Origin: a virus
Taxonomy: Duplodnaviria > Heunggongvirae > Uroviricota > Caudoviricetes
Virus record (IMG/VR): IMGVR_UViG_2802429245_000005
Direction: 5' to 3' (one strand)
Length of the DNA stretch: 41,556 bases
In this document: positions 1-41,556 of the stretch, in pieces
Layout of the letters: each line of letters opens with the position of its first letter
How positions within the stretch are numbered: position 1 is the first letter of the stretch
Translations under genes and position numbers: made by a program
The notes under the pieces: model-generated
Seen by the model: the letters and a program-made list of their open reading frames with translations, nothing else
Databases searched by the model: none
Told to the model about the DNA's origin: nothing

Positions 1-516
1 ATGAAATTTAAAAAATGTTTTCTGCCTGTGGCAATTTTAGCGTCATTCACCCTGGCAGGATGCCAGTCAAATGCTGACGACCATGCCGCCGATGTCTATC
101 AAACCGATCAACTGAATACAAAGCAAGAAACTAAAACCGTTAATATTATCTCCATTCTTCCCGCAAAAGTTGCCGTAGATAACTCACAAAATAAACGGAA
201 TGCGCAAGCCTTTGGCGCACTTATTGGCGCTGTCGCAGGCGGCGTTATCGGCCATAACGTTGGATCTGGTAGTAACTCCGGAACAACGGCTGGTGCAGTT
301 GGTGGCGGAGCTGTAGGCGCGGCAGCGGGTACTATGGTGAATGATAAAACCTTAGTGGAAGGTGTCTCTTTAACTTATAAGGAAGGCACCAAAGTGTACA
401 CCTCCACCCAGGTGGGTAAAGAATGCCAGTTCACAACGGGTTTAGCCGTTGTTATTACCACCACTTATAACGAAACGCGTATTCAGCCAAATACAAAATG
501 TCCTGAAAAGAGCTAA
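1..516 (+). CDS. Outer-membrane lipoprotein with glycine-zipper region; probable host flank
   Basis: ATG at nt 1. N-terminus MKFKKCFLPVAILASFTLAGC has a lipobox (LAGC). Gly/Ala-rich GAVAGGVIGHNVG zipper. TAA stop at 514-516. Confidence 0.6.
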   Translation: MKFKKCFLPVAILASFTLAGCQSNADDHAADVYQTDQLNTKQETKTVNIISILPAKVAVDNSQNKRNAQAFGALIGAVAGGVIGHNVGSGSNSGTTAGAVGGGAVGAAAGTMVNDKTLVEGVSLTYKEGTKVYTSTQVGKECQFTTGLAVVITTTYNETRIQPNTKCPEKS

Positions 517-531
517 CTATCAGGAGGACTC

Positions 532-1074
532 ATGAAGAAAGTTTTTCTTTGCGCCGCCATATTAGCTGCTGTTAGTAGCCCGGCTTTCGCCTCTTCATTA
601 CAGGATCAACTCTCTGCGGTCGCAGAAGCTGAACAGCAAGGCAAAAATGAAGAACAAAGGCAGCATGACGAATGGGTTGCGGAGCGCAACAGGGAAATCC
701 AGCAAGAGAAGCAACGGCGCGCAAACGCTCAGGCCGCAGCGAATAAAAGAGCGGCAGCAGCAGCAGCGGATAAAAAAGCTCGCCAGGATAAACGGGACGC
801 CGAATTCACTGCGGATAAAAAGCGCGATCAAAGTTATGAAGATGAGCTGCGCAACTTAGAGATTCAGAAGCAAAAACTGGCGCTGGCAAAAGAAGAAGCG
901 CGCGTTAAGCGTGAGAACGAATTTATCGATCAGGAACTGAAACACAAAGCAGCGCAAACCGATGTTGTACAATCTGAAGCTGACGCTAACAGGAATATGA
1001 CTGAAGGTGGTCGTGATTTGATGAAAAGCGTGGGTAAAGCAGAAGAGAATAAATCAGACAGTTGGTTTAATTAA
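532..1074 (+). CDS. Secreted charged coiled-coil protein (signal peptide); probable host flank
   Basis: RBS AGGAGG at 523-528, ATG at 532. Signal-peptide-like N-terminus MKKVFLCAAILAAVSSPAFA. Lys/Glu/Arg/Ala-rich body. Confidence 0.55.
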   Translation: MKKVFLCAAILAAVSSPAFASSLQDQLSAVAEAEQQGKNEEQRQHDEWVAERNREIQQEKQRRANAQAAANKRAAAAAADKKARQDKRDAEFTADKKRDQSYEDELRNLEIQKQKLALAKEEARVKRENEFIDQELKHKAAQTDVVQSEADANRNMTEGGRDLMKSVGKAEENKSDSWFN

Positions 1075-1326
1075 TCGTCTTTCCACTACCAGGCCTGTAA
1101 TTCGTGAGGATTATGGGCTTTTTAATTGCATAAAAAAACCTCCAGTGGATGAACAGAGGGTTTTGTTACCAAAATATGCTGAAGCCTCGTACGAATAGAA
1201 AACCTCAGCATTTAGTGTTCGGGTTTATTCCCACTAAATTATTTACGACACACATAACCATTTGACTGATAACAACTTTCTGAAACCTGATTTTCACCGT
1301 ACCGTTTTATATACCGTCACCGGAAA

Positions 1327-1824
1327 TCAGTGCCACGATTTTTGCTTCTTCAGTGAATCGTATTGCTGTTCGCAGGATTCTCCTGCAATCCGATACTTTT
1401 CAGCCTCAGCTGCTGTTGCGTTGTAAACTCGGTTGCTTTCTTCAAGCATGTCGGCGAGCACACCGATGACCTTGCTGGCTGGCGTGCCAGTGGGGAAAGA
1501 TCCGGTATAGTGTTCGGCGAGTCGCTTGGTTTTGTCAAGCTCGGCGCGCAGGCTGTCAGCAGCGGCATTAGCATGCTCAGCATCAACACGCGCCACATCG
1601 ATACGGGATTGTGCTTCACGTTCAATTTGTGTTTTCTCCTGATCACGTTGTGACCTGGCCTTATCATCAGCCTGTTTCTGATCTTCCTGTGCCTGCGCAT
1701 ACCCGGCGTCGTACTGACGAATGCCGTGTGCATTCCAGGCTACAACTCCTGATATGACCAGAACAGCAAGCATCGCCATGATAACCAACTGTTTCCAGTA
1801 TGCTTTTGCGAATGCCCAGATCAT
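1327..1824 (-). CDS. Rz-like i-spanin (lysis)
   Basis: N-terminal TM helix then charged coiled-coil body. Start overlaps endolysin stop (ATGA at 1821-1824). Last gene of the lysis cassette. Confidence 0.6.
1350..1598 (-). CDS. Rz1-like o-spanin lipoprotein embedded in Rz in another frame
   Basis: Internal start gives [17 protein letters not shown] (lipobox LTAC) followed by a Pro/Ser-rich segment, entirely inside the Rz ORF. Start codon choice (1598, 1583 or nearby) is uncertain. Confidence 0.4.
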   Translation of the reverse strand: MWRVLMLSMLMPLLTACAPSLTKPSDSPNTIPDLSPLARQPARSSVCSPTCLKKATEFTTQQQLRLKSIGLQENPANSNTIH

Positions 1825-2450
1825 AACGCCAGCACCTTACTGGCAGTGATGTATCGCGCGCGCCGGTCATCAATGCCGTTCCGGCCACCATTGATAAGCA
1901 GAGTTACACGTGCAATATCTCCGGTATACTTCATGCAGCCTTTGCTGGAGAAGAACCACGCCGCGCTACGAGCCGCGTATTCGTCCTGCGCAAGCAGTTC
2001 AGGACTCTCCAGCAGGTCAACCTTAAGACCGTTTCCACAGTCACGATAGTTATTCAAACCGGTAATCTGGATAAGTCCGCGCCCACGGTAGTTCCAGCCA
2101 TCGCCAGGAGCATTGTTACCCATGCGTTTGCTGTACACCAGATTGGCAATCGCTCTCTGGCGCTCAGGTGGCAATGGTGGTTCGCCTGCGCGTCGCCCCA
2201 ATGCGTTGGCCTGTCCCTGAGTGAGACGCCCAGCCCGAACAAAGTTAGCCAGTCCGCTGACGCTGTAGTTGAAATTTTCCTGCAACCGGGTGAAACCTCC
2301 AGACTCATGCCCGACCTGAGCAATAAACATTGCCTGATCTTCTGGTTTGCTGATACCAAACTCTTTCATCGCAGAAGTTATATGCGAGAACCAGCGTGCG
2401 GCCAGCGCCTCGCTAATACCAGCAGCTCGCTGGAATTGTTTAATCTCCAT
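1821..2450 (-). CDS. Endolysin, glycoside hydrolase family 19 (chitinase-like) lysozyme
   Basis: Internal ATG at 2448-2450 gives [12 protein letters not shown]... with [18 protein letters not shown] and NY motifs typical of GH19 phage endolysins. The longer ORF to 2615 has an atypical N-terminal extension. Confidence 0.75.
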
Positions 2451-2643
2451 GTTTAGACCTCGATACTTTAAAAATTTGAACGACGTTACCGCGCGTTTTA
2501 ATAACCGCAGCGAGCATGACAGCGTTGATAATGACCTCAGATAAATCCACAGCCATTGGCGTGCGGAACCAGATTGCATAGGCAACACGAACCGGAATAC
2601 TGGCCGCAGCAACAATCAGGAAATAAGCAAGCCACCCCCCCAT
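2440..2643 (-). CDS. Small two-TM membrane protein, candidate class II holin or antiholin
   Basis: 67 aa with two hydrophobic helices and a charged C-terminus (KVSRSKHGD). Overlaps the endolysin start by 11 nt. RBS is weak. Confidence 0.4.
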
Positions 2644-2733
2644 CTTCGATGTTGAGATCCGTTACGCCGGAATGTGACAACACGAATTGCTATGCCAGTA
2701 CAAATAACTGCATTGGTGATAAGCAAAAAAAAC

Positions 2734-3138
2734 TCATGCGTTACCATCGTCTTTTCTCCCCGGAATTAACTCGCGTGGATTATCGGAACGGTGGTAGAGC
2801 CATATACCAATACGCACAGCAACAATTGCTGACACGAATGCGCCAGCAGAGAAAACAATCCCTTTTTCAAAAGAGTCCTGCGTGATAGTAGGGATCAGGC
2901 TGGCTATGCCGATAAGAATTGATGCTGCTGGTTTATAAAAAAGAAGGCCGCAGAGAAAGCTAAGCATCGACAAGAGTACACGACGACGAATGGGATACTC
3001 TACCGCAGAGGTAACAAAAATTACCGCTCCAGCCAAAGCCCCCAAAGCAACCTCAGGAGGAACTCCTGCTATCACCGCCGCCAGAGAACTCATGCTAAGC
3101 CACTGATTTAAAGTTTCACTGGTTAGTTGAGCTGACAT
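2734..3138 (-). CDS. Multi-TM membrane protein, putative holin
   Basis: ATG at 3136-3138 preceded by GGTGG. About 134 aa with 3-4 predicted hydrophobic helices, immediately upstream of the endolysin. Confidence 0.5.
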   Translation of the reverse strand: MSAQLTSETLNQWLSMSSLAAVIAGVPPEVALGALAGAVIFVTSAVEYPIRRRVLLSMLSFLCGLLFYKPAASILIGIASLIPTITQDSFEKGIVFSAGAFVSAIVAVRIGIWLYHRSDNPRELIPGRKDDGNA

Positions 3139-3358
3139 GTTTTCCACCGTTTATATGCATAACTACCTCCTGAACAGTAAAGCATTATGCATGATAAACC
3201 ATTTATGGTTTTTTGTTACTTCAACATCGTCAATCCCCTGTTTTCATGCCGATAATAAGGCTCACCTTTTACATAACACTGAAGAAACAACAGTACAGAA
3301 ATGATTCAAACTATGGAGATCGGGTTGAATACCGCGCCATCAAATGGCGCGGTAGCGA

Positions 3359-3655
3359 TCAAATAGAGAAATAAATACAAAAACAAAAAATGACAGGAAC
3401 AGCAAAATCCAACAGACTTCCCACATCCCACACGCGTGGGTCAAAACCTCCCCACCATGGCATGTTGATACGTTTCCCTTTCCCAAACTTTTCTATCCAG
3501 CGATATTCTGCCTGGGTGTGTTCACGCGCAATGAAGAACGTACAACCGGCTATCGCACCGTAAGCCCAGTTTCCTGTTATTATTCCGAAGAAACATTGCA
3601 CAATTATTGATGCAATAGCATGGACAAAAGGAGAATAGTCAATATTATTCATCAT
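3359..3655 (-). CDS. Small integral membrane protein of unknown function
   Basis: ATG ATG at 3650-3655 preceded by GAAGGTG. About 98 aa, hydrophobic (IASIIVQCFFGIITG..., FAVPVIFCFCIYFSI). Followed by a 10-bp perfect-stem hairpin at 3331-3354. Confidence 0.45.
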   Translation of the reverse strand: MMNNIDYSPFVHAIASIIVQCFFGIITGNWAYGAIAGCTFFIAREHTQAEYRWIEKFGKGKRINMPWWGGFDPRVWDVGSLLDFAVPVIFCFCIYFSI

Positions 3656-3684
3656 AACACCTTCATGAATAAACCATATTCTGC

Positions 3685-6426
3685 TTACACAGCACAAATC
3701 CTGATCGTTGCTGTGATATCAGTTTCAGTGCCATTATTGAGATATAACCTACCGCCTACAATTGACATCCCAATTTTGGTAGAAACTTCTTCATCTGCAG
3801 ATGTCACCACCACGTTTGTTTTATTGTAATTACCAAGCGGAGATTCATCAGTCGAATGCCCTGGCCTCAATATCATTCCTACACCTGCAAAGAAATTAGG
3901 GTTCCCATTATTTATAACATCCACACAATAAGATAATGCGCTTTTACTAAGTGGGATGGATTGACTTGTATGTGCCTTAACCCACATTTCCCATACGTAT
4001 TCACTTTTACGTATCGCCCCCTCACATGAACCAGATGCATGGAATAACTTTCCTGATGATACAGTGTTATTGGTGCCAACAAGAATCATCTGATTTCCAC
4101 CACCAAAGCCAAAGTTATCACCAAGAGATGGTCCACCATTAATCCTTAACATATATGCATCAGTACTGCCTGATGAGGCGTCAGAGTTATCTATATATAC
4201 AGTGCAATCACTTATAAGAACGCCATCAATCTTATCTGGCGCAACAGTATTAGTTTGGACAACGACGAACTCTCTGGTGGTAGATTTTGCCGAACAACCT
4301 TTAATAATTGTTGGTGTTTCAAGAGTATATGTTTGAGTAATAAAAATGAAATTACTAGGACGAAGCTTCCGATTAACAGCATTTGTTGCTTTCCACCATT
4401 TATTGCTTGATTCGGTTGTTTCGCTAAAGCCATCAATATAGTGAGTATCGGTAATAGTAATTCCGCTACCATAATACAAACGAATCGGAAGGTTGCTAAA
4501 TCCTCTAATCTCGCAACCAGATACTATCTCATTAAAACCACGTATAGTTGCGCCATAAAAACAGTCAACTGCCACATTGTCTTTATATTTAGACTCTGCG
4601 GCACCACCATGACTACCAAACCCATAGGAAAATTCAGTCCATCCTTCCGATGGAAATATAATCCCACCAGTATAACCAGTTCCGCCACCACGCATTGTAA
4701 TGTTGGTTACATTATTGTAGAGAGAACTCCAGTTACTCCCTCCAATATCAACACCACGCCTACAACAAGATGCATTGATATTGTCCACAGTGCAGTAACT
4801 GCTATTGGAAACAGAAACAGCATTACCTGTACCACCATCACCATTGAAAACTCTATTGATTCCATACAGAGATGTATCACGAACAGTGCATCTTAAGCAG
4901 CCTAACAAGGTAATCCCAGCATTCGGGAAATTTTCCACACTAGCGAAACTGGCAATACCGTTTACGCAATATTCGAAGACAACCCCATCATAAGCTTTTT
5001 GTCCGCTAGTTGCATTGGTAACTAACCCGTGTATCGTCCCAACATGAAAATCTCCAGAAATATTAAATGTAGCAGGATAGACAGCCCAGGCCTCAGCTTG
5101 CCTAACCAAACGAAATGTATCTCCTGCAGCAGGTTTATTTGGGAATCCAGTGTCAGCATTACTACCAATAGTAAATGTTTTTGTGTCATCATCATATGCT
5201 GTAACCATTTTGGTTATACCAGCATTATCTCCCGTTAATCCAAGAATTTTATAGAGTGCATCACGAGGTGGTGATGTCACTGAGAAATTTGTAGATGTAA
5301 ATGATTGCCCACTAGATGCGCCAGTAACTGTAACTGTAATATTCCCTCCTGAACGGTAGTAATAATATGCATCCTGATCTAATGTCACATTATTTCCACT
5401 AAGTGAAACGACTTCAACAATTTGCCCTTCCTGCCAACTTCCTCGGTTATCTCCACGAACAAGGTGGTTATTACGAATAACAAGCAAATCTCCGACAGAA
5501 ATATCAGACACATCATCAAGAGTCACAGTCTTTTCGCCCAATGATATATCTCTCGTTATGAAATTATGCAATTTAGTACTTGCAATTCCACCAAGCTTTA
5601 TTGCTGAACCTTCATATCCTACAACATTATTTGTGCAGAGCAATTCAACCTTTCCTGATGCCACCCAATCGAAGCAACCATATGGAATGGAAATATCTAT
5701 TTGTGAAAACAGGTACTTTCCTGCTGTCCATTCCAAACGCTTTCCGTTAGATGCGCAGTAAATGATGGCATTTGTTATTGCGTCTGTATCGTCAGTAATG
5801 CCATCCCCTTTTGCACCAAAATCGCGAACATTGACGATATCCCGCATCTTATCCTGGAACGTTCTGTATACTGCTCCAGAACCATACTGAATAAACAAAC
5901 CAAAACCACCAACAACTCCGGCGATTGCAGCATCGACATAATTACGCATTGAGCGATTATTTACAGCATCCTGCTCAAGTGATGGATCTGCAAGGTTAGA
6001 AATTCTGTTTTGTTTTGCATCGTAATATTTTGCAAGCAGAGAGGGCTTCATCAATGCACGTCTGAACCACCCAAAACATTGCTGGATCAGCATCGTCAGA
6101 TAGTCAAAGGCATCCTCATGCACTTCGGGGAAAAATTTTCCCTGATTGCGAAGGTCTGTCTCCTGCACTACATCAAGCACACGATCTATCGTAATTCGCC
6201 ATCCAGCAGCAAGCGGAGACGGAAGAACCACAGAACCGCCACTATAAGTGCCCGCCCCAGTTACCGTATAACCGGTATCCAGAACCAATTCTGTTACGTT
6301 CCCGTTCAGGTCAGACACCTGAACAACCAGGTCTGATTTTCTGAAAATTCGAAAAGTATACGGAAACGATGTCGTAACGCCGTTACCTGTGTATTCGTTG
6401 TGGTCAACTTCGGTTGAGACCGTCAT
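3685..6426 (-). CDS. Tailspike with N-terminal virion-attachment domain and pectate-lyase-like beta-helix receptor-binding/depolymerase domain
   Basis: 913 aa. RBS GGAG 9 nt upstream of ATG (6424-6426). VRDFGAKGDGITDDTDAI motif typical of right-handed beta-helix glycanases. Downstream two-thirds is AT-rich by eye. Confidence 0.85.
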   Translation of the reverse strand: MTVSTEVDHNEYTGNGVTTSFPYTFRIFRKSDLVVQVSDLNGNVTELVLDTGYTVTGAGTYSGGSVVLPSPLAAGWRITIDRVLDVVQETDLRNQGKFFPEVHEDAFDYLTMLIQQCFGWFRRALMKPSLLAKYYDAKQNRISNLADPSLEQDAVNNRSMRNYVDAAIAGVVGGFGLFIQYGSGAVYRTFQDKMRDIVNVRDFGAKGDGITDDTDAITNAIIYCASNGKRLEWTAGKYLFSQIDISIPYGCFDWVASGKVELLCTNNVVGYEGSAIKLGGIASTKLHNFITRDISLGEKTVTLDDVSDISVGDLLVIRNNHLVRGDNRGSWQEGQIVEVVSLSGNNVTLDQDAYYYYRSGGNITVTVTGASSGQSFTSTNFSVTSPPRDALYKILGLTGDNAGITKMVTAYDDDTKTFTIGSNADTGFPNKPAAGDTFRLVRQAEAWAVYPATFNISGDFHVGTIHGLVTNATSGQKAYDGVVFEYCVNGIASFASVENFPNAGITLLGCLRCTVRDTSLYGINRVFNGDGGTGNAVSVSNSSYCTVDNINASCCRRGVDIGGSNWSSLYNNVTNITMRGGGTGYTGGIIFPSEGWTEFSYGFGSHGGAAESKYKDNVAVDCFYGATIRGFNEIVSGCEIRGFSNLPIRLYYGSGITITDTHYIDGFSETTESSNKWWKATNAVNRKLRPSNFIFITQTYTLETPTIIKGCSAKSTTREFVVVQTNTVAPDKIDGVLISDCTVYIDNSDASSGSTDAYMLRINGGPSLGDNFGFGGGNQMILVGTNNTVSSGKLFHASGSCEGAIRKSEYVWEMWVKAHTSQSIPLSKSALSYCVDVINNGNPNFFAGVGMILRPGHSTDESPLGNYNKTNVVVTSADEEVSTKIGMSIVGGRLYLNNGTETDITATIRICAV

Positions 6427-6530
6427 GTTAAATCTCCAGATAGTCGCAGCACCCGTTGCGCCGCATATCTGGTTATTCTATTACCTGAAAAACCACATAT
6501 GGATAGAAAGACTGTAAATACGAATAGATA

Positions 6531-6545
6531 TTACCTTTCAGGTAA
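6531..6545. promoter_or_regulatory. Palindromic operator-like site TTACCTTTCAGGTAA
   Basis: Exact TTACC-N5-GGTAA between the divergent tailspike (start 6426) and gene 6622. Confidence 0.6.
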
Positions 6546-6621
6546 TTTGCAAAACGTGCTGGATAGCAAACAAATTATTTGCTACTGTATAAATATACAG
6601 TTATTGCATGGAGAAGATAAG

Positions 6622-6879
6622 ATGCAGCAGTATCACTATCCACTGGAAGACGGATTTACCGAAAGGATTCACACGCCGGGAGGCGTCAGATCACTGGTGG
6701 AGGGATCGCACTTGATGAAATTACTCCGGGATCTCGATAAGGATGGATTTAATGTCGATGGCCCACTTGCCGAACTGACTGCACTGATTAACTACGTCAC
6801 CAGCTCACAGATGTCTATGCAGGATCTGCAAACACATCTCGACTATTGTGCCGAACAATTACGAAAACAAACCCGGTAA
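6622..6879 (+). CDS. Small protein homologous to the C-terminal domain of the BRO-N antirepressor at 8028-8723
   Basis: ATG at 6622 with GGAGAAG upstream. Aligns with the antirepressor C-terminus (LMKLLRDLDKDGFNVDGPLAELT...DLQTHLDY versus LMNLLNQLQEDGHDVSGAAAELT...DIQTHAEY). Confidence 0.55.
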   Translation: MQQYHYPLEDGFTERIHTPGGVRSLVEGSHLMKLLRDLDKDGFNVDGPLAELTALINYVTSSQMSMQDLQTHLDYCAEQLRKQTR

Positions 6880-6886
6880 ATTTAAA

Positions 6887-6902
6887 GGCCGCAAGAGCGG
6901 CC
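6887..6902. terminator. Hairpin between convergent genes 6622-6879 and 6902-7630 (possible bidirectional terminator)
   Basis: GGCCGC-AAGA-GCGGCC with T-rich flanks on both strands. Confidence 0.4.
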
Positions 6903-7630
6903 TATCGTTTCGCTTTGTGCTCGTCCCAGCACGTTTTGCACCATGCCATTAAGCCGTCCGCATTTTGATTATTAGGGTAAAAGCTGGTTCGTTTTCTGCG
7001 GACATTACAAATTGGGCACCACTTCATATGACGTGTATTCTTTGGGCCATCGAGACACCTTGCACACCACTTAGTCAATCCATCTGGATTTTTTGACGAT
7101 TTCCTGAATTTTTCATATGGAAGGTTTATTCTGCATCGCAAGCACTGCTTGCTACCGCTTGAAACTCTGTTAGCTGATTCTTCTTTTGGCGGCGATACAG
7201 AAGATATTCTTGCTGGCTCTGATACTGCCTGAGGTGCTTTTTTAAATGACTGAGACGATATGTCATCACCAGGGAATCTTCCATGATATGCCGGACGCGT
7301 TGACACTCCAGGTGGAAGCTCAGCTGTAAACGGCTTTGGCTGAATCAGTTGCCTCTCTTTTGCTAACTCCTGCTGTTTATAATATGTCTGGATTACCGCA
7401 CTATCATAAGCAGGAGGTGCGGAAATATTAGGCGCATTACCTCCAGTTTTTTGAAACTGAGTAGAGGTGTGTTCTATCACCTGTGTACGATTAATCGTTA
7501 TCTCCCCATCTTCGGTCTTTATCGTTTTGTTATGATTAACGACCGTACGATCAGAGATCTTAGTCTTGTTCTGGTTGATAACGTAAATAATCACCGTAAC
7601 CACACCAACAACTATCCAGAAAACTTCCAT
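6902..7630 (-). CDS. Membrane-anchored protein with two tandem CxxC...WCxxC zinc-ribbon-like repeats
   Basis: RBS GAGGAAAAG before ATG (7628-7630). N-terminal TM helix, Pro/Ser-rich linker, repeats CLRCR...DGLTKWCARC and CPICN...DGLMAWCKTC. Operator motif at 7651-7665. Confidence 0.6.
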   Translation of the reverse strand: MEVFWIVVGVVTVIIYVINQNKTKISDRTVVNHNKTIKTEDGEITINRTQVIEHTSTQFQKTGGNAPNISAPPAYDSAVIQTYYKQQELAKERQLIQPKPFTAELPPGVSTRPAYHGRFPGDDISSQSFKKAPQAVSEPARISSVSPPKEESANRVSSGSKQCLRCRINLPYEKFRKSSKNPDGLTKWCARCLDGPKNTRHMKWCPICNVRRKRTSFYPNNQNADGLMAWCKTCWDEHKAKR

Positions 7631-7650
7631 TGCTTTTCCTCACAATAACA

Positions 7651-7665
7651 TTACCTTAAAGGTAA
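7651..7665. promoter_or_regulatory. Palindromic operator-like site TTACCTTAAAGGTAA
   Basis: Exact motif 21 nt upstream of the start of minus-strand gene 6902-7630. Confidence 0.6.
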
Positions 7666-7743
7666 TATCTTGCTTTCAGGTGATCAAGCATTAAACGCAA
7701 CCAACCAAATACGGTTGATTTTAATATTTATTCGCGTTTATCA

Positions 7744-7758
7744 TTACCTTTGCGGTAA
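7744..7758. promoter_or_regulatory. Palindromic operator-like site TTACCTTTGCGGTAA
   Basis: Exact motif at the head of the structured leader upstream of the antirepressor gene. Confidence 0.6.
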
Positions 7759-7792
7759 ATTTACATCGCACTCCTCTTGTGCCATAGTAATC

Positions 7793-7816
7793 GGGCACTG
7801 GCAAAATCCAGTGCCG
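7793..7816 (+). other. Perfect 8-bp stem-loop (GGCACTGG / CCAGTGCC) in the antirepressor leader
   Basis: Read directly; lies between the operator at 7744 and the terminator at 7851. Confidence 0.5.
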
Positions 7817-7850
7817 GGATTGGCGTCCCGGATTACTAAAAGGCGCATTC

Positions 7851-7870
7851 ACCGCGCAAGCGGTTTTTTT
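7851..7870 (+). terminator. Intrinsic terminator-like hairpin plus T7 tract in the antirepressor leader
   Basis: ACCGC-GCAA-GCGGT followed by TTTTTTT. Confidence 0.5.
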
Positions 7871-8027
7871 ATGCGTATAGCACGGCCACATTCGTATTAT
7901 GGTGGGCTGTGTGGGGGCACCGAAAGGTGCGCCGGGTCCTTTTAGCCGGTTACGCCAACCCTGCACAGTTCACCACCAACCGATTGGCGTCGGTAGTGGT
8001 GATTAACCAGACTAAAAGGTAACCACT

Positions 8028-8723
8028 ATGACAGCTACAAAAAGCACGTCCATTTTTTCTTTCGAATCCCAAGCCGATATACGGGTAATCGTCATTAATG
8101 GTGAGCCATGGTTTATCGCTTCAGATGTTTGTCGGGCTATAGGCATAGCAAACCATCGAGATGCTGTTCGAAAACTTGATGATGATGAGAAGGGCGTCGC
8201 TTCAACCGACACCCCTGGCGGTGAGCAAGAATCGATCATTATCTCCGAGTCAGGCCTCTACACACTGATCCTCCGCTGCCGCGATGCGGTGACACCAGGC
8301 ACTATCCCCTACCGCTTTCGTAAATGGGTTACAGGTGAGGTTCTTCCTCAGATCCGCCGCACCGGAAGTTACATTAAAAACTCGCTCCCGCAGGAAGAAC
8401 GCATAAAGATGGTTGCCGACCAGGTTGCCAACGCCACGGCGTCAGCAGTAATGCAGGCGATGAAGATAGAGAACAAAACCTACAGCGCCCCGCTGAAGCC
8501 AGGATACCGCAGTCTGATTCACTCGCCGTCTGGTGTTCTCGGCCTGACGGAGAACTCACTGCTGATGAATCTGCTGAACCAGTTACAGGAAGACGGGCAT
8601 GATGTATCGGGCGCGGCGGCGGAGCTGACCACCATGTTCTGCTACATCGTCGGTGTGAGTAAATGCCTGCGTGATATCCAGACGCATGCGGAGTACATCA
8701 ACGACAAGGCTGGGTTCTTCTGA
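8028..8723 (+). CDS. Antirepressor, BRO-N (Ant-type) N-terminal domain plus C-terminal domain
   Basis: N-terminus FSFESQADIRVIVINGEPWFIASDVCRAIGIANHRDAVRKLDDDEKG matches the Bro-N fold signature. RBS AAGG before ATG at 8028. Confidence 0.8.
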   Translation: MTATKSTSIFSFESQADIRVIVINGEPWFIASDVCRAIGIANHRDAVRKLDDDEKGVASTDTPGGEQESIIISESGLYTLILRCRDAVTPGTIPYRFRKWVTGEVLPQIRRTGSYIKNSLPQEERIKMVADQVANATASAVMQAMKIENKTYSAPLKPGYRSLIHSPSGVLGLTENSLLMNLLNQLQEDGHDVSGAAAELTTMFCYIVGVSKCLRDIQTHAEYINDKAGFF

Positions 8724-8789
8724 CGGGCGGCGGCACAGGGATGTGCCTTTAAAATAATCATTGGCGATGTGATGTAGATTCGCGTAATA

Positions 8790-8804
8790 TTACCTTAAAG
8801 GTAA
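8790..8804. promoter_or_regulatory. Palindromic operator-like site TTACCTTAAAGGTAA
   Basis: Exact motif immediately after a -10-like TAATAT (8785-8790) and 27 nt before ATG 8831. Confidence 0.6.
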
Positions 8805-8830
8805 ACCATGTGTTTACATGAGGAGGAGAT

Positions 8831-9040
8831 ATGGGATTTTGGTTCGCTCGTACAAAAACGAGGGATAATGCACCCAGCCCTCAGGCAAAAAATGCAGAAG
8901 TTCCGGCGTCAGCGCAGGTTAACAAGCGTGGTGGAGTATATATCTCATCACAGCAAATTTCTGAGCTTCCTGAGGTTAAGGAGATGCGTCGTCTCGCTGC
9001 TGCAATTGTTAAACAGGATCTTGCCACTGTAAGGAAGTAG
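8831..9040 (+). CDS. Small hydrophilic protein, first gene of an operator-controlled accessory cassette
   Basis: Strong RBS GAGGAGGAG before ATG at 8831. Operator motif at 8790-8804. Stop TAG overlaps the GTG of the next ORF. Confidence 0.55.
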   Translation: MGFWFARTKTRDNAPSPQAKNAEVPASAQVNKRGGVYISSQQISELPEVKEMRRLAAAIVKQDLATVRK

Positions 9041-9906
9041 TGTTGCTAGCTCTTCTAATTATCCCAATCCTGGTTAGCGGTTATATTATGATAACCGCTA
9101 ACCAGTATCATTATTTCCGTTTATACCGACACGAAGGCCAGCTTCTTTATATGAAAGTAGCGGCACTAGGTACATATTGCCTTGTTGCATCAGTAATAAT
9201 TGCAGCCGCTATAAAATATAAATGGCCTGATTTTCACCTAGTTCACGATATGGTGGAAACTTTTAATGTAACATCAAAACCAGAAACAGATAGAATTTAC
9301 ATGTGGCTGCTTCTTCTCTCAGCCACATCCATTTGCTTCTCTTTGTGTTATGTGTCTGTTGTGTGGGTGAAAGATTTTCTTCTTGGTTGTTTTTATAAAC
9401 GTGATATTTACGAGCAAAAAACAGAGGCAATGAAGGCCAGAGTACTGCGAAAAACTTACTCGCAGGGTTCTTTAGACTTACTATTGCTTGATGCTATTGA
9501 ATCGGATCCTAAACGACCAATGCTGATTACTTTATCATCAAACAAAGTGTATGTTGGAATAATAAATGGTTCTGGTGAACCAACGGAAAATCAGGGTCCG
9601 CATCAGCACATATCTTTTGTTCCTTTAATGTCAGGATACAGGAACAAAGAAAACTTATCTGTCACATTCACTAATGCTTATCCAGGAGAAATACAGGTCA
9701 AGCGGACTGCAGCAATAAGAGGAATTAGCAGAAAGAAAGTGCCAGGACTTGAGATCATGGTGTCTATTGACGAAATAAGTTATATATCATGGTTTGATTT
9801 TGAAGTATATAAAGCAACAAATAACAAAGTAGAATCCAGGGGGCACGTTATTCGTGTTACCAAAAATGGAAGAAATATATATCAAAGAAATAGCAAAAAA
9901 GAATAG
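9040..9906 (+). CDS. AT-rich integral membrane protein (three N-terminal TM helices plus soluble C-terminal domain); accessory gene
   Basis: 288 aa ORF. GTG at 9040 is coupled to the upstream stop; alternative ATG at 9088 lies in the loop of an 11-bp inverted repeat. AT-rich by eye. Intrinsic terminator directly after the stop. Confidence 0.6.
   Translation: MLLALLIIPILVSGYIMITANQYHYFRLYRHEGQLLYMKVAALGTYCLVASVIIAAAIKYKWPDFHLVHDMVETFNVTSKPETDRIYMWLLLLSATSICFSLCYVSVVWVKDFLLGCFYKRDIYEQKTEAMKARVLRKTYSQGSLDLLLLDAIESDPKRPMLITLSSNKVYVGIINGSGEPTENQGPHQHISFVPLMSGYRNKENLSVTFTNAYPGEIQVKRTAAIRGISRKKVPGLEIMVSIDEISYISWFDFEVYKATNNKVESRGHVIRVTKNGRNIYQRNSKKE
9074..9101 (+). other. 11-bp perfect inverted repeat around a candidate start codon
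   Basis: TTAGCGGTTAT-ATTATG-ATAACCGCTAA; the ATG at 9088-9090 is in the loop. Confidence 0.5.
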
Positions 9907-9927
9907 CCCGCGCCGCGGGCTTTTTTG
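9907..9927 (+). terminator. Rho-independent terminator after the accessory membrane-protein gene
   Basis: CCCGCG/CGCGGG stem followed by TTTTTT, immediately after stop TAG at 9904-9906. Confidence 0.7.
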
Positions 9928-9998
9928 TGGACGAAACAAAAGTCAGTGCTACACTCATTGACGCCACATTGAGATGGCTTATAGATGGAAATTTCACA

Positions 9999-10160
9999 AT
10001 GAAAAAAGCATTTGCTGCACTGTTCGTTTTGTTGTCTCTGGTAGCTTCAACTCAGGCCTTTGCCGGTCGTTGTCAGCACGACAGCGATACTGCTGCTGAC
10101 GGCTCCCGCTGCGGTGGGCGTTCTGCGGATTCCCGCCCGGGCGGCGGTGGCATCCGTTAA
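9999..10160 (+). CDS. Small secreted Cys-containing peptide (signal peptide plus about 31-aa mature part)
   Basis: Internal ATG at 9999 gives MKKAFAALFVLLSLVASTQAFA followed by GRCQHDSDTAADGSRCGGRSADSRPGGGGIR. RBS is weak. Confidence 0.35.
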   Translation: MKKAFAALFVLLSLVASTQAFAGRCQHDSDTAADGSRCGGRSADSRPGGGGIR

Positions 10161-10189
10161 AAACAAGGCCGCGAAAGCGTCCTGTTTGA

Positions 10190-11041
10190 TCACTGTGCAG
10201 TTTTCGCTGATCGATTTTCAGCTCTAAATTCAAGAACCGTTTCAATATTTCTTTCCTTCAGCATATCAATAACATTTTTATTCATTTGACTATCACTGGT
10301 TAATAACTGGTAAACGTTGCTTCTCTCTTTATCAGAGTTTTCTTTAACAGCTGCTTTGCATGCCAAATGCTTATTGAAATTTTCTACATCGCTAGTACAG
10401 GAATTTACGGCTGCTGATGAAATATCAGACGCTGAAGAAACACCATCATCCAAACGTTTTATAGCATTTTCTATACATGAGTTAAGGGAATAAACGACAA
10501 CTGAGCGATACCCTTCAGACGCACACCATTCTAAATTTCTTGAAGGATCGAGTGGTTTTACTTCGCTGGATTGAATTAACTTGTCAAAAACTGACTTATA
10601 TTCAATCTGTTTTTTATCTATAGCCCATACTTCAGTAGCTGATTTATAATTCCCCGTATGCCTATTAACATCAAATCCATGTTTTATAAGCAAATCTGCC
10701 CATGAAAGATTTATTGATTCATTGTTATGAGGCCATTTTCCTGTCAGAACCGCCCCCATAGACCCCATATATCCGCCATATGATGGTATAGCACCATGGC
10801 TCAGTAACTTCTCAGCAACCACAGGGCAATTAATTACATAAGAGGCGTAAAGCCCATTCCATAAAGCCCCTCTATAGTAATCGCCACGATTAGGTTCTTT
10901 TAAGTCGATAGCCTTTGATAATTGTTCACACGTTTTGCATGCATCAAAGTTATCCTTATTGCATTGCAATGAACTGGCAGCTGTAGGATTTACAGAGACT
11001 ATTGAAAGCACTATGCCAAAAAACAAATTTATTTTTTTCAT
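10190..11041 (-). CDS. AT-rich secreted/periplasmic protein of unknown function
   Basis: N-terminal signal peptide MKKINLFFGIVLSIVSVNPTAAS. Start codon sits 1 nt after the stop of the upstream 1129-aa virion protein gene. AT-rich by eye. Confidence 0.6.
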   Translation of the reverse strand: MKKINLFFGIVLSIVSVNPTAASSLQCNKDNFDACKTCEQLSKAIDLKEPNRGDYYRGALWNGLYASYVINCPVVAEKLLSHGAIPSYGGYMGSMGAVLTGKWPHNNESINLSWADLLIKHGFDVNRHTGNYKSATEVWAIDKKQIEYKSVFDKLIQSSEVKPLDPSRNLEWCASEGYRSVVVYSLNSCIENAIKRLDDGVSSASDISSAAVNSCTSDVENFNKHLACKAAVKENSDKERSNVYQLLTSDSQMNKNVIDMLKERNIETVLEFRAENRSAKTAQ

Positions 11042-11042
11042 C

Positions 11043-14000
11043 CTATTTCATCTGCTCTTCAACTTTATTTAGTAATGGTGATATCGCCCACAGATTCTGA
11101 AAAGGTAGCATTTTACGGACAGCGTGGGTTTGCTGGCTGTCAAATTCTCCGTTAAGTACACCATTTGCAACCGTCGCGGCATCACCGCCAAGATCAAAGG
11201 TAGGACCAAGTAAAGCACCAATAGCATTACGACTCTGAAACCTTGATACCGGAGGCGCACCAAACATCGCGCCAAGACCAAACCTACCGCCGCTTATGTT
11301 CTCAACGGTATTCAGCGGCTCAGAGAGCCAGCCAAGCATTCCGCCCCGGTCGATCCCCTCTTTCACAAGGTTATTCCAGCTGTAGTCAATATCGCGACCG
11401 CTTAACTTCTGTTTCATCATATAGACCATTGAGCCAAGCGCAATCGTGCCAAGCGCACCAAGATAGAATGCAGCATCGCCCTGCTGGATACCAGATACCA
11501 GCACCCTGTTATGCTGTGCGAAGATAAACGTTTTAAACTGCGTGATCATCTTCCAGCCTTCTTTACTAAAAAACAGCGGGGTATCACCTACGCCAGGCGT
11601 TACAATCACTGAGTCTACATCTTTCAGCACTGCAGACTGGAAAATCTCTCTAGCGAAACGGTCATCCCACAGATGACTATGCCCGGTTAACAGCCCGTCC
11701 ATATCCTCTCCGTGCTTCCCGAATTGCTCCCCGATTCGGCGCAGAACATCTTCATTGATGCCGACCTGTGCCATCTTCCGCATTTCACTTTTGGAGAGCG
11801 TGCCACCAGCAGAAACTTTGCGAGCCGCGTCAAGTATCCTCGACTGCACTATCATCCCGGACCATGATTTAAGTGCGCTGTTCCACTGATTCATCAGCGT
11901 CCAGTTACCGAATTTCTGCGTCATCCAGTTCAGACCTCGCTCAGCGGCGCTTCTCCGGCTATAGGGGTCAGTAAGATCCGCTATAGCCTTTGTACGCGTA
12001 GACAGGACATAATCAAGCCCAACGGCCATTTCTCGCAAATCCCTGGTTGCAATTTTCACTGAGTCCATATTTTTAAGCATGCTTACCATTGGTCCGAGAG
12101 ATTTTCTCAGGCCATGCTGCATCATCGGTCGCATCAGATCAGTTGCAGCGGAGACAGTCATTCCACCAAGCAAACGGAGGAAGTTAATATTCCTAGCAAC
12201 TCGCCCGGCACGAACAAAGAAACTGCGTGGATCTTGAGGTGCACCGTAAGTACCAAGCAGTCGATCACGCATAGCCGTAATATCCCTAATATCAGCCTCC
12301 CGTTGCTTCTCAAGAACTGCACGTCGTTTAGGTGTTTTAGCCTCTTTTATTAGCCGGGTATATTCCTCACTAACCTGACGGATTTGCTCCCCCATATCTT
12401 TACGGCCAAACTGCGCAGTCAGCTCAATTTCTGGTGCCACCTGCCGGAGATAACTTTCCATGATGTAGTTAACATCTGATTCAAGAAAATCTTCTATACG
12501 CTCATCAGGAATAAGCAGCGTTCTGCTTTTAGTGAAACCAGCCCGACCAACGAGTCTCTCTGGGATAATATCGGCTGGTACAAGCCCGGAAGGTGCGCCT
12601 ATTATTTTATTCACGATCTCGTCAGCAGCGTCCTCTGCTTCCTCTCGGGATAGAGGCTCCATCTGCTTCAGTGCTCGTTCGCGGCTTGCATTCAGCCTTG
12701 TGGTTGAATTTGCCCGTTTTTGCAGTCGGCGAAGCTCAGAACGATATTTCCGTGGATTATCCAGCAACTCCATATGGCGCTGATAGACAGGAAGCTCACT
12801 CTTTGCCTGCGCTATATCATCAAGGCGTGTTTTAAGGTCAGAGCTTTCTTTCATCATTCTTGCCTGAAGTTTTTCTGATGAAGTCTCGGCCAACTCTTTT
12901 TCTATTCTTGTAAGACGCGCCTGTGTGTCAGTCTCCTGAGATATAAGCTTATTTCGTTTATCCAGTTCTTCCATGAGTAGAATTTTTTTACCAGACCATT
13001 TCTCCGCTTCAGCGATTTCACTAGCGAGAGCATCAGCGCGCGGTGCCGATTCCTCTGCAGTTTTTAGCAATGAATTTATCCTTTCAATTCGCTGACCTGC
13101 TTTGTCAGCACCTTTGGCACTAATCCCTTGTATCCAGTTGGCAATTCGCCCTCTGAATTCAGTGCGGTCGGAAAGTATCTTATCGAACTTATAAATGCGG
13201 GGAAGATAACTTTTCGCCGTCACGACATCGATATCTTCAGGAAGGATCCCCAGTTCCTGCATACGGGCTTTTGTGGTCTCGAAAATGGGGCGGATTCTGG
13301 CGGCTGCTTGTGAAACCTCAGGAATATCACTCTGATCACCACGGCGCATAGCCATGCCAACAGCTTCATTGAAATCAATAAAGTTCATCCTCTTCACGCC
13401 GCGGGCGCTAACAGATTTGCTGTACTGCTGGTAAGCATCACGAGTAGCTTCCATCTGCTTATAAAGCATGGCGTCGTATTGCTTAATCTTAGTCTCGACT
13501 GCTGTAAACGTAGCCAACCCCTCATCATTTTTGGCGAAGAAATAGTTATTTTCGGCAAGCTGCTGGTTAATCTGACGGGAGACAAGAGATGGTGATTGCG
13601 CCAAGCGGCCAGCAGGAGTGACACTCAACGTTTTGTTAGCAAGTCCAAGTCCAGCGAGCTGTTCCTGATCGAGTGTGGTATTGAAAACCTGAGCTGCACC
13701 AATGCTTTGAGGAGAATCCATACCTCGCAAATGATTACCTACTGAGTTAACCACTGCCTCGCGCGCGCCAGGTCCAGCAAGTAGCTGTGCACCAGCACCA
13801 AGAATCCCACCAACGAGAGCATCAACAACAACGTTCGATACGCTCTCCATCGGTGAGCGAGCTTCCTGAGTGGCCTGTAATGCGGCCTCTGAAGCAACAC
13901 TGCCAGCAGCATTCGCCATGGCAAAACGCCCGGCTGTTTCTGCAATACGACCGCCACGAACGACAGCGCCGAACGGAATAAACATAGAAATCGCATTGAA

Positions 14001-14432
14001 TGGATCTGCTAATCTCATTGCTACAGAAGAGACTGTACCAGCAAATCCCAAGCCTGAATTGTATTCCATGTCAGCTCTCTGCTGATCGATTCGATGTTTA
14101 ATTGCCATTGTTTCTTCAGGCGAACCGGAGTTGATAAACGAATCTGCAAAATCTTCATAGCCTTTAATATCTGCTGCATCGTTATCAAATGGGTTATATC
14201 CTTCAACCCTGTCAAACTGACTGAAAGGAGCACTGGCAATAAAGCTACCCAGCGTGTTATCTATACGAAATGCTGCTTGTCTAGACCTTTGAACGCGTTG
14301 ATCACTGGTAAATGGGTTCACAGCAGAAAGCAAAGAAGGTGTTTCCATATAGAAATTACTGTCATCAGGTGCTGCTATTTGCTGAATATCCTCGCCAAGC
14401 AACTCTTTAGGATCCTGTTCATATATCGGCAT
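11043..14432 (-). CDS. Large internal virion (ejection/injection) protein with long charged coiled-coil region
   Basis: 1129 aa, in the late structural operon. Glu/Lys/Arg-rich coiled-coil central segment. Start overlaps the stop of the upstream gene. Confidence 0.75.
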   Translation of the reverse strand: MPIYEQDPKELLGEDIQQIAAPDDSNFYMETPSLLSAVNPFTSDQRVQRSRQAAFRIDNTLGSFIASAPFSQFDRVEGYNPFDNDAADIKGYEDFADSFINSGSPEETMAIKHRIDQQRADMEYNSGLGFAGTVSSVAMRLADPFNAISMFIPFGAVVRGGRIAETAGRFAMANAAGSVASEAALQATQEARSPMESVSNVVVDALVGGILGAGAQLLAGPGAREAVVNSVGNHLRGMDSPQSIGAAQVFNTTLDQEQLAGLGLANKTLSVTPAGRLAQSPSLVSRQINQQLAENNYFFAKNDEGLATFTAVETKIKQYDAMLYKQMEATRDAYQQYSKSVSARGVKRMNFIDFNEAVGMAMRRGDQSDIPEVSQAAARIRPIFETTKARMQELGILPEDIDVVTAKSYLPRIYKFDKILSDRTEFRGRIANWIQGISAKGADKAGQRIERINSLLKTAEESAPRADALASEIAEAEKWSGKKILLMEELDKRNKLISQETDTQARLTRIEKELAETSSEKLQARMMKESSDLKTRLDDIAQAKSELPVYQRHMELLDNPRKYRSELRRLQKRANSTTRLNASRERALKQMEPLSREEAEDAADEIVNKIIGAPSGLVPADIIPERLVGRAGFTKSRTLLIPDERIEDFLESDVNYIMESYLRQVAPEIELTAQFGRKDMGEQIRQVSEEYTRLIKEAKTPKRRAVLEKQREADIRDITAMRDRLLGTYGAPQDPRSFFVRAGRVARNINFLRLLGGMTVSAATDLMRPMMQHGLRKSLGPMVSMLKNMDSVKIATRDLREMAVGLDYVLSTRTKAIADLTDPYSRRSAAERGLNWMTQKFGNWTLMNQWNSALKSWSGMIVQSRILDAARKVSAGGTLSKSEMRKMAQVGINEDVLRRIGEQFGKHGEDMDGLLTGHSHLWDDRFAREIFQSAVLKDVDSVIVTPGVGDTPLFFSKEGWKMITQFKTFIFAQHNRVLVSGIQQGDAAFYLGALGTIALGSMVYMMKQKLSGRDIDYSWNNLVKEGIDRGGMLGWLSEPLNTVENISGGRFGLGAMFGAPPVSRFQSRNAIGALLGPTFDLGGDAATVANGVLNGEFDSQQTHAVRKMLPFQNLWAISPLLNKVEEQMK

Positions 14433-17179
14433 TATTTGCCCCCTGCGTATATATTGCTCGGAAGGTAATTGGCTGAACCATAACCGAATGGTTTGGTCAG
14501 ATCTGGAGGAGTATATCCATCTTTATTGCTGAACTGCGGCAGCGGATTGCCTTCTCTCCGCACTCTAGCCTCATCAACACGCTGTTGCTGGAACTGAATG
14601 GTTTGCCTGTACATTGGAGATGTCAGCTGATCCGGCTTGAAACGAACAGGGAGACCATTTTCTCCAATATAATTTCTCGGTTCTATCGCTCCGTTTGCGT
14701 CAGGCTGTAAAACCATAACAGCATAACTCCTATCCCTTGCCGTAAGGCCATCAGAAACAAGTATTAAGTCCGTATCACTGCGAGGACCGCCAAAGGATTT
14801 TGATTTAAGCTCGCGTTTTTCCTGCTCCCACTGCCCCTGTATCCAGTTACCAGCACCATTATTTACTCCGTACAATGCCTCAGGTGCATACTTCATAACC
14901 TCTGCTTTGCCATTAACCGTAGAAACTCCCCAGGTGGTTCTGATCATGGCATTGGTCATTTTCTCAGCCTGTTCTGCATCGCCACCTGTCTGTACAAAGT
15001 TAGCATCGTAAATTGTCTGGTAATCTCGCTGATAGGCCGCATTTGATTTTCCTGGATCGGTAATATCCGGAGACCACGAACCAAAGGAAGTCAGACTGCT
15101 GGCGTTATTTTGTGCAGCAGTTGCCCTCGCCGCGACATATTTTTTGTCTCGCATGGCAGTGGAAAGCATCTGTTTCATTCGGTCATCCTGTTGGAACACC
15201 TGGCTGTAAGCCATATCAACAGCCTTATCCTCCGGCACGCCAGCGCGGGAATAATCGTAAACCTTGCCGTAAAATGCCATCGTACTTTTATCAAGTGTTG
15301 CCGCTGCCGCCGGATTATTATCGAATAACTGACCGTAGAATTTTGCCATCGGGACAACCAGCGCAGGATCTCTTGATGTTGCTCCACTGTTAAGCATTGT
15401 TTTAACCTGAGTTGGTATCATGCCGCTTTTAGTTGTGACGGTGACCAGTGTATTGATGCTCTGCGGATCAGATATGGAAAACGAAGGCGCAATATCCTGC
15501 GCGAAATAACGGTCTACCGCTGCCTGATTGTTTTTGTCGTTCGGGTCCAGCGGGAAGTTATTTTGCATTGAAGACACGAACCTGTTTCTTCCCTGCTGAA
15601 TCTCCCAATCCCTATCCATCTCTTTAAATTTGGCCTGCATTTTCTCCCAGCGTTGCTGGTTAGCTGCAAATCCAGGAGCGTTTGGATCCTGTGGACGTAA
15701 ACGTTCAAGAATGTCTTGTCGTCCTTCTGGAGTGAGGTCTTTAGCGGCACCAATGACACCTCCATATTGTATCTGCGCCTGCATATCCTTCCACTTCATA
15801 GCGCCAATGCGCGGACCATTGGCCCGGATAAAATCGTCCTCAGAAGGTAACTGCTCAGGTTTCAATCCTTCATCAAGGGCTGAATATGCATCTTTAACTA
15901 CGGTGCTAAGCTGGTCCGCATACTGCTGGCGGTACTGATTTCTCAGCTCATTAGCCTGCCTCAATGCCTGTATTTGCATTTGAGGGCTCATAGCATCAAA
16001 TGCCGCATTGCCCGTATAACGCTTAGGTGAATCAAGGTTAGTTAGACCAAGGGCTGCCGAGATACCAGTTTCAAGCTGTTCGGTGCTATAAGGCATACTG
16101 CCATTTTCGTGTTTAATAATCCCAGCAAATAAAGCAGCTAGTGTCTTTGGGTTAGAGATATCAAGCTGATCATTCTCCCCAACACCAAGCTCACCACACA
16201 ATGCCCTAATATAAGCATCAGTATTATTACCATCACTAGCCGGAGCATAGCGATTAACAATCTCGCTAACGGTGTCATAGCCTTGACGCTGGTAAGACAA
16301 CATATTTTTACCCAACGCGCGGATTCCATGCTCAGGGGTAGCAAACGTTGCAAAACGTCCATCGCTACCGATCTGACCTTCCCACGGGTTAGATTTGCTC
16401 GCTTCAATATTACCAGGGTTATTATTACGTAAACCACGAGCATCCAATGAATTACCATGTGACATTGCACGACTCACACCGTCAAGATCCCCTGGCTCTC
16501 CATTAACCTGAAGAAACTCGTTGTATTTTTGAGCGATATTTCCTATCCATGCTTGCTGCCCCATTTGTTCCTTGAGCTGAGTTTTCTGCTGAACACGCCA
16601 CTCATCAGGAAGCCCATGCGCATCAGCGTATTGATCAATAGATTCAAATCGCTGCTTGGCTAAATCGACAAATGCTTGGTTATCGCTATATAGCCCCGCA
16701 GACTGAGTGACAGCCAATGCATTTCCTGACAAATACGTTTGATCTTGGAATTGCTGAAACTGCCCAACTTCATATCGACGTGCCTGATTGTAATAAGACT
16801 GCATAGACTGCTGGAGTTGAAAGGATAATTTATTCCTTTCCTCACTTTCAGGAATTGAGCCTAATAATGCCTGAGCCCTTTCCTGCATATTTTTCATAAC
16901 AGCGTCACTCTGACCAAGAGCGTTTTTACCCTGTTTAGAAATCAGCCCATTTTCAGGGTTGTTAATCTGGTCATCTGCAAATTGGTTAAATTGCAGTAAC
17001 GCCTCCTGGGCCATAGCAACATTCGCTTTCTGCCTGGCTTCACCATATGCCACCGCATACTGATCTGCGACATTCGCCAGCACCTGACCTGCTTGAGGAA
17101 CATCGAAGGTCTGAAAACCACCGGTTTGCACACCACGACTTTGCACCTGGCGTCCGGATGTAGTAGGAACAACAGGCAT
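14432..17179 (-). CDS. Large internal virion/tail-hub protein; contains a possible cell-wall hydrolase-like segment
   Basis: 915 aa. Strong RBS AGGAGG before ATG at 17177-17179. Segment RGLRNNNPGNIE...FATFATPEHGIRALG resembles virion-associated murein hydrolase motifs (recalled pattern, unverified). Confidence 0.75.
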   Translation of the reverse strand: MPVVPTTSGRQVQSRGVQTGGFQTFDVPQAGQVLANVADQYAVAYGEARQKANVAMAQEALLQFNQFADDQINNPENGLISKQGKNALGQSDAVMKNMQERAQALLGSIPESEERNKLSFQLQQSMQSYYNQARRYEVGQFQQFQDQTYLSGNALAVTQSAGLYSDNQAFVDLAKQRFESIDQYADAHGLPDEWRVQQKTQLKEQMGQQAWIGNIAQKYNEFLQVNGEPGDLDGVSRAMSHGNSLDARGLRNNNPGNIEASKSNPWEGQIGSDGRFATFATPEHGIRALGKNMLSYQRQGYDTVSEIVNRYAPASDGNNTDAYIRALCGELGVGENDQLDISNPKTLAALFAGIIKHENGSMPYSTEQLETGISAALGLTNLDSPKRYTGNAAFDAMSPQMQIQALRQANELRNQYRQQYADQLSTVVKDAYSALDEGLKPEQLPSEDDFIRANGPRIGAMKWKDMQAQIQYGGVIGAAKDLTPEGRQDILERLRPQDPNAPGFAANQQRWEKMQAKFKEMDRDWEIQQGRNRFVSSMQNNFPLDPNDKNNQAAVDRYFAQDIAPSFSISDPQSINTLVTVTTKSGMIPTQVKTMLNSGATSRDPALVVPMAKFYGQLFDNNPAAAATLDKSTMAFYGKVYDYSRAGVPEDKAVDMAYSQVFQQDDRMKQMLSTAMRDKKYVAARATAAQNNASSLTSFGSWSPDITDPGKSNAAYQRDYQTIYDANFVQTGGDAEQAEKMTNAMIRTTWGVSTVNGKAEVMKYAPEALYGVNNGAGNWIQGQWEQEKRELKSKSFGGPRSDTDLILVSDGLTARDRSYAVMVLQPDANGAIEPRNYIGENGLPVRFKPDQLTSPMYRQTIQFQQQRVDEARVRREGNPLPQFSNKDGYTPPDLTKPFGYGSANYLPSNIYAGGK

Positions 17180-17724
17180 CAGTAACCTCCTATTTTGAAT
17201 CGGGAGTCAGAATTCATAAAACCTGAGTTAGATAACATTGGCGTCCCACCACTAGATGTACTTCCTTTAGAGAACGGACTCCACGTCCCACCAAACATCT
17301 GGTACGCACCGTATGCCTTCAGAGGCGCAGTGAGCAATGTTGTTGCTGCTCCCACATTCCCCTGTTTACGGGCTGAACTGGCTTCTGCTTTATAGTTGGC
17401 AGCCTGAACCTGATAACCGTAAGCCTCGCGTTGCGCGTTATTCACCGTCGTCAGCGAATCAAGAGCGCCAAACTGAGCAGTGTCACCAAATATATCCAGC
17501 GCGTTACCGGTAGATAAATCAGCGCCGGTAGCCCCCATTGTCGCCGCCTGTGTACCAAGCCGCTGTCGGGTCTCTCTGCGCCGTTGCTCAGCTTCAGCGT
17601 TACCCCTGTTTATTGCATCATTTGCCTGAGCTGTGGCTATATCTGCGTTCGCTTCTGCAACCTTCGAGGCATACTTTCCCTGTTGGTACTGGGTGTATGC
17701 CTGAATGCCACTCATGGCGAGCAT
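17179..17724 (-). CDS. Virion structural protein (Gly/Ala/Thr-rich)
   Basis: 181 aa. RBS GGTGG before ATG. Stop overlaps the start of the downstream gene. Confidence 0.55.
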   Translation of the reverse strand: MLAMSGIQAYTQYQQGKYASKVAEANADIATAQANDAINRGNAEAEQRRRETRQRLGTQAATMGATGADLSTGNALDIFGDTAQFGALDSLTTVNNAQREAYGYQVQAANYKAEASSARKQGNVGAATTLLTAPLKAYGAYQMFGGTWSPFSKGSTSSGGTPMLSNSGFMNSDSRFKIGGY

Positions 17725-17753
17725 TGCGCCACCAGCAATAACCGGATCGCAGA

Positions 17754-18218
17754 TTATTTTCTCTCCATGTGAAATCTGTGGAAATTAAGACCAAGAGCAC
17801 CATAAGGCGCGGCTTCTTCAAGCCTGAATCCAAGCCAGTGCAGCCATGCTTTGGCAACATGGTTTCGCTCGTCGACGTAGTTTTCCAGGCGCGGATAAAC
17901 TGCCAGCATCTGCTGCAATACAGGGCGGCAGTGGCGAAGAAATGTCTTCTGATATTTTTCAATACGGCTGGTTCCGACCAGCCAGGGCGTACCATTGCCA
18001 CCGATCATTGACGCCGGAGATACACCAAACATGGTTACCAGTTCTCCGTTCGCGAACCCTGACCAGGCCATAGTCGCAGTGCGCAGACCAACGCGCAGCG
18101 CATCTTCGGTAGTCATCAGCGATACCGCATACAGTTCGTCAATATCAGCCTGACGAACATCCGGCAAAATCATCTGAAGATGCTCTTCGGTAGCGGGAAT
18201 AATTTGAACGTCGATCAT
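17754..18218 (-). CDS. Phage structural/assembly protein of unknown function
   Basis: 154 aa. RBS GGGGGA before ATG at 18216-18218. Stop-start overlap with the 823-aa gene. Confidence 0.55.
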   Translation of the reverse strand: MIDVQIIPATEEHLQMILPDVRQADIDELYAVSLMTTEDALRVGLRTATMAWSGFANGELVTMFGVSPASMIGGNGTPWLVGTSRIEKYQKTFLRHCRPVLQQMLAVYPRLENYVDERNHVAKAWLHWLGFRLEEAAPYGALGLNFHRFHMERK

Positions 18219-20689
18219 CAGAATCCCCCAACAGTAAGGCGAGGAATAACGGCAAGAACAGACAGCGGCAACGGGTCAAGCTGACGGATTTTTACACGTC
18301 CGTTTTTGCCCCAGTTACTGTCCAGTTTCACTTCTACTTTTCCGGTAGCATCATCAACAGGATCATCGTAGAACTCGAATTCACGCTGTGGATATTCGTA
18401 CCATTTACCGCCAGGCGTAGTCGCCCAGATGCCGCGGCTGGCATTCACAACCAGAGTAACGGAGGGGATCACCTGTTTTTTGTCCAGCAGCGTTTCCTGT
18501 CCGTTAATGTTGATATCCAGTGTTTCGAATTCAGCAGTTATTGGCAGACCGATGTGCACTACAGCCCCCGGAGATTCCAGCGTGACGGCACCTCCGGAAA
18601 CAACTTTCTGTGGCTCAACATTCGCATCAGAAAGAATGTTTACGGTCTGTCCTTCAAGATGAGACAGGCCTCCAAATGTCCGGCGCGCCATCTGCCAGTT
18701 CGTGGTGGCCGCATTCCTGAGGGATGGCGGGAGGTTCCTGTTGGCACGAACCACTACAGCGGTATTGCTGGTTACAGAAATAATGTCGCAACGTAATTCT
18801 TTTGACACTTCATCGCCAGTATCAGGATCAGTTCCAGCATAAGGGAACTGTAGTTGCGCACCGACATCACTACTGGTGAAGTACGCACCACCAGAAACAC
18901 TGATTGTATATTCCGCGCGGTAATCCCATTCACCAGAACCACCAGTGATGGTCATCGTTCTGTCAGACGTATTTCTTCCATCATAGCTAAGGCCAGAATC
19001 AACAAAGAAAGCGTCTTCATCGCTGGTAAATAAACGGCTGGACAGTCTCTCGATGTATCTCACTGCTTGCCCGTTAACGGTTCGGTTAACGACGAAATAC
19101 ACCGCATCTTCATTGCCTTCGCTGATACTGCATGTGCTTTCATATTTTCCGGTACTGGACTGTGGTGCCCATGCAAAAACCTGCTGATCACGCAAATAGG
19201 TCATCACCAGTAATTTACCGTCATCACGAATGCAGAAGGCGCTGGAGTAAGGGACAATCGAGAAGCACCAGTCAACAATGCTGTGCTTCTGAAAAAGATG
19301 ATTGGCAAGGATGGTCAGGTCGTTCCCCTGATAGCCGTCAACATCGAATGAGTAGGCCAGATCACGGACAACGCTGCCTTTCTCCTGGACGAACAAAGCA
19401 ATATTCGCCACGGCAATTGGCGGGACGTTGCTTGAGCCATTTGATCCCTGAGAGCTGAATGCAAATGATGATGGGGTTAACACTTTGTTCTGGTCGCCGG
19501 TGATGACGTACTCACCTCCGGAAGTCAGCGCCACCAGCGAACCAACATCAATCAGGTGACGGATCTCATTAACCTGACGCCCGGCATAGGTGTAGATAAT
19601 TCTGTCGTCATCCTGCGTAGGATTGCTTTTGCCAAAATCCTTATAATCCCCAGTACGGCTGGCCCAGATAGTCTGAGGGAACGCAGTCGATGCGGCGAAG
19701 TAAAGACGTTGTTGATAATAAACAACAGTGCCAGGATAACCATTAACACTGTTCCAGGCATATTTAGCCCATTTATAGCTGGCATTATCCTCGCCAACGA
19801 CCTGCGAAGGGATATAGGAAATCACCTCAGCAGTTGCAGTAGTGCCATTTACAGCAGTTATACGGGCAATGCCAAAACCACTGTGCAGATACTCCCACTC
19901 AATGCCAGTATCATCATCACCGGATCCGCCCCAGCCATCCCATGATGTGCCTTCTGTATGCGAAGGGCGCAAAGTGCCTGTTTTGCCTGCTGTAACGGCG
20001 CGATAGTAGTTACTGTCTGCACGGCGAATATCACCAATCGACGTACTCTTACTGGTTTCCCATACCGGCACTGAATCCACTGCAGGCTGTTCCAGATAGA
20101 ACAATTTGCCTACCTGCTCCGCGCCAAAAATAGAGGCGCTTGCCGTTAACGTAATTGTCCCGGTGCTGGCGCTGGCATAAACCGTCACTGACTCGTCAAT
20201 ATTGATATCTTCAAATGGCCCGTTCTTCGTTACCACATCAACCAGTTGCCAGTTGTCATGAGCATAGCGGCGCAACTCTTTCGGCGGGTATGCCGGATGA
20301 ACCAGCGTAAGCACGTCGGCGCTTTGCGTGAATTTAATTCGGAACAGATCGGCTTCAGTATATGGCGTGGCAATTTCATAAATAACATTGCTGCTGTTCA
20401 GCACCAACGCACCATCTTTGATAACGCGCATGTACTGGTGTCCGAACTCCAGAGCATAGGTCTGAACAGTCGAGAACTGGAACGGGATCAGGCGGCATTT
20501 CCGATTTGGGTATTTGGCGGCACCGACAAAACGCGTACCCGGTCGATTCTCAACGCCGCCATACTGCCGCACGATAAAGTTATCGCACTTGCGCAAAGCC
20601 ACCTGGTACTTCGCCATGTCGATACGACCGTACAACGACGGTCCAATCTCACCACCGGCAAAGCTGGGCTGGATCCAACTGATAGCCAT
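18218..20689 (-). CDS. Large tail/virion structural protein
   Basis: 823 aa in the late operon between head and internal-virion genes. RBS GAGG before ATG at 20687-20689. Confidence 0.7.
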   Translation of the reverse strand: MAISWIQPSFAGGEIGPSLYGRIDMAKYQVALRKCDNFIVRQYGGVENRPGTRFVGAAKYPNRKCRLIPFQFSTVQTYALEFGHQYMRVIKDGALVLNSSNVIYEIATPYTEADLFRIKFTQSADVLTLVHPAYPPKELRRYAHDNWQLVDVVTKNGPFEDINIDESVTVYASASTGTITLTASASIFGAEQVGKLFYLEQPAVDSVPVWETSKSTSIGDIRRADSNYYRAVTAGKTGTLRPSHTEGTSWDGWGGSGDDDTGIEWEYLHSGFGIARITAVNGTTATAEVISYIPSQVVGEDNASYKWAKYAWNSVNGYPGTVVYYQQRLYFAASTAFPQTIWASRTGDYKDFGKSNPTQDDDRIIYTYAGRQVNEIRHLIDVGSLVALTSGGEYVITGDQNKVLTPSSFAFSSQGSNGSSNVPPIAVANIALFVQEKGSVVRDLAYSFDVDGYQGNDLTILANHLFQKHSIVDWCFSIVPYSSAFCIRDDGKLLVMTYLRDQQVFAWAPQSSTGKYESTCSISEGNEDAVYFVVNRTVNGQAVRYIERLSSRLFTSDEDAFFVDSGLSYDGRNTSDRTMTITGGSGEWDYRAEYTISVSGGAYFTSSDVGAQLQFPYAGTDPDTGDEVSKELRCDIISVTSNTAVVVRANRNLPPSLRNAATTNWQMARRTFGGLSHLEGQTVNILSDANVEPQKVVSGGAVTLESPGAVVHIGLPITAEFETLDININGQETLLDKKQVIPSVTLVVNASRGIWATTPGGKWYEYPQREFEFYDDPVDDATGKVEVKLDSNWGKNGRVKIRQLDPLPLSVLAVIPRLTVGGF

Positions 20690-21294
20690 CAGGACAACCT
20701 CGCAATAGTAAACTCGTCAACCGGTGGCTGTGGTTCCTGTGATTCATTCTGGCTATGCGAGCCAGCACTAAGAATCACGCGATTGTACATATTGAGGGCA
20801 AACGTACCGAGGTCTGCATTCCCAGTCAGCGCCATGTTAATAGCTGCCGCAAGACGCCAGGCCAACGCCTCCATAAAAATGGCATCAAACATGTTCACAT
20901 CTGAAACGCGAGAGACATACTTGAGCCATGCCTGAGGCTGGTCTGTGTAGATCAACTTTCCTGTTCCGTTGGTGTCTGCACCAACTTCGTACTGAACGCG
21001 CATTGCTGCTGTTGGATTGCGTACACCAGGAAGCATAATTTCAGTAATGCGCAGACAATCTGACGGGTACTGATACGCATATTCCCAGTCAGGCGGTGGA
21101 TTGCTCGTATCTGCAAGCGCCACGCGTTTGGTAGCAAAGTTCCAGTCAAAATCAGAAAGCACAGCATCACGGCAGGCCTCAAAGTGCAGCGAACATTCCC
21201 CCGCTTCCTTGCTGGCTTCCTTCAGGCTGTTAATGCTGCGGCTATTGCCAATATTGGACAGCGCACGATTGCAGATCTCTACTACAGAGGCCAT
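20689..21294 (-). CDS. Virion protein (possible head-tail adaptor)
   Basis: 201 aa. RBS GGGGGTGAG before ATG at 21292-21294. Overlapping stop/start with neighbours. Confidence 0.6.
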   Translation of the reverse strand: MASVVEICNRALSNIGNSRSINSLKEASKEAGECSLHFEACRDAVLSDFDWNFATKRVALADTSNPPPDWEYAYQYPSDCLRITEIMLPGVRNPTAAMRVQYEVGADTNGTGKLIYTDQPQAWLKYVSRVSDVNMFDAIFMEALAWRLAAAINMALTGNADLGTFALNMYNRVILSAGSHSQNESQEPQPPVDEFTIARLS

Positions 21295-21617
21295 TACTCA
21301 CCCCCATTGCCGTACAGGGTTTCAGCCGCTGATTTTTCTACATCCCCGGAAACAGGAGCGATCGCCATATCAGTGATCTGCAGATCGGCGCTGCGATTAA
21401 CACCATCGTCAGTTTCTCTGGCAGACAGGCCTCGAATAACAGCCTTTGCAGTTATCATCTCTTCTGTTCCGACGCCCTGAGGTTGCGCCTTCAGCTTATT
21501 CAATGTGTCGTTATTCAGCGTGATGCACAGCCCCCACGGGTATTCATCGCGAGTTCTGGTTTCTCCGCTCTCATCCTGGTAGCTGTCAGTGCCGGTTTTG
21601 AGGTTTACGAGTTCCAT
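21294..21617 (-). CDS. Small virion-associated protein
   Basis: AGGAG 5 nt upstream of ATG at 21615-21617. The track ORF begins at GTG 21623. Confidence 0.5.
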   Translation of the reverse strand: MELVNLKTGTDSYQDESGETRTRDEYPWGLCITLNNDTLNKLKAQPQGVGTEEMITAKAVIRGLSARETDDGVNRSADLQITDMAIAPVSGDVEKSAAETLYGNGGE

Positions 21618-21667
21618 ATACACTCCTGCAATAAAGGGGCCGAAGCCCCTTGTCGGATTCGCGAGGC

Positions 21668-22003
21668 TTACACGCCCAGTTCTTTACGCTTATCTGCGAT
21701 CTTCTCGCGGAGCGTTTCGGCTTTGGCGTTATGGTGTGGCTTCTCGTTAAAGAGCAATTCGTACTCTTCACGGAGCTTATCCAGTTCACCATCATCTGAC
21801 ACATCGTTGATGATTTTGGTGCTGGTTGCTGCCATAGACACCTTTCCTGCTACCTTTGCTTTTGCCTGTCTGGCTGCATCGTTAACAGGTTCCAGTGCGC
21901 TACCAGGCTCACCTTCGTATTCGATTTCTGCCCCCTCCGGCCACAGTGTGTTATGGATATGAGAGAGGCGCAGAACGCGGTATCTTGGTTTCTCACCTGA
22001 CAT
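21668..22003 (-). CDS. Small head-associated protein (possible capsid decoration/stabilising protein)
   Basis: AAGGTGA before ATG at 22001-22003 (track start is GTG at 22012). About 111 aa, hydrophilic. Hairpin follows at 21635-21650. Confidence 0.5.
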   Translation of the reverse strand: MSGEKPRYRVLRLSHIHNTLWPEGAEIEYEGEPGSALEPVNDAARQAKAKVAGKVSMAATSTKIINDVSDDGELDKLREEYELLFNEKPHHNAKAETLREKIADKRKELGV

Positions 22004-22013
22004 CGATATCACC

Positions 22014-22451
22014 TTAACCAGTTACTTTTGAGCGGATCGGGTACGGCGTATTGGCATCAACATCAAGACTGATACCCGCAGTGAATTCGCCAGCCGTTAG
22101 TGGGCCAGTTGCGACGGAGTAGTTAACACGCAGATATCGCTGAACACCGGCAGGCACCTTTGCAGAAACAACTCGTTTACCTGCTGTCAGGGTGGTCTTT
22201 GCCAGTGCGCCACTATCATAAATAGTGGTCCATGAGCTGTTATTCTCACTCGTCTGCAACTGGATGTTTACAGTTGCATCACCGCTTGCCGCGGCGGCTG
22301 TGTTAACCAGCGCCCAAAATTCAAGCGGGTAACCCACGCCGATATCACGACGTTTTCCGTCAATTGGACCGAGATCGATTACGTCAGTAGAAGCCGCGGT
22401 ATTCGTAACCGCCTGAGCTTCGGAGAACATCAACAGTTTGTCGGTGATCAT
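22014..22451 (-). CDS. Head-associated protein downstream of major capsid gene
   Basis: RBS GGAGAAAG before ATG at 22449-22451. 145 aa, Thr/Ala/Val-rich, beta-rich-looking sequence. Confidence 0.55.
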   Translation of the reverse strand: MITDKLLMFSEAQAVTNTAASTDVIDLGPIDGKRRDIGVGYPLEFWALVNTAAAASGDATVNIQLQTSENNSSWTTIYDSGALAKTTLTAGKRVVSAKVPAGVQRYLRVNYSVATGPLTAGEFTAGISLDVDANTPYPIRSKVTG

Positions 22452-22466
22452 CTTCTTTCTCCATTA

Positions 22467-22486
22467 GTGGGTCTGTTACGACCCAC
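22467..22486 (-). other. Stem-loop immediately downstream of the major capsid gene
   Basis: Perfect 7-bp stem GTGGGTC / GACCCAC with no U-tract, between the coat stop and the RBS of the next gene. Confidence 0.45.
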
Positions 22487-22502
22487 AGGTTAATAACAGG
22501 CG

Positions 22503-23495
22503 TTACACCACGCGGGCTTCTGTTTCCAGAAGCGCATCAGTTTCACGGATTGGTACACCACGGAATGAAGTCCACCACTCGCCTTCAGTCTCTTTTACGC
22601 TGATAGCCAGAGATGTTTTCTCCAGAGACTGTAGATCAAGAGCCTGGCCTACAGTGCGGTTCATGTAGAACACCGGGCGGCCCATGCCACGGTTTGGAAT
22701 GCGATGCAGTGCTTTAACCATCAACTTCGCAATATTTGCGGCAGAGGAAGGTTCTGAAAGATTGCTGACATCGATGTTTGCAATGCGAACAACATAACGC
22801 CAGTCACGCAGAGCAAGTCCGTTGTCCCATTTGTAATGGGTACGGTAGCCTTCGTACTTGCCGCCATTCGCATCTTCCAGTGTCACCTGGCCTTTATCTT
22901 CCATCTGGATGCCAGCCTTCTGCCCTTTCGGGAAGATGCCATGCACGGTGTTTTCGCCCCACACCACTAACCAGATTGAGGTGTTATCTGTACCCGTGCC
23001 ACCAGCATCAATGATGTTCTGAGCATTACCCGCAGACAGGCTGGAATAGCGGGAGGACAAACCCATAAACTGCTGAGGGTTAACGCTGGAATCACCATAA
23101 AACAACGTCTGCGCCATCTGCTGATTCATCGCTTCAATAAATGCGCGGTCTTCAGACAGGCGGAATTCGGCGGTATTACCGTTCAGATCAGCCAGTGACT
23201 TATCGACTTCAGCATAGGTTTCCAACATGCCAACGGAATCGGTGACCTGCACTGTGGTTGATTTGCTTGGTTGTACGCCATAGTTCAGCAAACGCCAGGT
23301 AGCTGAAGGTAAACCAGAACGAATGGTGGTTCGGTGTCCGGTAGGAAGGTTCCCTTCGACAAAAGGCATATCCTGAAGGATCGGGTTAGTTTGACCGAGA
23401 AGCTCGATAATCTTATCGACTTTCCCGTTTGGATCGACGCGCTTACCCCAGTCAGCCAGCGTTAGCGCAGTTAAGCCTTTAACAGCCATTGTCAT
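22503..23495 (-). CDS. Major capsid protein
   Basis: 330 aa. RBS AGAGAGGA before ATG at 23493-23495. Lies directly after the scaffold gene and is followed by a stem-loop, as expected for a highly expressed coat gene. Confidence 0.8.
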   Translation of the reverse strand: MTMAVKGLTALTLADWGKRVDPNGKVDKIIELLGQTNPILQDMPFVEGNLPTGHRTTIRSGLPSATWRLLNYGVQPSKSTTVQVTDSVGMLETYAEVDKSLADLNGNTAEFRLSEDRAFIEAMNQQMAQTLFYGDSSVNPQQFMGLSSRYSSLSAGNAQNIIDAGGTGTDNTSIWLVVWGENTVHGIFPKGQKAGIQMEDKGQVTLEDANGGKYEGYRTHYKWDNGLALRDWRYVVRIANIDVSNLSEPSSAANIAKLMVKALHRIPNRGMGRPVFYMNRTVGQALDLQSLEKTSLAISVKETEGEWWTSFRGVPIRETDALLETEARVV

Positions 23496-23503
23496 TTCCT
23501 CTC

Positions 23504-24199
23504 TTATTTGCCATAGAGCACTTCGGCCGCACTACGCTGGCCTTCATTACCACCGGTGACCATGCCATCTTCAGACATCGCCTTTCCGATTTTCACGAAC
23601 GTTTTGACCAGATCAGGGTGATTACCCAGCCCGGTGGTGTTCAGATATTCTTTGAGTTCAGGTGTCCCGAACTGGTCAAGCGCACGCTGTGCGGCGCTAA
23701 GGTTAGAAATCAACTTGTCGCCACCGATTTCTTTGTCAGCTTTTACATCCGCAGCCCACTGCTCGGTTGTTTTCTGCCAGGCTTCTGCCTGGCGCTGCTG
23801 AACACCTGCCAGAATCTTCGGATAAGCATCAACCAGCTTTTGCGCTTGCTCGTTGGTCAGGTTAAGTTCTCGCGCCACCGGCTCGAATTCCTTCAACGCT
23901 TCTGTATCCAGCTCTACGCCTTCGGCAGCCTGAAACTCGTACTTCTCAGGCGCACCCTCTGGTTTATCGCCGCCCTTTTTTTCATCCTGCTTATCGTTTT
24001 CAGGCTTTTTGTCATCAGCAGGTTTATCGCCATCAGCAACAGGTTGTGGCTTATCGCCTTCCTGTTGTGATGGATCACCAACTGGAGCAGGGGTATCACC
24101 TGCAGGCGCTGACGGTTCTGACGCAGCCGGAGCTGCTCCACCATCGACTGGTTGCTCATTGCAAAGACGGCGATACAGCAAACGCTCAAATAAATTCAT
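23504..24199 (-). CDS. Scaffolding protein
   Basis: AGGAG 5 nt before ATG at 24197-24199. Acidic, low-complexity Pro/Ala/Asp/Lys-rich N-terminal half and helical C-terminus. Sits between portal and coat genes. Confidence 0.65.
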   Translation of the reverse strand: MNLFERLLYRRLCNEQPVDGGAAPAASEPSAPAGDTPAPVGDPSQQEGDKPQPVADGDKPADDKKPENDKQDEKKGGDKPEGAPEKYEFQAAEGVELDTEALKEFEPVARELNLTNEQAQKLVDAYPKILAGVQQRQAEAWQKTTEQWAADVKADKEIGGDKLISNLSAAQRALDQFGTPELKEYLNTTGLGNHPDLVKTFVKIGKAMSEDGMVTGGNEGQRSAAEVLYGK

Positions 24200-24201
24200 G
24201 A

Positions 24202-24498
24202 TCACTCCTGTTCACTGGCCTCTTTGGCCATCTTCAAATACTGTTCAGGGCAATGCGCCATAACGCGCTGAAACAGTTCCAGCGCCAGATTGCGTTGCCC
24301 CTCATTAAATGCCATTGCCATAGCGTCCATCGGTGAGATAGCGGAAAACACACGGCCTTTCTCCAGCACCGACCAGACAACGCGACGCCCCTGTTCACTG
24401 CTCATGACAAAGCGAATGTCATCAATTTCACGCTGCGCCATGTCACGTTGCTTACGGGCGTTTTCTTCTTTCAGTTGATCGTCTTCGTAATCTGTCAT
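24202..24498 (-). CDS. Small head-morphogenesis-region protein
   Basis: 98 aa. Overlaps the portal stop by 4 nt. Confidence 0.5.
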   Translation of the reverse strand: MTDYEDDQLKEENARKQRDMAQREIDDIRFVMSSEQGRRVVWSVLEKGRVFSAISPMDAMAMAFNEGQRNLALELFQRVMAHCPEQYLKMAKEASEQE

Positions 24499-26174
24499 TG
24501 TGATTGCCCACCCTGACCACTAACTGCATTCGCCATAGCTGACAAAACACTCGGATCCGAAGTTTTAGCTTCGCTTAGCGTCTTGGCACCCTGTGCCGCC
24601 GCCATCCCCATCGCCATCATTTGTTGCTGCTGTTGCTGCTGTGCCCGTTGCTGGCGAGCCTGCTCAACCTGTTCCTGCGGAACAATGACGGTTGGAGACA
24701 CTCCGGACATATCAGCGAATGCATCGATCGCCTGATCAACGTTGAGTTTGTCGAGAGCTTCTGGTTTCGCTTGCGCAAGTTGACCAATGAAGTTGACCGT
24801 AGACGCCAGACTGGACAAGCCGATAGACTTCTGCGCCTGAGCCATGACGGAAATGTATTCGACCTTCAGGGGCATACCTTCCATCGCGTCAGGCGGTGGC
24901 GGCAGCATGTTTTTACGCACCATCATCGAGAAAGCGCGGTCAATGAGAGGATTAAGACATTCGTCGTTCAGACGCTCCAGAACCGGCCCCAACATCAGAA
25001 GTTTTTCTTCTTTCATTTCGATCACCGCTTCAACAGGCATCGAGCGGGTATTGATGTTCTGCAACATCATGAACAGATCGACAAAGTAGGCGCTGTTAAT
25101 GATTTGACGAGTGTCCTGAATGTCTGCCACCAAATCTGCTGTACTGGGGTTAACCAGATAAGCAGGCCTGAAGCCATCCTGACCAGTAATCTGATCGATA
25201 TACGTGATGTCGCCAGGAAGAAGGGAGGCGCGCTGATTCTTGAGGGAAGTCGGAGCAACCATCGGCGGATTGGTGGCTTTATCAATCAACTGCGACTTGC
25301 GCTTCTGGAGAAGCTGCAATGCCTTAACAGGTCCAAGCGCCAGCATACCCGGGCATGATGATCCATAAACATCTTCGCCGTTAACTTCCCAGCGCGGAGC
25401 CATAATTGGAAACTCATCGAATCCGGACTCACGCAACAACTTGTCGTTATCGCCACCAACCTCGTAATAAACCGATTTGAATGGCTTGTTCTTGCTATCC
25501 AGCTTCGATGTATCGCGGTCAATGTTCGGGTAAACCGAATGCATCACTTCAATCCACTTCTCGTAGGTGCCGCTTTCCCACATGCTTTTTACGGATTCGC
25601 TGACGTTATTTAGCCCGAACTCCTGAACAAGCTGACGAACAGTCATAGAGAACTTACGAAAACATGTGTCCACACTGCCACGAGGTGAGTTAGCCAGGTA
25701 GTAACTACCTATCGGGAATGGCATTGTGCGAATTATGTCCTCGTCATCCTCCAGCACCGCCATTGCACCAGTGCTGTATGTGCCGAGGCTTCCGTATAAC
25801 TGCGGAAGAGACTGGTAGAGATTCGACTTATTGAACATATCGTTCATGCGGTTCTGCACCGCCTCAAGCCACAACTTAACAGGGCCATAATCCATCATTT
25901 CAGGATCTGGCGTAGCCAGGCGAAACCACGGACGCGCGGGACTTGTGATGCCTGACATCATGCCGCTGGCGAGAGTGCGCGCCGCCATAGTCCCGGTCGA
26001 ATCAATAATGCGTGTATTGCGTCGATCGTTACGGTTGACCTCAGAAGTCAGAAAGCGGGAACCACGCGGGTTGATGTAATCACTCAACTCGCGCCAGTGC
26101 GGCTCGAACGACTGACGCTCGCTTTCAAGTTGTGCGAACTGTTTGTTCAATCGCTCTTTAGTTGTTTCCGCCAT
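24495..26174 (-). CDS. Portal protein
   Basis: 559 aa. Sits between terminase and scaffold/coat genes. Gln-rich C-terminus. ATG at 26172-26174. Confidence 0.8.
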   Translation of the reverse strand: MAETTKERLNKQFAQLESERQSFEPHWRELSDYINPRGSRFLTSEVNRNDRRNTRIIDSTGTMAARTLASGMMSGITSPARPWFRLATPDPEMMDYGPVKLWLEAVQNRMNDMFNKSNLYQSLPQLYGSLGTYSTGAMAVLEDDEDIIRTMPFPIGSYYLANSPRGSVDTCFRKFSMTVRQLVQEFGLNNVSESVKSMWESGTYEKWIEVMHSVYPNIDRDTSKLDSKNKPFKSVYYEVGGDNDKLLRESGFDEFPIMAPRWEVNGEDVYGSSCPGMLALGPVKALQLLQKRKSQLIDKATNPPMVAPTSLKNQRASLLPGDITYIDQITGQDGFRPAYLVNPSTADLVADIQDTRQIINSAYFVDLFMMLQNINTRSMPVEAVIEMKEEKLLMLGPVLERLNDECLNPLIDRAFSMMVRKNMLPPPPDAMEGMPLKVEYISVMAQAQKSIGLSSLASTVNFIGQLAQAKPEALDKLNVDQAIDAFADMSGVSPTVIVPQEQVEQARQQRAQQQQQQQMMAMGMAAAQGAKTLSEAKTSDPSVLSAMANAVSGQGGQSQ

Positions 26175-26188
26175 TTCAATGACTCCGG

Positions 26189-26395
26189 TTACTGACCAAG
26201 CAGCGTTTTACCGCTGGTATTAGCGGTTGATGTGTCGCCCTGAGAACCGGTAAGCAGCGTAGAACTACGACCAGCAGCAGCGCGACGGCGACGAGTTTCT
26301 TCGTCGCGGGCATCAACAACGGCGGCATCCTGCTCCTGTGGTGCGGCCTGAACTTCTGGTGTTGCAGGCACTGATGGTGAGCTACCCATGCACAT
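26189..26395 (-). CDS. Small hydrophilic protein upstream of portal
   Basis: 68-aa ORF (ATG at 26393-26395) ending 15 nt before the portal start. Frame choice against the overlapping 26176-26415 ORF is uncertain. Confidence 0.3.
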   Translation of the reverse strand: MCMGSSPSVPATPEVQAAPQEQDAAVVDARDEETRRRRAAAGRSSTLLTGSQGDTSTANTSGKTLLGQ

Positions 26396-26485
26396 ATCAA
26401 TGACTCCGTACGCAATTAAATTATTACCAATTTAACCACATATGATTTATTTATCGTAGATAGTTGACATTTAACGCACGAATTA

Positions 26486-26500
26486 TTACCTTTCAGGTAA
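26486..26500. promoter_or_regulatory. Palindromic operator-like site TTACCTTTCAGGTAA
   Basis: Exact motif next to TTGACA (26464-26469), upstream of the tRNA region. Confidence 0.6.
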
Positions 26501-26822
26501 CCAAAGAGTTCATTCCGGTTACTAACCTGACTGGCTTGTCGTTAAATTGAACAGGTGGAGTGAGCTTTTATTTTGAGCAGTACGGCGTATGGCACATGCG
26601 CCGATAGCGGTCTGGATACGTTTAAGGGGCACCCTCCCTTGCTCGGGCAAACGAACCAGGTAGCCGGAATGTGCAAGTCGAGCGGTTTTATTCCGCGCAC
26701 GGGGATTCACCATCCCGGCGATTCGGTGTGACACCTCGGAAGAGACGAGGGTACAACGATGAGGGCATTTATGGAGCCGCGACAAAGTGTGGTGCCTTAA
26801 CAGGCTAAGTGCTCTCAGCGTT

Positions 26823-26899
26823 GTGGCATTAGCTCAGCTGGACAGAGCAACCGCCTTCTAAGCGGTTGGTCGCAGGTTCGAATCCTGCATGCCACGCCA
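26823..26899 (+). tRNA. tRNA-Arg, anticodon UCU (reads AGA), phage-encoded
   Basis: Cloverleaf read directly: acceptor GTGGCAT/ATGCCAC, D-arm GCTC-AGCTGGACA-GAGC, anticodon stem ACCGC/GCGGT with loop CTTCTAA, T-arm GCAGG-TTCGAAT-CCTGC, discriminator G and encoded CCA. Confidence 0.85.
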
Positions 26900-26942
26900 G
26901 AATCACGCCTAAGGACCGTGATGCCAGAAGTTCCATGGGCTT

Positions 26943-26985
26943 GGCGGTGATGGTTTCCCTTGAAGGACTATCACCGCCCTTTTTA
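26943..26985 (+). terminator. Rho-independent terminator downstream of tRNA-Arg
   Basis: 9-bp perfect stem GGCGGTGAT / ATCACCGCC followed by CTTTTT. Confidence 0.6.
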
Positions 26986-27058
26986 CAGCAGGACGCCATT
27001 GCGATGACTTCATGCTGTAAACCAGTACAGCCACGGAAGGCATAACTCATTGCTTCCA

Positions 27059-27087
27059 GTTCGCCCGGTTCGCCGGGCATTTTTTTG
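27059..27087 (+). terminator. Rho-independent terminator (second, downstream of the tRNA)
   Basis: GCCCGG-TTCG-CCGGGC followed by ATTTTTTT. Confidence 0.7.
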
Positions 27088-27102
27088 CCTGGTGACTGAA
27101 CG

Positions 27103-27117
27103 TTACCTTGAAGGTAA
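27103..27117. promoter_or_regulatory. Palindromic operator-like site TTACCTTGAAGGTAA
   Basis: Exact motif 33 nt upstream of ATG 27150, downstream of the tRNA terminators. Confidence 0.6.
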
Positions 27118-27149
27118 GATAACAAAAACATTTAACATCTGGTTTAGAC

Positions 27150-27755
27150 ATGTTCGAGCAATTTAAAGAGATCGCATCATCGGCTATTAGCACAACGTCA
27201 GAGAGAGTCCGCAACCCAGCACTTGGGGCATTTGTGTTTTCGTGGTGTTCTTTTAACTGGAATCCACTATTATTTTTATTCTTCAGTAAGTCAGGAATTG
27301 AAGAAAAAATAAATTATATATCTTCCCATAGTGATGCGTACCACTCACTCTTATATCCAGCTTTATGTGCATTCGCGCTGTGTGTAATAGTTCCATGGTT
27401 TAACAATATAGTGGTGATGTTTCAAAAAATTCCACTACAGAACATCGATAACTTCAAACACAACAAAAGCCTCAGGGATGTTAAAAACGCCATAGAATTG
27501 CGTAAGCTTGAGGCACAAAGGGACATTACATACGACAGAGTTAAGGTTGAGTTTGAGTCTGAGATTCAATTCTATAAAAATGATTTAATCAAGCACCAAG
27601 AGTCTTTGAATTCTTTTTTGCAGGAAAGAGATTCCCTTATTGAAAAAATAATGGCGCTTGAAAAAGAACTTGCAGAAGAAAAAATAAAATCCAATACCAG
27701 AATTGCAAATAAGTTTAACTCAAGGAACAATCGCAACACAGACAATGCTGCTTAA
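27150..27755 (+). CDS. AT-rich membrane protein with C-terminal coiled coil; accessory gene
   Basis: 201 aa on the strand opposite to the flanking late genes. Two hydrophobic segments then a heptad-like Glu/Lys-rich tail. Operator motif at 27103-27117. Confidence 0.6.
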   Translation: MFEQFKEIASSAISTTSERVRNPALGAFVFSWCSFNWNPLLFLFFSKSGIEEKINYISSHSDAYHSLLYPALCAFALCVIVPWFNNIVVMFQKIPLQNIDNFKHNKSLRDVKNAIELRKLEAQRDITYDRVKVEFESEIQFYKNDLIKHQESLNSFLQERDSLIEKIMALEKELAEEKIKSNTRIANKFNSRNNRNTDNAA

Positions 27756-27759
27756 AACT

Positions 27760-29229
27760 TTATGAAAACGGATCGTACTCAGTAATAGCTTTCCCCTGCT
27801 GCTGCCGTGGGTCATTAGTTTTCTTGGCTACCGGGAAGGCGAACGTTAGCAGCAGCGCATCACCTTTACCCGGCGAACGCCCAAGTCGCTCTTTGATATC
27901 TTCCTTCGGTTCGATAACGATTTTACCGTCCACGCGAACTTTGTACTCTGCCGTCGACAGGTCGTCCGCTGTTTCCTGGTCATCCAGCATCCCGCCCAGC
28001 CTCAGCCATGTCTTGCATGAGTTGAACATCTCCCCACGCTTGTTGAGCATCTGCGGGTCAGTAGACGCGCCACCGAACGGAACAAGTTGCCATGTACGAC
28101 CCCAGCCGTCACCGATTGACTTCAGACCAGTTCCGTAACCGAAGTCGATGAACACTGCGTCAGCCTGGTACTGGTCTTCAAAGTCAGCGATACGCTTCGC
28201 CATTATCAGATCGTCAGTGGTCTTGTTGCCAGTCCACAGCACCTTACTGTGCAGCCCCTGCCGCAGGTATATCACAGCGTCATCAACGCCGGAGTATGCA
28301 GGGTCAACGCCGATTATCACCGGAGCATGTGCCACCTGCGCAGCAGTTACCACCCGTTTCATTGCCTCGTCAGTAAGACCGGTAGGGATAAACTGCAATT
28401 CAGATGCATCAGGAAATATGCCGCGCACACGGATTTTAACGAAGTCGCTGTCTTCCCCGTAGTCATCAACCCATTTCTGTAATTGCTGCTTGTTAGTACC
28501 TTCCACCGTCCGGCTGTCAATCTGTGCAGTTTTCCAGCGGTGTTTATATTTGCGGAAACATTCGCGGAAACGCCCGGTGTTACGTGTCGGGTTTCCGAAC
28601 GCCACCCAGATAATCTCAGTGTCTTCGTCCGTAAGCGCACCCTCAGCAACTTCCCACACCAGATCCGCAATGTTCGACGCTTCATCGAATACCACGATGA
28701 TGCGTTTGCGCTCATTGTGTAATCCGGCGAATGCCTCAGTGTTGTGCTCAGACCAGGGGATTGCGTCAGCTCGCCACCGCTTGTCGTGCCCAGGGTCATT
28801 GCTGTACATCGCGGTAGCGGTACAGGTAAACCAATCTTTCGTGATAGCAAGGTTCGACCACTTGATAATTTCCGGCCAGGTCTTCGTTCGTAGCTGGTTG
28901 TCGGTGTTGGCGGTCACCACGACCTTACAATCCTCGCAAGTGGACATGCCCCAGTTGATCAGCATTGAGATGAATGCTGATTTACCAATACCGTGACCAG
29001 AAGCACGTGCCAGCATAAGCGGCTGATAGCGCGTCTCTGGATTCTGCAGATGATCACGTATCTCTCGGAACGCATCGGCCTGCCACTGACGTGGACCGGT
29101 GGCATGTGCCAGTTCAGTCCCCTCTTCCCCCCACGGGAACGCATAGAGGGCATAGCCAAGTGGATCGTGAGTGAACCCTGCAATATCCTCGATTAACTGC
29201 TCTTCAGGAGATAACGCTGTATCTGTCAC
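27760..29229 (-). CDS. Terminase large subunit
   Basis: 489 aa. GTG start at 29227-29229 overlaps the small-subunit stop, with RBS AGGATGG. Walker-A-like GHGIGKS and a C-terminal nuclease-type acidic region. Confidence 0.85.
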   Translation of the reverse strand: MTDTALSPEEQLIEDIAGFTHDPLGYALYAFPWGEEGTELAHATGPRQWQADAFREIRDHLQNPETRYQPLMLARASGHGIGKSAFISMLINWGMSTCEDCKVVVTANTDNQLRTKTWPEIIKWSNLAITKDWFTCTATAMYSNDPGHDKRWRADAIPWSEHNTEAFAGLHNERKRIIVVFDEASNIADLVWEVAEGALTDEDTEIIWVAFGNPTRNTGRFRECFRKYKHRWKTAQIDSRTVEGTNKQQLQKWVDDYGEDSDFVKIRVRGIFPDASELQFIPTGLTDEAMKRVVTAAQVAHAPVIIGVDPAYSGVDDAVIYLRQGLHSKVLWTGNKTTDDLIMAKRIADFEDQYQADAVFIDFGYGTGLKSIGDGWGRTWQLVPFGGASTDPQMLNKRGEMFNSCKTWLRLGGMLDDQETADDLSTAEYKVRVDGKIVIEPKEDIKERLGRSPGKGDALLLTFAFPVAKKTNDPRQQQGKAITEYDPFS

Positions 29230-29822
29230 TGATTACCATCCTGACGTTCTTTGAGTCGCTTCCTGGCTGCTGCTATGCGATCAGCAATTGTCACATTCAC
29301 ATTAACATCCAGACGTTCTTTGAACGCGTTGACATCAACATGCTTACCAATCAGCTCAAGGTTCTTCACCTTGTCAGGCCATTTAATTTTTTTGAGGATT
29401 GTCTCTATCGAATCCTCGTTCATGTTCATGATGGTCGATGACAGATCAAAGCCACTAAGCGTAGTACGCCAGATTTTCGGCCACTCACGGATTGGTTTAA
29501 GGCTCCCATCGTCGTTGAGGATGTCGATCACGTCCATCTGGTCGATCTCCACCAGGCGCATGAGAACGTAATCAGCACTGACGCGCATTCGTTTGTTGCG
29601 CTCCTCCATCAACTCGGCAATCCGTTTCTGAATGCGTTCATCGCGCATCATGACACTGGCTTTAACTGCCGCTGTATTTGGGGAGAATCCTGCGTTAATC
29701 GCAGCCTGAGTCTGGTTTTCAGGCGTTTTGATGTATGACTGGCAATAAGCCTCCTGCATTGCTGTGAGCGGCTTAAATTGCGTTGATTTGCGTTTATAGG
29801 TTTTAGGTTCAGCAGGCATCAT
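29226..29822 (-). CDS. Terminase small subunit
   Basis: ATG ATG at 29817-29822 with GGTGG upstream. 4-nt stop/start overlap with the large subunit. Confidence 0.65.
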   Translation of the reverse strand: MMPAEPKTYKRKSTQFKPLTAMQEAYCQSYIKTPENQTQAAINAGFSPNTAAVKASVMMRDERIQKRIAELMEERNKRMRVSADYVLMRLVEIDQMDVIDILNDDGSLKPIREWPKIWRTTLSGFDLSSTIMNMNEDSIETILKKIKWPDKVKNLELIGKHVDVNAFKERLDVNVNVTIADRIAAARKRLKERQDGNQ

Positions 29823-29839
29823 AACCACCGTGGTAATTG

Positions 29840-29854
29840 TTACCGTTGTGGTAA
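29840..29854. promoter_or_regulatory. Palindromic operator-like site TTACCGTTGTGGTAA at the late-operon start
   Basis: Exact motif between the minus-strand terminator (29866-29891) and the terminase small subunit start (29822). Nested GGTAA/TTACC half-sites around it (29832-29861). Confidence 0.55.
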
Positions 29855-29865
29855 TAGTACCATGC

Positions 29866-29891
29866 AAAATAAAGCCGCCATAGTTGGCGGC
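29866..29891 (-). terminator. Rho-independent terminator between the early region and the terminase gene
   Basis: 7-bp perfect stem GCCGCCA / TGGCGGC followed on the minus strand by UUUAUUUU. Confidence 0.6.
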
Positions 29892-29940
29892 AGTATTCAA
29901 AACCCATCAAATTCATCATGCATAATCTACTCGTGACATG

Positions 29941-30279
29941 TCACACTATTAATTTCGTTTCATGCCAGCCTTTAGTCACCCAGCATTGCGAGTCACCATT
30001 ACACGGGCATGAATTAACTGGAACTCTCTCGCCGCACTTACCGCAACGTTTTCTGCTGATCGATTTTATACGCCCGCGCACGCGTGCATCATCCTGGCGG
30101 ATCAGTAACGCTATATACTCACCAAATTCGTAAGGCGCACGCCCGGGGCGACGCGTGGCACAGTTACGCTCCAGCATTTCAATTTCCTGAGCATCAAGCA
30201 CAATTTCCAGCTTACGCACACCAGATGCAGCTTGTCTGGCTCTCTGAGCGGCTTTGCGCTCTGCTGCTGATTTAGCCAT
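29941..30279 (-). CDS. Small DNA-binding-like protein with C-terminal Cys-rich zinc ribbon; candidate late-gene regulator
   Basis: Basic/Ala-rich N-terminus (MAKSAAERKAAQRARQAASGVRKLEIVLDAQEIEMLE) and C-terminal CGKCG...CPCNGDSQC. Last early gene before the terminator and terminase. Confidence 0.5.
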   Translation of the reverse strand: MAKSAAERKAAQRARQAASGVRKLEIVLDAQEIEMLERNCATRRPGRAPYEFGEYIALLIRQDDARVRGRIKSISRKRCGKCGERVPVNSCPCNGDSQCWVTKGWHETKLIV

Positions 30280-30553
30280 CAATATTTACCTTTATCGCGA
30301 ACACCTTTACCGGTTTATCGCCGAAGTGCGGATGTGTGATTGTCTTGATTTCATATCCGTCATACGGAACATTAATTCTGCGGCTGGAATCGTCGCGCTT
30401 CGGATATCCCTTTGTGATAATCAGGCGGTCGTACTCGCGGAACATAATTCGCTTATTCCAGTAGTCATTACACAGGCGATACTCTTCCGTTTTCTCTCCG
30501 CGAATCATGGCATCGAAGTATTCACCTTTGACGGCAAGTTGCAGGTTAGCCAC
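30272..30553 (-). CDS. Small protein, possible ASCH/PUA-like fold
   Basis: GTG start at 30551-30553 preceded by strong AGGAGGAAGG. 93 aa. Fold assignment from motif recall only. Confidence 0.5.
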   Translation of the reverse strand: MANLQLAVKGEYFDAMIRGEKTEEYRLCNDYWNKRIMFREYDRLIITKGYPKRDDSSRRINVPYDGYEIKTITHPHFGDKPVKVFAIKVNIDG

Positions 30554-30830
30554 GACCTTCCTCCTTTGGCTTGTGAATTTGTATCGTCATGCCGCTTTGA
30601 GTGGTGACTACAACGACAGAACCTGGCTGAAGGCTGTTAAGATTGAATGCTTCGTAAAACGAATCCAATGCCAGTGCTTTTTTATTCTTTCGGTTCCACC
30701 AACGCCATCCCTTGCTACAGGCTACATCGACAATCCACTGTCCACTCCTGTAAGCCATATAAAACCAGATGAGCAAAACCTGAAGGAAGGCTATCCAGTC
30801 AATAATCGTATATTTCGCGAAGGAGTCCAT
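30546..30830 (-). CDS. Small membrane protein
   Basis: AGGAGGTGA before ATG at 30828-30830, which overlaps the upstream stop. One hydrophobic helix (IIDWIAFLQVLLIWFYMAY). Confidence 0.45.
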   Translation of the reverse strand: MDSFAKYTIIDWIAFLQVLLIWFYMAYRSGQWIVDVACSKGWRWWNRKNKKALALDSFYEAFNLNSLQPGSVVVVTTQSGMTIQIHKPKEEGRG

Positions 30831-31660
30831 CACTTCACCTCCTGCGGCGGTTCCGGTAGCCGCATCCAGTCGGTTACATTGCGACTCTGTGTTTCGAAAA
30901 GTTCATCACCATTGCGGACAATATCGAAAAACTCTCCGTCTCGATATTGCGCATAAAGAACGAATGCGCCATCACATAAAATAATTACGTGCTGACCATC
31001 ATCTGGCATTCGCTCACTACAGCTTATCCAACCATCCGGAGTTACCGGAGAATTGCCATTTACCAAGTCAGCTCGAACATATAGCGTGTCATCATGGTGC
31101 TGATTGTGGCTGCACCACGTTAATTCGCTTAACTCGCCATCTTCTGGCCATACTCCAGCTGTTTGCAGCCAGATATGGGCTGGCGCATCCTGGCAAGGTG
31201 TATTAACTGGAAACTTGTAAGTTTGGCTTACAGGTTGGCTACCCTGAAGCATGGCAGCGTGGCAGGCATCCTCTACGCCCTTAACTGCATCTGCGCAGTA
31301 GTTATAGCGATTGCATTCCACTAACTTCTGCTTGAGGATTTCAATTGTTTGCGCGACATCAGCCTGTATTACCGGCGCTGGCGGTGCAGTGTACACAGTA
31401 CGAAATTCGGCGTTTTCACTGGCGTTATCTTTGACAAACTCGTATTCCTGCTCGGTCAATTCCTGCCATCCGGTCGTCATGCCATTGTAGGGATTTCGCT
31501 CGCGATAGAGAGTTACCTTTTCAGCTTCCAGAGATGCCAGTGCAATCCGTGCCAGTTCTTTAAGATTTTCGCTATATGGTGAAGTATTATCACGGTTGAT
31601 TACGTGATTAGCTGTATCTATGAGAACTTGCTTTTGTTCTTCTCTGTTCATAGTGGTCAT
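30830..31660 (-). CDS. DUF551-type phage protein
   Basis: AAGGAGA before ATG at 31658-31660. C-terminal WISCSERMPDDGQHVIILCDGAFVLYAQYRDGEFFD resembles the DUF551 domain. Confidence 0.6.
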   Translation of the reverse strand: MTTMNREEQKQVLIDTANHVINRDNTSPYSENLKELARIALASLEAEKVTLYRERNPYNGMTTGWQELTEQEYEFVKDNASENAEFRTVYTAPPAPVIQADVAQTIEILKQKLVECNRYNYCADAVKGVEDACHAAMLQGSQPVSQTYKFPVNTPCQDAPAHIWLQTAGVWPEDGELSELTWCSHNQHHDDTLYVRADLVNGNSPVTPDGWISCSERMPDDGQHVIILCDGAFVLYAQYRDGEFFDIVRNGDELFETQSRNVTDWMRLPEPPQEVK

Positions 31661-31661
31661 C

Positions 31662-32222
31662 TCACTCTCCTTTGATGCGAATGCCAGCGGCGCGTGGCAC
31701 ATTAACTTCCACGATGCGCACAGTTGGTTTGTACATCTCAATCGCTGTCAGCCAGTCAGCTCCTGTCATGCGCTTTTCCGCATCGCCATTAGTCCACTGA
31801 ACCGGTACACCAATAGCCTTCATCGCGATTTCTATTTCCCCGGCAATGGCGCTTTTTCCGCAACCAGTAAAACCAGATACAACGACAAGAACTTCGCCTT
31901 TGGCTGGTTTTATTTCCCGTGCTTCCAGTTCTGCAATGCGCTTTTTGTCTGCTTCCCGTTCATCCAGTAGTGCCAGCAAGATAGCTGGACTGGCTGCGGC
32001 GATGAATTCAGCATTGGCCTGCTGTTCCATTTGGAAATCTTCATCGAAACCGCTTTCTGGATGCGCTCCTTCAATTCTGCAAATGGGAAGATATCCAACA
32101 ACTTCACGATGAATTAGCGCATCACCAGCATCAAATCTCTCCTCTCCATATTCGAGCGACCACACACCACACGTTGCTTTCTCTGCCTTTTCACGCAGTG
32201 CCTGATAGTCAATCTTGCTCAC
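31662..32222 (-). CDS. Ead/Ea22-like early protein
   Basis: AGGAGG before GTG at 32220-32222. N-terminus MSKIDYQALREKAEKATCGVW resembles the Ead/Ea22 family. Confidence 0.6.
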   Translation of the reverse strand: MSKIDYQALREKAEKATCGVWSLEYGEERFDAGDALIHREVVGYLPICRIEGAHPESGFDEDFQMEQQANAEFIAAASPAILLALLDEREADKKRIAELEAREIKPAKGEVLVVVSGFTGCGKSAIAGEIEIAMKAIGVPVQWTNGDAEKRMTGADWLTAIEMYKPTVRIVEVNVPRAAGIRIKGE

Positions 32223-32526
32223 TGGGTGCCTCCTTTGCTGGGCTTTCTAACTTCTGAGTGGTTGTATCAAACTCAAACAACTTAACCACGTCATCAAACA
32301 GGACATAATCTCCATCAGAATCTTCAGTCATGTCAGCGCCACAATCCTGACCGCACGAGTCACAACCATCCATATCAAGCTCGTATCGCTTGAGGTTTGC
32401 GATATTTGATAAATTCAGCGCCAGTACAGCTAGGTCATAAACCTCGTCAGCGGTATACCCTGCACCATGTCCATACATTTCAATGCGGGATATGATTTCT
32501 TCTACCCGTTGTTTTGTGATTGTCAT
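32209..32526 (-). CDS. Small acidic early protein
   Basis: GGGAGGTGAG before ATG at 32524-32526. Overlapping stop/start with both neighbours. Confidence 0.45.
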   Translation of the reverse strand: MTITKQRVEEIISRIEMYGHGAGYTADEVYDLAVLALNLSNIANLKRYELDMDGCDSCGQDCGADMTEDSDGDYVLFDDVVKLFEFDTTTQKLESPAKEAPSEQD

Positions 32527-32984
32527 TTTTGCTCACCTCCCTGTTCTTCCAGAAAAATACGCATAGCCTCAAGCATCTCTTCGGTGTCATACGGTGACAA
32601 CTTGTCACGCAGGATGTGTTCAATGCTGTTAATGAACTTGCGGATTGCTTTGCGTTCAATTTCAGCCAGAAAAGCATCGGTGGCTGGCATATTTCCTGTT
32701 GCCTTCATGGCCTCCAAAATAACCAGAACGCCATCTCGCCCAACCTCATCAGCGATAATCTCGGTGTTGTCGCCAACAACATCGCAGAATGCCTGAACTG
32801 CCTTACGAGCCAGCTCATTCTCCGCCGCAAGCGCATTAGCACGCGCCAGTTGCACTTCCAGTTGCGTTGCCAAATCGCTGATCAGCTTTGCCACACTGCG
32901 CATATCAACGGCACCACATTCTGCTTTCAGTTCCGAAGCCATCTCATGCCCGGCGGCAACTAACCCTTTGATATTACTTTCCAT
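32523..32984 (-). CDS. Early protein of unknown function
   Basis: RBS GAGGG before ATG at 32982-32984. 153 aa, helical and acidic. Confidence 0.5.
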   Translation of the reverse strand: MESNIKGLVAAGHEMASELKAECGAVDMRSVAKLISDLATQLEVQLARANALAAENELARKAVQAFCDVVGDNTEIIADEVGRDGVLVILEAMKATGNMPATDAFLAEIERKAIRKFINSIEHILRDKLSPYDTEEMLEAMRIFLEEQGGEQK

Positions 32985-33045
32985 CTTTACCCTCGCTTAT
33001 CCACATAACTTATTGATTACATTGATAACTAAAAAGATCGTCGAT

Positions 33046-33390
33046 TCAGAACTCTTCGATGTTCCAGCCATCACCCGCTTTCTTTGTCTTAACCGTTACC
33101 CCGATGATGCGAAACGGGTACTGGTCTGCTGCGACTTTGGTTTTCACCCTGGCGTCGTCGGTCCAGAAACCTTTCACTTCGTGTAGTTCCATCTCGCCGG
33201 TGGCGAGCATCACAGCAAAATCGGGCGTATAGAACGTGTTGTCAGCTAACCGCAGCTTGATACCCTCGAATCGATACCAGGCGATTTCCCCTGCACGTTT
33301 ACGCAGCTCAAGGTGCTGGCAATACGCAGATTCTGTTTTGTTCATCTGGCCTGTTTTGAGTCGACCAAGAGCCTGTATCTGTTTTCTCAT
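33046..33390 (-). CDS. Small PD-(D/E)xK-type nuclease (VRR-NUC-like)
   Basis: Motifs YTPDF ... ELHEVKG (PD...ExK). 114 aa. Two operator motifs upstream at 33394-33408 and 33456-33470. Confidence 0.55.
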   Translation of the reverse strand: MRKQIQALGRLKTGQMNKTESAYCQHLELRKRAGEIAWYRFEGIKLRLADNTFYTPDFAVMLATGEMELHEVKGFWTDDARVKTKVAADQYPFRIIGVTVKTKKAGDGWNIEEF

Positions 33391-33393
33391 GAT

Positions 33394-33408
33394 TTACCCC
33401 TGAGGTAA
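33394..33408. promoter_or_regulatory. Palindromic operator-like site TTACCCCTGAGGTAA
   Basis: Exact motif directly upstream of the start of gene 33046-33390. Confidence 0.55.
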
Positions 33409-33455
33409 TTAAAAACCACATAAGACACGAAATCAATAGAGTTTAGAATATTTTG

Positions 33456-33470
33456 TTACCAAACAGGTAA
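33456..33470. promoter_or_regulatory. Palindromic operator-like site TTACCAAACAGGTAA
   Basis: Exact motif between the P-like gene end and gene 33046-33390; 62 bp from the previous site. Confidence 0.55.
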
Positions 33471-33507
33471 TTATCAAGACGTAAAAAAATGCGCTATCGC
33501 GCTGGTA

Positions 33508-34284
33508 TTACTTGATAAATCCTGCCGCCTTTCCCCGCCTGTATTCCTCCATCAGCCACTGCGCCGGTGTTATTCCCCCAAGGGTGGCGGCGTTAGGCAT
33601 GCACCCGAAACTTCGCCCTGGTGGATGGTAAACGTCTCTCCCTGTGTCCGGAGGTGTACTCATGGGCTCTGGCTTTGCCTGTATGCTGATCACCGGATCG
33701 GGTATCTGCTGTCCGGAAGCCACCTTTTTCGCCCAATCATCGAGCAGCCTGCGCGCGTGTTTCTCAACCTCAATCTCGCTAAGCTGGCGCTGATACATTG
33801 CACGGCGGGTATCACATACGACCCAGTACATAACCGGATGCCGCCACGGGAATCTTTCGGGACCACCAGGATATAAACTTTTTTCCTTGCTGTACCGGTG
33901 AAACTCCGCCATCACATCGTCAATGGTGACGCCAAGAACCATCTTGCTGTCTTTACACCACTTGATAAATTGCCCTGGCGACGGCCAGAACGGAGATTCA
34001 CTGGCGCGGGCGTGGCGCATACCAGCGTTAACCTGTTCCATTGTAGTGATCCCATTCTCCAGAAACGCAAGCATCCATTGCTTACGGAATTCATTAAGTT
34101 TGTTCTGCTCCCTTATGGTCGAAACGCTTGCAGGAAATGCAGCCTGTAACTGGACAAATAGTTCATTGAAAATTCTAGCGACCTGCTCCTTTTTGCCATT
34201 GCTGTCACGCCGCTCTTCATGCACAGCAACACCATGCTCACGTAAGCGATCGTACTCATTGAGAAGTTCTGGAGTTGATTTCAT
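33508..34284 (-). CDS. P: Replication protein P-like helicase loader
   Basis: Strong resemblance to lambda P over IFNELFVQLQAAFPAS...RKQWMLAFLENGITTMEQVNAGMRHARASESPFWPSPGQFIKWCKD. RBS AAGGGG before ATG. Confidence 0.8.
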   Translation of the reverse strand: MKSTPELLNEYDRLREHGVAVHEERRDSNGKKEQVARIFNELFVQLQAAFPASVSTIREQNKLNEFRKQWMLAFLENGITTMEQVNAGMRHARASESPFWPSPGQFIKWCKDSKMVLGVTIDDVMAEFHRYSKEKSLYPGGPERFPWRHPVMYWVVCDTRRAMYQRQLSEIEVEKHARRLLDDWAKKVASGQQIPDPVISIQAKPEPMSTPPDTGRDVYHPPGRSFGCMPNAATLGGITPAQWLMEEYRRGKAAGFIK

Positions 34285-35086
34285 CCCACACCCCTTCTAT
34301 CCAGTCAGTGTTATTCCAGTCAAGCTCATCGCTTTTCCCGACGTTTTTTGATTTTCCCCTGATATGATTTACGTGCCTGGCGAATTTTTGTTCCCACTGA
34401 ACCTGCGTGAACACTTTGCCCTCAGCCATCCAGTAATCCCGGAATGCAGCAAGTTCAGCAGGTGTAAATTCCGGTTCCGGCAGGGCCGTTCCCCACAGCG
34501 CAGCACGCCGTCGAAAATCCGGCGACGGATGCCAGCCATCGGTCATCGGAAATTTCCCAATAGGTTCACTCAGGCCATCCAGAAATGCAGGTTCTGCCAC
34601 CTGCAACGGCGTACCGTTCGCTTCACTGGTCGGATCACTCTCGCGCGCGTGTGCTATGTGTGGGGTTTTATATATATCTTCCTCTTCCTCTTCCTCTGGT
34701 AACTCTTTTTGTAACGCTGTTGGCGTTACTTTTTGCGTTACTCGTTTTCGATGCTCTGCCACTCTTCTATTCGTAAGTGCACGTTTTTTCGATGATTCTC
34801 CATTGTGTCGCTCAAAGTTTGGAAGAATTAGTTTGCCGTCATGATAAGCAAGCCATCCGACGCTAATGAGGGCGTCAGCAAATCCTGTAATAAAAGCGAG
34901 TCTATCAAGTACTCCTTTTGTAACGCTGCCAGCGTTACCGTCTATTGTTTGCTGGTCAGCCCATGCCCATATACGAACCAGCTTTCCAAGAACAGCATCT
35001 GGATCAATACCCAGAATTTCTGCTATCTGAAAAATTTCAGGTTTATCAGGAGTGATAACTTCAACCTTAATCCAGCTGCTTGCCAT
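34256..35086 (-). CDS. Replication initiation/organiser protein with DnaT-like C-terminal domain (O-equivalent)
   Basis: C-terminus GKFPMTDGWHPSPDFRRRAALWGTALPEPEFTPAELAAFRDYWMAEGKVFTQVQWEQKFARH matches the DnaT C-terminal domain. GAGGGG before ATG at 35084-35086. Confidence 0.7.
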   Translation of the reverse strand: MASSWIKVEVITPDKPEIFQIAEILGIDPDAVLGKLVRIWAWADQQTIDGNAGSVTKGVLDRLAFITGFADALISVGWLAYHDGKLILPNFERHNGESSKKRALTNRRVAEHRKRVTQKVTPTALQKELPEEEEEEDIYKTPHIAHARESDPTSEANGTPLQVAEPAFLDGLSEPIGKFPMTDGWHPSPDFRRRAALWGTALPEPEFTPAELAAFRDYWMAEGKVFTQVQWEQKFARHVNHIRGKSKNVGKSDELDWNNTDWIEGVWDEINSRTSQ

Positions 35087-35279
35087 AGGTTTCCCCTCTT
35101 GCACTCTTTAGTGCACAAGCAAATTCATTACGATGGCGGTTGGCGCTATTCATTGCACATTCAACACATGTTCCGTTCAGAACATACCTTTCAGAGAGAT
35201 GGCCGTGACGGCACCGCTTTCCTGTGAAATAGCGATTTAACCCGGCTTTTGCGGCCTCCATTCTGGTTACTATCTTCAA
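35067..35279 (-). CDS. Small Cys/His-rich zinc-binding-like protein
   Basis: 70 aa with CRHGH...CVEC. Start is either TTG 35279 (AAGGGG upstream) or ATG 35261. Confidence 0.45.
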   Translation of the reverse strand: MKIVTRMEAAKAGLNRYFTGKRCRHGHLSERYVLNGTCVECAMNSANRHRNEFACALKSARGETYGKQLD

Positions 35280-35357
35280 TTTTTCCGCCCCTTTTTGTTA
35301 TTGATATTGGCTATTTTGCACAATTGGAAAATTTGATCAACCAGATTTGGTTTTTTA

Positions 35358-35372
35358 TTACCTTTGAGGTAC
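35358..35372. promoter_or_regulatory. Operator-like site TTACCTTTGAGGTAC (one mismatch)
   Basis: Between the terminator after the cro-like gene and the 70-aa zinc-binding-like gene. Confidence 0.4.
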
Positions 35373-35380
35373 GAATAGAT

Positions 35381-35406
35381 ATGAAAAGACCGCCGGATGG
35401 CGGTCT
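35381..35406 (-). terminator. Rho-independent terminator after the cro-like gene
   Basis: 8-bp perfect stem AGACCGCC / GGCGGTCT with a U-rich tail on the minus strand, 22 nt after the cro-like stop. Confidence 0.6.
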
Positions 35407-35427
35407 ACAGAGGGTTGTGGATGGATA

Positions 35428-35658
35428 TCATGAGTAGAAGAAGTATGCCAGTTCTGCTTTTGAGCGCAGCCATTGTCTTGTTTTACAGGCTTTAAAAAGC
35501 CCATTCATCAATACCTTACCTGGCATTTTGCGCTTACCTGTTAAGTGAGTCTGGATATAGTGACTCGTCGTTCCGGCTTCCTGTGCGAAGGCTTCACGCT
35601 CATCCGGAGTAAGTGCAAGCCAGTGCTTTTTGAAATCGAAATGTCCGTTATCGCTCAT
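35428..35658 (-). CDS. Cro-like small HTH regulator, first gene of the leftward early operon
   Basis: 76 aa with HTH-like LTPDEREAFAQEAGTTSHYIQTHLTGKR. Divergent from the repressor-like gene. Intrinsic terminator directly downstream. Confidence 0.6.
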   Translation of the reverse strand: MSDNGHFDFKKHWLALTPDEREAFAQEAGTTSHYIQTHLTGKRKMPGKVLMNGLFKACKTRQWLRSKAELAYFFYS

Positions 35659-35694
35659 AGCTATTGCCTGATATTTATTTCAGATAATAAATAT

Positions 35695-35709
35695 TCACCC
35701 ATAAGGTAA
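35695..35709. promoter_or_regulatory. Operator-like site TCACCCATAAGGTAA (one mismatch) in immunity region
   Basis: First of three sites between the divergent cro-like (start 35658) and repressor-like (start 35813) genes. Confidence 0.45.
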
Positions 35710-35725
35710 CAAAAATCAAGGATAG

Positions 35726-35740
35726 TTACCTATGAGGTGC
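35726..35740. promoter_or_regulatory. Operator-like site TTACCTATGAGGTGC (two mismatches) in immunity region
   Basis: Second site; degenerate right half. Confidence 0.35.
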
Positions 35741-35742
35741 AT

Positions 35743-35757
35743 TTACCTGTTGGGTAA
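35743..35757. promoter_or_regulatory. Palindromic operator-like site TTACCTGTTGGGTAA in immunity region
   Basis: Exact motif; third site, nearest the repressor-like gene. Confidence 0.6.
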
Positions 35758-35812
35758 TATTGCTTTAAATTGAATCATCTACTGATTCATATATGAGGCG
35801 ATTTTCCAGAAA

Positions 35813-36397
35813 ATGAAAAGTATCCAGGACGTCCGCAGGCAAAATCTCAACGACTTGATCGACCGTGAATTCAATGGTGTTCAGACGCGGATGGCAGAAA
35901 AACTTGGAACTCAGGCAAATCTGGTAAACCGCTGGGCTCTTGGCAAGAAGGTTATCGGCGACCAGGTTGCGCGAAAAATTGAAGCTGCCGCCAATAAACC
36001 CCGTAACTGGCTTGATATCGATCGCTCGCTTTCTCAGGAAGGTTTTCAGCCTGTCGGCCCAAGCGACATTGGTCAGCTGGCGGCTCACAACCTGGAACGC
36101 TGGATGAGCGAAAGCCGCGACCTTTCAACACAGGGAAAACTTCACCGCGCATCCGGCGTCGCCCAGGTAACAATCAGCCGCCTGTTAAACAATGAGGTCA
36201 GCGTTTCCATTTCCACCCTGGAGAATGTTGCATCCGCATTCGGGCGTCACGGCTATGAATTACTGATTCACCCGCACGACCCTGCGACCATCAACTATGA
36301 CCGCTCGCGCTACGCATTGTTACCCGAAACCGAGAAAGCAAAGATCGAAAGTTACATTGAATTTGTCATCAACCAGAACGAAAAAAATAAACAATAA
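35813..36397 (+). CDS. Repressor-like protein with two XRE-type HTH domains (candidate lysogeny repressor)
   Basis: 194 aa with two HTH-like segments and no S24 peptidase domain. Monocistronic: strong terminator at 36418-36444. Operator motifs cluster between it and the cro-like gene. Confidence 0.7.
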   Translation: MKSIQDVRRQNLNDLIDREFNGVQTRMAEKLGTQANLVNRWALGKKVIGDQVARKIEAAANKPRNWLDIDRSLSQEGFQPVGPSDIGQLAAHNLERWMSESRDLSTQGKLHRASGVAQVTISRLLNNEVSVSISTLENVASAFGRHGYELLIHPHDPATINYDRSRYALLPETEKAKIESYIEFVINQNEKNKQ

Positions 36398-36417
36398 AAC
36401 TATAGTTTTCAGCAAGT

Positions 36418-36444
36418 AAGCCGCCTCATGGCGGCTTTTTTATT
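36418..36444 (+). terminator. Rho-independent terminator after the repressor-like gene
   Basis: AAGCCGCC-TCAT-GGCGGCTT followed by TTTTATT. Confidence 0.75.
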
Positions 36445-36454
36445 GCCATCAAGA

Positions 36455-36469
36455 TTACCTTATGGGTAA
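36455..36469. promoter_or_regulatory. Palindromic operator-like site TTACCTTATGGGTAA
   Basis: Exact motif about 20 bp upstream of TTGACA (36489-36494), ahead of the recombination operon. Confidence 0.6.
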
Positions 36470-36488
36470 TTTTTTTAGCTCATATCTA

Positions 36489-36516
36489 TTGACATCAAAC
36501 CAAATACGCATAATCA
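36489..36516 (+). promoter_or_regulatory. Sigma70-like promoter candidate for the recombination operon
   Basis: TTGACA at 36489-36494 and -10-like CATAAT (36509-36514) or TAATCA (36511-36516). Spacer length is non-optimal, so assignment is tentative. Confidence 0.4.
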
Positions 36517-36531
36517 TTACCCCAACGGTAA
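36517..36531. promoter_or_regulatory. Palindromic operator-like site TTACCCCAACGGTAA
   Basis: Exact motif immediately downstream of -10-like CATAAT/TAATCA (36509-36516); paired with the site at 36455. Confidence 0.6.
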
Positions 36532-36550
36532 CAGACCGAGGTAACAAATT

Positions 36551-36703
36551 ATGCAGTGGAAAATCATCAACGGTTGGTACTGCGTTACTGCATGCGGATT
36601 CATGAGCTGGAAGTTCCGCACCTTACAGGAAGGCATTAAGTGGGCTTTCGTCAGCAAAGAAGCTCGCGATGTGGCCAACGATAACGAGATATGGGAGGGC
36701 TGA
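36551..36703 (+). CDS. Unannotated small ORF (50 aa)
   Basis: Absent from the supplied ORF track. GAGG 10 nt before ATG at 36551. Sits between the promoter/operator region and the next gene, ending 3 nt before its start. Confidence 0.3.
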   Translation: MQWKIINGWYCVTACGFMSWKFRTLQEGIKWAFVSKEARDVANDNEIWEG

Positions 36704-36705
36704 TA

Positions 36706-37005
36706 ATGAACGTTAATCAGCAGAAAAATCTTCAAAAAATCATGCTGGCATTCGACAAGGACTACCGCCTGTCAGAACAGCTATATGACCGACAAGTTGA
36801 ACTGATTGAGAGCATCCGACTTCATCAACTGTCCTCAACTTTCGACGTTGTAACAGGCAAAGGCGTTCGTCAGGAAGTACTGGAGGCTGCTAAAGACAGC
36901 CCTGAGTTCGAAGAACTGATGGATGCCTACCGGCGCGAGGCAATGGCAATTATCGCCCGCTGGGATCTGGCGGATCAGCTTGATGGACAGAGGGACGCGG
37001 CATGA
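36706..37005 (+). CDS. Small protein of the recombination operon
   Basis: GGGAGGG 7 nt before ATG at 36706 (track start 36691). Stop overlaps the exonuclease start. Confidence 0.5.
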   Translation: MNVNQQKNLQKIMLAFDKDYRLSEQLYDRQVELIESIRLHQLSSTFDVVTGKGVRQEVLEAAKDSPEFEELMDAYRREAMAIIARWDLADQLDGQRDAA

Positions 37006-37823
37006 AAGCGGGAATTTATTTCGACATCAGCAACGAAGACTACCACGCCGGTGACGGCGTGAGTAAATCGCAACTGGACATGGTTGCCAAGAATCCGGCG
37101 CTTCTTAAATGGGTTCAGGCAGCACCAGAAGACGAAGAGAAAAAGTCTGCACTGGATATGGGAACCGCATTGCACTGTCTGCTTCTGGAGCCTGGAGAGT
37201 TCGACAAACGCTTCATTGTTTCACCGAAATTCGAACGTCGGACGAAACAAGGTAAAGCTGACGAAGAGGCATTTCTTCGTGATGTGGCGGATATGGGGAT
37301 TACGGTACTTGATGCCGAGCAGTGGCGGAAACTGGAGCTGATGCGTGATAGCGCAATGGCTCACCCGGCGGCACGCTGGATGCTGGAAGCACCTGGTTAC
37401 TGCGAAGCATCAATGTACTGGAACGATGAAGATACTGGTGAGTTGTGCCGCATTCGTCCAGACAAATGGCTGAACGAGCACAACGTGATCGTCGACGTGA
37501 AAAAGGTTGCAGATATGGACCGTTTTGCACGCCACATCGAGGAATTCCGCTACCACGTGCAGGACGCAATGTACCGCGAAGGCGCAATGAGGGTTACTGG
37601 TCAGCCGCATGGTTTTTTCTTTCTTGCCGTGAGCGAAAGCATTGATTGTGGTCGATATCCGGTACGCGTGTTCGAGCTGGATGCGCCGGATGTCGATGCC
37701 GGGCACGCTCTGTTCCGCCGGGATCTGAATACCTATCACGAATGCCGCATCAACGATGAGTGGGGCGGAGTGGAAATTATTAAACGCCCTGACTGGGCAC
37801 GCAAACAGGATATGTACATATGA
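37002..37823 (+). CDS. PD-(D/E)xK recombination exonuclease (YqaJ/lambda-Exo-like)
   Basis: Acidic/Lys catalytic-type motifs (IVDVKK, D...E.K). Directly upstream of, and overlapping, the RecT-like gene. Confidence 0.7.
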   Translation: MKAGIYFDISNEDYHAGDGVSKSQLDMVAKNPALLKWVQAAPEDEEKKSALDMGTALHCLLLEPGEFDKRFIVSPKFERRTKQGKADEEAFLRDVADMGITVLDAEQWRKLELMRDSAMAHPAARWMLEAPGYCEASMYWNDEDTGELCRIRPDKWLNEHNVIVDVKKVADMDRFARHIEEFRYHVQDAMYREGAMRVTGQPHGFFFLAVSESIDCGRYPVRVFELDAPDVDAGHALFRRDLNTYHECRINDEWGGVEIIKRPDWARKQDMYI

Positions 37824-38761
37824 GCAACGACATCGCAAACATCAATGCACCAGTAGACACAGCAATCGCTGGAACTGCTGCAACTATTTTCAGCCCAGAC
37901 GGCTTGAACCAACTGATGAAATTCGCCGAGGTAATGGCGCAAAGCCGCGTAACGGTACCGGCGCACCTCGCCGGGAAACCAGCTGATTGCATGGCCGTGG
38001 CAATGCAGGCTGCGCAGTGGGGAATGAACCCGTTTGCCGTGGCTCAGAAAACCCATGTTGTGAACGGCACGCTAGGTTATGAAGCCCAATTAGTAAACGC
38101 AGTTATCTCAACGATGTCGCCAACAAAAGATCGCATCAACTACGAGTGGTTCGGGCCGTGGGAACGCGTGATCGGTAAGTTTGTTGAGAAAACATCCAAA
38201 AACGGCAATCCATATATCGCACCAGGCTGGACTCTAAAAGACGAAGAAGGCTGCGGTGTTCGCGTATGGGCAACCATGAAGGGCGAGGATCAACCTCGAG
38301 TGCTTGAGTTAATGCTGTCTCAAGCACAGGTAAGAAACTCCACACTTTGGGCCAGTGATCCGAAACAACAACTCGCATACCTTGCGACAAAACGCTGGTC
38401 TCGCTTGCACTGTCCTGACGTAATCATGGGCGTCTACACACCAGACGAATTACAGGAAACGGCACCGCGCGTTGAGCGAGACATTACTCCGCAAACGACC
38501 ACTGCTGCGGGAATGAACAGTCTGATCAACGCTAAACAAGTGAAAAAGCCTGATGAGCAAACGCGTAAAGCGGATAGCCGTGATCCAGAAGAAATGCTGA
38601 TGGCCTTTACCAGCGCAGCGATGAATTACAGCACTGTCTCCGAACTGGATAAAGCTTACAAATACATTGCACAAAAACTTTCAGATGATGACGAACTGCT
38701 GGCAAAAGCCACCGACGTTTACAGCGTTCGTCGGGAAGAATTAAACGAAACATCTATGTAA
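37820..38761 (+). CDS. recT: RecT-family single-strand annealing protein
   Basis: 313 aa. ATG overlaps the exonuclease stop. Conserved RecT-like core (AQWGMNPFA...TLGYEAQLVNAV). Confidence 0.8.
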   Translation: MSNDIANINAPVDTAIAGTAATIFSPDGLNQLMKFAEVMAQSRVTVPAHLAGKPADCMAVAMQAAQWGMNPFAVAQKTHVVNGTLGYEAQLVNAVISTMSPTKDRINYEWFGPWERVIGKFVEKTSKNGNPYIAPGWTLKDEEGCGVRVWATMKGEDQPRVLELMLSQAQVRNSTLWASDPKQQLAYLATKRWSRLHCPDVIMGVYTPDELQETAPRVERDITPQTTTAAGMNSLINAKQVKKPDEQTRKADSRDPEEMLMAFTSAAMNYSTVSELDKAYKYIAQKLSDDDELLAKATDVYSVRREELNETSM

Positions 38762-38810
38762 CCACCACCGCGGCGCCACGCGCGCCGCACTGCAACCAAG
38801 AGAGGTATTT

Positions 38811-39059
38811 ATGAAAGGTGCATTAGGTAAGAAGGAACTCCTGGCGGTGGTGCCACTGTCATGGAGCACTATCGACCGCATGGAGCGCGCAGGGGAATTT
38901 CCTAAACGCTGGTATATCACTGACAAACGCTGCGCATGGAACCGTGATGAAGTTGAGCGTTGGCTTGATGAACGTCAGGCAGCAAGCCCGGCAGAGTTCC
39001 AGGGTAAAAAGCCTCCTGTTCAGCAACGTGTATATCGTCCTGTGAGCAACGCTGCATGA
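38811..39059 (+). CDS. AlpA-family DNA-binding protein / excisionase-like
   Basis: AGAGAGG RBS. Winged-HTH signature LLAVVPLSWSTIDRMERAGEFPKRWYITDKRCAWNRDEVERWL typical of AlpA/Xis. Confidence 0.7.
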   Translation: MKGALGKKELLAVVPLSWSTIDRMERAGEFPKRWYITDKRCAWNRDEVERWLDERQAASPAEFQGKKPPVQQRVYRPVSNAA

Positions 39060-39172
39060 GTGTGCTGCTAAGGCACTGGAGCAAATGGTCAGGATGGTAC
39101 TTATTCCTGGCCTCTGTTTCAGCATGGCTTTATCTGCTGGCATTAATTTTCAGAGAGGGTTGGATTAAGTGA
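39056..39172 (+). CDS. Unannotated 38-aa single-TM peptide ORF
   Basis: ATG overlaps the AlpA-like stop (ATGA) and its TGA overlaps the GTG of the next gene. Peptide MSVLLRHWSKWSGWYLFLASVSAWLYLLALIFREGWIK. Confidence 0.3.
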   Translation: MSVLLRHWSKWSGWYLFLASVSAWLYLLALIFREGWIK

Positions 39173-39468
39173 AAAAGTTAAGCCGACTTGAAAAATATCA
39201 CATGAACAAGGTTTCAATGCGCAGTCCGTCAAAGATTGTCGCCGTTACTCCTGCGGCGATAGAGATCGAAAAACGCGCGATTGAAAGAGAGAAAAAAGGG
39301 CAGTTCCGCATTGCCGCTCACCTTTGGCTTCAGTGTATGGATGTTGCTTCTGGTGATGTTGAGCGTGCGAGGATCGCGGTTCGCAGGGACCAATGTATCA
39401 CAAAAGGTAACGGCCTTCGCCGTGGCGACTATAGCGGCATAGGATGTTGTGGGGTGGTTTATGACTAA
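39169..39468 (+). CDS. Small regulator-like protein (ANR-like) preceding the methyltransferase
   Basis: GTG start with AGAGAGGG upstream. 99 aa. Family assignment from recalled motif AHLWLQCMDVA only. Confidence 0.5.
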   Translation: MKKLSRLEKYHMNKVSMRSPSKIVAVTPAAIEIEKRAIEREKKGQFRIAAHLWLQCMDVASGDVERARIAVRRDQCITKGNGLRRGDYSGIGCCGVVYD

Positions 39469-40111
39469 GAAATACACACTAATCTATGCAGATCCACCCT
39501 GGGTATACCGGGACAAAGCCGCAGATGGTAATCGCGGTGCCGGTTTTAAATATCCGGTTATGAGTGTGCTGGACATCTGCCGCCTTCCTGTGTGGGATTT
39601 GGCCGATGAAAACTGTCTGTTGGCCATGTGGTGGGTGCCAACACAACCACTCGAAGCACTAAAAGTTGTTGAAGCCTGGGGATTCCGTCTGATGACCATG
39701 AAGGGATTCACGTGGATAAAATGTGGTAGTCGACAACCAGATAAACTGGTTATGGGTATGGGACACATGACTCGCGCCAATAGTGAAGATTGCCTGTTTG
39801 CGGTAAAGGGAAAACTACCTCCGCGCATTAATGCAGGTATCGTTCAGTCATTTACCGCACCGCGGCTTGAGCATTCAAGAAAACCAGATATTGTTCGTGA
39901 AAAACTTGTGCAATTGTTAGGCGATGTTTCTCGCATTGAACTGTTCGCCCGCCAGACGTCTCATGGCTTCGATGTTTGGGGTAATCAGTGCGAAGACCCG
40001 GCAGTGCAACTACACCCTGGATACGCGTTGGATATTGCCGGATTAACAAATGCATTCAGCAATGCTCCGCTGTCACCAACAGACAACCAGGGGCGGGAGC
40101 GTGCAGCATGA
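39461..40111 (+). CDS. MT-A70-family N6-adenine DNA methyltransferase
   Basis: Catalytic DPPW motif in MTKKYTLIYADPPWVY. About 216 aa. Start taken at ATG 39461; the track starts at GTG 39449. Confidence 0.75.
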   Translation: MTKKYTLIYADPPWVYRDKAADGNRGAGFKYPVMSVLDICRLPVWDLADENCLLAMWWVPTQPLEALKVVEAWGFRLMTMKGFTWIKCGSRQPDKLVMGMGHMTRANSEDCLFAVKGKLPPRINAGIVQSFTAPRLEHSRKPDIVREKLVQLLGDVSRIELFARQTSHGFDVWGNQCEDPAVQLHPGYALDIAGLTNAFSNAPLSPTDNQGRERAA

Positions 40112-40302
40112 ACAGGGCATCACCAGCAGATTTAAGGAAATGCCTTGAAACTGCAAACATGCTTGCACACAGCGGGATCAGGTTTGTTCCAATTCCCGCT
40201 GTCACTGATGCTGAATTTGCAACGCTGTCAGCAATATTCGCAGACAAAATTGAATCACTGGCAGCAGAAGCCGAGATGGAAGAAAATCAGCAGAACTATT
40301 AA
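40108..40302 (+). CDS. Small protein downstream of the methyltransferase
   Basis: ATG overlaps the methyltransferase stop (ATGA at 40108-40111). 64 aa. Ends 4 nt before the convergent integrase stop. Confidence 0.45.
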   Translation: MNRASPADLRKCLETANMLAHSGIRFVPIPAVTDAEFATLSAIFADKIESLAAEAEMEENQQNY

Positions 40303-40305
40303 ACG

Positions 40306-41556
40306 TTATTCTCCCGCCATCCACTTCTCAAACTTCGACGGGGAGAACGGAATCAAATCCGTATGCTCCCCGTTAATCCAGGAATCAATCATATCGGCCC
40401 ACTGCTGCAACATGTAGGCGCGCTGTCTGGCGTATTCCGCTTTGTTATATACGGCGCGCACACTTTTCTGCTCATGTGCCAGGGCCTTTTCAATCCAGTC
40501 TGAAGGATAACCAGCCTCATGCAACAACGTACTGGCTGTACGGCGCATATCGTGTACGGTGAAGTCCTGAATATGCTCACCATCTTCATTTATTATTTTC
40601 ACCGTTCTGTCGATCAGAGAGTTCAGCGCGGCATTAGATAATGGCTTCCGGAAGTTGTAACGACCAGGAACCAGATATTCACTTCCACCAGCGCACATCT
40701 GCAACCCGACCAATATATCCTGTGCCTGTTTAGGCAGGTAAATAACGTGCGCCCGGCTTCCCTTCATGCGGTCTGAAGGAATTGTCCATGTCCATTTTTT
40801 AAAATCTATTTCATCCCACGTTGCATTGGTGAATTCGCCTTTACGAACCATGGTGATAAGCACCAGCTTTAAAGCCATTTTCATAGTGCCCATAGCACCA
40901 ATGGCATCCAGCGTGCGGAAGAACAGGCCAACTTCTTCTGGTGTCAGTGTTCGCTCTCGTGGTTTAAATATGGCGATAGACGAAGGTTTAATGTCAGCCG
41001 CAGGATTAAACAAACCATGACCACGGTCATTGGCGTGACGGTATACGCTGCTGATGATCTCCCTGGCCTGCACTGCTGTTGCCCGGCCACCGCGTTCGAC
41101 AATCCGGTCACACAAATCACGAACCATCGATGTGGTAATTTCAGCCATCATTTTGTTGCCAAGAACCGGAAGTATGTCACGGTCGATCACTGCCTTCTTC
41201 ATTGCGCGGGTACTTTCAGCAAGGATGACGTGTTTCATATAACTGTCGGTATGTACCGTAAACGTCTCGGCACCACGAATCTTTTTGATACCGTCACGTT
41301 TAGCCGCAGCCGGTGACTGGCCTGCTTTAAGCAGCTTTTTTGCAGCAATCAGTTCTTCCCGCGCTTCTGCCAGGCTGATACCGTCACGCCCATACTGCCC
41401 GATTACCAGTGTTTCGCGGCGACCGTTGATACGGTAGTCATAGCGAAATGAGACCGTACCTGACGTAAGCACAGCTACATACAGCCCGTCACGATCGGAG
41501 ACTTTGTACAGTTTGTCCTGCGGCTTGAGGTTTTTTAATTTTGTATCGGTAAGCAC
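40306..41556 (-). CDS. int: Tyrosine integrase (P4-like family); 5' end at or beyond the window edge
   Basis: N-terminus (M)LTDTKLKNLKPQDKLYKVSDRDGLYVAV matches the P4-type integrase N-terminal domain. C-terminal catalytic region with HDMRRT and Y. ORF runs to the last base; the first codon in the window is GTG. Confidence 0.85.
   Translation of the reverse strand: MLTDTKLKNLKPQDKLYKVSDRDGLYVAVLTSGTVSFRYDYRINGRRETLVIGQYGRDGISLAEAREELIAAKKLLKAGQSPAAAKRDGIKKIRGAETFTVHTDSYMKHVILAESTRAMKKAVIDRDILPVLGNKMMAEITTSMVRDLCDRIVERGGRATAVQAREIISSVYRHANDRGHGLFNPAADIKPSSIAIFKPRERTLTPEEVGLFFRTLDAIGAMGTMKMALKLVLITMVRKGEFTNATWDEIDFKKWTWTIPSDRMKGSRAHVIYLPKQAQDILVGLQMCAGGSEYLVPGRYNFRKPLSNAALNSLIDRTVKIINEDGEHIQDFTVHDMRRTASTLLHEAGYPSDWIEKALAHEQKSVRAVYNKAEYARQRAYMLQQWADMIDSWINGEHTDLIPFSPSKFEKWMAGE

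Follow-up and report, generated by a model that had tools for sequence, protein, structure and literature searches.

The DNA at positions 8785-9927 carries a mobile two-gene cargo unit of an E. coli prophage. In the window (the whole stretch of DNA that was analysed, 41,556 nucleotides), this cassette stands as an autonomous unit among the accessory genes of an epsilon15/TL-2011b-like prophage. It contains, in order, a -10-like hexamer, a conserved palindrome, a strong ribosome-binding sequence, a gene for a 69-aa protein, a gene for a protein with three transmembrane (TM) helices, and a terminator. The original prediction had described a self-contained unit, and every element that it listed is present in the sequence. 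The preferred reading, to which a probability of roughly 40% is assigned, is that the cassette may be an autonomously expressed toxin-antitoxin-like or abortive-infection conflict module. This reading is favored because of the strict linkage of the two genes, their variable genomic slots, the asymmetry of their expression signals, a selected RNA hairpin, and the combination of three TM helices with a predicted Sm-like domain. The pair is thus a good, though unproven, candidate for a defence or toxin-antitoxin-like system. All coordinates of genes, domains, the hairpin, the hexamer and ribosome-binding sequences refer to the plus strand, while the palindrome and the terminator are given without a strand.

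The mobility of the cassette is evident from its distribution. Among 5,426 complete E. coli genomes, the flanks of the cassette occur in 460, and the full cassette is found in 28; phage records that matched this region matched its flanks only. The slot is therefore fixed, with conserved borders, and filled in only some collinear phage genomes, as is characteristic of morons and other cargo genes. In phage TL-2011b, the same slot holds a small open reading frame and a YafO-family toxin gene. The further marks of a moron, namely its own promoter, its own terminator and a deviant composition, are also found, the promoter being only a weak consensus match. Regarding composition, the whole cassette had been described as AT-rich and deviant; this holds for the large gene (GC content of 0.373), while the small gene (0.476) equals the window average (0.479). 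The proposal that the cassette is horizontally acquired cargo is nevertheless borne out by the mobile pair and its variable slot. A 74-aa open reading frame in another frame (8808-9032) was considered spurious.

The position of the cassette, between the genes for the tailspike and an internal virion protein, could suggest ordinary genes of phage morphogenesis or lysis, especially as the large protein is a small multi-TM protein and in this respect holin-like. The original prediction had named precisely this identity as the one that would overturn it. The prophage has a separate and complete lysis cassette at 1327-3147, consisting of spanin (1327-1824), endolysin (1821-2615) and holin (2734-3147) genes, and the two proteins gave no holin match in PHROGs or Pfam. 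Moreover, the cassette is oriented against the structural genes, carries its own promoter-like signals and terminator, is missing from most related prophages, and recurs as the same pair in unrelated phage types and at non-phage loci. A role in lysis or morphogenesis is effectively refuted by these observations.

The presumed promoter of the cassette includes the -10-like hexamer TAATAT (8785-8790), read from the sequence. It matches the promoter consensus at 8 of 12 positions, below the scan threshold of 9/12, and was thus not reported by the scan. In relatives, the position always conforms to TAnnAT (TAAGAT, TACTAT or TACGAT) across four differing left flanks. For the likely promoter named by the original prediction, a weak consensus match is thus combined with a conserved -10 position. 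The hexamer is followed by a perfect palindrome, TTACCTT-A-AAGGTAA (8790-8804), which marks the left boundary of the module and is a candidate operator. It is retained in two lineages (L028 and L032) despite complete divergence upstream, and a third lineage (L035) has the form TTACCC..GGGTAA, with a compensatory change from T:A to C:G. Another version, ATTACC-TTTTT-GGTAAT, occurs in lineage L053. At the opposite end of the cassette, the clean intrinsic terminator that had been predicted spans 9905-9927, with a stem of 7 bp (9905-9921), including 6 GC pairs, and a subsequent T-run; it resembles a terminator when read on either strand.

The first gene (ORF69, 8831-9040) starts with ATG and encodes a protein of 69 aa with a pI of 10.4. 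It is preceded by the strong Shine–Dalgarno sequence GAGGAGG at 8820-8826, as had been claimed, and most lineages have either GAGGAGG or AGGAGG at this place. The small protein consists of a disordered N-terminus, a beta-hairpin with an invariant RG turn, and a long C-terminal helix. When compared with known folds, including DNA-binding ones, this arrangement gave no match, so that the role of a DNA-binding antitoxin, which the conserved palindrome with its compensatory variant might suggest, is a conjecture. Small partners from different contexts, ranging from 57 to 115 aa, are homologous to one another.

The large gene (9043-9906) encodes a protein of 287 aa if translation begins at TTG 9043, or of 288 aa if it begins at GTG 9040 (ORF288, 9040-9906). 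Alignment indicates that the conserved start is TTG 9043. In 20 lineages compared at this column, 18 have TTG and two have GTG, and in three lineages the in-frame codon just before this column is a stop. The invariant N-terminus, LLIPILVSGY, agrees with this start, and a weaker Shine–Dalgarno sequence, AAGGAAG (9031-9037), lies 5 nt upstream of it. The start annotated by PGAP (9151) was rejected on the basis of the invariant N-terminus and the alignment of the start column; the correction is of importance, as the PGAP call removes the most conserved segment of the protein. Translational coupling through a stop/start overlap had also been proposed. The TAG stop (9038-9040) and GTG (9040-9042) do share one base, at 9040, but with the conserved start at TTG 9043 the overlap becomes a gap of 2 nt. 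The expression signals of the two genes are thus asymmetric, a strong Shine–Dalgarno sequence with ATG for the small gene and AAGGAAG with TTG for the large one.

Beginning about 30 nt into the coding sequence, codons 10-21 of the large gene (9070-9105) can form a sense-strand RNA hairpin. Its perfect stem comprises 15 bp rather than the 11 bp noticed previously, and its loop is ATTATG; alternatively, it can be described as 18 nt at 94% complementarity. The ATG at 9088, which had been considered an alternative start, does lie in this loop, but it is not conserved in relatives and is therefore irrelevant as a start. The conserved core of the hairpin has 12 bp (9073-9084 paired with 9091-9102, with a loop at 9085-9090). 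Its folding z-score is -4.9 in a context of 111 nt, and none of 200 shuffled sequences folded as well. RNAalifold independently predicts the same helix, and synonymous diversity at this place is the minimum of the whole large gene (p=0.0015). Compensatory changes, assessed by pair counts against slid controls, were seen in the enterobacterial subclade only. Comparative evidence thus indicates that the hairpin is under selection in that subclade. It is absent from distant family members and so is not essential to the core function of the module. An A/U-rich tract follows it. Pairing of the ribosome-binding sequence and start of the large gene with sequence 3' of the hairpin, found in a minimum-free-energy structure, was dropped as not conserved.

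The large protein matches phrog_3630 (E 1e-113). Its membrane part (9043-9369) contains three hydrophobic segments, TM1 (aa 1-22), TM2 (aa 35-60) and TM3 (aa 86-110), defined by Kyte–Doolittle hydropathy, by the distribution of K and R, and by an AF2 model in which helices span residues 2-119. The three N-terminal helices seen by the original prediction are confirmed in this way. Directly past TM3 there are eight K/R against four D/E residues, and the predicted topology is N-out, C-in. The cytoplasmic part had been described as devoid of recognizable motifs; its predicted structure (9472-9795, approximately aa 145-252) instead resembles Sm, LSm and Hfq proteins. In the model, an N-terminal helix precedes a five-stranded, strongly bent antiparallel sheet, the arrangement that defines the Sm fold, with a variable insert (aa 216-236) between strands 4 and 5. 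The domain holds invariant polar residues, and the conserved motifs KVYVG, GEPNE and SGYRDKD are peculiar to this family. At the sequence level, searches for Sm1/Sm2 motifs with the Pfam LSM and Hfq profiles gave no match, either for the window protein (E threshold of 1) or for 42 diverse members of the family (E threshold of 0.01). A sequence search of the PDB with the family likewise returned nothing, and Foldseek against viral predicted structures gave only uninformative matches of low TM-score.

The Sm fold is classically RNA-binding, and this could point to a function in lysogenic conversion without any conflict. The large protein would then be a membrane-tethered Sm-like factor that alters the physiology of the host, either an ion or solute channel of a minimal MscS-like kind or an RNA chaperone for host or prophage transcripts. 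From general knowledge, the order of an outside N-terminus, three TM helices and an Sm-like domain resembles MscS, and many chromosomal copies have housekeeping neighbours; no MS_channel domain match and no profile similarity to MscS were detected. Such a function is considered improbable. According to another proposal, which is doubtful, the large protein represents a new class of effectors in immunity or conflict, in which an Sm-like ring is tethered to the membrane. Its cytoplasmic domain would bind a nucleotide or a nucleic acid as a cue, for example RNA or DNA of a phage located at the membrane, and would then gate or disrupt a pore built from 18-21 TM helices; the small partner would be the trigger or the brake. 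In this proposal, the enterobacterial hairpin with its A/U-rich tract, similar to an Hfq-type module, could be an autoregulatory site for the protein's own Sm-like domain.

The family of the large protein comprises at least 2,340 clusters at 50% identity in three proteobacterial classes, and its linkage to the small partner is strict. In all 19 enterobacterial lineages (19/19), the small gene lies directly upstream of the large one, the two being separated by -1 to 21 nt; the same holds for about 39 of 44 independent other loci of Alpha-, Beta- and Gammaproteobacteria (gap of -1 to 38 nt). A small gene adjoining a large one is the bicistronic layout expected of type II toxin-antitoxin systems. 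Homologous pairs occupy the accessory slots of at least four types of temperate phages, namely lambdoid, P2-like, phiES15 and Pseudomonas phages. An integrase gene or attP is found nearby at some loci, and a CI-like repressor gene at one. In a Klebsiella phage, the pair adjoins a bSEFIR gene. Membership of the pair in a Klebsiella TIR system was considered and rejected, as the TIR element is a single-gene bSEFIR and no TIR gene adjoins the majority of pairs.

In P2-like phages, the pair is found in the gpA-gpQ hotspot (the interval between gpA and the portal gene), a region experimentally shown to hold defence systems (Rousset et al. 2022, Cell Host Microbe, PMC9122126). Table S5B of that work lists the pair as system #57, an unannotated two-gene cassette with 75 occurrences, and a distant relative as system #43, with 93 occurrences; the concept of TM effectors is also treated there. 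The family motifs do not occur in its table of experimentally tested systems, so the module has been catalogued only. Outside Enterobacterales, the neighbours are mostly housekeeping genes and no phage hallmark families recur near the pairs, so that inference from gene neighbourhood is weak in these bacteria. Recurrent neighbours do include AbiL/AriA/GajA-type ATPases and SMODS cyclases, which amounts to a modest association with defence. Many members of the family are chromosomal, with no recognizable prophage.

The gene order, small upstream and large downstream, and the palindrome over the promoter would also suit a pure addiction system, one that would stabilize its prophage or genomic island through post-segregational killing but would not itself act against phages. 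Members of the family are scattered across three proteobacterial classes, in prophages and islands as well as in chromosomes, and this distribution fits such a system too, as does the YafO-family toxin cassette in the TL-2011b slot. Neither protein shows homology to known toxin or antitoxin families in Pfam, NCBIfam or PADLOC, and the enrichment of the pair in the P2 hotspot, a validated site of defence genes, suits an anti-phage role at least equally; addiction alone is thus an unlikely explanation. Comparison of both proteins, and of 42 or 45 of their diverse homologs, with Pfam, NCBIfam, PADLOC and PDB sequences gave no meaningful match to any family. With PADLOC-DB v2.0.0, neither the window proteins nor the P2-type and phiES15 pairs were matched, and the sole match among 42 diverse members was AbiEii at E 0.009, a chance-level value. 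No functional report on the pair was found in the accessible literature, recent E. coli defence screens included. The original suggestion of an exclusion, defence or toxin-antitoxin function is supported in part, by the mobility of the pair, its accessory slots, the P2 hotspot and the bSEFIR neighbour, but not by homology to any known system.

Superinfection exclusion deserves separate consideration. In that case, a membrane protein made constitutively by the lysogen would block the entry of incoming genomes, as P22 SieA, HK97 gp15 and T4 Imm do, the host would survive, and the small protein would be a cofactor or regulator. A predicted inner-membrane protein with three TM helices, expression signals of the autonomous moron type, and a place among the accessory genes of prophages from several phage types all accord with this function. 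In addition, a lambdoid prophage with the pair (lineage L005) also encodes SieB, illustrating that such prophages accumulate exclusion genes. Known exclusion proteins are usually products of single genes. A gene strictly linked to one for a soluble partner, a large and conserved cytoplasmic domain in which polar residues are invariant, and features that keep expression low are more in line with a restrained toxic effector. No match to exclusion proteins was found in Pfam (e.g., SieB, PF14163) or PADLOC, the matched PHROGs are all of unknown function, and many members reside in chromosomes outside recognizable prophages. Exclusion is thus rated as rather unlikely.

If the cassette is a toxin-antitoxin-like or abortive-infection module, its operation could be as follows. 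The small soluble protein, made in excess, would restrain an inner-membrane effector present in small amounts, or would act as its sensor. Levels of this potentially toxic membrane protein would be kept down by the TTG start, by translational coupling and by the hairpin, which might slow early elongation, cause partial termination or direct mRNA processing. The palindrome, which covers the -10/+1 region, may be an operator, possibly for the small protein. The Sm-like domain might mediate ring oligomerization, might bind a nucleic acid or a ligand in the cytoplasm, or might do both. Upon phage infection, restraint would be lost and the membrane protein would compromise the inner membrane, and this damage would abort the infection or exclude the incoming phage.

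The significance of the module lies in the size of a family of at least 2,340 clusters that has no family annotation and recurs in anti-phage gene slots of temperate phages; about 170 E. coli P2 hotspot loci with its members are present in the published catalogue (PMC9122126). Three TM helices with a predicted cytoplasmic Sm-like domain provide the first structural handle on this family, and an obligatory partner has been identified. With the start, the partner, the predicted domain and the selected hairpin defined, direct tests of the module as a new system of defence, or of a toxin-antitoxin-like kind, become feasible. A membrane-bound Sm-like ring that senses nucleic acid, if real, would represent a new use for one of the oldest RNA-binding folds.

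Among known systems, the closest is system #57. Its protein 1 is 37% identical to the large protein over the full length (BLASTP, E 8e-56), its protein 2 matches the small-partner profile with 96% probability (hhalign, E 4e-9), the two genes are paired in the same way, and both proteins lack a Pfam domain. It differs in its carriers, which are P2-like myoviruses instead of an epsilon15-like podovirus, and it belongs to a different subclade, in which related P2-type loci have no intragenic hairpin. Its protein 1, listed in the table as having '2 TM + signal peptide', is read here as having three TM helices. Compared with the Sm/LSm/Hfq superfamily, the large protein is distinguished by the location of the domain behind three TM helices, by its variable insert and by its own motifs. 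MscS has an outside N-terminus and three TM helices, followed by a small beta-domain of the Sm-like class. The large protein shares this predicted order and is similar in size.

The cassette resembles type II toxin-antitoxin systems, such as the YafO-family cassette of TL-2011b, in that a small first gene touches or overlaps the larger gene downstream of it, and also in its promoter palindrome, its mobility, its patchy distribution and its location in prophage cargo slots. It departs from them in its downstream product, a membrane protein with a predicted Sm-like domain rather than a soluble RNase or kinase. The RexAB system of phage λ and the membrane effectors of CBASS and Pycsar combine a multi-TM inner-membrane component with a soluble partner and damage the membrane upon infection. 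The prophage-borne cassette likewise couples a predicted multi-TM inner-membrane protein to a soluble partner, membrane damage being a proposal in this case. It is not homologous to these systems, its soluble partner is tiny, and no signalling enzyme is encoded alongside; instead, the sensor-like cytoplasmic domain sits on the membrane protein itself.

The window carries an E. coli prophage, a podovirus of the epsilon15/TL-2011b/phiv142-3 type, inserted beside yfgI in strain STEC346. Host genes are followed by a lysis cassette with spanin (1327-1824), endolysin (1821-2615) and holin (2734-3147) genes, a tailspike gene (3685-6426, minus strand), an accessory region of mixed orientation (6499-11041) and an internal virion protein gene (11043-14432, minus strand). 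The two-gene cassette for which an exclusion or defence role had been proposed belongs to the accessory region and lies 3' of a Bro-N antirepressor gene (8028-8723, plus strand; 231 aa, full Bro-N/Ant). The alternative raised with that proposal, that these are ordinary lysis or morphogenesis genes, is effectively excluded, since the prophage has its own lysis cassette elsewhere and the module is dispensable and promiscuous.

The accessory region holds further genes. Only the Ant-like C-terminal portion (phrog_450) is matched by a separate 126-aa ORF (6499-6879, plus strand), possibly the remains of such a gene or a piece of a split one. The AT-rich cargo gene at 6902-7630 (minus strand) encodes a 242-aa protein that has a TM helix at its N-terminus and, towards its C-terminus, repeats of a Cys motif (KWCxxC) that match endonuclease VII and Lar-like zinc-ribbon PHROGs; the protein's full-length family, phrog_6762, is placed by PHROGs in the category of unknown function. 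To the right of the cassette, a 53-aa protein (9999-10160, plus strand), whose N-terminus resembles a signal peptide and whose tail is rich in Gly, Arg and Cys, belongs to phrog_14503 ('membrane associated protein', moron category); in about 460 E. coli genomes its gene borders the cargo slot as a conserved right flank. Another AT-rich cargo gene (10190-11041, minus strand) is placed between this slot and the gene for the internal virion protein. Its 283-aa product starts with a signal peptide, is assigned to phrog_6118 (unknown function) and gives no match in Pfam, NCBIfam or PADLOC.

All elements listed in the original prediction are found in the sequence, namely a -10-like TAATAT (8785-8790), the perfect palindrome TTACCTT-A-AAGGTAA (8790-8804), the Shine–Dalgarno sequence GAGGAGG of the small gene (8820-8826), ORFs of 69 aa (8831-9040) and 288 aa (9040-9906), and a terminator with a GC-rich stem and T-run (9905-9927) that is terminator-like on either strand. 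The start of the large gene, placed at GTG 9040, had to be moved. In an alignment of twenty distinct homologous sequences, ungapped across the gene junction, the start column reads TTG in 18 and GTG in 2, and the codon in frame before it is TAA in the Citrobacter/Pectobacterium group and TAG in the homologous locus L047; the conserved start is therefore TTG 9043, located 5 nt after AAGGAAG (9031-9037). The PGAP call in RefSeq NZ_CP091044 (252 aa, start equivalent to window 9151; compare 12452-13207 of homologous locus L001) was rejected; it drops TM1, the most conserved segment of the family (LLIPILVSGY...GQLLY). A 74-aa ORF in another frame (8808-9032, plus strand) overlaps the small gene, lacks independent conservation and is most likely spurious. 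The AT-rich composition ascribed to the whole cassette applies to the large gene (GC 0.373), but not to the small gene (0.476, against 0.479 for the window).

The palindrome is the left edge of a mobile unit; two homologous loci (L028 and L032) have unrelated sequence upstream of it, yet retain ATTACCTTAAAGGTAAACC. Elsewhere it reads TTACCC..GGGTAA, a compensatory change (L035), or ATTACC-TTTTT-GGTAAT (L053). The AT of ATTACC closes a hexamer that reads TAATAT, TAAGAT, TACTAT or TACGAT, always TAnnAT, which is consistent with a real -10 and a transcription start inside the palindrome. Such a start would favour a DNA operator. The promoter scan reported none at the cassette at its threshold. 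In a different lineage (L044 and L049), another inverted repeat, ACAGC...GCTGT, with arms varying between the two, lies about 20 nt 5' of the small-gene Shine–Dalgarno sequence, at the position of the window's TTACCTT/AAGGTAA, suggesting a regulatory element conserved in position and divergent in sequence.

The two genes form an obligate, mobile pair that occupies accessory slots of phages. Immediately 5' of the large gene there is a small ORF in 19/19 distinct, mostly enterobacterial lineages (gap -1 to 21 nt), in P2-type, phiES15 and other distant members, and in about 39 of 44 independent loci in species-representative genomes of Alpha-, Beta- and Gammaproteobacteria; two of the exceptions look decayed. 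Decayed-looking chromosomal copies include that of Vibrio jasicida (L087), with a frameshifted small gene, and that of a Lautropia MAG (L096), with the large gene truncated to 110 aa and its partner disrupted. The small proteins are homologous and share the core h-[RK]-V-x-G-R-G-x-V-x-h ... A-x-x-I-V. The close family of the large protein comprises 28 clusters, all from Enterobacterales except two distant members, and a profile search with an E-value cutoff of 1e-3 found 2,340 representatives of 50%-identity clusters, of which 907 pass a cutoff of 1e-10; almost all are full-length proteins of 240-310 aa.

Within the large gene, the inverted repeat first described as 11 bp is a 15-bp perfect stem (9070-9105). 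The ATG in its loop, suggested as an alternative start, is not conserved among the aligned relatives. The stem-loop itself is retained in essentially all enterobacterial lineages, at 39 to 100% protein identity and folding energies of -9 to -25 kcal/mol. In the ungapped alignment, about 98% of cells are paired in the 12-bp core (9073-9084 with 9091-9102) and 88% in the full stem; sliding the 3' partner by 1-3 columns gives 17-60%. At two pairs of the stem both sides change (UA 12 / CG 6 / AU 1; CG 8 / UA 5 / UG 5), and RNAalifold, applied to the 135-nt region, independently returned exactly this helix and no other. Because the 5' arm encodes the invariant LVSGY, a coding-aware control was run, scoring how often two sequences encode the same amino acid by different codons; the fraction of sequence pairs that did so was 0.29 in arm codons and 0.54 in the other 173 (one-sided Mann-Whitney p = 0.0015). 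Codons 11-23 hold the gene-wide lowest 10-codon window of synonymous variation, and the Ala19 codon is GCT in all lineages. Where one side alone changes, the result is nearly always a G·U wobble (29 cells; 5 cells of the core are broken), which fits RNA structure on the sense strand rather than a palindrome acting as DNA. Distant members (P2-type, phiES15, Pseudomonas and others) lack the hairpin, with z of -0.3 to -1.9 against -7.8 in the window, making it a subclade-specific regulatory addition.

The terminator scan flags this hairpin as terminator-like. It may cause partial termination or attenuation, serve as an mRNA processing or stabilising element that would uncouple the levels of the two genes, or brake early elongation; each would lower the ratio of large to small protein. 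This direction agrees with the strong Shine–Dalgarno sequence and ATG of the small gene against the weaker one and TTG of the large gene. The expression signals are thus asymmetric and favour the small protein.

Neither protein has a sequence match in Pfam, NCBIfam, PADLOC or PDB, nor did 42 and 45 diverse relatives searched likewise; PHROGs assigns them to phrog_5739 and phrog_3630, both of unknown function. The three N-terminal TM helices foreseen in the large protein correspond to hydrophobic segments at aa 1-22, 35-60 and 86-110, and the K/R excess after TM3 indicates an N-out, C-in topology. An AlphaFold2 model (21-sequence alignment, pLDDT 74) shows a helical membrane part, two linker helices, then an N-terminal helix and five bent strands, from which the C-terminal cytoplasmic domain is predicted to be Sm-like, with an insert at aa 216-236 that is variable and modelled at low confidence. 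Residues invariant across the family (K168, Y170, P194, S197, G198, R200 and Y213) all fall within this predicted domain, as do the motifs [RK]KVYVG, GEPNE, PxxSGYRDKDxL and SxSxFDF. A membrane-tethered Sm-like domain is unexpected.

The full cassette occurs in 28 of 5,426 complete E. coli genomes, and its flanks in 460. The corresponding slot of phage TL-2011b (L012, 3172-3871) holds a 59-aa ORF and, overlapping it, the gene of a YafO-family toxin, indicating that it exchanges small two-gene cassettes. Homologous pairs occur in an epsilon15-like Providencia prophage, beside the integrase in Citrobacter and Pectobacterium lambdoid prophages, between integrase and attP in Cronobacter phage phiES15, at the genome end of a Pseudomonas phage, and beside a CI-like repressor. 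In P2-like SEN4/5, Klebsiella ST15-OXA48phi14.1 and a 186-like prophage, they are flanked by replication gene A and the portal gene; experiments established this gpA-gpQ region as a hotspot for anti-phage systems (Rousset et al. 2022, PMC9122126). The catalogue of 169 cassettes in that study lists the module as system #57, with 75 occurrences, no Pfam entry and the remark "2 TM in protein 1", and a distant single-gene relative as system #43 (93 occurrences). The family motifs are missing from its table of tested systems, so the module seems only to have been catalogued there; by homology, an unannotated supplementary-table line is the only published trace found in the literature. In the Klebsiella phage (L014, 4853-6492), the pair is followed directly by an ORF of 69 aa and a TIR protein of 477 aa; the latter matches the model of bSEFIR, a known single-gene defence (E 7e-103), and the hotspot here stacks two cassettes.

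Outside Enterobacterales, the picture of defence neighbours is weaker. Among the 150 nearest ORFs at 29 de-duplicated loci, the most recurrent families were defence-type ABC ATPases (about 4 loci; AAA_21/AAA_15, matching the AbiL, AriA and GajA models), SMODS cyclases (2 loci) and transposases; the neighbours were mostly unrelated housekeeping genes, and no phage hallmark family recurred. Toxin-antitoxin-like cassettes show a similarly scattered, mobile distribution.

Tentatively, at a probability of about 0.4, the module would be a toxin-antitoxin-like or abortive-infection system in which the small partner restrains, or senses for, the membrane effector. The abundant small protein would hold back, or sense for, a scarce inner-membrane effector whose predicted Sm-like domain, with its invariant polar residues, may oligomerise, bind a cytoplasmic cue, or both; infection would free the effector, which would then damage the membrane. 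Non-lethal superinfection exclusion at the membrane is a less probable reading; a pure addiction module is rather unlikely, and a membrane or RNA function outside conflict seems improbable. The module is rated a putative prophage conflict cassette with a new architecture (three TM helices, a predicted Sm-like domain and a dedicated small partner), which a defence specialist would regard as a strong candidate that is cheap to test. Compared with the Sm/LSm/Hfq class, the C-terminal domain is alike by predicted fold but fails the sequence-motif test. In organisation, the module resembles type II toxin-antitoxin and two-component abortive-infection operons, but it belongs to no known family.

Follow-up and report, generated by a model that had tools for sequence, protein, structure and literature searches.

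Why should a gene whose product appears to be exported start one nucleotide after the stop codon of a phage ejection-protein gene, and does the small secreted peptide encoded convergently beside it belong to the same function? We addressed these questions in the window, the whole 41,556-nucleotide stretch of a Caudoviricetes virus (IMG/VR record IMGVR_UViG_2802429245_000005) that was analysed. The family of the larger product, phrog_6118, has been annotated only as 'hypothetical'. Taken together, its sequence features and structure model suggest an exported ankyrin-like binder that is locked to T7-type ejectosome genes across five genera.

Layout and expression of the locus

The gene for the 283-aa protein (10190..11041, minus strand; full-length match to phrog_6118, E=1e-200) lies immediately downstream of a gene for a 1129-aa T7-gp16-like internal virion (ejection) protein (11043..14432, minus strand; phrog_342, E=3.9e-233). 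The junction (11039..11045, minus strand) reads TAG-G-ATG, with the gp16-like stop at 11043-11045, one spacer base at 11042 and the ATG of the 283-aa gene at 11039-11041; the 1-nt spacing given in the original prediction is exact. The 1129-aa protein matches positions 192-1227 of 1235 in the phrog_342 profile ('internal virion protein with endolysin domain'), so the N-terminal muralytic part of the profile is missing from it. Genes upstream of it match tail and internal virion PHROGs. One of these in the window scores 24.3 bits against the T7_gp14 model, below the cut-off of 27, and T7_gp14 matches are on record in relatives of the phage. As expected of a T7 gp16-type gene, the gp16-like gene is placed after gp14/gp15-like genes and before the tail fibre/tailspike; a C4-RNA/antirepressor immunity module is also present between it and the tailspike. 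The phage is a temperate E. coli podophage in which the 283-aa gene closes a T7-like ejectosome (internal virion protein) operon.

The AT-richness noted earlier for the 283-aa gene is borne out by its GC content of 36.7% (GC3 28%), against 48.0% (GC3 43.5%) in the gp16-like gene upstream. Its Shine-Dalgarno sequence is weak and distant. A scan of its strand over the 360 bp upstream detected no sigma-70-like promoter, and by eye the 3' end of gp16 contains no promoter conserved between E. coli and Klebsiella. Given that the gene is AT-rich, abuts the ejection gene and has a weak Shine-Dalgarno sequence, the simplest mode of expression would be co-transcription with the late virion operon and termination-reinitiation at the junction, as the suggestion of probable late co-expression had held.

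Downstream, the gene is followed by a hairpin and a U-run. The hairpin, which lies between the two convergent genes (10161..10187; core GGCCGC-GAAA-GCGKCC), has a folding energy of -15 kcal/mol (z = -2.6) on the plus strand; on the minus strand UUGUUUUUAA comes next. Its perfect form, GGCCGCGAAAGCGGCC, is kept in relatives, and a stem mismatch in the window explains why the terminator scan missed it. We regard it as a candidate bidirectional terminator that marks the end of the late operon.

A putatively exported protein of two domains

The first 24 codons (10970..11041, minus strand) encode a Sec-type (signal peptidase I) signal peptide with readable n, h and c regions. The N-terminus, MKKINLFFGIVLSIVSVNPTAAS with S as the first residue after the predicted cleavage site, has a basic n-region, a hydrophobic core of 14 residues (Kyte-Doolittle maximum 2.73 in a 12-residue window) and small residues at -3/-1. 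In 13 homologues this segment is variable yet hydrophobic, and ends 1-3 residues ahead of the first invariant Cys (C27). The mature protein is predicted to begin at about residues 24-26. Read from sequence, the tripartite organization of Sec signal peptides is found in both the 283-aa and the 53-aa products, and a lipobox ([LVI][ASTVI][GAS]C) at the cleavage site is absent from both proteins and from the homologues of each. Together with eight invariant Cys and a pLDDT below 50 for residues 1-24 of the structure model, these features make the 283-aa protein look Sec-exported, in agreement with the classical signal peptide proposed for it.

The mature product of ~29 kDa is modelled well (pLDDT 92.1, pTM 0.77 for the 283-aa protein) and appears to consist of two domains. 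Codons 25-160 (10562..10969, minus strand) would form a divergent ankyrin-repeat-like domain with four conserved Cys (C27, C35-x2-C38, C72). Codons 161-283 (10193..10561, minus strand) are predicted to form an all-helical domain with four invariant Cys (C173, C189, C215, C228; pLDDT 93-98). Neither PDB nor Pfam contains a sequence relative of this C-terminal domain, which was met solely in the prophage family. The presence of four invariant Cys in each domain suggests a protein adapted to the oxidising conditions of the periplasm.

The N-domain model shows the stacked ~33-residue helix-turn-helix/loop repeats of the ankyrin fold. None of the Pfam Ank and Ank_2-5 models matched the 283-aa protein at E <= 0.1. 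All 20 of 20 PDB matches to the N-domain family profile are ankyrin-type (best E 3.9e-4), and hhalign aligned the domain with a consensus designed ankyrin sequence over 84 columns (91.6%, E 8e-7). Direct searches with the 283-aa protein reach multi-repeat proteins that do carry Pfam ankyrin annotations (E 1e-10 to 1e-4). In our interpretation, the product probably joins a divergent, ankyrin-repeat-like binder to an orphan helical domain, and it is only fold and profile that mark it as ankyrin-like. The exported-type protein of the original prediction stands, but on structure prediction it is no longer anonymous. Searches of Pfam, NCBIfam and PADLOC yielded no match to it, and the PHROG labels for the two proteins of the locus are limited to 'unknown function' and 'membrane associated protein'.

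Linkage to gp16 and distribution

Every homologue that we examined, in prophages of Escherichia, Klebsiella, Serratia, Morganella and Providencia, lies directly 3' of a gp16-like gene of 1129-1133 aa. The Klebsiella junction is also TAG-N-ATG; the gap widens to 11 nt in Serratia, 31 nt in Morganella and 25 nt in Providencia. Identities rank alike for the two products (86/57/42/39% for the 283-aa protein and 90/79/55/52% for gp16). With dN/dS of 0.09-0.17, which indicates purifying selection, this is a real gene rather than a chance ORF. The lysogen APEC O18 has a 100% identical copy of the gene, and in phage EC.W1-9 (PP445227) the locus is 99% identical.

Low GC is a persistent feature of the homologues (35-40%, in host genomes of 50-57%), and in base composition and pattern of presence and absence the 283-aa gene resembles a moron. 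It is carried by 106 of 120 E. coli genomes or prophages with the same gp16 allele, and related phages that lack it are inducible or plaque-forming. Other cargo takes its place at three loci (L006, L021 and L022), and further occupants of the slot are envelope proteins too, namely a 146-aa signal-peptide protein and membrane proteins of 98-100 aa. The gene is dispensable, an accessory that is missing from some near-identical prophages. Its constant slot and its co-divergence with gp16 over five genera indicate that it is no recent moron.

Relatives of the N-domain also occur as standalone proteins. These have signal peptides and the same four Cys, and judging from their sequences the N-domain family is natively periplasmic. 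In five of the eight contexts recovered, a standalone homologue follows a gene for a monohaem cytochrome c and shows translational coupling to it, three of them with an adjoining NOX-like ferric-reductase gene; the cytochrome-linked relatives are 25-31% identical to the phage domain and lack the C-terminal domain. Closer standalone relatives are on short or unannotated metagenomic contigs, in which we found no functional clue. Literature searches on ankyrin, prophage, signal peptide and periplasm returned nothing relevant to enterobacterial phages.

The convergent small gene

The 53-aa gene (9999..10160, plus strand) matches phrog_14503 over residues 1-53 of 53 (E=2.3e-40). As proposed, its product has a signal peptide and a short Cys-containing mature part: 22 aa (MKKAFAALFVLLSLVASTQAFA; 9999-10064, plus strand) followed by 31 aa (GRCQHDSDTAADGSRCGGRSADSRPGGGGIR; 10065-10157, plus strand) with C25 and C38. 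Between E. coli and Klebsiella, 27-28 of 35-39 substitutions fall at third codon positions and 3-7 at first or second positions. The relatives form 57 clusters of 62-100% identity. The signal part varies, and 18 of 20 invariant columns fall within the mature part, where the conserved motif CxHDxDxAxDGSRCGGRSADSRPGG is present; the mature sequence is nearly invariant across enterobacterial genera from Escherichia to Dickeya. These patterns, together with that of synonymous and nonsynonymous changes, point to a genuine conserved gene, and its product looks Sec-exported. The NCBI family name, 'transmembrane anchored protein', is an annotation only, and we found no paper joining that name with 'phage'. 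Pfam, NCBIfam and PADLOC scans of the 53-aa protein gave nothing significant. A calcium-binding reading (Excalibur-like or other) of its DxDxxxDG motif had no profile support and was set aside.

The gene belongs to a self-contained cassette of ~290 bp that occurs beside many different neighbours, with hairpins on both flanks. The left one (9905..9921) is GC-rich with T-runs on both sides and was called on both strands; it would serve as terminator of an upstream 288-aa gene and as the left edge of the cassette, and DNA homology to other phages begins at this point. A candidate promoter, TGGACG-N16-TGC-TACACT (9928..9955, plus strand), can be read from the sequence and would start transcription near 9962. 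The promoter scan made no call there, and Klebsiella keeps TGGATG-N17-TACAAT at the same place in a leader that has otherwise diverged. Klebsiella does not conserve an alternative promoter sequence, TTGACG(9958-9963)-N16-TATAGA(9980-9985). A 77-aa version of the ORF starting at GTG 9927 (phrog_3117) was rejected because Klebsiella has an in-frame stop four codons past the equivalent start.

Among E. coli genomes, the cassette is roughly four times as common as the 283-aa gene. A 1.2-kb query found matches in as many as 458 of the 5,426 complete E. coli genomes, most over the small-ORF cassette only. We also rejected a functional pairing of the two genes, since the cassette accompanies unrelated neighbours and, when the 283-aa gene is present, can lie elsewhere in the prophage. 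The two secreted-protein genes, originally described together, are indeed convergent neighbours, but they do not form a unit. With its leader, ORF and bidirectional terminator hairpin, the 53-aa gene fully fits the description of an independent moron cassette. It may export a 3-kDa peptide of 28-31 residues with one disulfide, and a sequence that barely changes from genus to genus is more suggestive of a conserved target in the host envelope than of a phage target.

Possible roles of the 283-aa protein

Our tentative reading, which we regard as possible rather than probable, is that the 283-aa protein blocks DNA delivery by phages with the same ejectosome. Such an activity would amount to superinfection exclusion, or would guard against lysis-from-without. 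Made from a start codon 1 nt past the gp16-like stop, the protein would be exported to the periplasm, where the mature form would act as a soluble binder via its ankyrin-like domain. The target could be the ejected gp14/gp15/gp16-like proteins of an incoming phage, or the part of the gp15-like protein that is muralytic; PHROG labels residues ~243-395 of that protein 'transglycosylase'. With the ejectosome bound, delivery of the incoming DNA would be hindered. A narrower version, somewhat doubtful in our judgement, is that the protein is a secreted ankyrin-like trap tuned to its own gp14/gp15/gp16 type, such that the cells making it (lysogens or late-infected cells) are closed to sibling phages.

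It is only by analogy and synteny that we favour exclusion over roles in lysis or conversion. Searches for homology to exclusion proteins (Spackle, SieA, Sim, HK97 gp15) gave no Pfam, PHROG-annotated, NCBIfam, PADLOC or structural match. The persistently low GC of the homologues counts against exclusion, as does the association of distant standalone relatives with cytochrome c and not with phages. Furthermore, classical exclusion requires expression in the lysogen, and this is unsupported given the lack of intergenic space and the failure to find a promoter for the gene. Late-only expression would better suit a product that is released by lysis.

In that case, the protein would be made late, exported, oxidatively folded in the periplasm and freed by lysis to bind a target in eukaryotes or neighbouring cells. 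Shiga toxin of lambdoid prophages is expressed on this plan, late and with release by lysis. Consistent with such an exoprotein are the tight coupling to the late operon, the failure to find a separate promoter, the position as last gene ahead of a terminator-like hairpin, and the many potential disulfides, which would confer stability outside the cell. The ankyrin-like fold and the animal-associated, opportunistic lifestyle of all hosts also fit, and there is a precedent in ANKp, a phage ankyrin that has a signal peptide and lowers the response of macrophages (10.1101/608950). Counter to this, strict linkage to and co-divergence with gp16 in five genera suggest a function centred on the phage and not on the host niche. 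The domain is too divergent for Pfam ankyrin models, and its relatives are periplasmic proteins of environmental bacteria, not eukaryote-like ankyrins. We consider a released exoprotein unlikely.

Less likely still is a periplasmic factor with no part in phage entry, either an orphan ankyrin-type immunity protein against toxins of competitors that act in the periplasm (type VI or contact-dependent effectors, bacteriocins), or a binder of a host periplasmic (haem) protein that would thereby alter the physiology of the lysogen. The coupling of N-domain homologues to cytochrome c and ferric-reductase genes argues for such a role, and the slot behaves like one that takes up envelope proteins as cargo. 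Ankyrin-type immunity proteins are known, as is AnkB (katB-ankB), a periplasmic ankyrin of Pseudomonas, and both offer precedents. However, there is no toxin gene nearby and neither PADLOC nor immunity families gave a match, the cytochrome-linked relatives are distant and lack the C-terminal domain, and the constant position after gp16 would be left unaccounted for.

A late gene with a periplasmic destination could also act in lysis timing by relaying envelope events such as superinfection to the holin or spanin, in the manner of T4 RI, and coliphage lysis-inhibition systems do employ exported proteins. We think this very improbable: the lysis cassette lies on the far side of the tailspike at a distance of ~7 kb (holin at 2734-3147), the gene is missing from otherwise near-identical prophages and functional relatives, and its product resembles neither RI nor antiholins. 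Finally, the position, translational coupling and co-divergence with ejectosome genes would fit a fourth ejected virion protein, whose uncleaved N-terminus anchors in the membrane after ejection and whose Cys oxidise in the newly infected periplasm, but this is scarcely credible for a product that has a textbook cleavable signal peptide (the h-region is short, and small residues at -3/-1 are conserved just ahead of the conserved domain) that would divert it from cytoplasmic capsid assembly, is dispensable in plaque-forming or inducible relatives, and has ordinary bacterial periplasmic proteins as N-domain relatives.

Envelope-targeting accessory genes of phages decide which phages co-infect a strain, and thus matter for prophage ecology and, further, for phage therapy against E. 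coli and Klebsiella. The periplasmic stage of podophages has few known interactors, and the 283-aa protein is a candidate for one that contacts the ejectosome. If the proposed exclusion were true, a periplasmic trap would represent a new structural class of exclusion protein (ankyrin-type, soluble and co-evolving with the ejection proteins) and would give a direct handle on podophage ejectosome assembly in the periplasm. For the 53-aa peptide, conservation inside a mobile cassette suggests a host target that is specific and itself conserved. Should both proteins prove to have no influence on phage entry or on host phenotype, they would be merely another conserved hypothetical pair of prophage cargo genes.

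Comparison with known systems

One close analogue of the proposed exclusion is Spackle of T4, a periplasmic inhibitor of the gp5 lysozyme of the incoming phage that brings about superinfection exclusion (PMC7677548). It is likewise a small phage protein with a signal peptide, and a soluble helical periplasmic binder directed against a component delivered by the virion, as we propose here. The two differ in that there is no sequence or fold match, and the 283-aa protein is three times larger and has an ankyrin-like domain. Moreover, Spackle belongs to the early genes of its phage, which is lytic, whereas the 283-aa gene is the terminal late-operon gene of a temperate one.

SieA of P22 targets the conduit formed by ejection proteins (gp20/gp16) (PMC10883804). 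It too is the product of an accessory gene of a temperate podophage, found in only some relatives, and interference with the conduit is what we propose for the 283-aa protein. The sieA gene sits between the last ejection-protein gene of P22 and the immI/tailspike region, and the gp16-tailspike interval studied here, with its C4-RNA/antirepressor module, parallels the sieA-immI region. SieA is a polytopic protein of the inner membrane whose gene has a dedicated promoter; in contrast, the 283-aa protein appears soluble and secreted, no promoter was detected for it, and the two show no homology. P1 Sim is a processed periplasmic exclusion protein, encoded beside the c4-ant immunity region and expressed from the prophage. 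The parallels are a signal-peptide periplasmic protein, a temperate phage and proximity to a C4 antisense RNA/antirepressor module; sequence similarity to Sim was not detectable.

Among ankyrins, ANKp of the sponge 'Ankyphages' has a signal peptide and no transmembrane domain (10.1101/608950). Unlike the 283-aa protein, it matches Pfam ankyrin models and lacks the Cys pattern and the C-terminal domain, and it comes from a different phage type and host. Relative to DARPins, ASB9 and Legionella AnkH, the predicted N-domain has ~2-3 irregular repeats and a long insertion (GGYMGSMGAVLTGKWPHNN). It also differs from canonical ankyrins in its four disulfide-type Cys, including a CxxC, in its putative periplasmic location and in scoring below all Pfam ankyrin thresholds.

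Phage morons such as HK97 gp15 and lambda bor and lom are extra genes of deviant composition between late genes, ended by a terminator and often encoding envelope proteins. The 283-aa gene departs from this pattern in that a separate promoter would not fit ahead of it, and in being co-inherited stably with gp16 across genera rather than sporadically.

Genomic setting of the 283-aa gene

Among phage records, the window comes closest to Escherichia phage EC.W1-9, with 99% identity at the locus of the 283-aa and 53-aa genes; it represents a temperate podophage, or a prophage, of E. coli. Its minus strand encodes the portal, the major capsid protein and two tail-tube proteins. Next come two small internal virion proteins (one of 154 aa and a weakly T7_gp14-like one of 181 aa), a protein of 915 aa that matches PHROG 'endolysin / tail injection transglycosylase' families, and the 1129-aa gp16-like protein (11043-14432; phrog_342 'internal virion protein', E 4e-233, profile positions 192-1227). 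The internal virion genes follow the order of the T7 gp14-gp15-gp16 ejectosome. A 4.6-kb block of accessory genes, beginning with the 283-aa and 53-aa genes, separates the gp16-like gene from the tailspike gene (3685-6426, T7-gp17-like N-terminus). The phage also carries a tRNA-Arg gene (anticodon TCT; 26823-26899, plus strand), located between its portal and terminase regions.

As the original prediction stated, the ATG of the 283-aa ORF (10190-11041, minus strand) sits 1 nt past the TAG of the gp16-like gene and a small 53-aa ORF (9999-10160, plus strand) is convergent with it; both are read in the sequence. Given the TAG-G-ATG junction and a weak, distant Shine-Dalgarno-like GAAGAG 14-19 nt 5' of the start, the gene is likely coupled to the gp16-like gene by termination-reinitiation. 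No sigma-70-like site was found on its strand within 360 bp upstream. Between the convergent genes, a hairpin (10161-10187) followed on the minus strand by UUGUUUUUAA may plausibly mark where the late transcript stops, and relatives hold a perfect GGCCGC-GAAA-GCGGCC form. Because of the coupling junction, the lack of a detected promoter and this terminator-like hairpin, we take late co-expression with the virion operon as the default reading.

A two-domain family with a predicted signal peptide

Searching 5.8 billion proteins recovered 22 relatives of the 283-aa protein, with identities down to 39%, from Escherichia, Klebsiella, Serratia, Morganella, Providencia and metagenomes. Of 50,697 phage records, a single one encodes it. 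The only family match is phrog_6118 (function unknown), and Pfam, NCBIfam and PADLOC models gave none. Eight cysteines are invariant (C27, C35, C38, C72, C173, C189, C215 and C228). The N-terminus has the n/h/c arrangement typical of a signal peptidase I substrate, with no lipobox; across homologues it varies yet stays hydrophobic, and stops 1-3 residues before the first invariant Cys. The classical Sec signal peptide originally proposed is thus upheld at the level of sequence. Pairwise dN/dS is 0.09-0.17, not far from the 0.05-0.09 of the gp16-like gene. We conclude that the gene is real and its product two-domain and, by prediction, exported.

A first structural model, predicted from 14 sequences, was of middling quality (pLDDT 75). 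An exhaustive search revealed that many environmental bacteria encode counterparts of residues ~25-160, the N-domain, as separate proteins of ~160 aa with a signal peptide, and adding these to the alignment raised the model to pLDDT 92.1 (pTM 0.77). In the PDB, the N-domain profile matched ankyrin-type chains exclusively (best E 3.9e-4), hhalign aligned it with a consensus designed ankyrin at 91.6% probability (E 8e-7), and the viral structure library returned only weak ankyrin matches, from giant viruses and poxviruses, with no phage structural analogue. On this evidence we read the N-domain as divergent and ankyrin-repeat-like, with roughly 2-3 repeats and an LLxxGAxP motif, undetected by Pfam ankyrin models. 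In UniRef, one entry for a Morganella homologue carries the name 'Ankyrin repeat domain-containing protein'. Four conserved cysteines of the N-domain include a CxxC, which is not the haem motif CxxCH. Residues 161-283 form a confidently modelled all-helical domain with four further invariant cysteines. Sequence searches gave no relatives for it and fold comparison no convincing ones, and it is confined to the prophage family.

Eight genomic contexts were recovered for the standalone N-domain. In five (metagenomic contigs L007, L008, L010, L013 and L014) the gene directly follows, and often overlaps, a monohaem cytochrome c gene in which CxxCH was confirmed. These five homologues, of ~165 aa, have 25-34% identity to the phage N-domain and the same 4-Cys pattern; three of the loci also adjoin a divergent EF-hand/ferric-reductase (NOX5-like) gene and a glyoxalase gene. 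Together with the cytochrome c gene they make a conserved but uncharacterised periplasmic gene pair. Closer relatives (44-52% identity) come from environmental contigs that are short or lack annotation; one of these contigs resembles a mobile-element region. The standalone proteins show a module that is apparently natively periplasmic, but the cytochrome-linked context gives no indication of what the phage version binds.

A cargo site directly after the gp16-like gene

In every genus examined, the 283-aa homologue lies directly 3' of a 1129-1133-aa gp16-like gene. The gap is 1 nt in both E. coli and Klebsiella and measures 11, 31 and 25 nt in Serratia, Morganella and Providencia, respectively. 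Beyond the homologue lie accessory genes that vary, a Bro-N/antirepressor gene among them, and then the tailspike. Identities to the E. coli protein (86, 57, 42 and 39%) rank identically to those of the gp16 counterparts (90, 79, 55 and 52%), which argues for long co-inheritance with the ejectosome genes. The AT-richness noted originally holds across homologues (35-40% GC versus 48-54% for gp16), low-GC Providencia being the exception.

This gp16 allele was present in 120 of 5,426 complete E. coli genomes and the 283-aa gene in 106, as two alleles (at least 99% and ~96% identity). Prophages with the same gp16 allele but no 283-aa gene hold a different two-gene cassette at this site (loci L021, 4277-5179, and L022, 4098-5000): a divergent pair, one gene for a cytoplasmic protein of 149 aa and the other for a Cys-containing protein of 146 aa with a signal peptide. 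In Klebsiella phage ST512-KPC3phi13.3 an unrelated 204-aa cytoplasmic protein takes this place, and DNA homology breaks off precisely at the stop codon of gp16. A gene for a ~98-100-aa membrane protein follows the 283-aa gene in the same orientation in Serratia, Providencia and the ~96% E. coli allele (L015, 7850-8146; L020, 7838-8140; L026, 4123-4419), and the three sequences are mutually unrelated. The site is thus best described as a cargo site for envelope proteins, of which the 283-aa family is the most persistent tenant.

The small ORF and the accessory block

The 53-aa ORF aligns with phrog_14503 from end to end (E 2e-40). Between E. coli and Klebsiella it shows 27-28 third-codon differences against 3-7 at first and second positions (20-23 synonymous and 6-9 nonsynonymous codon changes; 15 to 1 in the mature part in one comparison). 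Profile match and codon pattern bear out the small ORF as a real gene, whose product is predicted to be a signal peptide plus Cys-containing mature peptide. Across Escherichia, Shigella, Klebsiella, Citrobacter, Cronobacter, Franconibacter, Salmonella, Pectobacterium and Dickeya the signal segment varies, retaining an [A/S/V]-x-A site, and the mature CxHDxDxAxDGSRCGGRSADSRPGG is nearly invariant. A 77-aa version from an upstream GTG/ATG was rejected, as that start is not conserved and in Klebsiella meets a stop after four codons. No profile match gives the peptide a function; its NCBI name, 'transmembrane anchored protein', is annotation only, and a literature search on that name in phages found no paper.

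The ORF belongs to a cassette made up of a terminator hairpin on its upstream side (9905-9921), a leader of ~75 nt that contains a conserved candidate promoter (TGGAYG-N16/17-TACAMT), the ORF itself and a 3' hairpin. It recurs beside unrelated genes in several phage types, including the Shiga-toxin-outbreak phage TL-2011b and Klebsiella phages classified as Uetakevirus, and in other prophages beside YafO-, DUF2335- or DUF4760-type genes. A 1.2-kb query matched up to 458 of the 5,426 E. coli genomes, mostly over the ~285-bp cassette alone, and one prophage with the 283-aa gene has the cassette 3 kb away in opposite orientation. The unrelated neighbours and this displaced copy indicate that the two genes are independent. 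We compared the leader in the window and its equivalents in seven related loci (L002, L006, L017, L021 and L023-L025): most E. coli copies hold a hairpin (9964-9979, GCCAC-ATTGAG-GTGGC), and Klebsiella has CCAC-GGTTCA-GTGG plus a 4-codon upstream mini-ORF. Such features may serve to control translation.

Rfam matches above gathering score identify isrK (7795-7870, 77.9 bits) and a P1/P7-type C4 antisense RNA (7895-7980, 77.7 bits), with a near-threshold C4 a1/b1 target element (7782-7834). These elements (7782-7980, plus strand) lie 5' of the Bro-N/antirepressor gene (8028-8723), together forming a predicted immI-like c4-ant immunity module between the ejectosome genes and the tailspike. The C-terminal domain of the antirepressor (phrog_450) is shared by a 126-aa ORF (6499-6879, plus strand). 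A 242-aa protein (6902-7630, minus strand; phrog_6762) carries a transmembrane helix at its N-terminus and, in its C-terminal part, two Cys-rich segments of zinc-ribbon-like type with weak endonuclease VII / Lar-like PHROG matches. A 288-aa ORF (9040-9906, plus strand; phrog_3630, function unknown) encodes a membrane protein, is AT-rich (37% GC) and contains at its 5' end, in the first transmembrane-segment codons, a perfect inverted repeat with 15-bp arms (9070-9105, CTGGTTAGCGGTTAT-ATTATG-ATAACCGCTAACCAG).

Discussion

The 283-aa product emerges as a predicted exported, disulfide-type protein combining an ankyrin-like binder with a helical domain, and its gene as the terminal cistron of the ejectosome operon, long linked to gp16, accessory, and with envelope-protein neighbours. 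Envelope-directed accessory genes in phage late regions are of a well-known kind. This family is uncharacterised, and the family libraries missed its ankyrin-like nature, the UniRef name of a Morganella homologue aside; distinctive is its fixed position ending the T7-type ejectosome operon of temperate phages. The near-frozen 28-31-residue peptide, predicted to be secreted, is a second, separate curiosity.

Such a protein would bind something in the periplasm, and the constant ejectosome linkage from Escherichia to Providencia favours a phage-centred target. We tentatively adopt the reading that it would bind ejected proteins of sibling phages, and so might confer superinfection exclusion or protection from lysis-from-without, because of this linkage and the precedents of Spackle and SieA; the odds are nonetheless against it. 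Its main weak point is expression in the prophage state, since the promoter scan of the 360 bp upstream found no site for the gene. A rather less probable explanation is an effector released at lysis. Late-only expression, Sec export and disulfides, the Shiga-toxin pattern, would suit this, and ANKp of Ankyphage is a comparable example. An orphan immunity or host-modulating periplasmic factor seems a little less probable again, and a lysis-timing factor distinctly improbable. That the protein is itself ejected from the virion is the least credible reading.

With P22 sieA, which is located by the ejection genes, the 283-aa gene shares its placement beside ejection-protein genes. SieA blocks the gp20/gp16 conduit (PMC10883804). 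In T4, Spackle acts in the periplasm to inhibit the gp5 lysozyme of an incoming phage (PMC7677548); the 283-aa protein, if exported as predicted, would resemble it in being a phage-encoded periplasmic protein.

Follow-up and report, generated by a model that had tools for sequence, protein, structure and literature searches.

In bacteriophage T7, peptidoglycan is cut during genome ejection by the SLT lytic transglycosylase at the N-terminus of gp16 (gp16-N), whereas gp35 of K1E and K1-5 provides a precedent for a lysin that resides on a gp15-like and not on a gp16-like ejection protein (reviewed in PMC8954989). Another type of hydrolase is known from the lysis cassettes of Hafnia phage Enc34 (ORF39, recently solved as PDB 7q46/7q47) and Salmonella phage BSPM4 (M4Lys), where it forms part of ~25-kDa proteins with a C-terminal transmembrane domain. 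Both enzymes degrade purified Gram-negative peptidoglycan in vitro, as demonstrated with ORF39deltaC (PMC8943055) and M4LysdeltaTMD (PMC7143992) respectively, and muropeptide analysis of M4Lys indicated an N-acetylglucosaminidase activity, with a possible endopeptidase side activity also reported (PMC7143992); the bond specificity given for this Enc34-type family is provisional. The active-site residues of the Enc34 endolysin are Glu131, Tyr95 and Trp79, and the Enc34-type fold shows only a distant, circularly permuted relationship to GH23/SLT (PMC8943055). The same domain is also found in podovirus ejection proteins: at the extreme N-terminus (residues 3-150 of 1295) of gp16, or internal virion protein D, of the T7-like Kayfunavirus, and within gp15 of Salmonella phage epsilon15, where the RefSeq note credits it to an SLT-B-like HHpred match and not to the Enc34 family.

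The window analysed here, that is, the whole stretch of 41,556 nucleotides, contains a gene for a 915-aa protein (Table 1) and derives from a temperate E. coli podophage. The ORF list returns this reading frame with an ATG start and with exactly the coordinates and length given in the preliminary description. The protein is very probably a gp15-like ejection protein whose embedded Enc34-type glycosidase would breach the cell wall as the genome is delivered, and it would qualify as an internal virion protein judging from synteny and homology. A PHROG profile search gave a full-length match to phrog_1044 (E = 0), a family that carries the label 'endolysin' (category lysis).

Table 1. Features of the 915-aa gene and of its surroundings in the window (for the three lysis genes the profiles are assigned in the order listed)
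Feature	Coordinates	Strand	Basis
915-aa gene, putative gp15-position ejection (internal virion) protein with embedded peptidoglycan hydrolase domain	14432..17179	-	ORF list, phrog_1044
N-terminal region, aa 1-235: aa 1-44 disordered, long helices aa 37-232 (predicted)	16475..17179	-	AF2 secondary structure, pLDDT
Enc34-type (PHA02564) peptidoglycan hydrolase domain, aa ~245-380, ~135 aa	16040..16447	-	phmmer, Foldseek
Segment flagged in the preliminary description, aa 245-293 (RNNNPGN motif, W266, start of helix alpha-2)	16301..16447	-	exact string match
RNNNPGN signature motif, aa 251-257	16409..16429	-	conservation in homolog alignments
Y311 codon, aromatic counterpart of Trp79 in the Enc34 endolysin	16247..16249	-	phmmer alignment
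Y323 codon, aligned with Tyr95 of Enc34 endolysin	16211..16213	-	phmmer alignment
E358 codon (H-E-N-G motif), counterpart of the catalytic Glu131 in the Enc34 endolysin	16106..16108	-	phmmer alignment
C-terminal region, aa 381-915: mainly helical, small beta region aa 750-845, disordered tail (predicted)	14435..16039	-	AF2 model
gp16 homolog, 1129 aa, downstream neighbour	11043..14432	-	phrog_342, E 3.9e-233
T7 gp14-like internal virion protein, 181 aa, upstream neighbour	17179..17724	-	PF24072 T7_gp14, phrog_418, RefSeq
gp13-like internal virion protein, 154 aa	17754..18218	-	phrog_308, E 9.2e-63; position of epsilon15 gp13
Tail nozzle (tubular protein B-like), 823 aa	18218..20689	-	phmmer 8ck1_A 'Tail Nozzle', E 6.1e-216; phrog_376
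T7-type adaptor	20689..21294		phrog_394
Separate lysis cassette	1327..3147	-	PHROG and Pfam
Holin	2734..3147	-	phrog_198, PF16931 Phage_holin_8
GH19-type endolysin	1821..2615	-	phrog_181, PF00182 Glyco_hydro_19
Rz-like spanin	1327..1824	-	phrog_312, PF10721

A 49-aa string of this protein had been singled out earlier as resembling virion-associated peptidoglycan hydrolases, with the family left unnamed. It occurs once in the protein and corresponds to the N-terminal third of a domain of ~135 aa. In phmmer searches against all PDB sequences, this domain matched 7q47_A 'Endolysin' (E = 3.9e-15, aa 247-362) and 9vvp_L 'Gp29' (E = 1.1e-34, aa 247-399), and tblastn aligned it with the endolysins of BSPM4 and other Chi-like phages at 36-37% identity (E ~1e-15). 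The origin of 9vvp 'Gp29' would be Kayfunavirus gp16, to which the aligned stretch is 99.3% identical by tblastn; no publication on PDB 9vvp came up in the literature. The AlphaFold (AF2) model of aa 236-400 (pLDDT 87.5, pTM 0.80) predicts five helices and a beta-hairpin loop, in an all-helical fold resembling the lysozyme alpha-lobe, with the catalytic alpha-5 placed after alpha-4. Foldseek of this predicted model against the PDB recovered a hydrolase fold, 7q47_A/B (E = 3.8e-10, probability 1.00, TM 0.72-0.75), with no other significant match (next E = 0.68). 9vvp was not returned by Foldseek, possibly because its N-terminal domain was not modelled or because the Foldseek copy does not include this entry. 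Judged from sequence comparison and the predicted fold, the flagged segment is part of a real Enc34-type peptidoglycan hydrolase domain, with a resemblance far above chance: the 7q47 match, the fold of the model and all three published active-site positions agree, and the family can now be named as the Enc34-type (CDD PHA02564) enzymatically active domain. A GH23/SLT lytic transglycosylase of the T7 gp16-N type was considered and rejected, as Foldseek gave no GH23 structure and neither the 915-aa protein nor the isolated domain had an SLT or other hydrolase Pfam match at E<=1. Pfam and NCBIfam hold no model for the Enc34-type domain, and neither the complete protein nor the domain by itself gave anything relevant when scanned against both collections, the sole match being a sub-threshold GA_3 at aa 49-122.

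Conservation was scored in 30 full-length relatives (A1) and 47 diverse small homologs (A2), 77 sequences in total. The residues aligned with the catalytic Glu131 and with Tyr95 of the Enc34 endolysin, E358 and Y323, are each invariant in 77/77 aligned homologs (30/30 and 47/47), and the RNNNPGN motif is present in 30/30 full-length relatives and in 45-47 of the 47 small homologs. At position 311 an aromatic residue is kept, with W in 24 and Y in 6 sequences of A1, and W in 36 and Y in 11 of A2 (W 60 and Y 17 of 77). The stretch aa 251-358 holds about half of the invariant columns in the 30-sequence full-length alignment and is its most conserved part. By comparison with the Enc34 endolysin, E358 would act as the general acid, and Y323 and Y311 would position the substrate.

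The 915-aa protein and the two lysis-cassette enzymes, Enc34 ORF39 and M4Lys, have in common a homologous, all-helical domain and the Glu, Tyr and aromatic positions; unlike these enzymes, however, the domain here is internal, the protein has no transmembrane domain and it is encoded in an ejection-protein operon of a phage with a separate GH19 endolysin. Kayfunavirus gp16 carries the same domain (46-48% identity, aa 243-402) on a podovirus ejection protein, whereas in the present phage the domain is internal to the protein encoded just before gp16, at the gp15 position, and the gp16 homolog is devoid of it. A related arrangement is that of epsilon15 gp15 (and its phiV10 homolog), a syntenic ortholog with 44% identity over aa 1-516, including the domain, and with an identical gp11-gp14 order; the N-terminal region (aa 1-235) is common to both (phrog_992, phrog_19141). 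On the other hand, the tblastn identity ends at aa 516 and the C-terminal halves are unrelated in sequence; phrog_38128 matches the 915-aa protein at aa 404-791. Additionally, epsilon15 gp15 is followed by gp16 and gp17 (PHROGs 1145 and 684), whereas the 915-aa gene is followed by a T7-type gp16 homolog (phrog_342). With respect to T7 gp16-N the hydrolase would be a functional analogue, but it is not a GH23/SLT enzyme, its helix order is permuted (PMC8943055) and it is located on another protein. The hydrolases of K1E/K1-5 gp35 and other gp15-like carriers have different folds, unrelated to the one described here.

Apart from the putative enzymatic part, the protein consists of a predicted helical scaffold of ~780 aa that may resemble T7 gp15, judging from the AF2 model and Foldseek. 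With the whole 915-aa model, the top four PDB matches were T7 gp15 chains in core and periplasmic tunnel states (9jyy_G, 7k5c_A, 7eyb_A and 6yt5_A; E = 1.3e-4 to 3.3e-3, probability 0.99-1.00), but TM scores were low (0.17-0.25). In BFVD the whole model gave 82 matches at E<=1e-3. Among them are the Vibrio phage VP3 'Internal virion protein C' and podovirus proteins of similar size that bear other wall hydrolase domains (SLT, GH108, tail lysozyme, M23 and NlpC/P60). At the sequence level, the 915-aa protein had no match to phrog_1339, the T7 gp15 family, which T7 and EcoDS1 gp15 match at E = 0. When A1 was compared by hhalign with T7 gp15 as a single sequence, the alignment was colinear (aa 584-786 with 452-639) but not significant (E = 0.056, probability ~1%). 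Since significant sequence homology to T7 gp15 was not detected in these comparisons, the link rests on gene position and fold, and the protein is best described as gp15-like in position and fold and not as a member of the T7 gp15 family.

The genes run in the order nozzle, gp13-like, gp14-like, 915-aa gene and gp16 homolog, which is syntenic with epsilon15 gp11-gp15, and the 915-aa gene occupies the same position as T7 gene 15, between the gp14 and gp16 homologs and directly next to both, as in an ejection operon. The stop codon of the gp14-like gene overlaps the start of the 915-aa gene by 1 nt (TGATG), and the stop codon of the latter overlaps the start of the gp16 homolog by 1 nt (TAATG). 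The 181-aa gp14-like protein matches phrog_418 (E = 3.5e-67) and is named 'virion core protein, T7 gp14 family' in RefSeq; its PF24072 match (E = 3.4e-5) is below the curated cut-off. The gp16 homolog, released as "DUF919 family protein", aligns through aa 21-1129 with positions 192-1227 of phrog_342, whereas T7 gp16 and EcoDS1 gp16 match this profile from positions 4 and 51. Because its alignment begins only at profile position 192, the gp16 homolog appears to be without the N-terminal hydrolase module, and no SLT or other hydrolase Pfam match was found in it. A direct BLASTP comparison of this neighbour with T7 gp16 was not significant, and their relationship is visible only via the shared phrog_342.

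The name of phrog_1044, together with the RefSeq annotation 'endolysin' of the TL-2011b homolog and the role of the founding members of the domain family, Enc34 ORF39 and M4Lys, as genuine endolysins of lysis cassettes, could suggest that the 915-aa protein is the phage endolysin, or a second one, which attacks the wall from inside when infection ends. This is exceedingly improbable: a complete cassette with holin, a distinct GH19 endolysin and spanin lies elsewhere in the window, which argues against a lysis role of the 915-aa protein. Its gene belongs to the structural module, where it shows translational coupling to the ejection genes of gp14-like and gp16-like type, and a non-enzymatic scaffold of this size with T7 gp15 as its best fold match accompanies the domain. 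The PHROG label was probably propagated from the domain. The substitution of the Trp79 equivalent by Tyr, in turn, could point to a module that lacks catalysis, is structural or binds murein, and serves only to anchor or space the ejection tunnel. Tyr, however, also occupies position 311 in 11/47 small stand-alone homologs, the catalytic Glu and Tyr do not vary, and the RNNNPGN and HENG motifs are conserved as in the proven enzymes within the best preserved part of the protein, so that an inactive domain seems unlikely.

It could also be considered that the protein is an external component of the tail hub or tail tube and not an ejected internal core protein. As far as the summary of Guichard et al. 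(2013) in PMC12391199 goes, the packaging/injection device of the epsilon15 tail includes gp4, gp20, gp15 and gp17/16, and one review gives the epsilon15 core to gp17 alone (PMC5850374). A tail location is nevertheless improbable here, given that the genome already encodes a T7-type adaptor and a nozzle, that the flanking genes belong to the gp14 and gp16 families of core proteins and that T7 gp15 gives the top fold matches. At either location, core or tail, the protein would still be a virion-associated lysin.

The preliminary description had also proposed that the activity is used during genome ejection, a role that is supported in silico by the gene order and the synteny with epsilon15 gp11-gp15, as well as by the N-terminal domain of Kayfunavirus gp16 and the separate lysis cassette. 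For the gp15-like ejection protein favoured here, analogy with T7 suggests that the capsid would contain it together with the gp13-, gp14- and gp16-like proteins; NO16 GP11, a member of the same family, has been detected in particles by mass spectrometry. After adsorption, the gp14-like protein would leave first and form an outer-membrane pore, and the 915-aa protein would follow. Its hydrolase domain, presumably active, would cut glycan strands locally, allowing the periplasmic tunnel and then the gp16 homolog to cross the murein layer, and its helical regions would constitute the tunnel itself. In this phage the hydrolase domain is located on the gp15-like protein instead of the N-terminus of gp16.

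Since the hydrolase is situated in the middle of the putative tunnel-forming protein and not at the tip of gp16, it may act as a ring, with one domain per protomer, and it may arrive at the cell wall ahead of gp16, enlarging the hole in the murein during tunnel assembly. The C-terminal halves, on the other hand, may be matched to the downstream partner, a T7-type gp16 in this phage and gp16/gp17 in epsilon15. A joint reading, in which the hydrolase is a fixed enzyme ring on the tunnel and the C-terminal halves are exchangeable docking modules, is speculative and rather doubtful; if true, podovirus ejectosomes would be composed of three cassettes, each exchangeable independently of the others: the N-terminal scaffold, the hydrolase and the C-terminal half that docks to the partner.

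A hydrolase domain built into an ejection protein is an ordinary arrangement, and the standard annotation misses this one: as the Enc34-type domain has no Pfam or NCBIfam model, the genes are released as "hypothetical protein". The present assignment gives a name to the most likely wall-opening enzyme for DNA entry in a common group of temperate podophages of E. coli, Klebsiella and Serratia, offers a clear case of a hydrolase module shuffled between ejection proteins of gp15-like and gp16-like type, and makes the domain a candidate small, soluble lysin against Gram-negative peptidoglycan. Matches to the domain in sequence databases comprise 11,884 representative clusters at E<=1e-3. Loss or exchange of the domain in shorter or longer relatives (832 and 1015-1074 aa) was considered and discarded, as it is kept in 120/120 of the relatives listed. 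Of the 1839 homologs of the 915-aa protein at E<=1e-5, most lie in prophages of Enterobacterales and none carries a name, and prophages with the 915-aa gene occur in 172 of 5,426 complete E. coli genomes, where the RefSeq product name is again "hypothetical protein".

In silico evidence supports the view that the 915-aa protein is a podovirus ejection protein with a built-in peptidoglycan hydrolase domain of the Enc34 type, an arrangement of a kind already known. The 49-residue segment that the preliminary description had singled out occurs once, at aa 245–293 (window 16301–16447), and both the ORF and the placement of the segment within it were correct as described. Only two PDB sequences matched the protein in a phmmer search of all PDB sequences, both covering this segment: 9vvp_L ('Gp29', a Kayfunavirus gp16; aa 247–399, E 1.1e-34) and 7q47_A ('Endolysin'; aa 247–362, E 3.9e-15). 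The latter structure shows the catalytic domain of an endolysin from Hafnia phage Enc34, founder of a structurally defined class (CDD PHA02564) that has been described as an all-helical relative of the lysozyme alpha-lobe with a distant, circular relationship to GH73 and GH23 enzymes (PMC8943055). A confident AlphaFold model of aa 236–400 (pLDDT 87.5, pTM 0.80), built from an alignment of 47 diverse homologs, had 7q47 as its sole PDB match (E 3.8e-10, probability 1.00, TM 0.72–0.75; next E 0.68). The hydrolase-like resemblance noted earlier is supported in silico by the sequence match to 7q47, the match of the predicted fold and the conserved active-site positions.

In Enc34, Glu131 is the catalytic residue and Tyr95 and Trp79 are catalytically important (PMC8943055). 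In the phmmer alignment to 7q47 (indices 132, 96 and 80 in the chain, each shifted by 1) they pair with E358, Y323 and Y311 of the 915-aa protein. Neither E358 nor Y323 varies in any of 30 full-length relatives (identity down to 34%) or 47 diverse small homologs (39–52% identity); in these sequences, position 311 is W or Y without exception, and the RNNNPGN (aa 251–257) and H-E-N-G motifs are nearly invariant. Since aa 251–358 hold about half of the invariant columns in the full-length family alignment, constraint on the protein is strongest in the Enc34-type domain; together with the conserved active site, this argues that the enzyme is probably catalytically competent. The Enc34 domain degrades Gram-negative peptidoglycan in turbidity assays (PMC8943055), and M4Lys of Salmonella phage BSPM4 has a homologous domain able to clear purified peptidoglycan; muropeptide analysis of M4Lys indicates N-acetylglucosaminidase activity and possibly an endopeptidase side activity (PMC7143992).

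In the full-length AlphaFold model (pLDDT 78), the N-terminus is disordered, long helices extend as far as aa 232, and the hydrolase domain is followed by some 500 residues that are mainly helical. The best four PDB fold matches of this model are all T7 gp15 (E 1.3e-4 to 3.3e-3, probability 0.99–1.00), in its capsid-core and post-ejection periplasmic-tunnel states, with a TM of only about 0.2, as might be expected of a long, conformationally variable helical protein. Among predicted viral structures, 82 matched at E ≤ 1e-3. Internal virion proteins were among them, from phages JG068, RSB3 and Vibrio phage VP3 (in VP3 named 'Internal virion protein C'), as were podovirus proteins of similar size bearing a different wall hydrolase (SLT, GH108, tail lysozyme, M23, NlpC/P60 or LT_GEWL). 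Because sequence methods gave no link to T7 gp15 (no match to phrog_1339; hhalign of the family against T7 gp15, E 0.056), the protein is described here as resembling gp15 in position and fold and not as an established member of its family.

The genes of the window are those of a temperate podophage: integrase, repressor, RecET-like and replication genes, small and large terminase, and genes for the portal, a protease, the major head protein, a tail adaptor and a tailspike. Downstream of the nozzle the order is gp13-like, T7 gp14-like (RefSeq 'virion core protein, T7 gp14 family'), 915-aa gene and 1129-aa gene, and the 915-aa gene has a 1-base stop/start overlap with each of its two neighbours (TGATG and TAATG). 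The gene is 99.6% identical in Escherichia phage EC.W1-9, and 172 of 5,426 complete E. coli genomes carry it in a chromosomal prophage; in both settings it is annotated as 'hypothetical protein'. A RefSeq note on the epsilon15 counterpart of the gp13-like protein gives a GNAT acetyltransferase-like fold (HHpred), which is odd for the T7 gp13 position.

Features of the window, with strand and supporting observations
Feature	Position	Strand	Observation
DNA methyltransferase	1-516	+	phrog_1277
Rz-like spanin	1327-1824		lysis cassette
GH19-type endolysin	1821-2615	-	lysis cassette
Holin	2734-3147		lysis cassette
126-aa protein	6499-6879	+	shares only Ant C-terminal region
242-aa protein	6902-7630	-	endonuclease VII/HNH-like C-terminus
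Ant-like anti-repressor	8028-8723	+	island 6499-9906
288-aa protein	9040-9906	+	island 6499-9906
1129-aa gp16 homolog	11043-14432	-	phrog_342, E 3.9e-233
915-aa ORF	14432..17179	-	ATG start
C-terminal half of 915-aa gene	14435-16039	-	phrog_38128
Enc34-type peptidoglycan hydrolase domain	~aa 245-380, 16040-16447	-	phmmer and Foldseek to 7q47
T7 gp14-like gene	upstream neighbour of 915-aa gene		PF24072, E 3.4e-5 (below curated cut-off); phrog_418
gp13-like internal virion protein	17754-18218	-	phrog_308
Tail nozzle	18218-20689	-	full-length match to solved 'Tail Nozzle' chain 8ck1_A, E 6.1e-216
DNA methyltransferase	39449-40111	+	phrog_359
Integrase	40306-41556	-	window ends at start codon

The 1129-aa neighbour matches strongly to the PHROG common to T7 gp16 and Kayfunavirus EcoDS1 gp16, but its alignment begins only at profile position 192, against position 4 for T7 gp16 and 51 for EcoDS1 gp16. 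Residues 1–156 of T7 gp16 are an SLT transglycosylase (PMC8954989), while the N-terminal slot of Kayfunavirus gp16 holds an Enc34-type domain 46–48% identical to that of the 915-aa protein. The hydrolase therefore resides on gp16 in T7 (SLT type) and Kayfunavirus (Enc34 type), whereas in the window's phage and epsilon15 an Enc34-type hydrolase sits on the preceding, gp15-position protein, and the gp16 homolog of the window's phage lacks the N-terminal hydrolase/'tape' region. A lysin relocated to the gp15-like protein has been described before, for K1E/K1-5 gp35 (PMC8954989). RefSeq names the 1129-aa protein 'DUF919 family protein', probably a misnomer that apparently traces to a 46-aa coiled-coil match (aa 530–575) to the baculovirus family PF06034.

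If ejection resembles that of T7 (reviewed in PMC8954989), the 915-aa protein would be packaged with the gp13-, gp14- and gp16-like proteins and would be ejected once the gp14-like protein, which forms the outer-membrane pore, had left. It would then act as a glycosidase dependent on E358, cutting glycan strands locally, and would form the periplasmic conduit with the gp16 homolog. The enzymatic step may, as it does for T7, be important only where murein is highly cross-linked. The full-length family, phrog_1044, is labelled 'endolysin', a label misleading as to role because a complete lysis cassette (holin, GH19-type endolysin and Rz-like spanin) lies away from the 915-aa gene; this cassette and the genomic context likewise disfavour a lysis-phase endolysin. 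A catalytically dead structural module is disfavoured by the invariance of the active site. A secondary source citing Guichard et al. 2013 puts epsilon15 gp15 among packaging/injection-device proteins, as would suit an external tail-hub component instead of an internal core protein, but the phage has T7-type genes for an adaptor and a nozzle, which disfavours this location; an external position would in any case leave the protein a virion-associated lysin.

Gene order is the same in the window and in epsilon15 gp11-gp12-gp13-gp14-gp15, and over aa 1–516 the 915-aa protein shares 44% identity with epsilon15 gp15. The C-terminal half is unrelated to epsilon15 gp15, marking a mosaic junction within the gene. 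The downstream partner also differs, being a T7-type gp16 homolog in the window and gp16/gp17 of PHROGs 1145 and 684 in epsilon15, and the C-terminal half may change in step with the protein that it binds.

An exhaustive phmmer search with the domain matched 11,884 representative clusters at E ≤ 1e-3, of which 5,567 also pass a cut-off of E ≤ 1e-10. Among 140 newly retrieved representatives from the closest matches, half (70) share the architecture of the 915-aa protein (at least 550 aa, domain start at residue 200–420) and 24 are small stand-alone proteins; the domain is N-terminal in 10, C-terminal in 17 and elsewhere internal in 19. Deposited phage genomes carry it in Chi-like endolysins, in epsilon15/phiV10 gp15 and Kayfunavirus gp16, in Mu-like Pseudomonas phages, in a tape-measure protein and in the 'P5' structural proteins of tailless phages; among these P5 proteins, NO16 GP11 was detected in virions (PMC13552765). 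Scans of the 915-aa protein and the isolated domain found no Pfam or NCBIfam model for it, and a large, common domain family is unannotated as a result. The main value of the case is thus practical, in exposing this gap, and it also documents the shuffling of hydrolase modules between ejection proteins.

The GH19-type endolysin ORF as called has a TTG start and 264 aa; its PHROG match begins at aa 50 and its GH19 Pfam match covers aa 171–224 only, and the true start is probably downstream of the listed TTG. Between the tailspike and ejection genes lies an island (6499–9906), partly on the opposite strand, that is reminiscent of an immI-type region. Two DNA methyltransferase genes are present; the window begins exactly at the ATG of the first and ends at the integrase start codon, so that a prophage or phage record seems to have been trimmed at gene boundaries.

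Follow-up and report, generated by a model that had tools for sequence, protein, structure and literature searches.

The window, a 41,556-nt stretch of DNA from a phiV10/epsilon15-like temperate podophage (IMG/VR record IMGVR_UViG_2802429245_000005), contains a conserved RNA core of 173 nt (26581–26753, plus strand) which, together with the adjoining stem P6, belongs to a structured-RNA family that is widespread in temperate enterobacterial phages and has so far gone unannotated. The core is part of a non-coding unit that sits between the portal-side genes and the terminase genes, on the strand opposite to both. Read 5' to 3' on the plus strand, the unit comprises a putative operator-overlapped promoter, an upstream hairpin (D0), the core, P6, a tRNA-Arg(UCU) gene, a short hairpin, an intrinsic terminator (T1), a module with a RyhB-like seed and a second terminator (T2), and finally a cargo ORF. 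On the minus strand beside it, the portal gene (Pfam Head-tail_con, E = 1.6e-187) and the small terminase gene (Terminase_2) were recognized by their domains and the large terminase gene by synteny with epsilon15, and the tRNA is on the plus strand, which bears out the first-pass annotation of the window, where the tRNA had been placed between terminase and portal and opposite in strand to these genes.

Covariance model R1 scores the core of the window at 147.7 bits (E = 8.9e-39). The architecture combines three hairpins with a pseudoknot and a long stem that is interrupted, all on the plus strand. Hairpin H1 (26583–26603) is followed by P2, a stem whose tip varies in length, by an invariant 19-mer, GGUAGCCGGAAUGUGCAAG (26659–26677), by the variable P3, which lies between the 19-mer and P4, and by the hairpins P4 (26702–26716) and P5 (26734–26750); the pseudoknot joins CACC at 26708–26711 to GGUG at 26725–26728. 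Some of the invariant segments are unpaired. The 19-mer is also unchanged in a BLAST-derived set of sequences that was chosen independently of it.

The structural evidence for the core is comparative, being drawn from the sequences of 28 diverged relatives. Standard pairs occupy 93.5% of the pair cells, as against 28–47% in slid controls, where the 3' partners of the core pairs were shifted, and the covariation score is 0.287 compared with at most 0.079 for the same controls. Eleven core pairs have changed on both sides, one of them a pseudoknot pair (C-G to A-U). The G-U pairs make sense on the plus strand only, since the complementary strand would have A-C mismatches at these sites. Folded as a single sequence, the full 271 nt are unexceptional (z = −1.6 on the plus strand and −0.9 on the minus strand). 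RNAalifold proposes an alternative to H1, a long-range helix of GCACAU with AUGUGC, in which the loop and 3' side of H1 would pair with the invariant AUGUGC, such that the two pairings are mutually exclusive; both strands of the alternative helix are invariant, and it is therefore without covariation support. Core lengths among the 28 relatives range from 147 to 179 nt and fall into all three residue classes modulo 3, with the indels in stem tips, and a conserved reading frame thus does not fit.

On either side of the core there are further structured domains. The long hairpin D0 (26504–26569, plus strand) has an MFE of −22.9 kcal/mol (z = −2.1). The Klebsiella and Enterobacter relatives that we read have a hairpin at the D0 position, with arms which by eye resemble those of P6, and in the epsilon15 record the equivalent stretch is annotated as an RNase III site. 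P6 (26754–26823, plus strand), identified by folding and by comparison, consists of a stem of ∼20 bp, CAACGAUGAGGGCA...UGCUCUCAGCGUUG, capped by a swappable insert, and is far more stable than its shuffled counterparts (MFE −36.8 kcal/mol, z = −5.1). The stem is found in 95 of 138 loci with 26 distinct arm pairs, 24 of which pair at 13–15 of 16 positions, and with 42 different inserts. Where the window has its tRNA, relatives have either a pseudo-tRNA or an element that we call domain X, present in this slot at 65 of 152 loci; an acceptor-like stem, GUUGUGGUGA/UCACCACAAC, closes domain X, and an AUCACG hairpin comes after it.

The first-pass annotation had described the region upstream of the tRNA as about 320 nt with stable hairpins and no convincing ORF. 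This description holds, given the strong covariation, the stability of P6 and lengths that speak against a reading frame; the ORFs that overlap it mechanically encode 87 aa on the minus strand and 52 aa on the plus strand, and the indel and frame pattern led us to reject coding potential for the stretch. Of the three identities suggested there, a non-coding RNA is the one that stands, as a separate and widespread structured family. A leader of the tRNA does not, since 100 of 137 distinct loci have a member of the family but no tRNA beside it, and for a decayed second tRNA in the window we found no support, ARAGORN and Rfam detecting no tRNA-like fold in 26500–26822.

The tRNA itself is real but ordinary, and is particular only in its fusion to P6, the last base of which (26823) is its own first base. 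It is the single tRNA called by ARAGORN in the window (tRNA-Arg, anticodon TCT; 26823–26899, plus strand) and scores 71.7 bits with the Rfam tRNA model against a gathering score of 29, confirming the complete tRNA, its UCU anticodon and its strand as first annotated. The gene is argU-like, with an encoded CCA (its 3' end reads GCCA), and, when aligned with argU of E. coli K-12, shows 15 differences over 77 positions (∼81% identity), mainly paired changes in the acceptor and anticodon stems; the D-arm stem, the anticodon loop and the T arm are without differences. Similar sequences occur in 717 phage records, most of those listed being annotated as tRNA-Arg, and the window tRNA is an ordinary member of the phage-borne rare-codon tRNAs, alongside other argU-like genes, the ileX-like tRNA-Ile2(CAU) and ileZ-argN-argO of Stx phages. 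Its identity is in keeping with a role in supplementing the decoding of AGA, a rare codon. Over the whole window AGA amounts to 7.1 per 1000 codons, with 18–24 per 1000 in accessory ORFs of 36–43% GC and none in the portal, terminase and head-region genes (22014 to 26395), and the suggestion that it would serve AGA-rich, AT-rich accessory genes is thus upheld by codon usage.

An adjacent tRNA is present in 37 of the 137 distinct loci, on the same strand as the RNA in every case, and is therefore best regarded as an optional passenger. The core itself was found in at least 120 viral contigs and in P1-like phage-plasmids. A 754-nt query matches 1092 of 5426 complete E. coli genomes, in part of which the core is present. 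Of the 89 loci searched, 87 contain a single copy; one further locus has two tandem copies, and the remaining one has no core but a chance match to the 19-mer.

In the window, the putative repressor-controlled promoter (26464–26500, plus strand) consists of a −35 TTGACA (26464–26469), a 17-nt spacer and a −10 TACCTT (26487–26492) overlapped by the palindrome TTACC-N5-GGTAA (26486–26500). A scan with the promoter consensus did not call this site because the −10 matches at only three of six positions. Nevertheless, the TTGACA hexamer and operator described in the first-pass annotation are there, and the same arrangement, TTGAC(A/C/T)-17-TACC(T/C)T with the palindrome, recurs in seven of eight relatives read, 64–174 nt 5' of the core (118 nt in the window). 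Downstream of the tRNA, the hairpin AUCACG...CGUGAU (26902–26922) corresponds to the one which in relatives comes after domain X. It is followed by T1 (26943–26985, plus strand), whose terminator-like site at 26943–26978 has a 14-bp stem and CTTTTT, with a stem start, GGCGGUG, that is also seen in relatives. The second terminator, T2 (27063–27086), has six G-C pairs at 27063–27078 and ATTTTTTT. Both of the terminators reported to follow the tRNA are thus present; T2 belongs to a separate module (27032–27086, plus strand; UCAUUGCUUCCAGUU) that is conserved in 27 loci and shares a 13-nt seed identity with RyhB. The RyhB model of Rfam gives this module 18.1 bits, below the gathering score of 55. 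The cargo ORF (27150–27755, plus strand; 36% GC, PHROG 4780, AGA 19.9 per 1000 codons) contains the sole promoter-like site called 3' of the RNA in the window; it has only a marginal match in PADLOC, and its slot is filled in relatives by other ORF families.

The RNA stands at or near the start of early operons in numerous temperate phages of enterobacteria, including P1, Stx phages and lambda-like phages without an annotated N gene. In ∼73 lambda-like loci, a cI-type repressor gene (HTH plus Peptidase_S24) ends 170–235 nt 5' of the 19-mer on the same strand, and the core lies just 3' of cI, its terminator and a PL-like promoter. Between cI and core there are the intrinsic terminator, operator-like repeats and a promoter, for example TTGACA-16-CATAAT, 35–85 nt before H1, the early promoters of the relatives, like that of the window, being predicted ones. 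In cdtI/mEp460-type phages a strong terminator (−20.7 kcal/mol) separates the RNA from the first ORF of the early-left operon, with no promoter-like site called after it, and the mEp460 record annotates a Q-like antiterminator and no N-like one. P1 carries the RNA within its ban operon, which C1 controls, between tRNA-Ile2 and ban, directly after the tRNA and ∼2.3 kb from Pban; the candidate terminator between the RNA and ban is weak (−8.3 kcal/mol). At each of the 40 Uetakevirus-type loci, the next 700 nt downstream hold one or more plus-strand terminators, with means of 2.8 on the plus strand and 0.9 on the minus strand. With the lenient terminator finder used, a plus-strand excess appears only in the Uetakevirus and P1 classes and not in the lambda-like class (1.5 versus 2.1 on the minus strand), which makes enrichment a weak test; a strict finder overlooked even the window's own terminators.

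Rfam 15 has no match to the core at E ≤ 10, and over 26300–27250 of the window it returns nothing but the tRNA at a cut-off of E = 0.01, the models searched including GOLLD, ROOL, riboswitches, ribozymes, Y RNA and 6S; a C4 RNA is present elsewhere in the window. The homologous region of mEp460 (2900–3600) likewise gives no Rfam match. In the records inspected the core is left blank or called a hypothetical protein. The core motif strings were not found in the literature searched, and the RNA is not described in papers on put, Pas sRNAs, the Minerva genome language model, the P1 CRISPRi screen or the P1 hfq transcriptome.

The put RNAs of HK022 (putL and putR) and the putL-like RNA of HK639 are among the closest known parallels. 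put renders RNA polymerase resistant to terminators, an activity abolished by mutations in the zinc-binding domain of the beta-prime subunit (rpoC). These RNAs lie just 3' of a repressor-controlled early promoter in lambda-like phages without an N protein; they have the orientation of the operon, precede terminators and, like the core, are structured with conserved unpaired nucleotides. Our leading explanation, put forward tentatively by analogy, is that the RNA is a put-like antitermination leader. It would act in cis on the polymerase that has just transcribed it, as the HK022 put RNAs do, allowing read-through of the intrinsic terminators that separate it from downstream genes: T1 and T2 in the window, which precede the sRNA-like module and the cargo ORF, and the −20.7 kcal/mol terminator in cdtI/mEp460, which precedes the whole early-left operon. 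Cleavage by RNase P at the 5' end of the tRNA would separate the RNA from the tRNA, and RNase III cuts in D0 and P6 may contribute to this.

The RNA is placed as a put-like leader should be, a short way 3' of a predicted repressor-controlled early promoter, in the direction of the operon and before terminators, the position and mechanism of HK022 putL having been described (PMC9378689). The plus-strand terminators at every Uetakevirus-type locus, the lack of a called promoter past the cdtI/mEp460 terminator and the lack of an annotated N-like antiterminator in mEp460 point the same way, and by eye the motifs ACGGCG...CAUGCGUCG and CGG-N-AAUG are common to HK022 and HK639 putL. Against this, no homology to put was detected: searches of the early region of HK022 and of the complete HK639 genome, with an nhmmer profile and with covariance model R1, returned no match at E ≤ 10. 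The core, at 147–179 nt with a pseudoknot, is two to three times the size of put, which has ∼70 nt and two stems (126 nt are annotated in HK639), and unlike put it precedes P6 and domain X or a tRNA. Whereas put comes as a left and right pair, our RNA is single-copy, with no putR-like second copy in a rightward operon, none elsewhere in the mEp460 genome and none in 87 of the 89 loci searched, and its range extends beyond lambda-like operons to P1 and to podophages. In P1 it stands ∼2.3 kb from Pban, directly behind a tRNA; unchecked read-through in the window would run antisense into the terminase gene; the two strong tandem terminators there have the look of a genuine unit end; no plus-strand excess of terminators was seen with the lenient finder across the lambda-like loci taken together; and antitermination gives no role to the hypervariable P6 tip or to domain X.

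Nearly as likely as a put-like leader, and likewise no more than a plausible proposal, is a discrete, stable non-coding RNA acting in trans. Here a transcript of ∼450–500 nt from the early promoter would end at the terminators, RNase III would cut in D0 and P6, and RNase P would cleave at the tRNA (or at domain X, should this be tRNA-like), leaving a compact core of ∼200 nt that would bind a conserved component of the host, namely RNA polymerase, the ribosome, a nuclease or a defence protein. Such an RNA would account for the possession of its own promoter and strong terminators both in the window and in cdtI/mEp460, for the long, near-perfect duplexes of ∼20 bp in D0 and P6 together with the RNase III annotation of epsilon15, and for the junction at which the tRNA begins on the last base of P6, with domain X taking the same slot elsewhere. 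The constant co-orientation of adjacent tRNAs agrees with it, and the invariant unpaired segments suggest a conserved binding partner. It sits less well with the weak candidate terminator before ban in P1 and with the lambda-like phages, where early-left genes lie 3' of the RNA with no promoter called between, so that transcription must continue past it; the RNase III and RNase P cleavages are, moreover, suggested by shape only.

Known phage RNAs provide partial precedents for a stable product. The GOLLD and ROOL RNAs and species 1 and 2 of T4 come from phages or prophages, are structured and often have a same-strand tRNA gene as neighbour. Our RNA is likewise phage-borne and structured, with D0, core, P6 and X as its successive domains and a same-strand tRNA beside it at 37 of 137 loci. 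It has no match to GOLLD or ROOL in Rfam, is smaller than GOLLD and ROOL at ∼250–450 nt in total, and has its hosts among the Enterobacterales, where those of GOLLD and ROOL are Firmicutes and others. None of the GOLLD, ROOL or T4 RNAs is known to be regularly placed behind early promoters, as our RNA is. The C4 RNA of P1/P7 and the CI immunity RNA of P4 are matured from longer transcripts by RNase P, a parallel to a phage RNA freed from an early transcript by tRNA-processing enzymes. In sequence and fold, however, they are unrelated to the core, and C4 has known antisense targets, while our RNA is not known to have any.

A sensor, either riboswitch-like or a conformational switch, in which a ligand or host factor would set termination against read-through and so couple early transcription to the state of the host, is improbable. 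Invariant junction nucleotides and a pseudoknot are typical of aptamers, and two mutually exclusive pairings (H1 or GCACAU/AUGUGC) with terminators downstream could in principle form a switch. But the enclosing P1-type helix that would join core to terminator is absent, the sequence between them is interchangeable (P6 inserts, domain X or tRNA), in phage P1 the candidate terminator ahead of ban is weak, there is no covariation support for the alternative pairing, both its strands being invariant, and there is no Rfam riboswitch match. It is very unlikely that the stretch lacks a function of its own and is a mere 5' leader in a tRNA precursor or the remains of a second tRNA: it does abut and is co-transcribed with the tRNA, and there are tRNA-like remnants near some relatives, but the distribution of the RNA contradicts this, conservation exceeds that of a leader and includes compensatory changes, and a tRNA-like fold is missing upstream. 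Least probable of all is a protein-coding stretch (minus-strand ORF 26522–26785) or a DNA site such as an operator, attachment site or origin, because, for all the mechanical ORFs and the ORF or hypothetical protein annotated here in the phiV10, TL-2011b and mEp460 records, lengths vary in all modulo-3 classes through indels in stem tips and substitutions preserve pairs, including G-U.

Our broader proposal, of which we are far from certain, is that the core forms an RNA class of its own, new to science, whose action would be to reprogram the host's RNA polymerase or some other conserved host machinery. It would be an RNA counterpart of N/nut with a modular 3' end for processing and perhaps for specificity, supplied by the tip of P6, by domain X or by a genuine tRNA. 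Such a counterpart would cover the many lambda-like prophages without an N gene, among them Stx2c, some Stx2a and Cdt-converting phages, and would be used also by P1 and epsilon15-like phages.

Whichever explanation holds, the RNA is a well-supported structured RNA that is new to Rfam 15 and to the annotation of the records inspected. If it is a stable, trans-acting RNA, it would be an uncharacterised early product of well-studied phages such as P1, and would join the unexplained tRNA-linked phage RNAs. If it is an antiterminator, it would account for expression of the early-left operon without N protein in a large group of lambda-like prophages, which includes toxin-converting phages of pathogenic E. 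coli. To our knowledge, the only RNA-only antitermination in enterobacteria is that of put in HK022 and its relatives, beside which the RNA described here would then stand as a second and much commoner type.

With 26396-27149 of the window (754 nt) as BLAST query, a stretch of ∼245 nt (26582-26826) was found to recur at 70–84% identity in unrelated phages. These comprise lambda-like phages (cdtI, mEp460, 2H10, Stx2c phages and Stx2a_1447), the P1 group (P1, P7, D6, SJ46 and RCS47), epsilon15 relatives from Klebsiella, Enterobacter and Salmonella, and one phage deposited as a Stenotrophomonas phage. Among the records listed, the annotation beneath the match was absent, ‘hypothetical protein’, a tRNA or, in epsilon15, an ‘RNaseIII’ site. 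The same query matched 1092 of 5426 complete E. coli genomes, and a 250-nt query matched 591 plasmid records, mostly non-mobilizable replicons of ∼90–100 kb, as is P1. The family defined by the conserved core (26581-26753, + strand) was annotated in none of the records inspected, its motif strings occurred in no paper of the searchable literature library, and Rfam 15 returned no family at E ≤ 10 for the core or the homologous mEp460 region.

Within the core lies a 19-mer, GGTAGCCGGAATGTGCAAG (26659-26677), present in at least 120 IMG/VR contigs and in 24 stretches of GTDB species representatives, which are Enterobacterales throughout except for two MAG bins. One of these two proved to be a chance match when tested with a covariance model; the flanking genes of the other are those of one viral locus, suggesting binned phage DNA. 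Its apparent invariance is inflated because most loci were retrieved by an exact match to it, although it was equally invariant in the BLAST-derived set. The covariance model of the core (R1) scored the window copy at 147.7 bits. Two tandem copies of the core, ∼650 nt apart on the same strand (3997-4154 and 4804-4959, − strand), lie in one lambda-like viral contig; a single copy was found in 87 of the other 88 loci searched, and none in the last, a chance 19-mer match. In epsilon15, which is without the tRNA, the core is an internally deleted remnant (2544-2633) scoring 40 bits, against ∼140–160 bits for intact copies.

In an alignment of 28 relatives, no pair more than 94% identical, invariant blocks alternate with stem tips that vary in length. 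The structure tested was built by hand and comprises, on the + strand, the hairpin H1 (CGGCGUAU/AUGCGCCG, loop GGCAC), an interrupted stem P2, the hairpin P4, whose loop has 7 nt (UUCACCA), a pseudoknot joining CACC of that loop to a downstream GGUG, and P5 (CCUCG/CGAGG). Standard pairs fill 93.5% of its pair cells, compared with 28–47% when the 3′ partners are slid, and its covariation score is 0.287, compared with at most 0.079 for the slid controls. Eleven pairs have changed on both sides (shuffle mean 7.7), and none of 500 shuffles reached the observed covariation score or percentage paired. The pseudoknot itself covaries, CACC/GGUG becoming AACC/GGUU in three cdtI/mEp460-type sequences, and the many G-U pairs would be A-C mismatches if read on the other strand. 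Judged from the aligned sequences, the core is a structured RNA of the + strand, which bears out the possibility, raised in the first-pass annotation, that the stretch upstream of the tRNA is a non-coding RNA, here an independent and conserved one. Core lengths run from 147 to 179 nt and fall in all three classes modulo 3, so that a conserved reading frame is ruled out and a protein-coding reading is contradicted. The data likewise contradict a DNA site.

Flanking ORFs were clustered for 156 loci, each oriented by its RNA; every promoter, processing site and terminator strength given here is predicted. In Uetakevirus-like loci (class A) the order is portal and gp3 genes, predicted promoter, the long hairpin D0, core, the long stem P6, tRNA-Arg or a domain X, terminators, a variable cargo ORF and the terminase genes. 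In seven of eight relatives read, from hosts including Salmonella, Klebsiella and Enterobacter, the promoter is TTGAC(A/C/T)-17-TACC(T/C)T, overlapped by TTACC-N5-GGTAA, 64–174 nt 5′ of H1. In the ∼73 lambda-like loci (class B) the 19-mer lies 170–235 nt past the end of a cI-type repressor gene (HTH + Peptidase_S24) of the same orientation. After this gene come an intrinsic terminator and then a predicted promoter (e.g. TTGACA-16-CATAAT with operator-like repeats), and the RNA begins 35–85 nt past that promoter; this is where PL and HK022 putL lie. In a smaller class, an HTH_3 repressor takes the place of cI. In P1-like loci (class C) the RNA begins 14 nt past tRNA-Ile2(CAU), before ban, within the C1-controlled ban operon.

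As to function, we tentatively place cis-acting antitermination first. In cdtI and mEp460 the RNA is separated from the leading gene of an ∼8-kb early-left operon by a strong predicted terminator (−20.7 kcal/mol), beyond which no promoter-like site was called. Annotation of mEp460 includes a Q-like late regulator and no N-like protein, and the first ORFs 3′ of the RNA are without a Pfam match to N. In the window, the sole promoter-like site called 3′ of the RNA is inside the cargo ORF, so that a RyhB-like module and the ORF itself (27150-27755) lie behind both terminators with no promoter called ahead. This is the layout of HK022 putL, which as a nascent RNA binds the zinc-binding domain of the beta-prime subunit of RNA polymerase and renders the enzyme terminator-resistant (PMC9378689). 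The HK022 and HK639 putL RNAs also have a few short motifs in common with the present RNA. Membership in the put family nevertheless fails, as no profile or covariance-model match links the core family to any put RNA, the core exceeds them in size two- to threefold, and the rightward operon has no second copy. HK639 also carries an annotated ‘M3-like RNA’ after cII (37910-37969), besides its putL-like RNA.

A discrete, processed, trans-acting RNA ranks a close second, and several features suit it better. The class A unit has its own predicted promoter and strong tandem predicted terminators, read-through there would run antisense into the terminase gene, D0 and P6 are shaped as RNase III substrates, and a tRNA, or a domain with an acceptor-like closing stem, forms the 3′ end. 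The two readings are not exclusive, because put remains bound to polymerase once cut from the transcript (PMC9378689). A sensor function of the core is possible and weakly supported.

P6 (26754-26823, + strand) is a stem of ∼20 bp (CAAC...GUUG; MFE −36.8 kcal/mol, z = −5.1) directly 3′ of the core, found in 95 of 138 distinct loci. Its arms form 26 distinct pairs, 24 of them with 13–15 of 16 positions paired and with many compensatory changes; the 42 different inserts, unrelated even in otherwise near-identical elements, give total lengths of 44–205 nt. D0 (26504-26569, + strand) lies 5′ of the core. Klebsiella and Enterobacter relatives have a hairpin at its position with arms that, by eye, resemble those of P6, and the epsilon15 record annotates an RNase III site there.

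In the window P6 and the tRNA share a G, the last of the one and the first of the other, and in 65 of 152 loci domain X takes the tRNA's slot. X has a closing stem (GUUGUGGUGA/UCACCACAAC), conserved first and last hairpins and, between these, a middle that varies in length; the first hairpin is GCGCA...UGCGC, changed to GCCCA...UGGGC in one relative. Behind it stand, as behind the window tRNA, an AUCACG...CGUGAU hairpin in most class representatives and a GGCGGUG terminator start in many; tRNA and X are therefore interchangeable. One relative (L100) has in this slot, 456–579 nt 3′ of the 19-mer, a tRNA-Tyr-like pseudo-tRNA with an acceptor stem (GUUGUGG/CCACAAC), D arm, T arm and a long insertion, which suggests that X and tRNAs swap or that X derives from a tRNA. 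In mEp460 a long inverted repeat, ACAAAACAGAGAAGA ... TCTTCTCTGTTTTGT (3432-3520), follows right after the strong terminator behind X, before the first early-left ORF.

DNA similarity identifies the window as a phiV10/epsilon15-like Uetakevirus. On the − strand it has flanking genes for the portal (Pfam Head-tail_con), a 68-aa gp3-like product, the large terminase (synteny with epsilon15) and the small terminase (Terminase_2). Rfam also placed isrK (7795-7870, 77.9 bits) and an adjoining C4 antisense RNA (7895-7980, 77.7 bits) above their gathering scores on the + strand, which suggests that this podophage has an immunity module based on RNA, like immI of P1/P7. The RyhB-like module (27032-27086, + strand), UCAUUGCUUCCAGUU followed by the second of the two terminators behind the tRNA, shares 13 identical nucleotides with the RyhB seed and scores only 18.1 bits against Rfam RyhB. 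Conservation of its core, ATTGCTTCCAG, extends to 27 related loci, those displayed having the full 15-mer, and the stem of the terminator that follows shows covariation. The module is a candidate phage RyhB-mimic sRNA or sponge. The cargo ORF (27150-27755, + strand; 201 aa, 36% GC) matches PHROG 4780 and, marginally, PADLOC; relatives carry quite different ORFs in this slot, e.g. a Phage_gp49_66 family protein.

The tRNA-Arg(UCU) of the first-pass annotation was recovered by ARAGORN as the sole tRNA call in the window (26823-26899, + strand, anticodon TCT; Rfam 71.7 bits), with CCA encoded, and the two terminators described after it correspond to terminator-like sites at 26943-26978 and 27063-27078 (+ strand). 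Compared with E. coli K-12 argU, the tRNA has changes at 15 of 77 positions; these fall chiefly in the acceptor and anticodon stems and are mostly paired. The tRNA itself is ordinary, since similar sequences occur in 717 phage records, annotated as tRNA-Arg in most of the matches listed, and it is already annotated in several records. The proposed supply of AGA decoding to accessory genes agrees with codon use: AGA stands at 7.1 per 1000 codons over the window and at 18–24 per 1000 in ORFs of 36–43% GC, the cargo ORF among them, against zero across the portal, terminase and head-region genes (22014 to 26395).

The upstream stretch had also been suggested to be a decayed second tRNA, which the data contradict, or a leader. 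A mere tRNA leader is contradicted by the distribution: just 37 of the 137 distinct loci have an adjacent tRNA, in every case on the strand of the RNA (23 tRNA-Arg(TCT) downstream, 13 tRNA(CAT) upstream and one other). In P1, where trnI and ban were non-essential in a CRISPRi screen (PMC10695390), that screen suggests, by inference only, that the core copy is dispensable for laboratory plaque formation. Across the family it is the RNA that stays constant, with the tRNA as cargo.

What the first reader, a model, noticed from the sequence alone, without database searches (positions are those of the whole stretch)
27103..27755. Operator-controlled AT-rich membrane/coiled-coil gene inserted in the packaging-head region
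The gene interrupts the late operon between terminase and portal on the opposite strand, with an operator overlapping a -35-like TTGAAG. The 201-aa product has two hydrophobic segments and a long Glu/Lys-rich coiled-coil tail. Position and architecture resemble superinfection-exclusion or abortive-infection proteins such as SieB-type membrane proteins; this is architectural resemblance only.
Basis: inference. Interest (0 to 1): 0.6.

Follow-up and report, generated by a model that had tools for sequence, protein, structure and literature searches.

The report
Repressor-gated membrane-protein moron in a prophage
A phiV10/epsilon15-type prophage carries, in a variable slot next to its terminase gene, a small gene for an inner-membrane protein of a large uncharacterised family, and the gene's promoter contains one of the phage's own repressor-binding sites; the protein is probably an accessory exclusion or defence factor, but it is not a SieB relative and its function is untested.

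Summary
ORF 27150-27755 (+, 201 aa, 36% GC against 48% for the window) is a real gene under purifying selection. It lies between tRNA-Arg and the convergent large-terminase gene of a Uetakevirus prophage.

The palindrome TTACCTTGAAGGTAA (27103-27117) is one of 12 copies of TTACC-N5-GGTAA in the window, where 0 are expected by chance. All 12 are non-coding, three cluster between the HTH repressor gene and its divergent partner, and phiV10 has them at matching places. It is therefore very probably a repressor operator.

Comparing seven alleles moves the promoter to -35 GTGACT (27092-97) and -10 TAAGAT (27115-20), with the operator in the spacer.

The protein has a conserved N-terminal domain of about 95 aa with two hydrophobic helices, then one long charged helix (AlphaFold pLDDT 90). 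The family has about 1,700 50%-identity clusters and no match in Pfam, NCBIfam, PADLOC, PDB or BFVD. SieB membership fails.

Relatives sit as lone opposite-strand genes in Uetakeviruses, lambdoid nin regions, phage-plasmids, inoviruses and prophage remnants, and they diverge much faster than their neighbours.

Best reading: a repressor-gated moron encoding a membrane-anchored exclusion or defence factor. The cassette anatomy is solid. The function is inferred.

The parts
27063..27086 (+). Intrinsic terminator (GCCCGG-TTCG-CCGGGC, one A, then T7). It ends the tRNA-Arg unit and marks the left boundary of the variable slot.
   Evidence: Terminator scan. Homology to phiV10 stops at window 27086. 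The hairpin and T-run are conserved upstream of diverged alleles.
27092..27097 (+). Proposed -35 hexamer GTGACT (inferred).
   Evidence: GTGAC(T/C) is conserved 17 nt upstream of the -10 in window, L020, L017, L008 and L003. pHL15EC-2 has ATGACC at the same place.
27103..27117 (.). Operator: perfect palindrome TTACCTTGAAGGTAA, lying in the promoter spacer and sharing its last three bases (TAA) with the -10.
   Evidence: 12 copies against 0 expected. It is conserved in front of alleles that are only 32-42% identical in protein. Its right half is destroyed in the lambdoid copy KO-TP1.
27115..27120 (+). Proposed -10 hexamer TAAGAT (inferred).
   Evidence: The same position reads TATAAT in pHL15EC-2, TAAAAT in Atlantibacter, TATACT in BUCT711 and TACAAT in KO-TP1.
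27108..27113 (+). It lies inside the operator and is probably not the functional -35.
   Evidence: The sequence shows it. The promoter scan did not call it. TTGAAG is not conserved: it reads TTGCAG, TTAAAG or ATAACG in other alleles.
27150..27755 (+). Coding sequence, 201 aa plus stop. Member of PHROG 4780 (unknown function).
   Evidence: PHROG E 1e-51. dN/dS is 0.21-0.39 against close alleles. 1,717 representative relatives.
27219..27287 (+). Hydrophobic segment 1, residues 24-46. It carries the family motif G-A-F-x-F-S-W-x-x-F-N-W. The model breaks the helix at N36.
   Evidence: Hydropathy. Invariant W32 and N36; near-invariant G26, W37 and S46. Model helices 23-35 and 37-45.
27336..27425 (+). 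Hydrophobic segment 2, residues 63-92. It is the start of the long helix and contains invariant P70 and near-invariant P82 and Q92.
   Evidence: Hydropathy up to 2.1. Alignments. Model.
27426..27749 (+). Long charged helix, residues 93-200, inferred to be cytoplasmic. Its length and sequence vary across the family.
   Evidence: Model helix 63-200 with pLDDT 95-98 over residues 91-180. Net positive charge just after segment 2. The family alignment is conserved only in the first ~180 residues.
35813..36397 (+). Candidate trans-acting repressor (194 aa, HTH_3), the counterpart of phiV10 p40, epsilon15 gp38 and ZX5 ORF21.
   Evidence: Pfam HTH_3 1.2e-09. phiV10 annotation. Three operator-like sites lie in the divergent region just upstream. 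ZX5 ORF21 behaved as the lysogeny repressor when overexpressed (PMC9782041).
35743..35757 (.). Operator copy in the immunity region. It has weaker neighbours at 35695-35709 and 35727-35741.
36455..36469 (.). Operator copy, the upstream partner of a pair spaced 62 bp apart.
36517..36531 (.). Operator copy that abuts the -10 and covers +1 of a TTGACA-17-AATCAT promoter.
33394..33408 (.). Operator copy, one of a 62-bp pair together with 33456.
33456..33470 (.). Operator copy, one of a 62-bp pair together with 33394.
29840..29854 (.). Operator copy 21 nt upstream of the small-terminase start as annotated in EC.W1-9.
26486..26500 (.). Operator copy 16 nt downstream of a perfect TTGACA, upstream of the tRNA-Arg unit.
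8790..8804 (.). Operator copy in front of accessory genes.
7744..7758 (.). Operator copy upstream of the Bro-N antirepressor gene. phiV10 has an identical site at 20497.
7651..7665 (.). Operator copy between the divergent genes 6902..7630 (-) and the Bro-N unit.
6531..6545 (.). Operator copy upstream of the conserved part of ORF 6499..6879.

Best explanation
This is a self-contained accessory cassette (a moron) in a variable slot of a phiV10/epsilon15-like (Uetakevirus) prophage. The slot lies between the tRNA-Arg unit and the 3' end of the large-terminase gene, on the strand opposite to the structural genes.

The cassette has three parts:
- a sigma-70-type promoter, -35 GTGACT at 27092-97 and -10 TAAGAT at 27115-20;
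- a 15-bp perfect palindrome in the promoter spacer (27103-17), which is one of the phage's 12 repressor operators;
- a 201-codon gene.

The product is a small inner-membrane protein. It has a conserved N-terminal domain of about 95 aa with two hydrophobic helices, probably with both N and C termini in the cytoplasm. One long charged helix of about 105 aa follows, probably in the cytoplasm, where it could pair with itself or with a partner.

Proposed working:
1. The prophage's HTH repressor (35813-36397) binds the operator and keeps the gene off or low in a stable lysogen.
2. The protein is made when the repressor is missing. That covers the first minutes of infection, induction, repressor-less prophage remnants, and copies in other elements that have lost the operator.
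3. The protein inserts into the inner membrane and acts there as an exclusion or defence factor against other phages. It could do so by interfering with genome entry or by a membrane-level abort.

Shown here: the gene, the cassette anatomy, the operator family, the conserved promoter/operator geometry, the family's spread and rapid divergence, and the lack of any known homologue.

Inferred: which protein binds the operator, the direction of regulation, the membrane topology and the exclusion/defence function.
For: Real gene:
- The ORF is real and dN/dS is 0.21-0.39 against close alleles.
- Conservation starts at residue 1 across the family.

Variable slot:
- phiV10 has an unrelated gene here.
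- Only 25 of the 433 E. coli complete genomes with the flanks carry this gene.
- The same slot holds alleles 30-43% identical in BUCT711, pHL15EC-2 and L030, while TerL is 75% identical in L030.

Operator:
- There are 12 copies against 0 expected, and by my mapping of the sites onto the ORFs and family matches all are non-coding.
- They include a three-site cluster between the repressor gene and its divergent partner.
- Two pairs are spaced 62 bp apart and flank promoters.
- phiV10 has 8 copies at matching places.
- The related ZX5 HTH protein acts as the lysogeny repressor (PMC9782041).

Repression geometry:
- The operator lies between the -35 and -10 and shares bases with the -10.
- The -10 position reads TATAAT, TAAAAT, TATACT or TAAGAT in different alleles.
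- In the three diverged alleles that keep the operator, the regulatory module is 67-77% identical while the coding DNA is 55-60%.
- The lambdoid copy, which lacks the cognate repressor, has lost the right operator half and has a better -10, TACAAT.
- phiV10's lysogen-expressed oac gene has no operator.

Membrane protein:
- Two hydrophobic segments.
- A confident all-helical model with pLDDT 90.4.
- Positive charge follows segment 2.

Accessory or defence-like behaviour:
- Relatives are lone opposite-strand genes in lambdoid nin regions.
- They also occur in a phage-plasmid slot with two alleles, in inovirus accessory regions and next to a Hachiman system.
- The gene is kept intact beside a truncated TerL in Klebsiella michiganensis remnants.
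Against: - No experiment bears on the function.
- Repression in the lysogen is the opposite of what a classical prophage-expressed exclusion gene needs, so the benefit would be confined to the lytic phase or to leaky expression.
- There is only one operator at this promoter, with no partner 62 bp away, so repression may be partial.
- No terminator follows the gene. Its stop is 4 nt from the TerL stop, so it is not a textbook moron.
- Heptad periodicity of the tail is weak.
- The topology rests on hydropathy and charge only.
- One same-slot allele (L030) has no recognisable operator.
Confidence: 0.4

Rival explanations
1. A host-takeover or envelope/division modulator of the lytic programme, comparable to lambda Kil or Qin DicB. 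These are prophage genes held silent by the repressor that act on the cell once it is lifted. On this reading the protein alters division, membrane physiology or lysis timing for the benefit of the phage's own lytic growth, and does not act against other phages.
For: - The operator lies inside the core promoter, as at the phage's early and terminase promoters, so the gene belongs to the derepressed (lytic) regulon.
- It is a membrane anchor plus a long cytoplasmic helix with no enzymatic domain.
- The neighbouring operator-controlled units, the tRNA and the antirepressor, are also lytic-phase functions.
Against: - The family also occurs in inoviruses, plasmids, lambdoid nin regions and decayed prophage remnants, where a function tied to this phage's lytic cycle makes little sense.
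- The extreme divergence at a fixed slot (30-43% against 75% for TerL) is more typical of arms-race genes.
- Most phiV10-like prophages do without the gene.
- Intact copies in remnants that show no other operator in the stretches examined suggest that expression is tolerated.
Confidence: 0.2
2. A classical prophage-expressed superinfection-exclusion or abortive-infection protein, as the first reader suggested (SieB- or SieA-like in role). It would be made in the lysogen because the single operator is leaky or is not a repressor site at all.
For: - Moron-like position, low GC and membrane architecture.
- There is a single operator without a cooperative partner.
- Copies in lambdoid phages and remnants lack the operator or the repressor and are presumably expressed constitutively.
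- P22 SieA shows that a small inner-membrane protein can block podovirus DNA injection (PMC10883804).
Against: - It is not homologous to SieB.
- SieA's three-TM, 162-aa architecture and its FxRYPxEAxxFNK motif are absent (and the sequence).
- The operator occupies the spacer and -10, and its preservation across diverged alleles argues that it is used.
- The known lysogen-expressed gene of phiV10 lacks it.
Confidence: 0.15
3. A gene with no benefit to phage or host: selfish or decaying cargo, or a mis-called ORF.
For: There are no functional data, and the gene is absent from most related prophages.
Against: - dN/dS is below 0.4.
- There are 1,717 representative relatives with a conserved N-terminal domain and invariant W32, N36 and P70.
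- The AlphaFold model is confident.
- The promoter and operator are conserved.
- The gene is retained intact next to a truncated terminase gene.
Confidence: 0.05

Closest known systems
PHROG 4780 (with PHROGs 13369, 35327 and 22645), phage protein families of unknown function
   Same: Direct sequence membership: E 1e-51 over residues 1-197. The Klebsiella phage BUCT711 protein in the same slot also belongs (1.8e-99).
   Different: The family has no assigned function, so membership explains nothing. The window protein is a short form (201 aa against a typical 250-330 aa) that lacks the variable C-terminal part.
Lambda/P22 SieB (Pfam PF14163), a prophage-encoded abortive-exclusion membrane protein
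   Same: Similar size (184 aa against 201 aa). Lambda SieB also has hydrophobic stretches in its N-terminal half (sequence). It is likewise a single gene on the strand opposite to its neighbours in a temperate phage.
   Different: There is no sequence relationship. The SieB C-terminal part is not a long single helix. SieB acts from the repressed prophage, whereas this gene carries a repressor operator in its promoter.
[quoted passage not shown]
   Same: A small inner-membrane protein of a temperate podovirus, with several highly diverged alleles at one locus. It is a plausible model for how a protein of this kind could exclude phages.
   Different: SieA has three predicted TM helices, 162-164 aa, no long helix, and a cytoplasmic motif FxRYPxEAxxFNK that this protein lacks. 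It is expressed from the prophage.
T4 Imm and Sp (from general knowledge; not tested here beyond the Pfam scan)
   Same: They are membrane proteins made early in the lytic cycle that stop later-arriving phage genomes. That is the timing the operator would impose on this gene.
   Different: No Pfam match of any kind at E<=0.01. Imm is much smaller and has no long helix. T4 is virulent.
Repressor-controlled prophage genes such as lambda kil and Qin dicB (from general knowledge)
   Same: An accessory gene kept silent by the prophage repressor that acts on the host cell once the repressor is lifted.
   Different: No sequence relationship is known. Those genes are small soluble or peripheral proteins inside early operons, not stand-alone opposite-strand cassettes.
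Morons as defined for HK97/HK022 (extra transcription units between conserved phage genes; from general knowledge)
   Same: It has its own promoter, deviant GC content, an opposite strand, and is present or absent among close relatives.
   Different: There is no terminator of its own downstream, and its promoter is wired into the phage's repressor regulon rather than being independent of it.

Membership tests
SieB (PF14163) | Match to the family profile | tested here: not met
   Pfam finds lambda SieB at 1e-29, which serves as a positive control. It gives no hit for this protein at E<=0.1 and none for 47 relatives at E<=0.01. hhalign of the family against lambda SieB gives probability 0.6%.
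SieB (PF14163) | Expressed from the repressed prophage | tested here: inconclusive
   An operator in the core promoter argues against it, but no expression data exist.
SieB (PF14163) | Aborts lytic growth of superinfecting phages | not testable with these tools
   This needs plating and one-step growth assays.
P22 SieA | Three TM helices, about 162 aa, cytoplasmic motif FxRYPxEAxxFNK | tested here: not met
   The features are taken from PMC10883804. This protein has two hydrophobic segments plus a helix of more than 100 aa. The motif is absent from its sequence. No direct alignment to a SieA sequence was run.
PHROG 4780 | Match to the family profile over most of the length | tested here: met
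   E 1e-51, residues 1-197 against profile positions 1-199 of 275.
Known anti-phage defence systems (PADLOC-DB v2.0.0) | Match of the conserved N-terminal domain to any model | tested here: not met
   No families for 30 N-terminal domains at E<=0.01. The full-length hits are low-scoring coiled-coil matches only.
Moron (autonomous accessory transcription unit) | Own promoter | tested here: met
   -35 and -10 are conserved across alleles. This is a prediction only; there are no transcript data.
Moron (autonomous accessory transcription unit) | Own terminator | tested here: not met
   The gene's stop is 4 nt from the convergent TerL stop. Only weak terminator-like hairpins lie nearby.
Moron (autonomous accessory transcription unit) | Deviant composition, and presence or absence among close relatives | tested here: met
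   36% GC against 48%. phiV10 and others lack the gene. It is in 25 of 433 E. coli genomes with the flanks.
Uetakevirus repressor regulon | Operator TTACC-N5-GGTAA overlapping the core promoter | tested here: met
   A perfect palindrome at 27103-27117. The geometry is conserved. Binding itself was not tested.
Integral inner-membrane protein | Membrane-spanning helices and membrane localisation | tested here: inconclusive
   Two hydrophobic segments and a confident helical model. No dedicated TM predictor was available, and localisation is not testable here.

The most novel reading that the evidence does not exclude
The family, with about 1,700 50%-identity clusters and no Pfam domain, could be a new class of single-gene, membrane-acting phage-exclusion or abortive effector. 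In Uetakeviruses it would be wired to the prophage's own repressor so that it fires only when the repressor is lost: on induction, on fresh infection, or when a superinfecting phage's antirepressor or SOS signal knocks the repressor out. That would make it a derepression-triggered defence, unlike the constitutively expressed Sie/Abi genes known so far.
Probability: 0.12. Interest if true: 0.75.

Novelty: new variant of a known kind. Interest (0 to 1): 0.42.

Why it matters
If the protein excludes or aborts other phages, it would add a large, unannotated family to the catalogue of prophage-borne defences. The family occurs across Enterobacterales and Vibrio phages, phage-plasmids, inoviruses and plasmids. 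It would also give a tractable E. coli example of an accessory gene that a phage has placed under its own immunity repressor, which bears on when during the phage life cycle such genes pay off.

Independently of the gene's function, the 12-site operator network shows that this phage genus controls early genes, terminase genes, a tRNA, an antirepressor and accessory genes directly from one operator type. I found no description of this network in the papers I could search.

Tried and rejected
- **Homology searches:** Pfam, NCBIfam and PADLOC scans of the protein, of 47 relatives and of 30 N-terminal domains gave nothing beyond coiled-coil noise. The only other hit was a sub-threshold YdjM match at E 0.026.
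- **PDB sequence profile search:** it returned only myosin-like coiled coils.
- **SieB homology:** rejected.
- **Spanin or lysis role:** rejected, because the phage has its own holin, endolysin and Rz cassette at 1327-3147 and no lysis family matched.
- **Structural role:** rejected, because most relatives of the phage lack the gene.
- **Collection searches:** the word-index protein searches found only close relatives. The locus search with the alignment failed for lack of conserved stretches. The genome-collection scan found nothing.
- **Rfam:** nothing in 26100-27900 except the tRNA.
- **Literature:** searches for the family, for Uetakevirus operators or for exclusion genes in this genus found nothing specific. 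The epsilon15 genome paper could not be retrieved under the PMC id I recalled.
set aside, because TTGAAG is not conserved in other alleles whereas the GTGACT-17-TAAGAT geometry is.
Full report
**What the window is.** The nearest record is Escherichia phage EC.W1-9 (97% identity over 26400-27800). phiV10, TL-2011b, ZX5 and other Uetakeviruses match only the left half of that stretch. The gene order is small and large terminase, T7-type portal, Bbp19-like protein and the rest on the minus strand. An HTH repressor, lambda-P-like replication genes and an integrase at the right end match phiV10 read in reverse.

**The observation.**
- ORF 27150..27755 (+) encodes 201 aa.
- It converges on the large-terminase gene (27760..29229, -), and the two stop codons are 4 nt apart.
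- To its left on the + strand lie tRNA-Arg(UCU) at 26823-26899 and two terminator hairpins at 26943-26978 and 27063-27078.
- Further left are a 68-aa gene and the portal gene on the minus strand.
- The ORF is 36% GC in a 48% GC window.
- Hydropathy windows above 1.0 cover residues 24-46 and 61-97, and the C-terminal 106 residues are rich in N, K, E and L.
- The heptad signal of the tail is weak (137 of 2000 shuffles reach it). I call it a long charged helix.

**The palindrome is a real operator.**
- TTACCTTGAAGGTAA (27103-27117) is a perfect 7+1+7 palindrome.
- The core TTACC-N5-GGTAA occurs 12 times in the window, against 0.00 expected from shuffles. Allowing three mismatches to the full palindrome gives 15 sites against 1.4 expected.
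- By my mapping of the sites onto the ORFs and family matches, every copy lies in non-coding DNA.
- Three sites (35695, 35727, 35743) crowd the divergent region between the 194-aa HTH gene at 35813..36397 and its leftward partner.
- Two pairs are spaced exactly 62 bp apart: 33394/33456 and 36455/36517. The 36517 copy abuts the -10 and covers +1 of a TTGACA-17-AATCAT promoter.
- Another copy lies 21 nt upstream of the small-terminase start, after an extended -10-like TGgTACTAT.
- Others precede the Bro-N antirepressor gene, the tRNA unit and accessory genes.
- phiV10 has 8 copies at the corresponding places, including the same 62-bp pairs.
- In the close relative ZX5, overexpressing the HTH protein cut holin and endolysin transcripts by more than 99.9% and abolished free phage (PMC9782041).
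- I infer that the motif is the operator of the lysogeny repressor. Binding has not been shown.

**The promoter.**
Comparison of alleles points elsewhere.
- Upstream regions were taken from seven alleles whose proteins are only 30-43% identical to the window protein in the diverged cases.
- Most of them share the terminator hairpin, the T-run, GTGAC(T/C), a 17-nt spacer holding the operator, and a -10 that begins with the operator's last bases.
- That -10 reads TAAGAT in the window (27115-20), TATAAT in the circular E. coli element pHL15EC-2, TAAAAT in an Atlantibacter remnant and TATACT in Klebsiella phage BUCT711.
- TTGAAG itself is not conserved.
- In the three diverged alleles that keep the operator, the regulatory module is 67-77% identical to the window's, while the coding DNA is 55-60% identical.
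- In the lambdoid phage KO-TP1, which has no such operators in the 10.5 kb examined, the right half-site is gone and the -10 has become TACAAT.
- An operator in the spacer and -10 is a repressing position.
- phiV10's oac gene acts in the lysogen according to its record, and it has no operator in its upstream region.
- The gene is therefore probably silent or low in a stable lysogen and turned on with the lytic regulon.
- It has only one operator, so repression may be incomplete.

**The slot.**
- Homology to phiV10 ends at 27086, just after the terminator's T-run. phiV10 carries an unrelated 123-aa gene there, similar to Sf6 gp66, with no operator.
- Of 5,426 complete E. coli genomes, 433 match some part of the stretch and 25 carry the whole cassette.
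- The same slot holds diverged members of the same family in other phages of this type:
  - 263 aa, 41% identical, in Klebsiella phage BUCT711;
  - 272 aa as annotated, 43% identical, in pHL15EC-2;
  - 246 aa, 30% identical, in a metagenomic relative whose large terminase is 75% identical.
- A fast-diverging family at a fixed place between conserved genes is the pattern seen for arms-race loci.

**The protein and its family.**
- The protein belongs to PHROG 4780, of unknown function (E 1e-51).
- An exhaustive profile search found 1,717 representative proteins at E<=0.001 and 252 at E<=1e-10. They are typically 250-330 aa and align over the first ~180 residues.
- The conserved part is the N-terminal ~100 residues. 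Its consensus is ER-x-KNP-xx-GAF-x-FSW-xx-FNW, then LP-xx-N, then Q-x-KP. W32, N36 and P70 are invariant.
- The rest of the protein varies in length and sequence. Mean column identity is 49% for the N-terminal alignment against 19% overall.
- The window protein and its close relatives (199-203 aa) are a short form. dN/dS of 0.21-0.39 shows that the short form is maintained.
- With 47 sequences AlphaFold gives pLDDT 90.4. The helices are 2-19, 23-35, 37-45, 50-60 and one long helix 63-200 that starts as the second hydrophobic segment.
- Lys and Arg are enriched just after that segment. This suggests that the C-terminal helix is cytoplasmic and that both hydrophobic segments span the membrane. 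That topology is an inference.
- No Pfam, NCBIfam or PADLOC model covers the N-terminal domain.

**SieB.** Pfam's SieB model recognises lambda SieB at 1e-29 but not this protein. A profile-profile comparison gives probability 0.6%. The protein is not a SieB family member. It also lacks the three-TM architecture and the conserved motif of P22 SieA (PMC10883804).

**Where relatives live.** Family members appear as single genes on the strand opposite to all their neighbours in several settings:
- lambdoid nin regions (KO-TP1; Citrobacter; another followed by an Ion_trans_2 channel gene);
- phage-plasmid-like contigs, between parA and tail genes, with two different alleles;
- the accessory region of Vibrio filamentous phages;
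- a Providencia region close to a Hachiman system;
- Klebsiella conjugative plasmids, as truncated copies next to IS1;
- Klebsiella michiganensis, where the intact gene with its operator sits beside a large-terminase gene cut down to its last 172 codons, a decayed prophage that kept this gene;
- an Atlantibacter copy near guaA, the Uetakevirus attachment region, which looks similar.

These settings show that the protein works on its own and is useful, or at least tolerated, outside this phage's lytic cycle.

**Explanation and rivals.**
- Secure: a repressor-gated accessory cassette encoding a small membrane-anchored helical protein of a large uncharacterised family.
- Function is inferred from context only. 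I favour an exclusion or defence role at the inner membrane (confidence about 0.4). The reasons are the mobility of the family between element types, its rapid divergence at fixed slots, its retention in decayed prophages, and the precedent of small inner-membrane exclusion proteins.
- The operator then implies protection of infected or induced cells, in the manner of T4 Imm, or leaky protection in the lysogen.
- The main rival (0.2) is a host-modulating lytic-phase function in the manner of Kil or DicB. It fits the regulation but not the distribution.
- A classical prophage-expressed Sie/Abi role (0.15) fits the distribution but not the operator.
- Non-function is unlikely (0.05).

**Novelty and score.** The kind of thing, an accessory membrane-protein gene in a phage variable slot, is familiar. 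The family is uncharacterised, and a conserved wiring of such a gene into the immunity regulon is an unusual variant. Without a phenotype it is a good candidate rather than a discovery. Interest 0.42.

Noticed in passing
window 6531, 7651, 7744, 8790, 26486, 27103, 29840, 33394, 33456, 35743, 36455, 36517 (each 15 bp); L015 (phiV10) 87, 3252, 20497, 31953, 32015, 32727, 35070, 35132: There is a genome-wide operator network, TTACC-N5-GGTAA. It includes pairs spaced exactly 62 bp apart that flank promoters, and a three-site cluster at the repressor gene. One operator type appears to control early genes, terminase genes, the antirepressor, the tRNA and accessory units. I found no description of it in the papers I could search.
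   Followed up: partly
window 26457-26899: tRNA-Arg(UCU) seems to have its own promoter: a perfect TTGACA at 26457-62 with an operator at 26486. A conserved leader of about 320 nt (26500-26822) has no Rfam match. Part of that leader is about 83% identical to sequences in the lambdoid phages 2H10 and cdtI.
   Followed up: no
window 27150-27755 and 26823-26899: Seven of the gene's 10 Arg codons are AGA or AGG, against 23% in seven large minus-strand structural and packaging genes. The tRNA next door reads AGA. This may simply reflect the low GC of the gene.
   Followed up: partly
window 27753-27762: The gene's stop and the TerL stop are 4 nt apart with no terminator between them. In BUCT711 the two genes overlap by 4 nt. 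Transcription of the cassette should therefore run antisense into the terminase gene, and terminase transcription should run antisense through the cassette.
   Followed up: no
window 6400-10200: This is a second cargo region, between the tailspike gene and the next structural gene, and it is much larger than in phiV10. It holds several operator-preceded genes. One is a 242-aa protein (6902..7630, -; PHROG 6762) with weak endonuclease VII and Lar-like zinc-finger matches. Others are a Bro-N antirepressor (8028..8723) and a 288-aa protein of PHROG 3630 (9040..9906).
   Followed up: partly
window 26829-27131 (-): A 100-aa minus-strand ORF overlaps the tRNA gene and both terminators. Its counterpart is annotated as a hypothetical protein in phiV10 (p04) and EC.W1-9. 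It is probably not a gene.
   Followed up: no
L028 8001-9908: In one lambdoid prophage a family member (305 aa) is followed, on the same strand, by a 304-aa gene with a potassium-channel-type domain (Ion_trans_2). Together they form a two-gene opposite-strand insert in the nin region.
   Followed up: no
L010 7001-14552: A Providencia homologue (183 aa) lies about 4 kb from a Hachiman-type pair (HamA plus a helicase), beside an Ogr/Delta gene and a portal-gene remnant.
   Followed up: no
L017 4954-6192: In Klebsiella michiganensis the intact gene and operator sit beside a large-terminase gene truncated to its last ~172 codons. This arrangement is seen on many contigs (the index lists the protein in 37 blocks).
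   Followed up: partly
window 35813-36397: The phiV10 record annotates the counterpart of this candidate repressor as having two helix-turn-helix motifs. That would raise the question of whether one monomer could contact both half-sites of the palindrome.
   Followed up: no

Follow-up and report, generated by a model that had tools for sequence, protein, structure and literature searches.

How transcription of the packaging genes is controlled in an epsilon15/phiV10-type prophage is the question raised by a short interval that separates the last early gene from the small terminase gene, terS. We examined this interval within the whole 41,556-nucleotide stretch of viral DNA that contains it (hereafter, the window), which represents a prophage of the genus Uetakevirus whose late genes are encoded by the minus strand. 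The original prediction regarded positions 29823-29944 as an early-to-late junction and the likely late-gene control point, at which late transcription must either initiate or antiterminate through a hairpin. Our results support the view that this region is the boundary of the early and packaging genes and a genuine control point; the positions of its palindrome, hairpin and 30-mer were all confirmed, with the minus strand checked. The following features are referred to below:

29941-30279, minus strand: last early gene (112 aa), of the epsilon15 gp49 / phiV10 gp55 / N15 gp46 family, phrog_536
29933-29944, no strand assigned: perfect 12-bp palindrome GTGACATGTCAC, holding the TGA stop (29943-29941) of the 112-aa gene 30279-29941
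29897-29923, minus strand: eight-codon remnant (ATG CAT GAT GAA TTT GAT GGG TTT TGA) of a 70-aa accessory gene; many relatives have it intact there
29866-29891, minus strand: predicted intrinsic terminator at the end of the early-right operon (stem 29891-29885 / 29880-29874, loop ACTA, U-tract 29873-29866)
29854-29862, minus strand: extended -10 promoter-like element TGgTACTAT, read from the sequence (TG 29862-29861, hexamer 29859-29854)
29840-29854, no strand assigned: putative operator O1, TTACCGTTGTGGTAA, an exact TTACC-N5-GGTAA reaching from the last -10 hexamer base (-7) to about +8
29822-29836, no strand assigned: putative operator O2, TAACCACCGTGGTAA, with one mismatch, 18 bp centre-to-centre from O1
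29226-29819, minus strand: terS, small terminase (197 aa), first gene of the packaging operon, with its true start at ATG 29819
35813-36397, plus strand: immunity repressor (194 aa), SPC32H Rep homologue and presumed binder of TTACC-N5-GGTAA

The predicted terminator and the start of terS

The hairpin GCCGCCA/ACTA/TGGCGGC at 29891-29874, followed by TTTATTTT at 29873-29866, was detected by the terminator scan; it combines a 7-bp stem with six GC pairs and a 4-nt loop, and its RNA folds at -13.8 kcal/mol (z = -4.95), which bears out the earlier reading of a GC stem with a U-tract. Both stems are invariant in 73 related junctions, and the epsilon15 record annotates the corresponding hairpin as a rho-independent terminator. 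Judged by these features, it is a strong, conserved predicted intrinsic terminator, which is missing at the BUCT554 junction, where the promoter-like element and the operators are kept.

The product of terS matches Pfam Terminase_2 (E = 1e-29), and the start assumed originally, ATG 29819, agrees with the equivalent ATG annotated in epsilon15, Tyrion and SPC32H; the first ATG (29822) is ATT in two related loci (L049 and L083). Many database records place the start at TTG 29900, which we rejected, as BUCT554 and Klebsiella phi13.3 have stop codons in the frame upstream. Such a start would carry the terS protein through the terminator. We suggest that the annotated start be set to ATG 29819, since many records extend the protein across the terminator.

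The layout of terminator, promoter and repressor site before terS is already known and annotated in phage epsilon15, whose RefSeq record (NC_004775.2) lists a terminator at 39646-39672 and then a 'protein_bind: repressor' site at 12-27, ahead of terS; the promoter itself, the second site and the palindrome are all unannotated there. The order of elements is the same in both phages, epsilon15 having the gp49 stop in GTGACATGTCAC, a GCCGCC hairpin, TGtTACTAT, TTACCAAAACGGTAA, a second near-site and the terS ATG. The two differ in that identity in this interval is about 78%, and in that the accessory-gene remnant between palindrome and hairpin is a feature of the window. The remnant came to light when the window was compared with the E. 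coli 20Y000092 prophage and many IMG/VR loci that carry a 340-nt version, and one-base deletions within it occur in relatives; it marks an insertion/deletion hot spot.

Putative repressor operators and a promoter candidate before terS

Directly before the terS start, the 30-mer GGTAATTGTTACCGTTGTGGTAATAGTACC (29832-29861, plus strand) had been described as nested TTACC/GGTAA motifs with one exact copy and overlapping half-sites. The exact copy stands as O1 (29840-29854), whereas the half-sites resolve into a second, weaker full operator, O2 (29822-29836). The arms of O1, TTACC and GGTAA around a free 5-bp centre, are invariant in relatives while the spacer varies. The window holds 12 exact and 4 one-mismatch copies of TTACC-N5-GGTAA against 0.75 expected, and TTACC is the commonest arm of 5+5+5 palindromes in six genomes (60 versus 6 for the next). 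The motif is real, as is the predicted control point to which it belongs: O1 is orthologous by position to the 'protein_bind: repressor' site of epsilon15, and the same motif with a paired site precedes terS in epsilon15, Tyrion, BUCT554, PAT1 and SPC32H. All Uetakeviruses compared share one operator half-site. The inverse arrangement, GGTAA-N3-TTACC, was discarded as a motif, as it occurs once in the window, is found at least once in 53 of 100 shuffles and is merely the junction of two neighbouring operators.

O2 is probably a weaker auxiliary operator. Tyrion, PAT1 and epsilon15 (where it is unannotated) have a one-mismatch partner at equal spacing; in BUCT554 the spacing is 20 bp, and in Klebsiella phi13.3 the partner is degenerate. 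The left arm of O2 is poorly conserved among relatives. O2 also shares bases with the ribosome-binding site GGTGG (29829-29825) and reaches the first ATG, so that some of the conservation seen may reflect translation.

It could also be proposed that the GGTAA/TTACC repeats, or the palindrome, form the pac signal of the small terminase encoded downstream. In SPP1-type phages pac covers part of the small terminase gene and the stretch upstream of it, and several GenBank records of the Uetakevirus genus begin in this interval. These record starts, however, are conventions, placed just past the stop of the previous gene or the terminator; moreover, TTACC-N5-GGTAA has 12 intergenic copies, the immunity region among their locations, and carries a repressor-site annotation, and the palindrome is also found in phages with unrelated terminases. 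We give a packaging signal next to no weight.

The likely ligand of the operators is encoded in the window. Its immunity repressor carries an HTH_3 domain and matches PDB 5D50 chain A over residues 1-190 (E = 4e-42), and operators flank its gene at 35695, 35743, 36455 and 36517; we infer from this homology and placement that a Rep-family repressor binds the TTACC-N5-GGTAA sites. The likeness to SPC32H extends from the homologous repressor to the operator motif and its placement, which are identical, including before terS, and to a LexA box, found in the window upstream of a divergent gene beside the tailspike gene. In the Rep/Ant switch of SPC32H, the antirepressor is reportedly LexA-controlled. 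The window differs from SPC32H in having an extra antirepressor gene of the Bro-N type (8028-8723). Repressor and antirepressor function is known in the near-identical E. coli phage ZX5 (PMC9782041).

Between the hairpin and O1 lies a candidate extended -10 promoter, TGgTACTAT (29862-29854), with five of six hexamer matches and a predicted transcript start near A29847, which would give a 28-nt leader. Across the set compared for promoter conservation (73 segments, equal to 20 unique junction sequences, plus BUCT554), TG and TA..AT are invariant, while the base after TG and the third hexamer base vary (TGG/TGT/TGA; TACTAT/TATTAT/TAGTAT); one variant improves the hexamer to TATTAT, and BUCT554 keeps TGaTAGTAT despite unrelated upstream sequence and an absent terminator. 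Some of the -10-like bases also belong to the extended operator consensus ATTACC, which explains the last two hexamer bases. Given that no -35 match was found for this candidate and that its hexamer has C at position 3, the terS promoter may be weak or activator-dependent. The same geometry recurs at a PL-like early promoter, TTGACA-17-AATCAT: its final -10 base, 36517, is also the first T of the operator 36517-36531, in the same register as the terS element. Since the conserved extended -10 ends on the first base of O1 and the geometry equals that of the PL-like promoter, transcription of the packaging genes most likely starts at this junction near 29847, and would be under direct repressor control.

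This bears on the choice between initiation and antitermination that was posed for the junction. The arrangement resembles lambda pR'-tR' with Q, in that a promoter-like element and a terminator stand directly between the last early gene and the late genes; it differs from lambda in that the window lacks a Q-like protein, the terminator precedes the best promoter candidate, and a repressor operator lies on the promoter. Late genes could nevertheless be read from the early-right promoter, with a phage factor, possibly the ribbon-helix-helix protein at the palindrome, passing the hairpin and the operators acting solely as roadblocks in the lysogen. Such a scheme would account for a strong terminator between co-directional early and late genes and for a promoter candidate without a -35 element, and in relatives the palindrome lies upstream of or beside terminators at three operon ends. 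Yet the upstream protein has a ribbon-helix-helix fold without similarity to Q or other known antiterminators, in ZF40 its homologue is accompanied by a distinct Q-like gene and is not adjacent to the late genes, the BUCT554 junction lacks the hairpin and still keeps TGnTAnTAT and the operators, and the distance from palindrome to hairpin varies, with whole genes between them. We consider antitermination unlikely. Initiation is the better supported of the two routes, through the conserved TGnTACTAT abutting an operator and the PL-like geometry, and no antiterminator was identified in our analysis.

The palindrome and the gene that ends in it

The last early gene ends inside a perfect palindrome, as had been read originally: GTGACATGTCAC occupies 29944-29933, with the TGA within it. 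The number of perfect 12-bp palindromes is in itself unremarkable (9 in the window versus 11.5 +/- 3.1 in simulations); unlike this generic count, GTGACATGTCAC is kept and recurrent in relatives. It is retained in epsilon15, Tyrion, PAT1, SPC32H and Klebsiella phi13.3 although the flanks diverge, and it is intact even where the stop codon lies upstream of the site, namely in ZF40 and in loci L085-L097. In 49 of 49 N15-like loci, and also in Vibrio phage 10N.237, GTGAC-NN-GTCAC lies over the stop, and the link to the upstream gene family holds across Uetakevirus, ZF40, L085-L097, all of these N15-like loci and two Vibrio phage groups. GTGAC is the top arm of 5+2+5 palindromes (16 versus 6 for the next), and two further operon ends carry the palindrome in relatives. 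Besides the 3' end of the phrog_536 gene itself, the sites in Uetakeviruses include those where the packaging and structural operons end. In favour of the link, the Yersinia homologue lacks both the N-terminal part of the protein and a palindrome nearby; against it, no palindrome was found within 7 kb of the Aeromonas homologues.

In the protein of 112 aa, a ribbon-helix-helix core is preceded by a basic helix at the N-terminus and followed by a Cys cluster at the C-terminus; its family, phrog_536, includes epsilon15 gp49, N15 gp46 and ZF40 gp22; databases label this family merely 'transcriptional regulator'. Sequence searches of PDB, Pfam and NCBIfam returned no match, with the latter two giving no sign of a Q-family protein upstream of the late promoter, and Foldseek against viral models matched only a fragment of the same family. 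A role as late regulator found no support in synteny, the gene not being consistently beside the late genes in ZF40, N15, Yersinia P2-like and Vibrio phages.

The palindrome does not hold up as a fixed part of the late switch. Its distance to the promoter differs among relatives; some of these have whole genes inserted in between, which places the palindrome outside the switch. A fixed-distance activator site of the terS promoter is likewise rejected, as the window and epsilon15 differ by 18 bp in the distance to the -10 (a manual count on aligned sequences) and genes intervene elsewhere. As an RNA hairpin the palindrome is no better than shuffles (-2.9 kcal/mol, z = -0.18), and the inner C/G of its arms is conserved though unable to pair around a 2-nt loop. 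The phiV10 record begins inside the palindrome, which we do not regard as a physical genome end, as the record merely begins after the stop codon of the last gene.

Could the left half of the palindrome, GTGACA, instead serve as the -35 of a promoter (GTGACA-18-CATGAT) for a short RNA ending at the hairpin? The promoter scan gives a match of 9/12, GTGACA-17-TAAATT occupies this position in the epsilon15 group, and a weak full-length Rfam match to rseX was obtained (27.8 bits versus a gathering threshold of 50, E = 0.12-0.17). The Rfam search returned only sub-threshold matches, to rseX and ncr1175, and the rseX score, far under threshold, is carried mostly by the terminator. Moreover, the -10 candidate is missing where a gene is inserted, the palindrome copies at other operon ends have no matching -10, and in the epsilon15 group the RNA would begin inside the hairpin, so that a small RNA appears very improbable.

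The arms of the palindrome are identical to those of E. coli matS, GTGAC[AG]N[TC]GTCAC (PMC3603311), and in Uetakeviruses a variable accessory-gene region follows each copy; the palindrome might accordingly be a target of host MatP, or a mere boundary of module exchange, and not the site of a phage protein. Against this, the centre is 2 bp and not 3 in every phage copy found, each being the 12-bp GTGAC-NN-GTCAC and not the 13-bp GTGAC-RNY-GTCAC, and a survey of 500 Escherichia and Salmonella prophages found no true matS, fewer than expected (PMC3603311). In N15-like phages the next gene is conserved, hence the palindrome there does not lie at a variable boundary, and the motif tracks the protein family across hosts, including Vibrio. 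Homology of the protein to MatP found no support either (hhalign probability 0.1%; no MatP match in the PDB profile search), and the phage protein has a Cys cluster where MatP has a helical bundle and coiled coil. We regard a host target or simple exchange boundary as improbable.

The palindrome behaves independently and accompanies the upstream gene family, encoding the ribbon-helix-helix and Cys-rich protein, across unrelated phage groups, and it is probably the DNA-binding site of the very protein whose gene ends in it. Its effect may be insulation at operon ends, which is a guess. GTGACATGTCAC was not found in any paper of the searchable literature, and the link between palindrome and protein appears to be undescribed in the literature searched. 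More tentatively, and with doubt prevailing, phrog_536 might represent an undescribed class of phage DNA-binder, a ribbon-helix-helix with a Cys cluster that recognizes the matS-like GTGAC-NN-GTCAC. Its role would then be insulation or antitermination at operon ends, or else that of a MatP counterpart, organizing the phage DNA or protecting it against host SMC-type complexes.

Proposed control of the late genes in the Uetakevirus genus

The explanation that we favour overall, with moderate confidence, is a terminator followed by an extended -10 terS promoter under O1 and repressor control, with the palindrome as a separate module. The early-right operon would terminate at the strong intrinsic terminator (29891-29866), and the terS-terL promoter, lacking a -35 element, would lie immediately downstream, with its last hexamer base as the first base of the full-strength O1 and with the weaker O2 covering the ribosome-binding site. 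In the lysogen, Rep on O1, and possibly on O2, would block RNA polymerase at the promoter as well as read-through escaping the terminator; upon induction, the antirepressor would inactivate Rep, and transcription would begin near 29847. The same operator may guard other late units and early promoters, which would mean that the late genes are repressed directly, with no cascade of the lambda type. Counterparts of the other annotated repressor sites of epsilon15 (ahead of gp3, of the tail fibre gene and of the resolvase gene, plus those in the PL-like region, which lies downstream of the repressor gene) are present in the window.

Such dispersal has precedents. In mycobacteriophage L5, with its stoperators, and in P1, with its C1 operators, one immunity repressor serves many scattered sites, including sites within or ahead of late operons, and sites so placed imply that late genes are silenced directly. 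The L5 stoperators are asymmetric and orientation-dependent and act on elongating polymerase, and the late genes of P1 additionally need the Lpa activator. The repressor sites of the window are likewise dispersed; they differ in being symmetric 15-mers positioned at promoters.

We propose that what had been called a nested motif is best re-annotated as two repressor operators. In the Uetakevirus genus, the packaging, head and tailspike units appear to be under direct silencing by the lysogenic repressor, with a separate operator for each unit, and such operator-by-operator silencing would be a flatter control scheme than the lambda cascade. Possibly new is the short, matS-armed site that travels with a small predicted DNA-binding protein through unrelated enterobacterial and vibrio phages; if the protein binds the palindrome, this would provide a handle on a widespread phage gene.

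Gene order and operators at the terS junction

The early-to-packaging gene junction and its flanks are 98% identical, in sequence comparison, to Escherichia phage vB_EcoP_PAS61, with further matches to phiV10, TL-2011b and the O157 typing phages and more distant ones to epsilon15, SPN1S/SPC32H and Enterobacter phage Tyrion; all of these phages belong to the genus Uetakevirus. The late genes of the window lie on the minus strand, and the junction is composed as follows.

Features of the junction, in minus-strand order
30279-29941, minus: early gene of 112 aa (the upstream gene), first in order, before the junction interval
29944-29933, minus: palindrome GTGACATGTCAC, containing the TGA stop of the upstream gene
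29891-29874, minus: hairpin GCCGCCA-ACTA-TGGCGGC (terminator scan), then TTTATTTT at 29873-29866
29862-29854, minus: extended -10 element TGgTACTAT, directly 5' of O1; hexamer TACTAT shares its last base with the first T of O1
29840-29854: operator O1, exact TTACC-N5-GGTAA copy
29822-29836: operator O2, one mismatch; O1-O2 centre-to-centre distance 18 bp
29819-29226, minus: terS, directly after the junction interval
29229-27760, minus: terL, after terS

The original prediction described nested TTACC/GGTAA motifs upstream of terS. The 30-mer carrying them is indeed present at 29832-29861 and the motif is real. GGTAA occurs 133 times in the window (57 expected, a twofold excess) and TTACC-N5-GGTAA in 12 exact and four one-mismatch copies (0.75 expected), while GGTAA-N3-TTACC, also visible in the 30-mer, occurs once, at chance level; hence, the nesting resolves into two neighbouring 15-bp sites, O1 and O2. 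An unbiased tally of 5+5+5 palindrome arms in six genomes (243 kb) put TTACC far ahead (60 vs. 6 for the next). Exact copies number 8-11 per genome in epsilon15, Tyrion, BUCT554 and PAT1, each with a paired site before terS; SPC32H has 10, including one before terS whose partner, TTGCTTCGGTGGTAA, lies beyond one mismatch. Since the motif is genome-wide, its reading as a packaging signal is unlikely.

In the epsilon15 RefSeq record, bases 12-27, which read TTACCAAAACGGTAAT and immediately precede terS, are labelled "protein_bind: repressor (lysogeny)", and further repressor sites are given before gp3, the tail fibre gene and the resolvase gene and in a PL-like region downstream of the repressor gene; the window counterparts of these further sites lie at 26486 (gp3), 6531 (tail fibre), 33394/33456 (resolvase) and 36455/36517 (PL-like). 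The window repressor gene (Rep, 35813-36397) matches the SPC32H repressor (PDB 5D50) over nearly its full length (E = 4e-42). From this annotation and homology, we infer that Rep would bind these sites. In ZX5, a near-identical E. coli phage, lytic growth is blocked by repressor overexpression and promoted by a Bro-type antirepressor (PMC9782041).

Several further observations concern the operators elsewhere. The pairs in the PL-like region (36455/36517) and upstream of the DUF1064/resolvase gene (33394/33456) keep a strictly conserved 62-bp centre-to-centre spacing in six of six genomes (the window, L010-L013 and L149), which suggests looping by a tetrameric repressor. A LexA-box consensus, CTGTATAAATATACAG (6585-6600), adjoins the operator before the tailspike gene and is kept in five genomes; its position in SPC32H is that of the ant gene. 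The Bro-N type antirepressor gene of the window (8028-8723) is flanked by operators at 7651, 7744 and 8790. The variable region separating terL from the head operon carries a tRNA-Arg(tct) gene (26823-26899, plus strand), with a perfect TTGACA on the same strand at about 26464, just before the operator at 26486-26500; the 100-aa ORF on the opposite strand (26829-27131) is probably spurious.

Terminator, candidate terS promoter and terS start

The predicted hairpin with its U-tract was recovered by the terminator scan at 29891-29866 and folds at -13.8 kcal/mol (z = -4.95); the epsilon15 RefSeq record likewise annotates a rho-independent terminator, at its extreme end. A second terminator followed by an operator-like site was observed on the minus strand (35387-35406 and 35358-35372), where a hairpin after the cro-like gene is directly followed by GTACCTCAAAGGTAA, one mismatch from the operator. 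Against Rfam, the minus-strand segment 29867-29952 matched the Hfq-binding sRNA rseX over the full length but below threshold (27.8 bits; gathering score, 50); the terminator accounts for most of this match, which is probably due to chance.

The comparison covered 20 distinct sequences from 73 related junction segments, each 77 nt long from hairpin to ATGCC. Invariant positions are the stems of the hairpin, both O1 arms, the TG and, in the hexamer, TA..AT, while the free base of TGn (G/T/A), the third hexamer base (C/T), the O1 centre, the inter-operator bases and the left arm of O2 vary; the pattern is as expected for a promoter plus operator. In one variant the hexamer is improved to TATTAT, and BUCT554 keeps TGaTAGTAT and both operators despite an unrelated upstream sequence with no hairpin. 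Moreover, scanning found a PL-like early promoter, TTGACA-17-AATCAT at 36489-36517, whose last base is the first T of the operator at 36517-36531, an identical -10/operator register. With initiation about 7 nt past the terS hexamer, transcripts would begin near A29847, within O1, and have a predicted 28-nt leader in which GGTGG, 5 nt upstream of ATG 29819, would serve as the ribosome-binding site. No -35 match was found for this candidate promoter, which would therefore rely on its TG motif and could be weak.

Many records (PAS61, phiV10 and PGAP prophage annotations) begin terS at TTG 29900, yielding 224 aa and a frame that crosses the terminator and both operators, instead of the 197 aa from ATG 29819. 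However, the equivalent ATG is used in the epsilon15, Tyrion and SPC32H records, the first ATG (29822) is replaced by ATT in two relatives, and BUCT554 and Klebsiella phi13.3 have stop codons that interrupt the frame upstream. This comparative evidence speaks against TTG 29900 and favours the short form, the start originally assumed.

Between palindrome and hairpin, the sequence ATG CAT GAT GAA TTT GAT GGG TTT TGA (29923-29897) joins the start of a 70-aa gene directly to its end; the gene is intact in an E. coli prophage and many IMG/VR contigs. At the same junction, BUCT554 (L012 7860-8260) and Klebsiella phi13.3 (L007 380-700) carry a different accessory gene, whose separate promoter (TTGACT-17-TATACT) a LexA box (CTGT-N8-ACAG) overlaps; the N-terminus of the BUCT554 product, MGFPSPAKDY, may recall UmuD-type proteins. 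Hence, the palindrome does not lie at a fixed distance from the late promoter.

The palindrome at the stop of the upstream gene

The palindrome lies where it was predicted, with the upstream gene's stop inside it. By count, 12-bp palindromes are unremarkable in the window (9 vs. 11.5 +/- 3.1 expected). Epsilon15, Tyrion, BUCT554, PAT1 and SPC32H each have three copies of this 12-mer, occasionally with one base changed. The first lies at the stop of the gp49-type gene; the second directly follows terL, behind a GC hairpin (a copy also found in most phiV10-type E. coli loci); and the third closes the structural operon, with a canonical terminator immediately after it. The window has the first copy only; the two extra ones have been lost.

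Copies of GTGACATGTCAC in relatives
L010: 2142, 19517, 39612
L149: 2145, 19634, 38629
L002: 2262

In relatives, a variable region follows each copy and ends at a repressor operator. Across six genomes, GTGAC is the commonest arm of 5+2+5 palindromes (16 vs. 6 for the next).

The pattern extends beyond these phages. In myovirus ZF40 (67% protein identity) the gene ends in TAA, followed by TTGTGACATGTCACA; in loci L085-L097 the palindrome, intact, follows the stop at a distance of 5 nt and is itself directly followed by the next gene's ribosome-binding site. All 49 of 49 N15-like loci, whose protein is about 35% identical to that of the window, have GTGAC-TG-GTCAC overlapping the stop, with variation in the coding bases immediately before it. 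In Vibrio phage 10N.237 the stop is covered by GTGAC-AG-GTCAC, and K233-type Vibrio phages have two copies each; those of K233 itself lie about 230 nt past the gene and about 30 nt ahead of terS. No such site was found in 6.3 kb around a Yersinia P2-like homologue without the protein's N-terminal third, nor was such a palindrome found within 7 kb of Aeromonas homologues, two in number. By our calculation, the chance expectation of the pattern in a 6-kb locus is below 0.01. Judged from these comparisons, the palindrome is a separate, recurrent element that follows the upstream gene family into unrelated phages.

As RNA the palindrome does not fold into a stable hairpin, and the inner C/G would be unable to pair around a 2-nt loop; hence, a putative DNA-level protein site is the better reading. 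Its arms are identical to those of matS, GTGAC[AG]N[TC]GTCAC (PMC3603311), whose centre, however, is one base longer. MatP homology of the upstream protein received an hhalign probability of 0.1%, a PDB profile search returned no MatP, and one survey found no true matS in prophages, fewer than expected (PMC3603311). The resemblance is therefore a lead rather than membership, and the upstream protein may recognise a matS-type half-site in a different register.

Late-gene control

In the most likely reading, early-right transcription would stop at the hairpin. In a lysogen, Rep on O1, and perhaps O2, would shut the terS promoter and block read-through; upon Rep inactivation, polymerase would start near 29847. 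The main rival, in which late genes are reached by read-through with antitermination, is weakened: a Q-like protein is absent, BUCT554 lacks the hairpin, and the spacing is variable.

Thus, the features underlying the original prediction are real and its reading of them is supported in part: the site is a likely control point, nesting of the motif was not borne out, and the palindrome is not a fixed part of the switch. The terminator-operator arrangement is already annotated in epsilon15, and the window is a further instance; the candidate promoter and, above all, the proposed link between palindrome and protein family are additions, neither of which we found described in the literature searched.

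Since separate operators serve the head and tailspike units, the late genes appear to be repressed directly. L5 and P1 are dispersed-operator repression systems; as in these phages, the late genes would be repressed through dispersed operators, but here the sites are symmetric and located at promoters.
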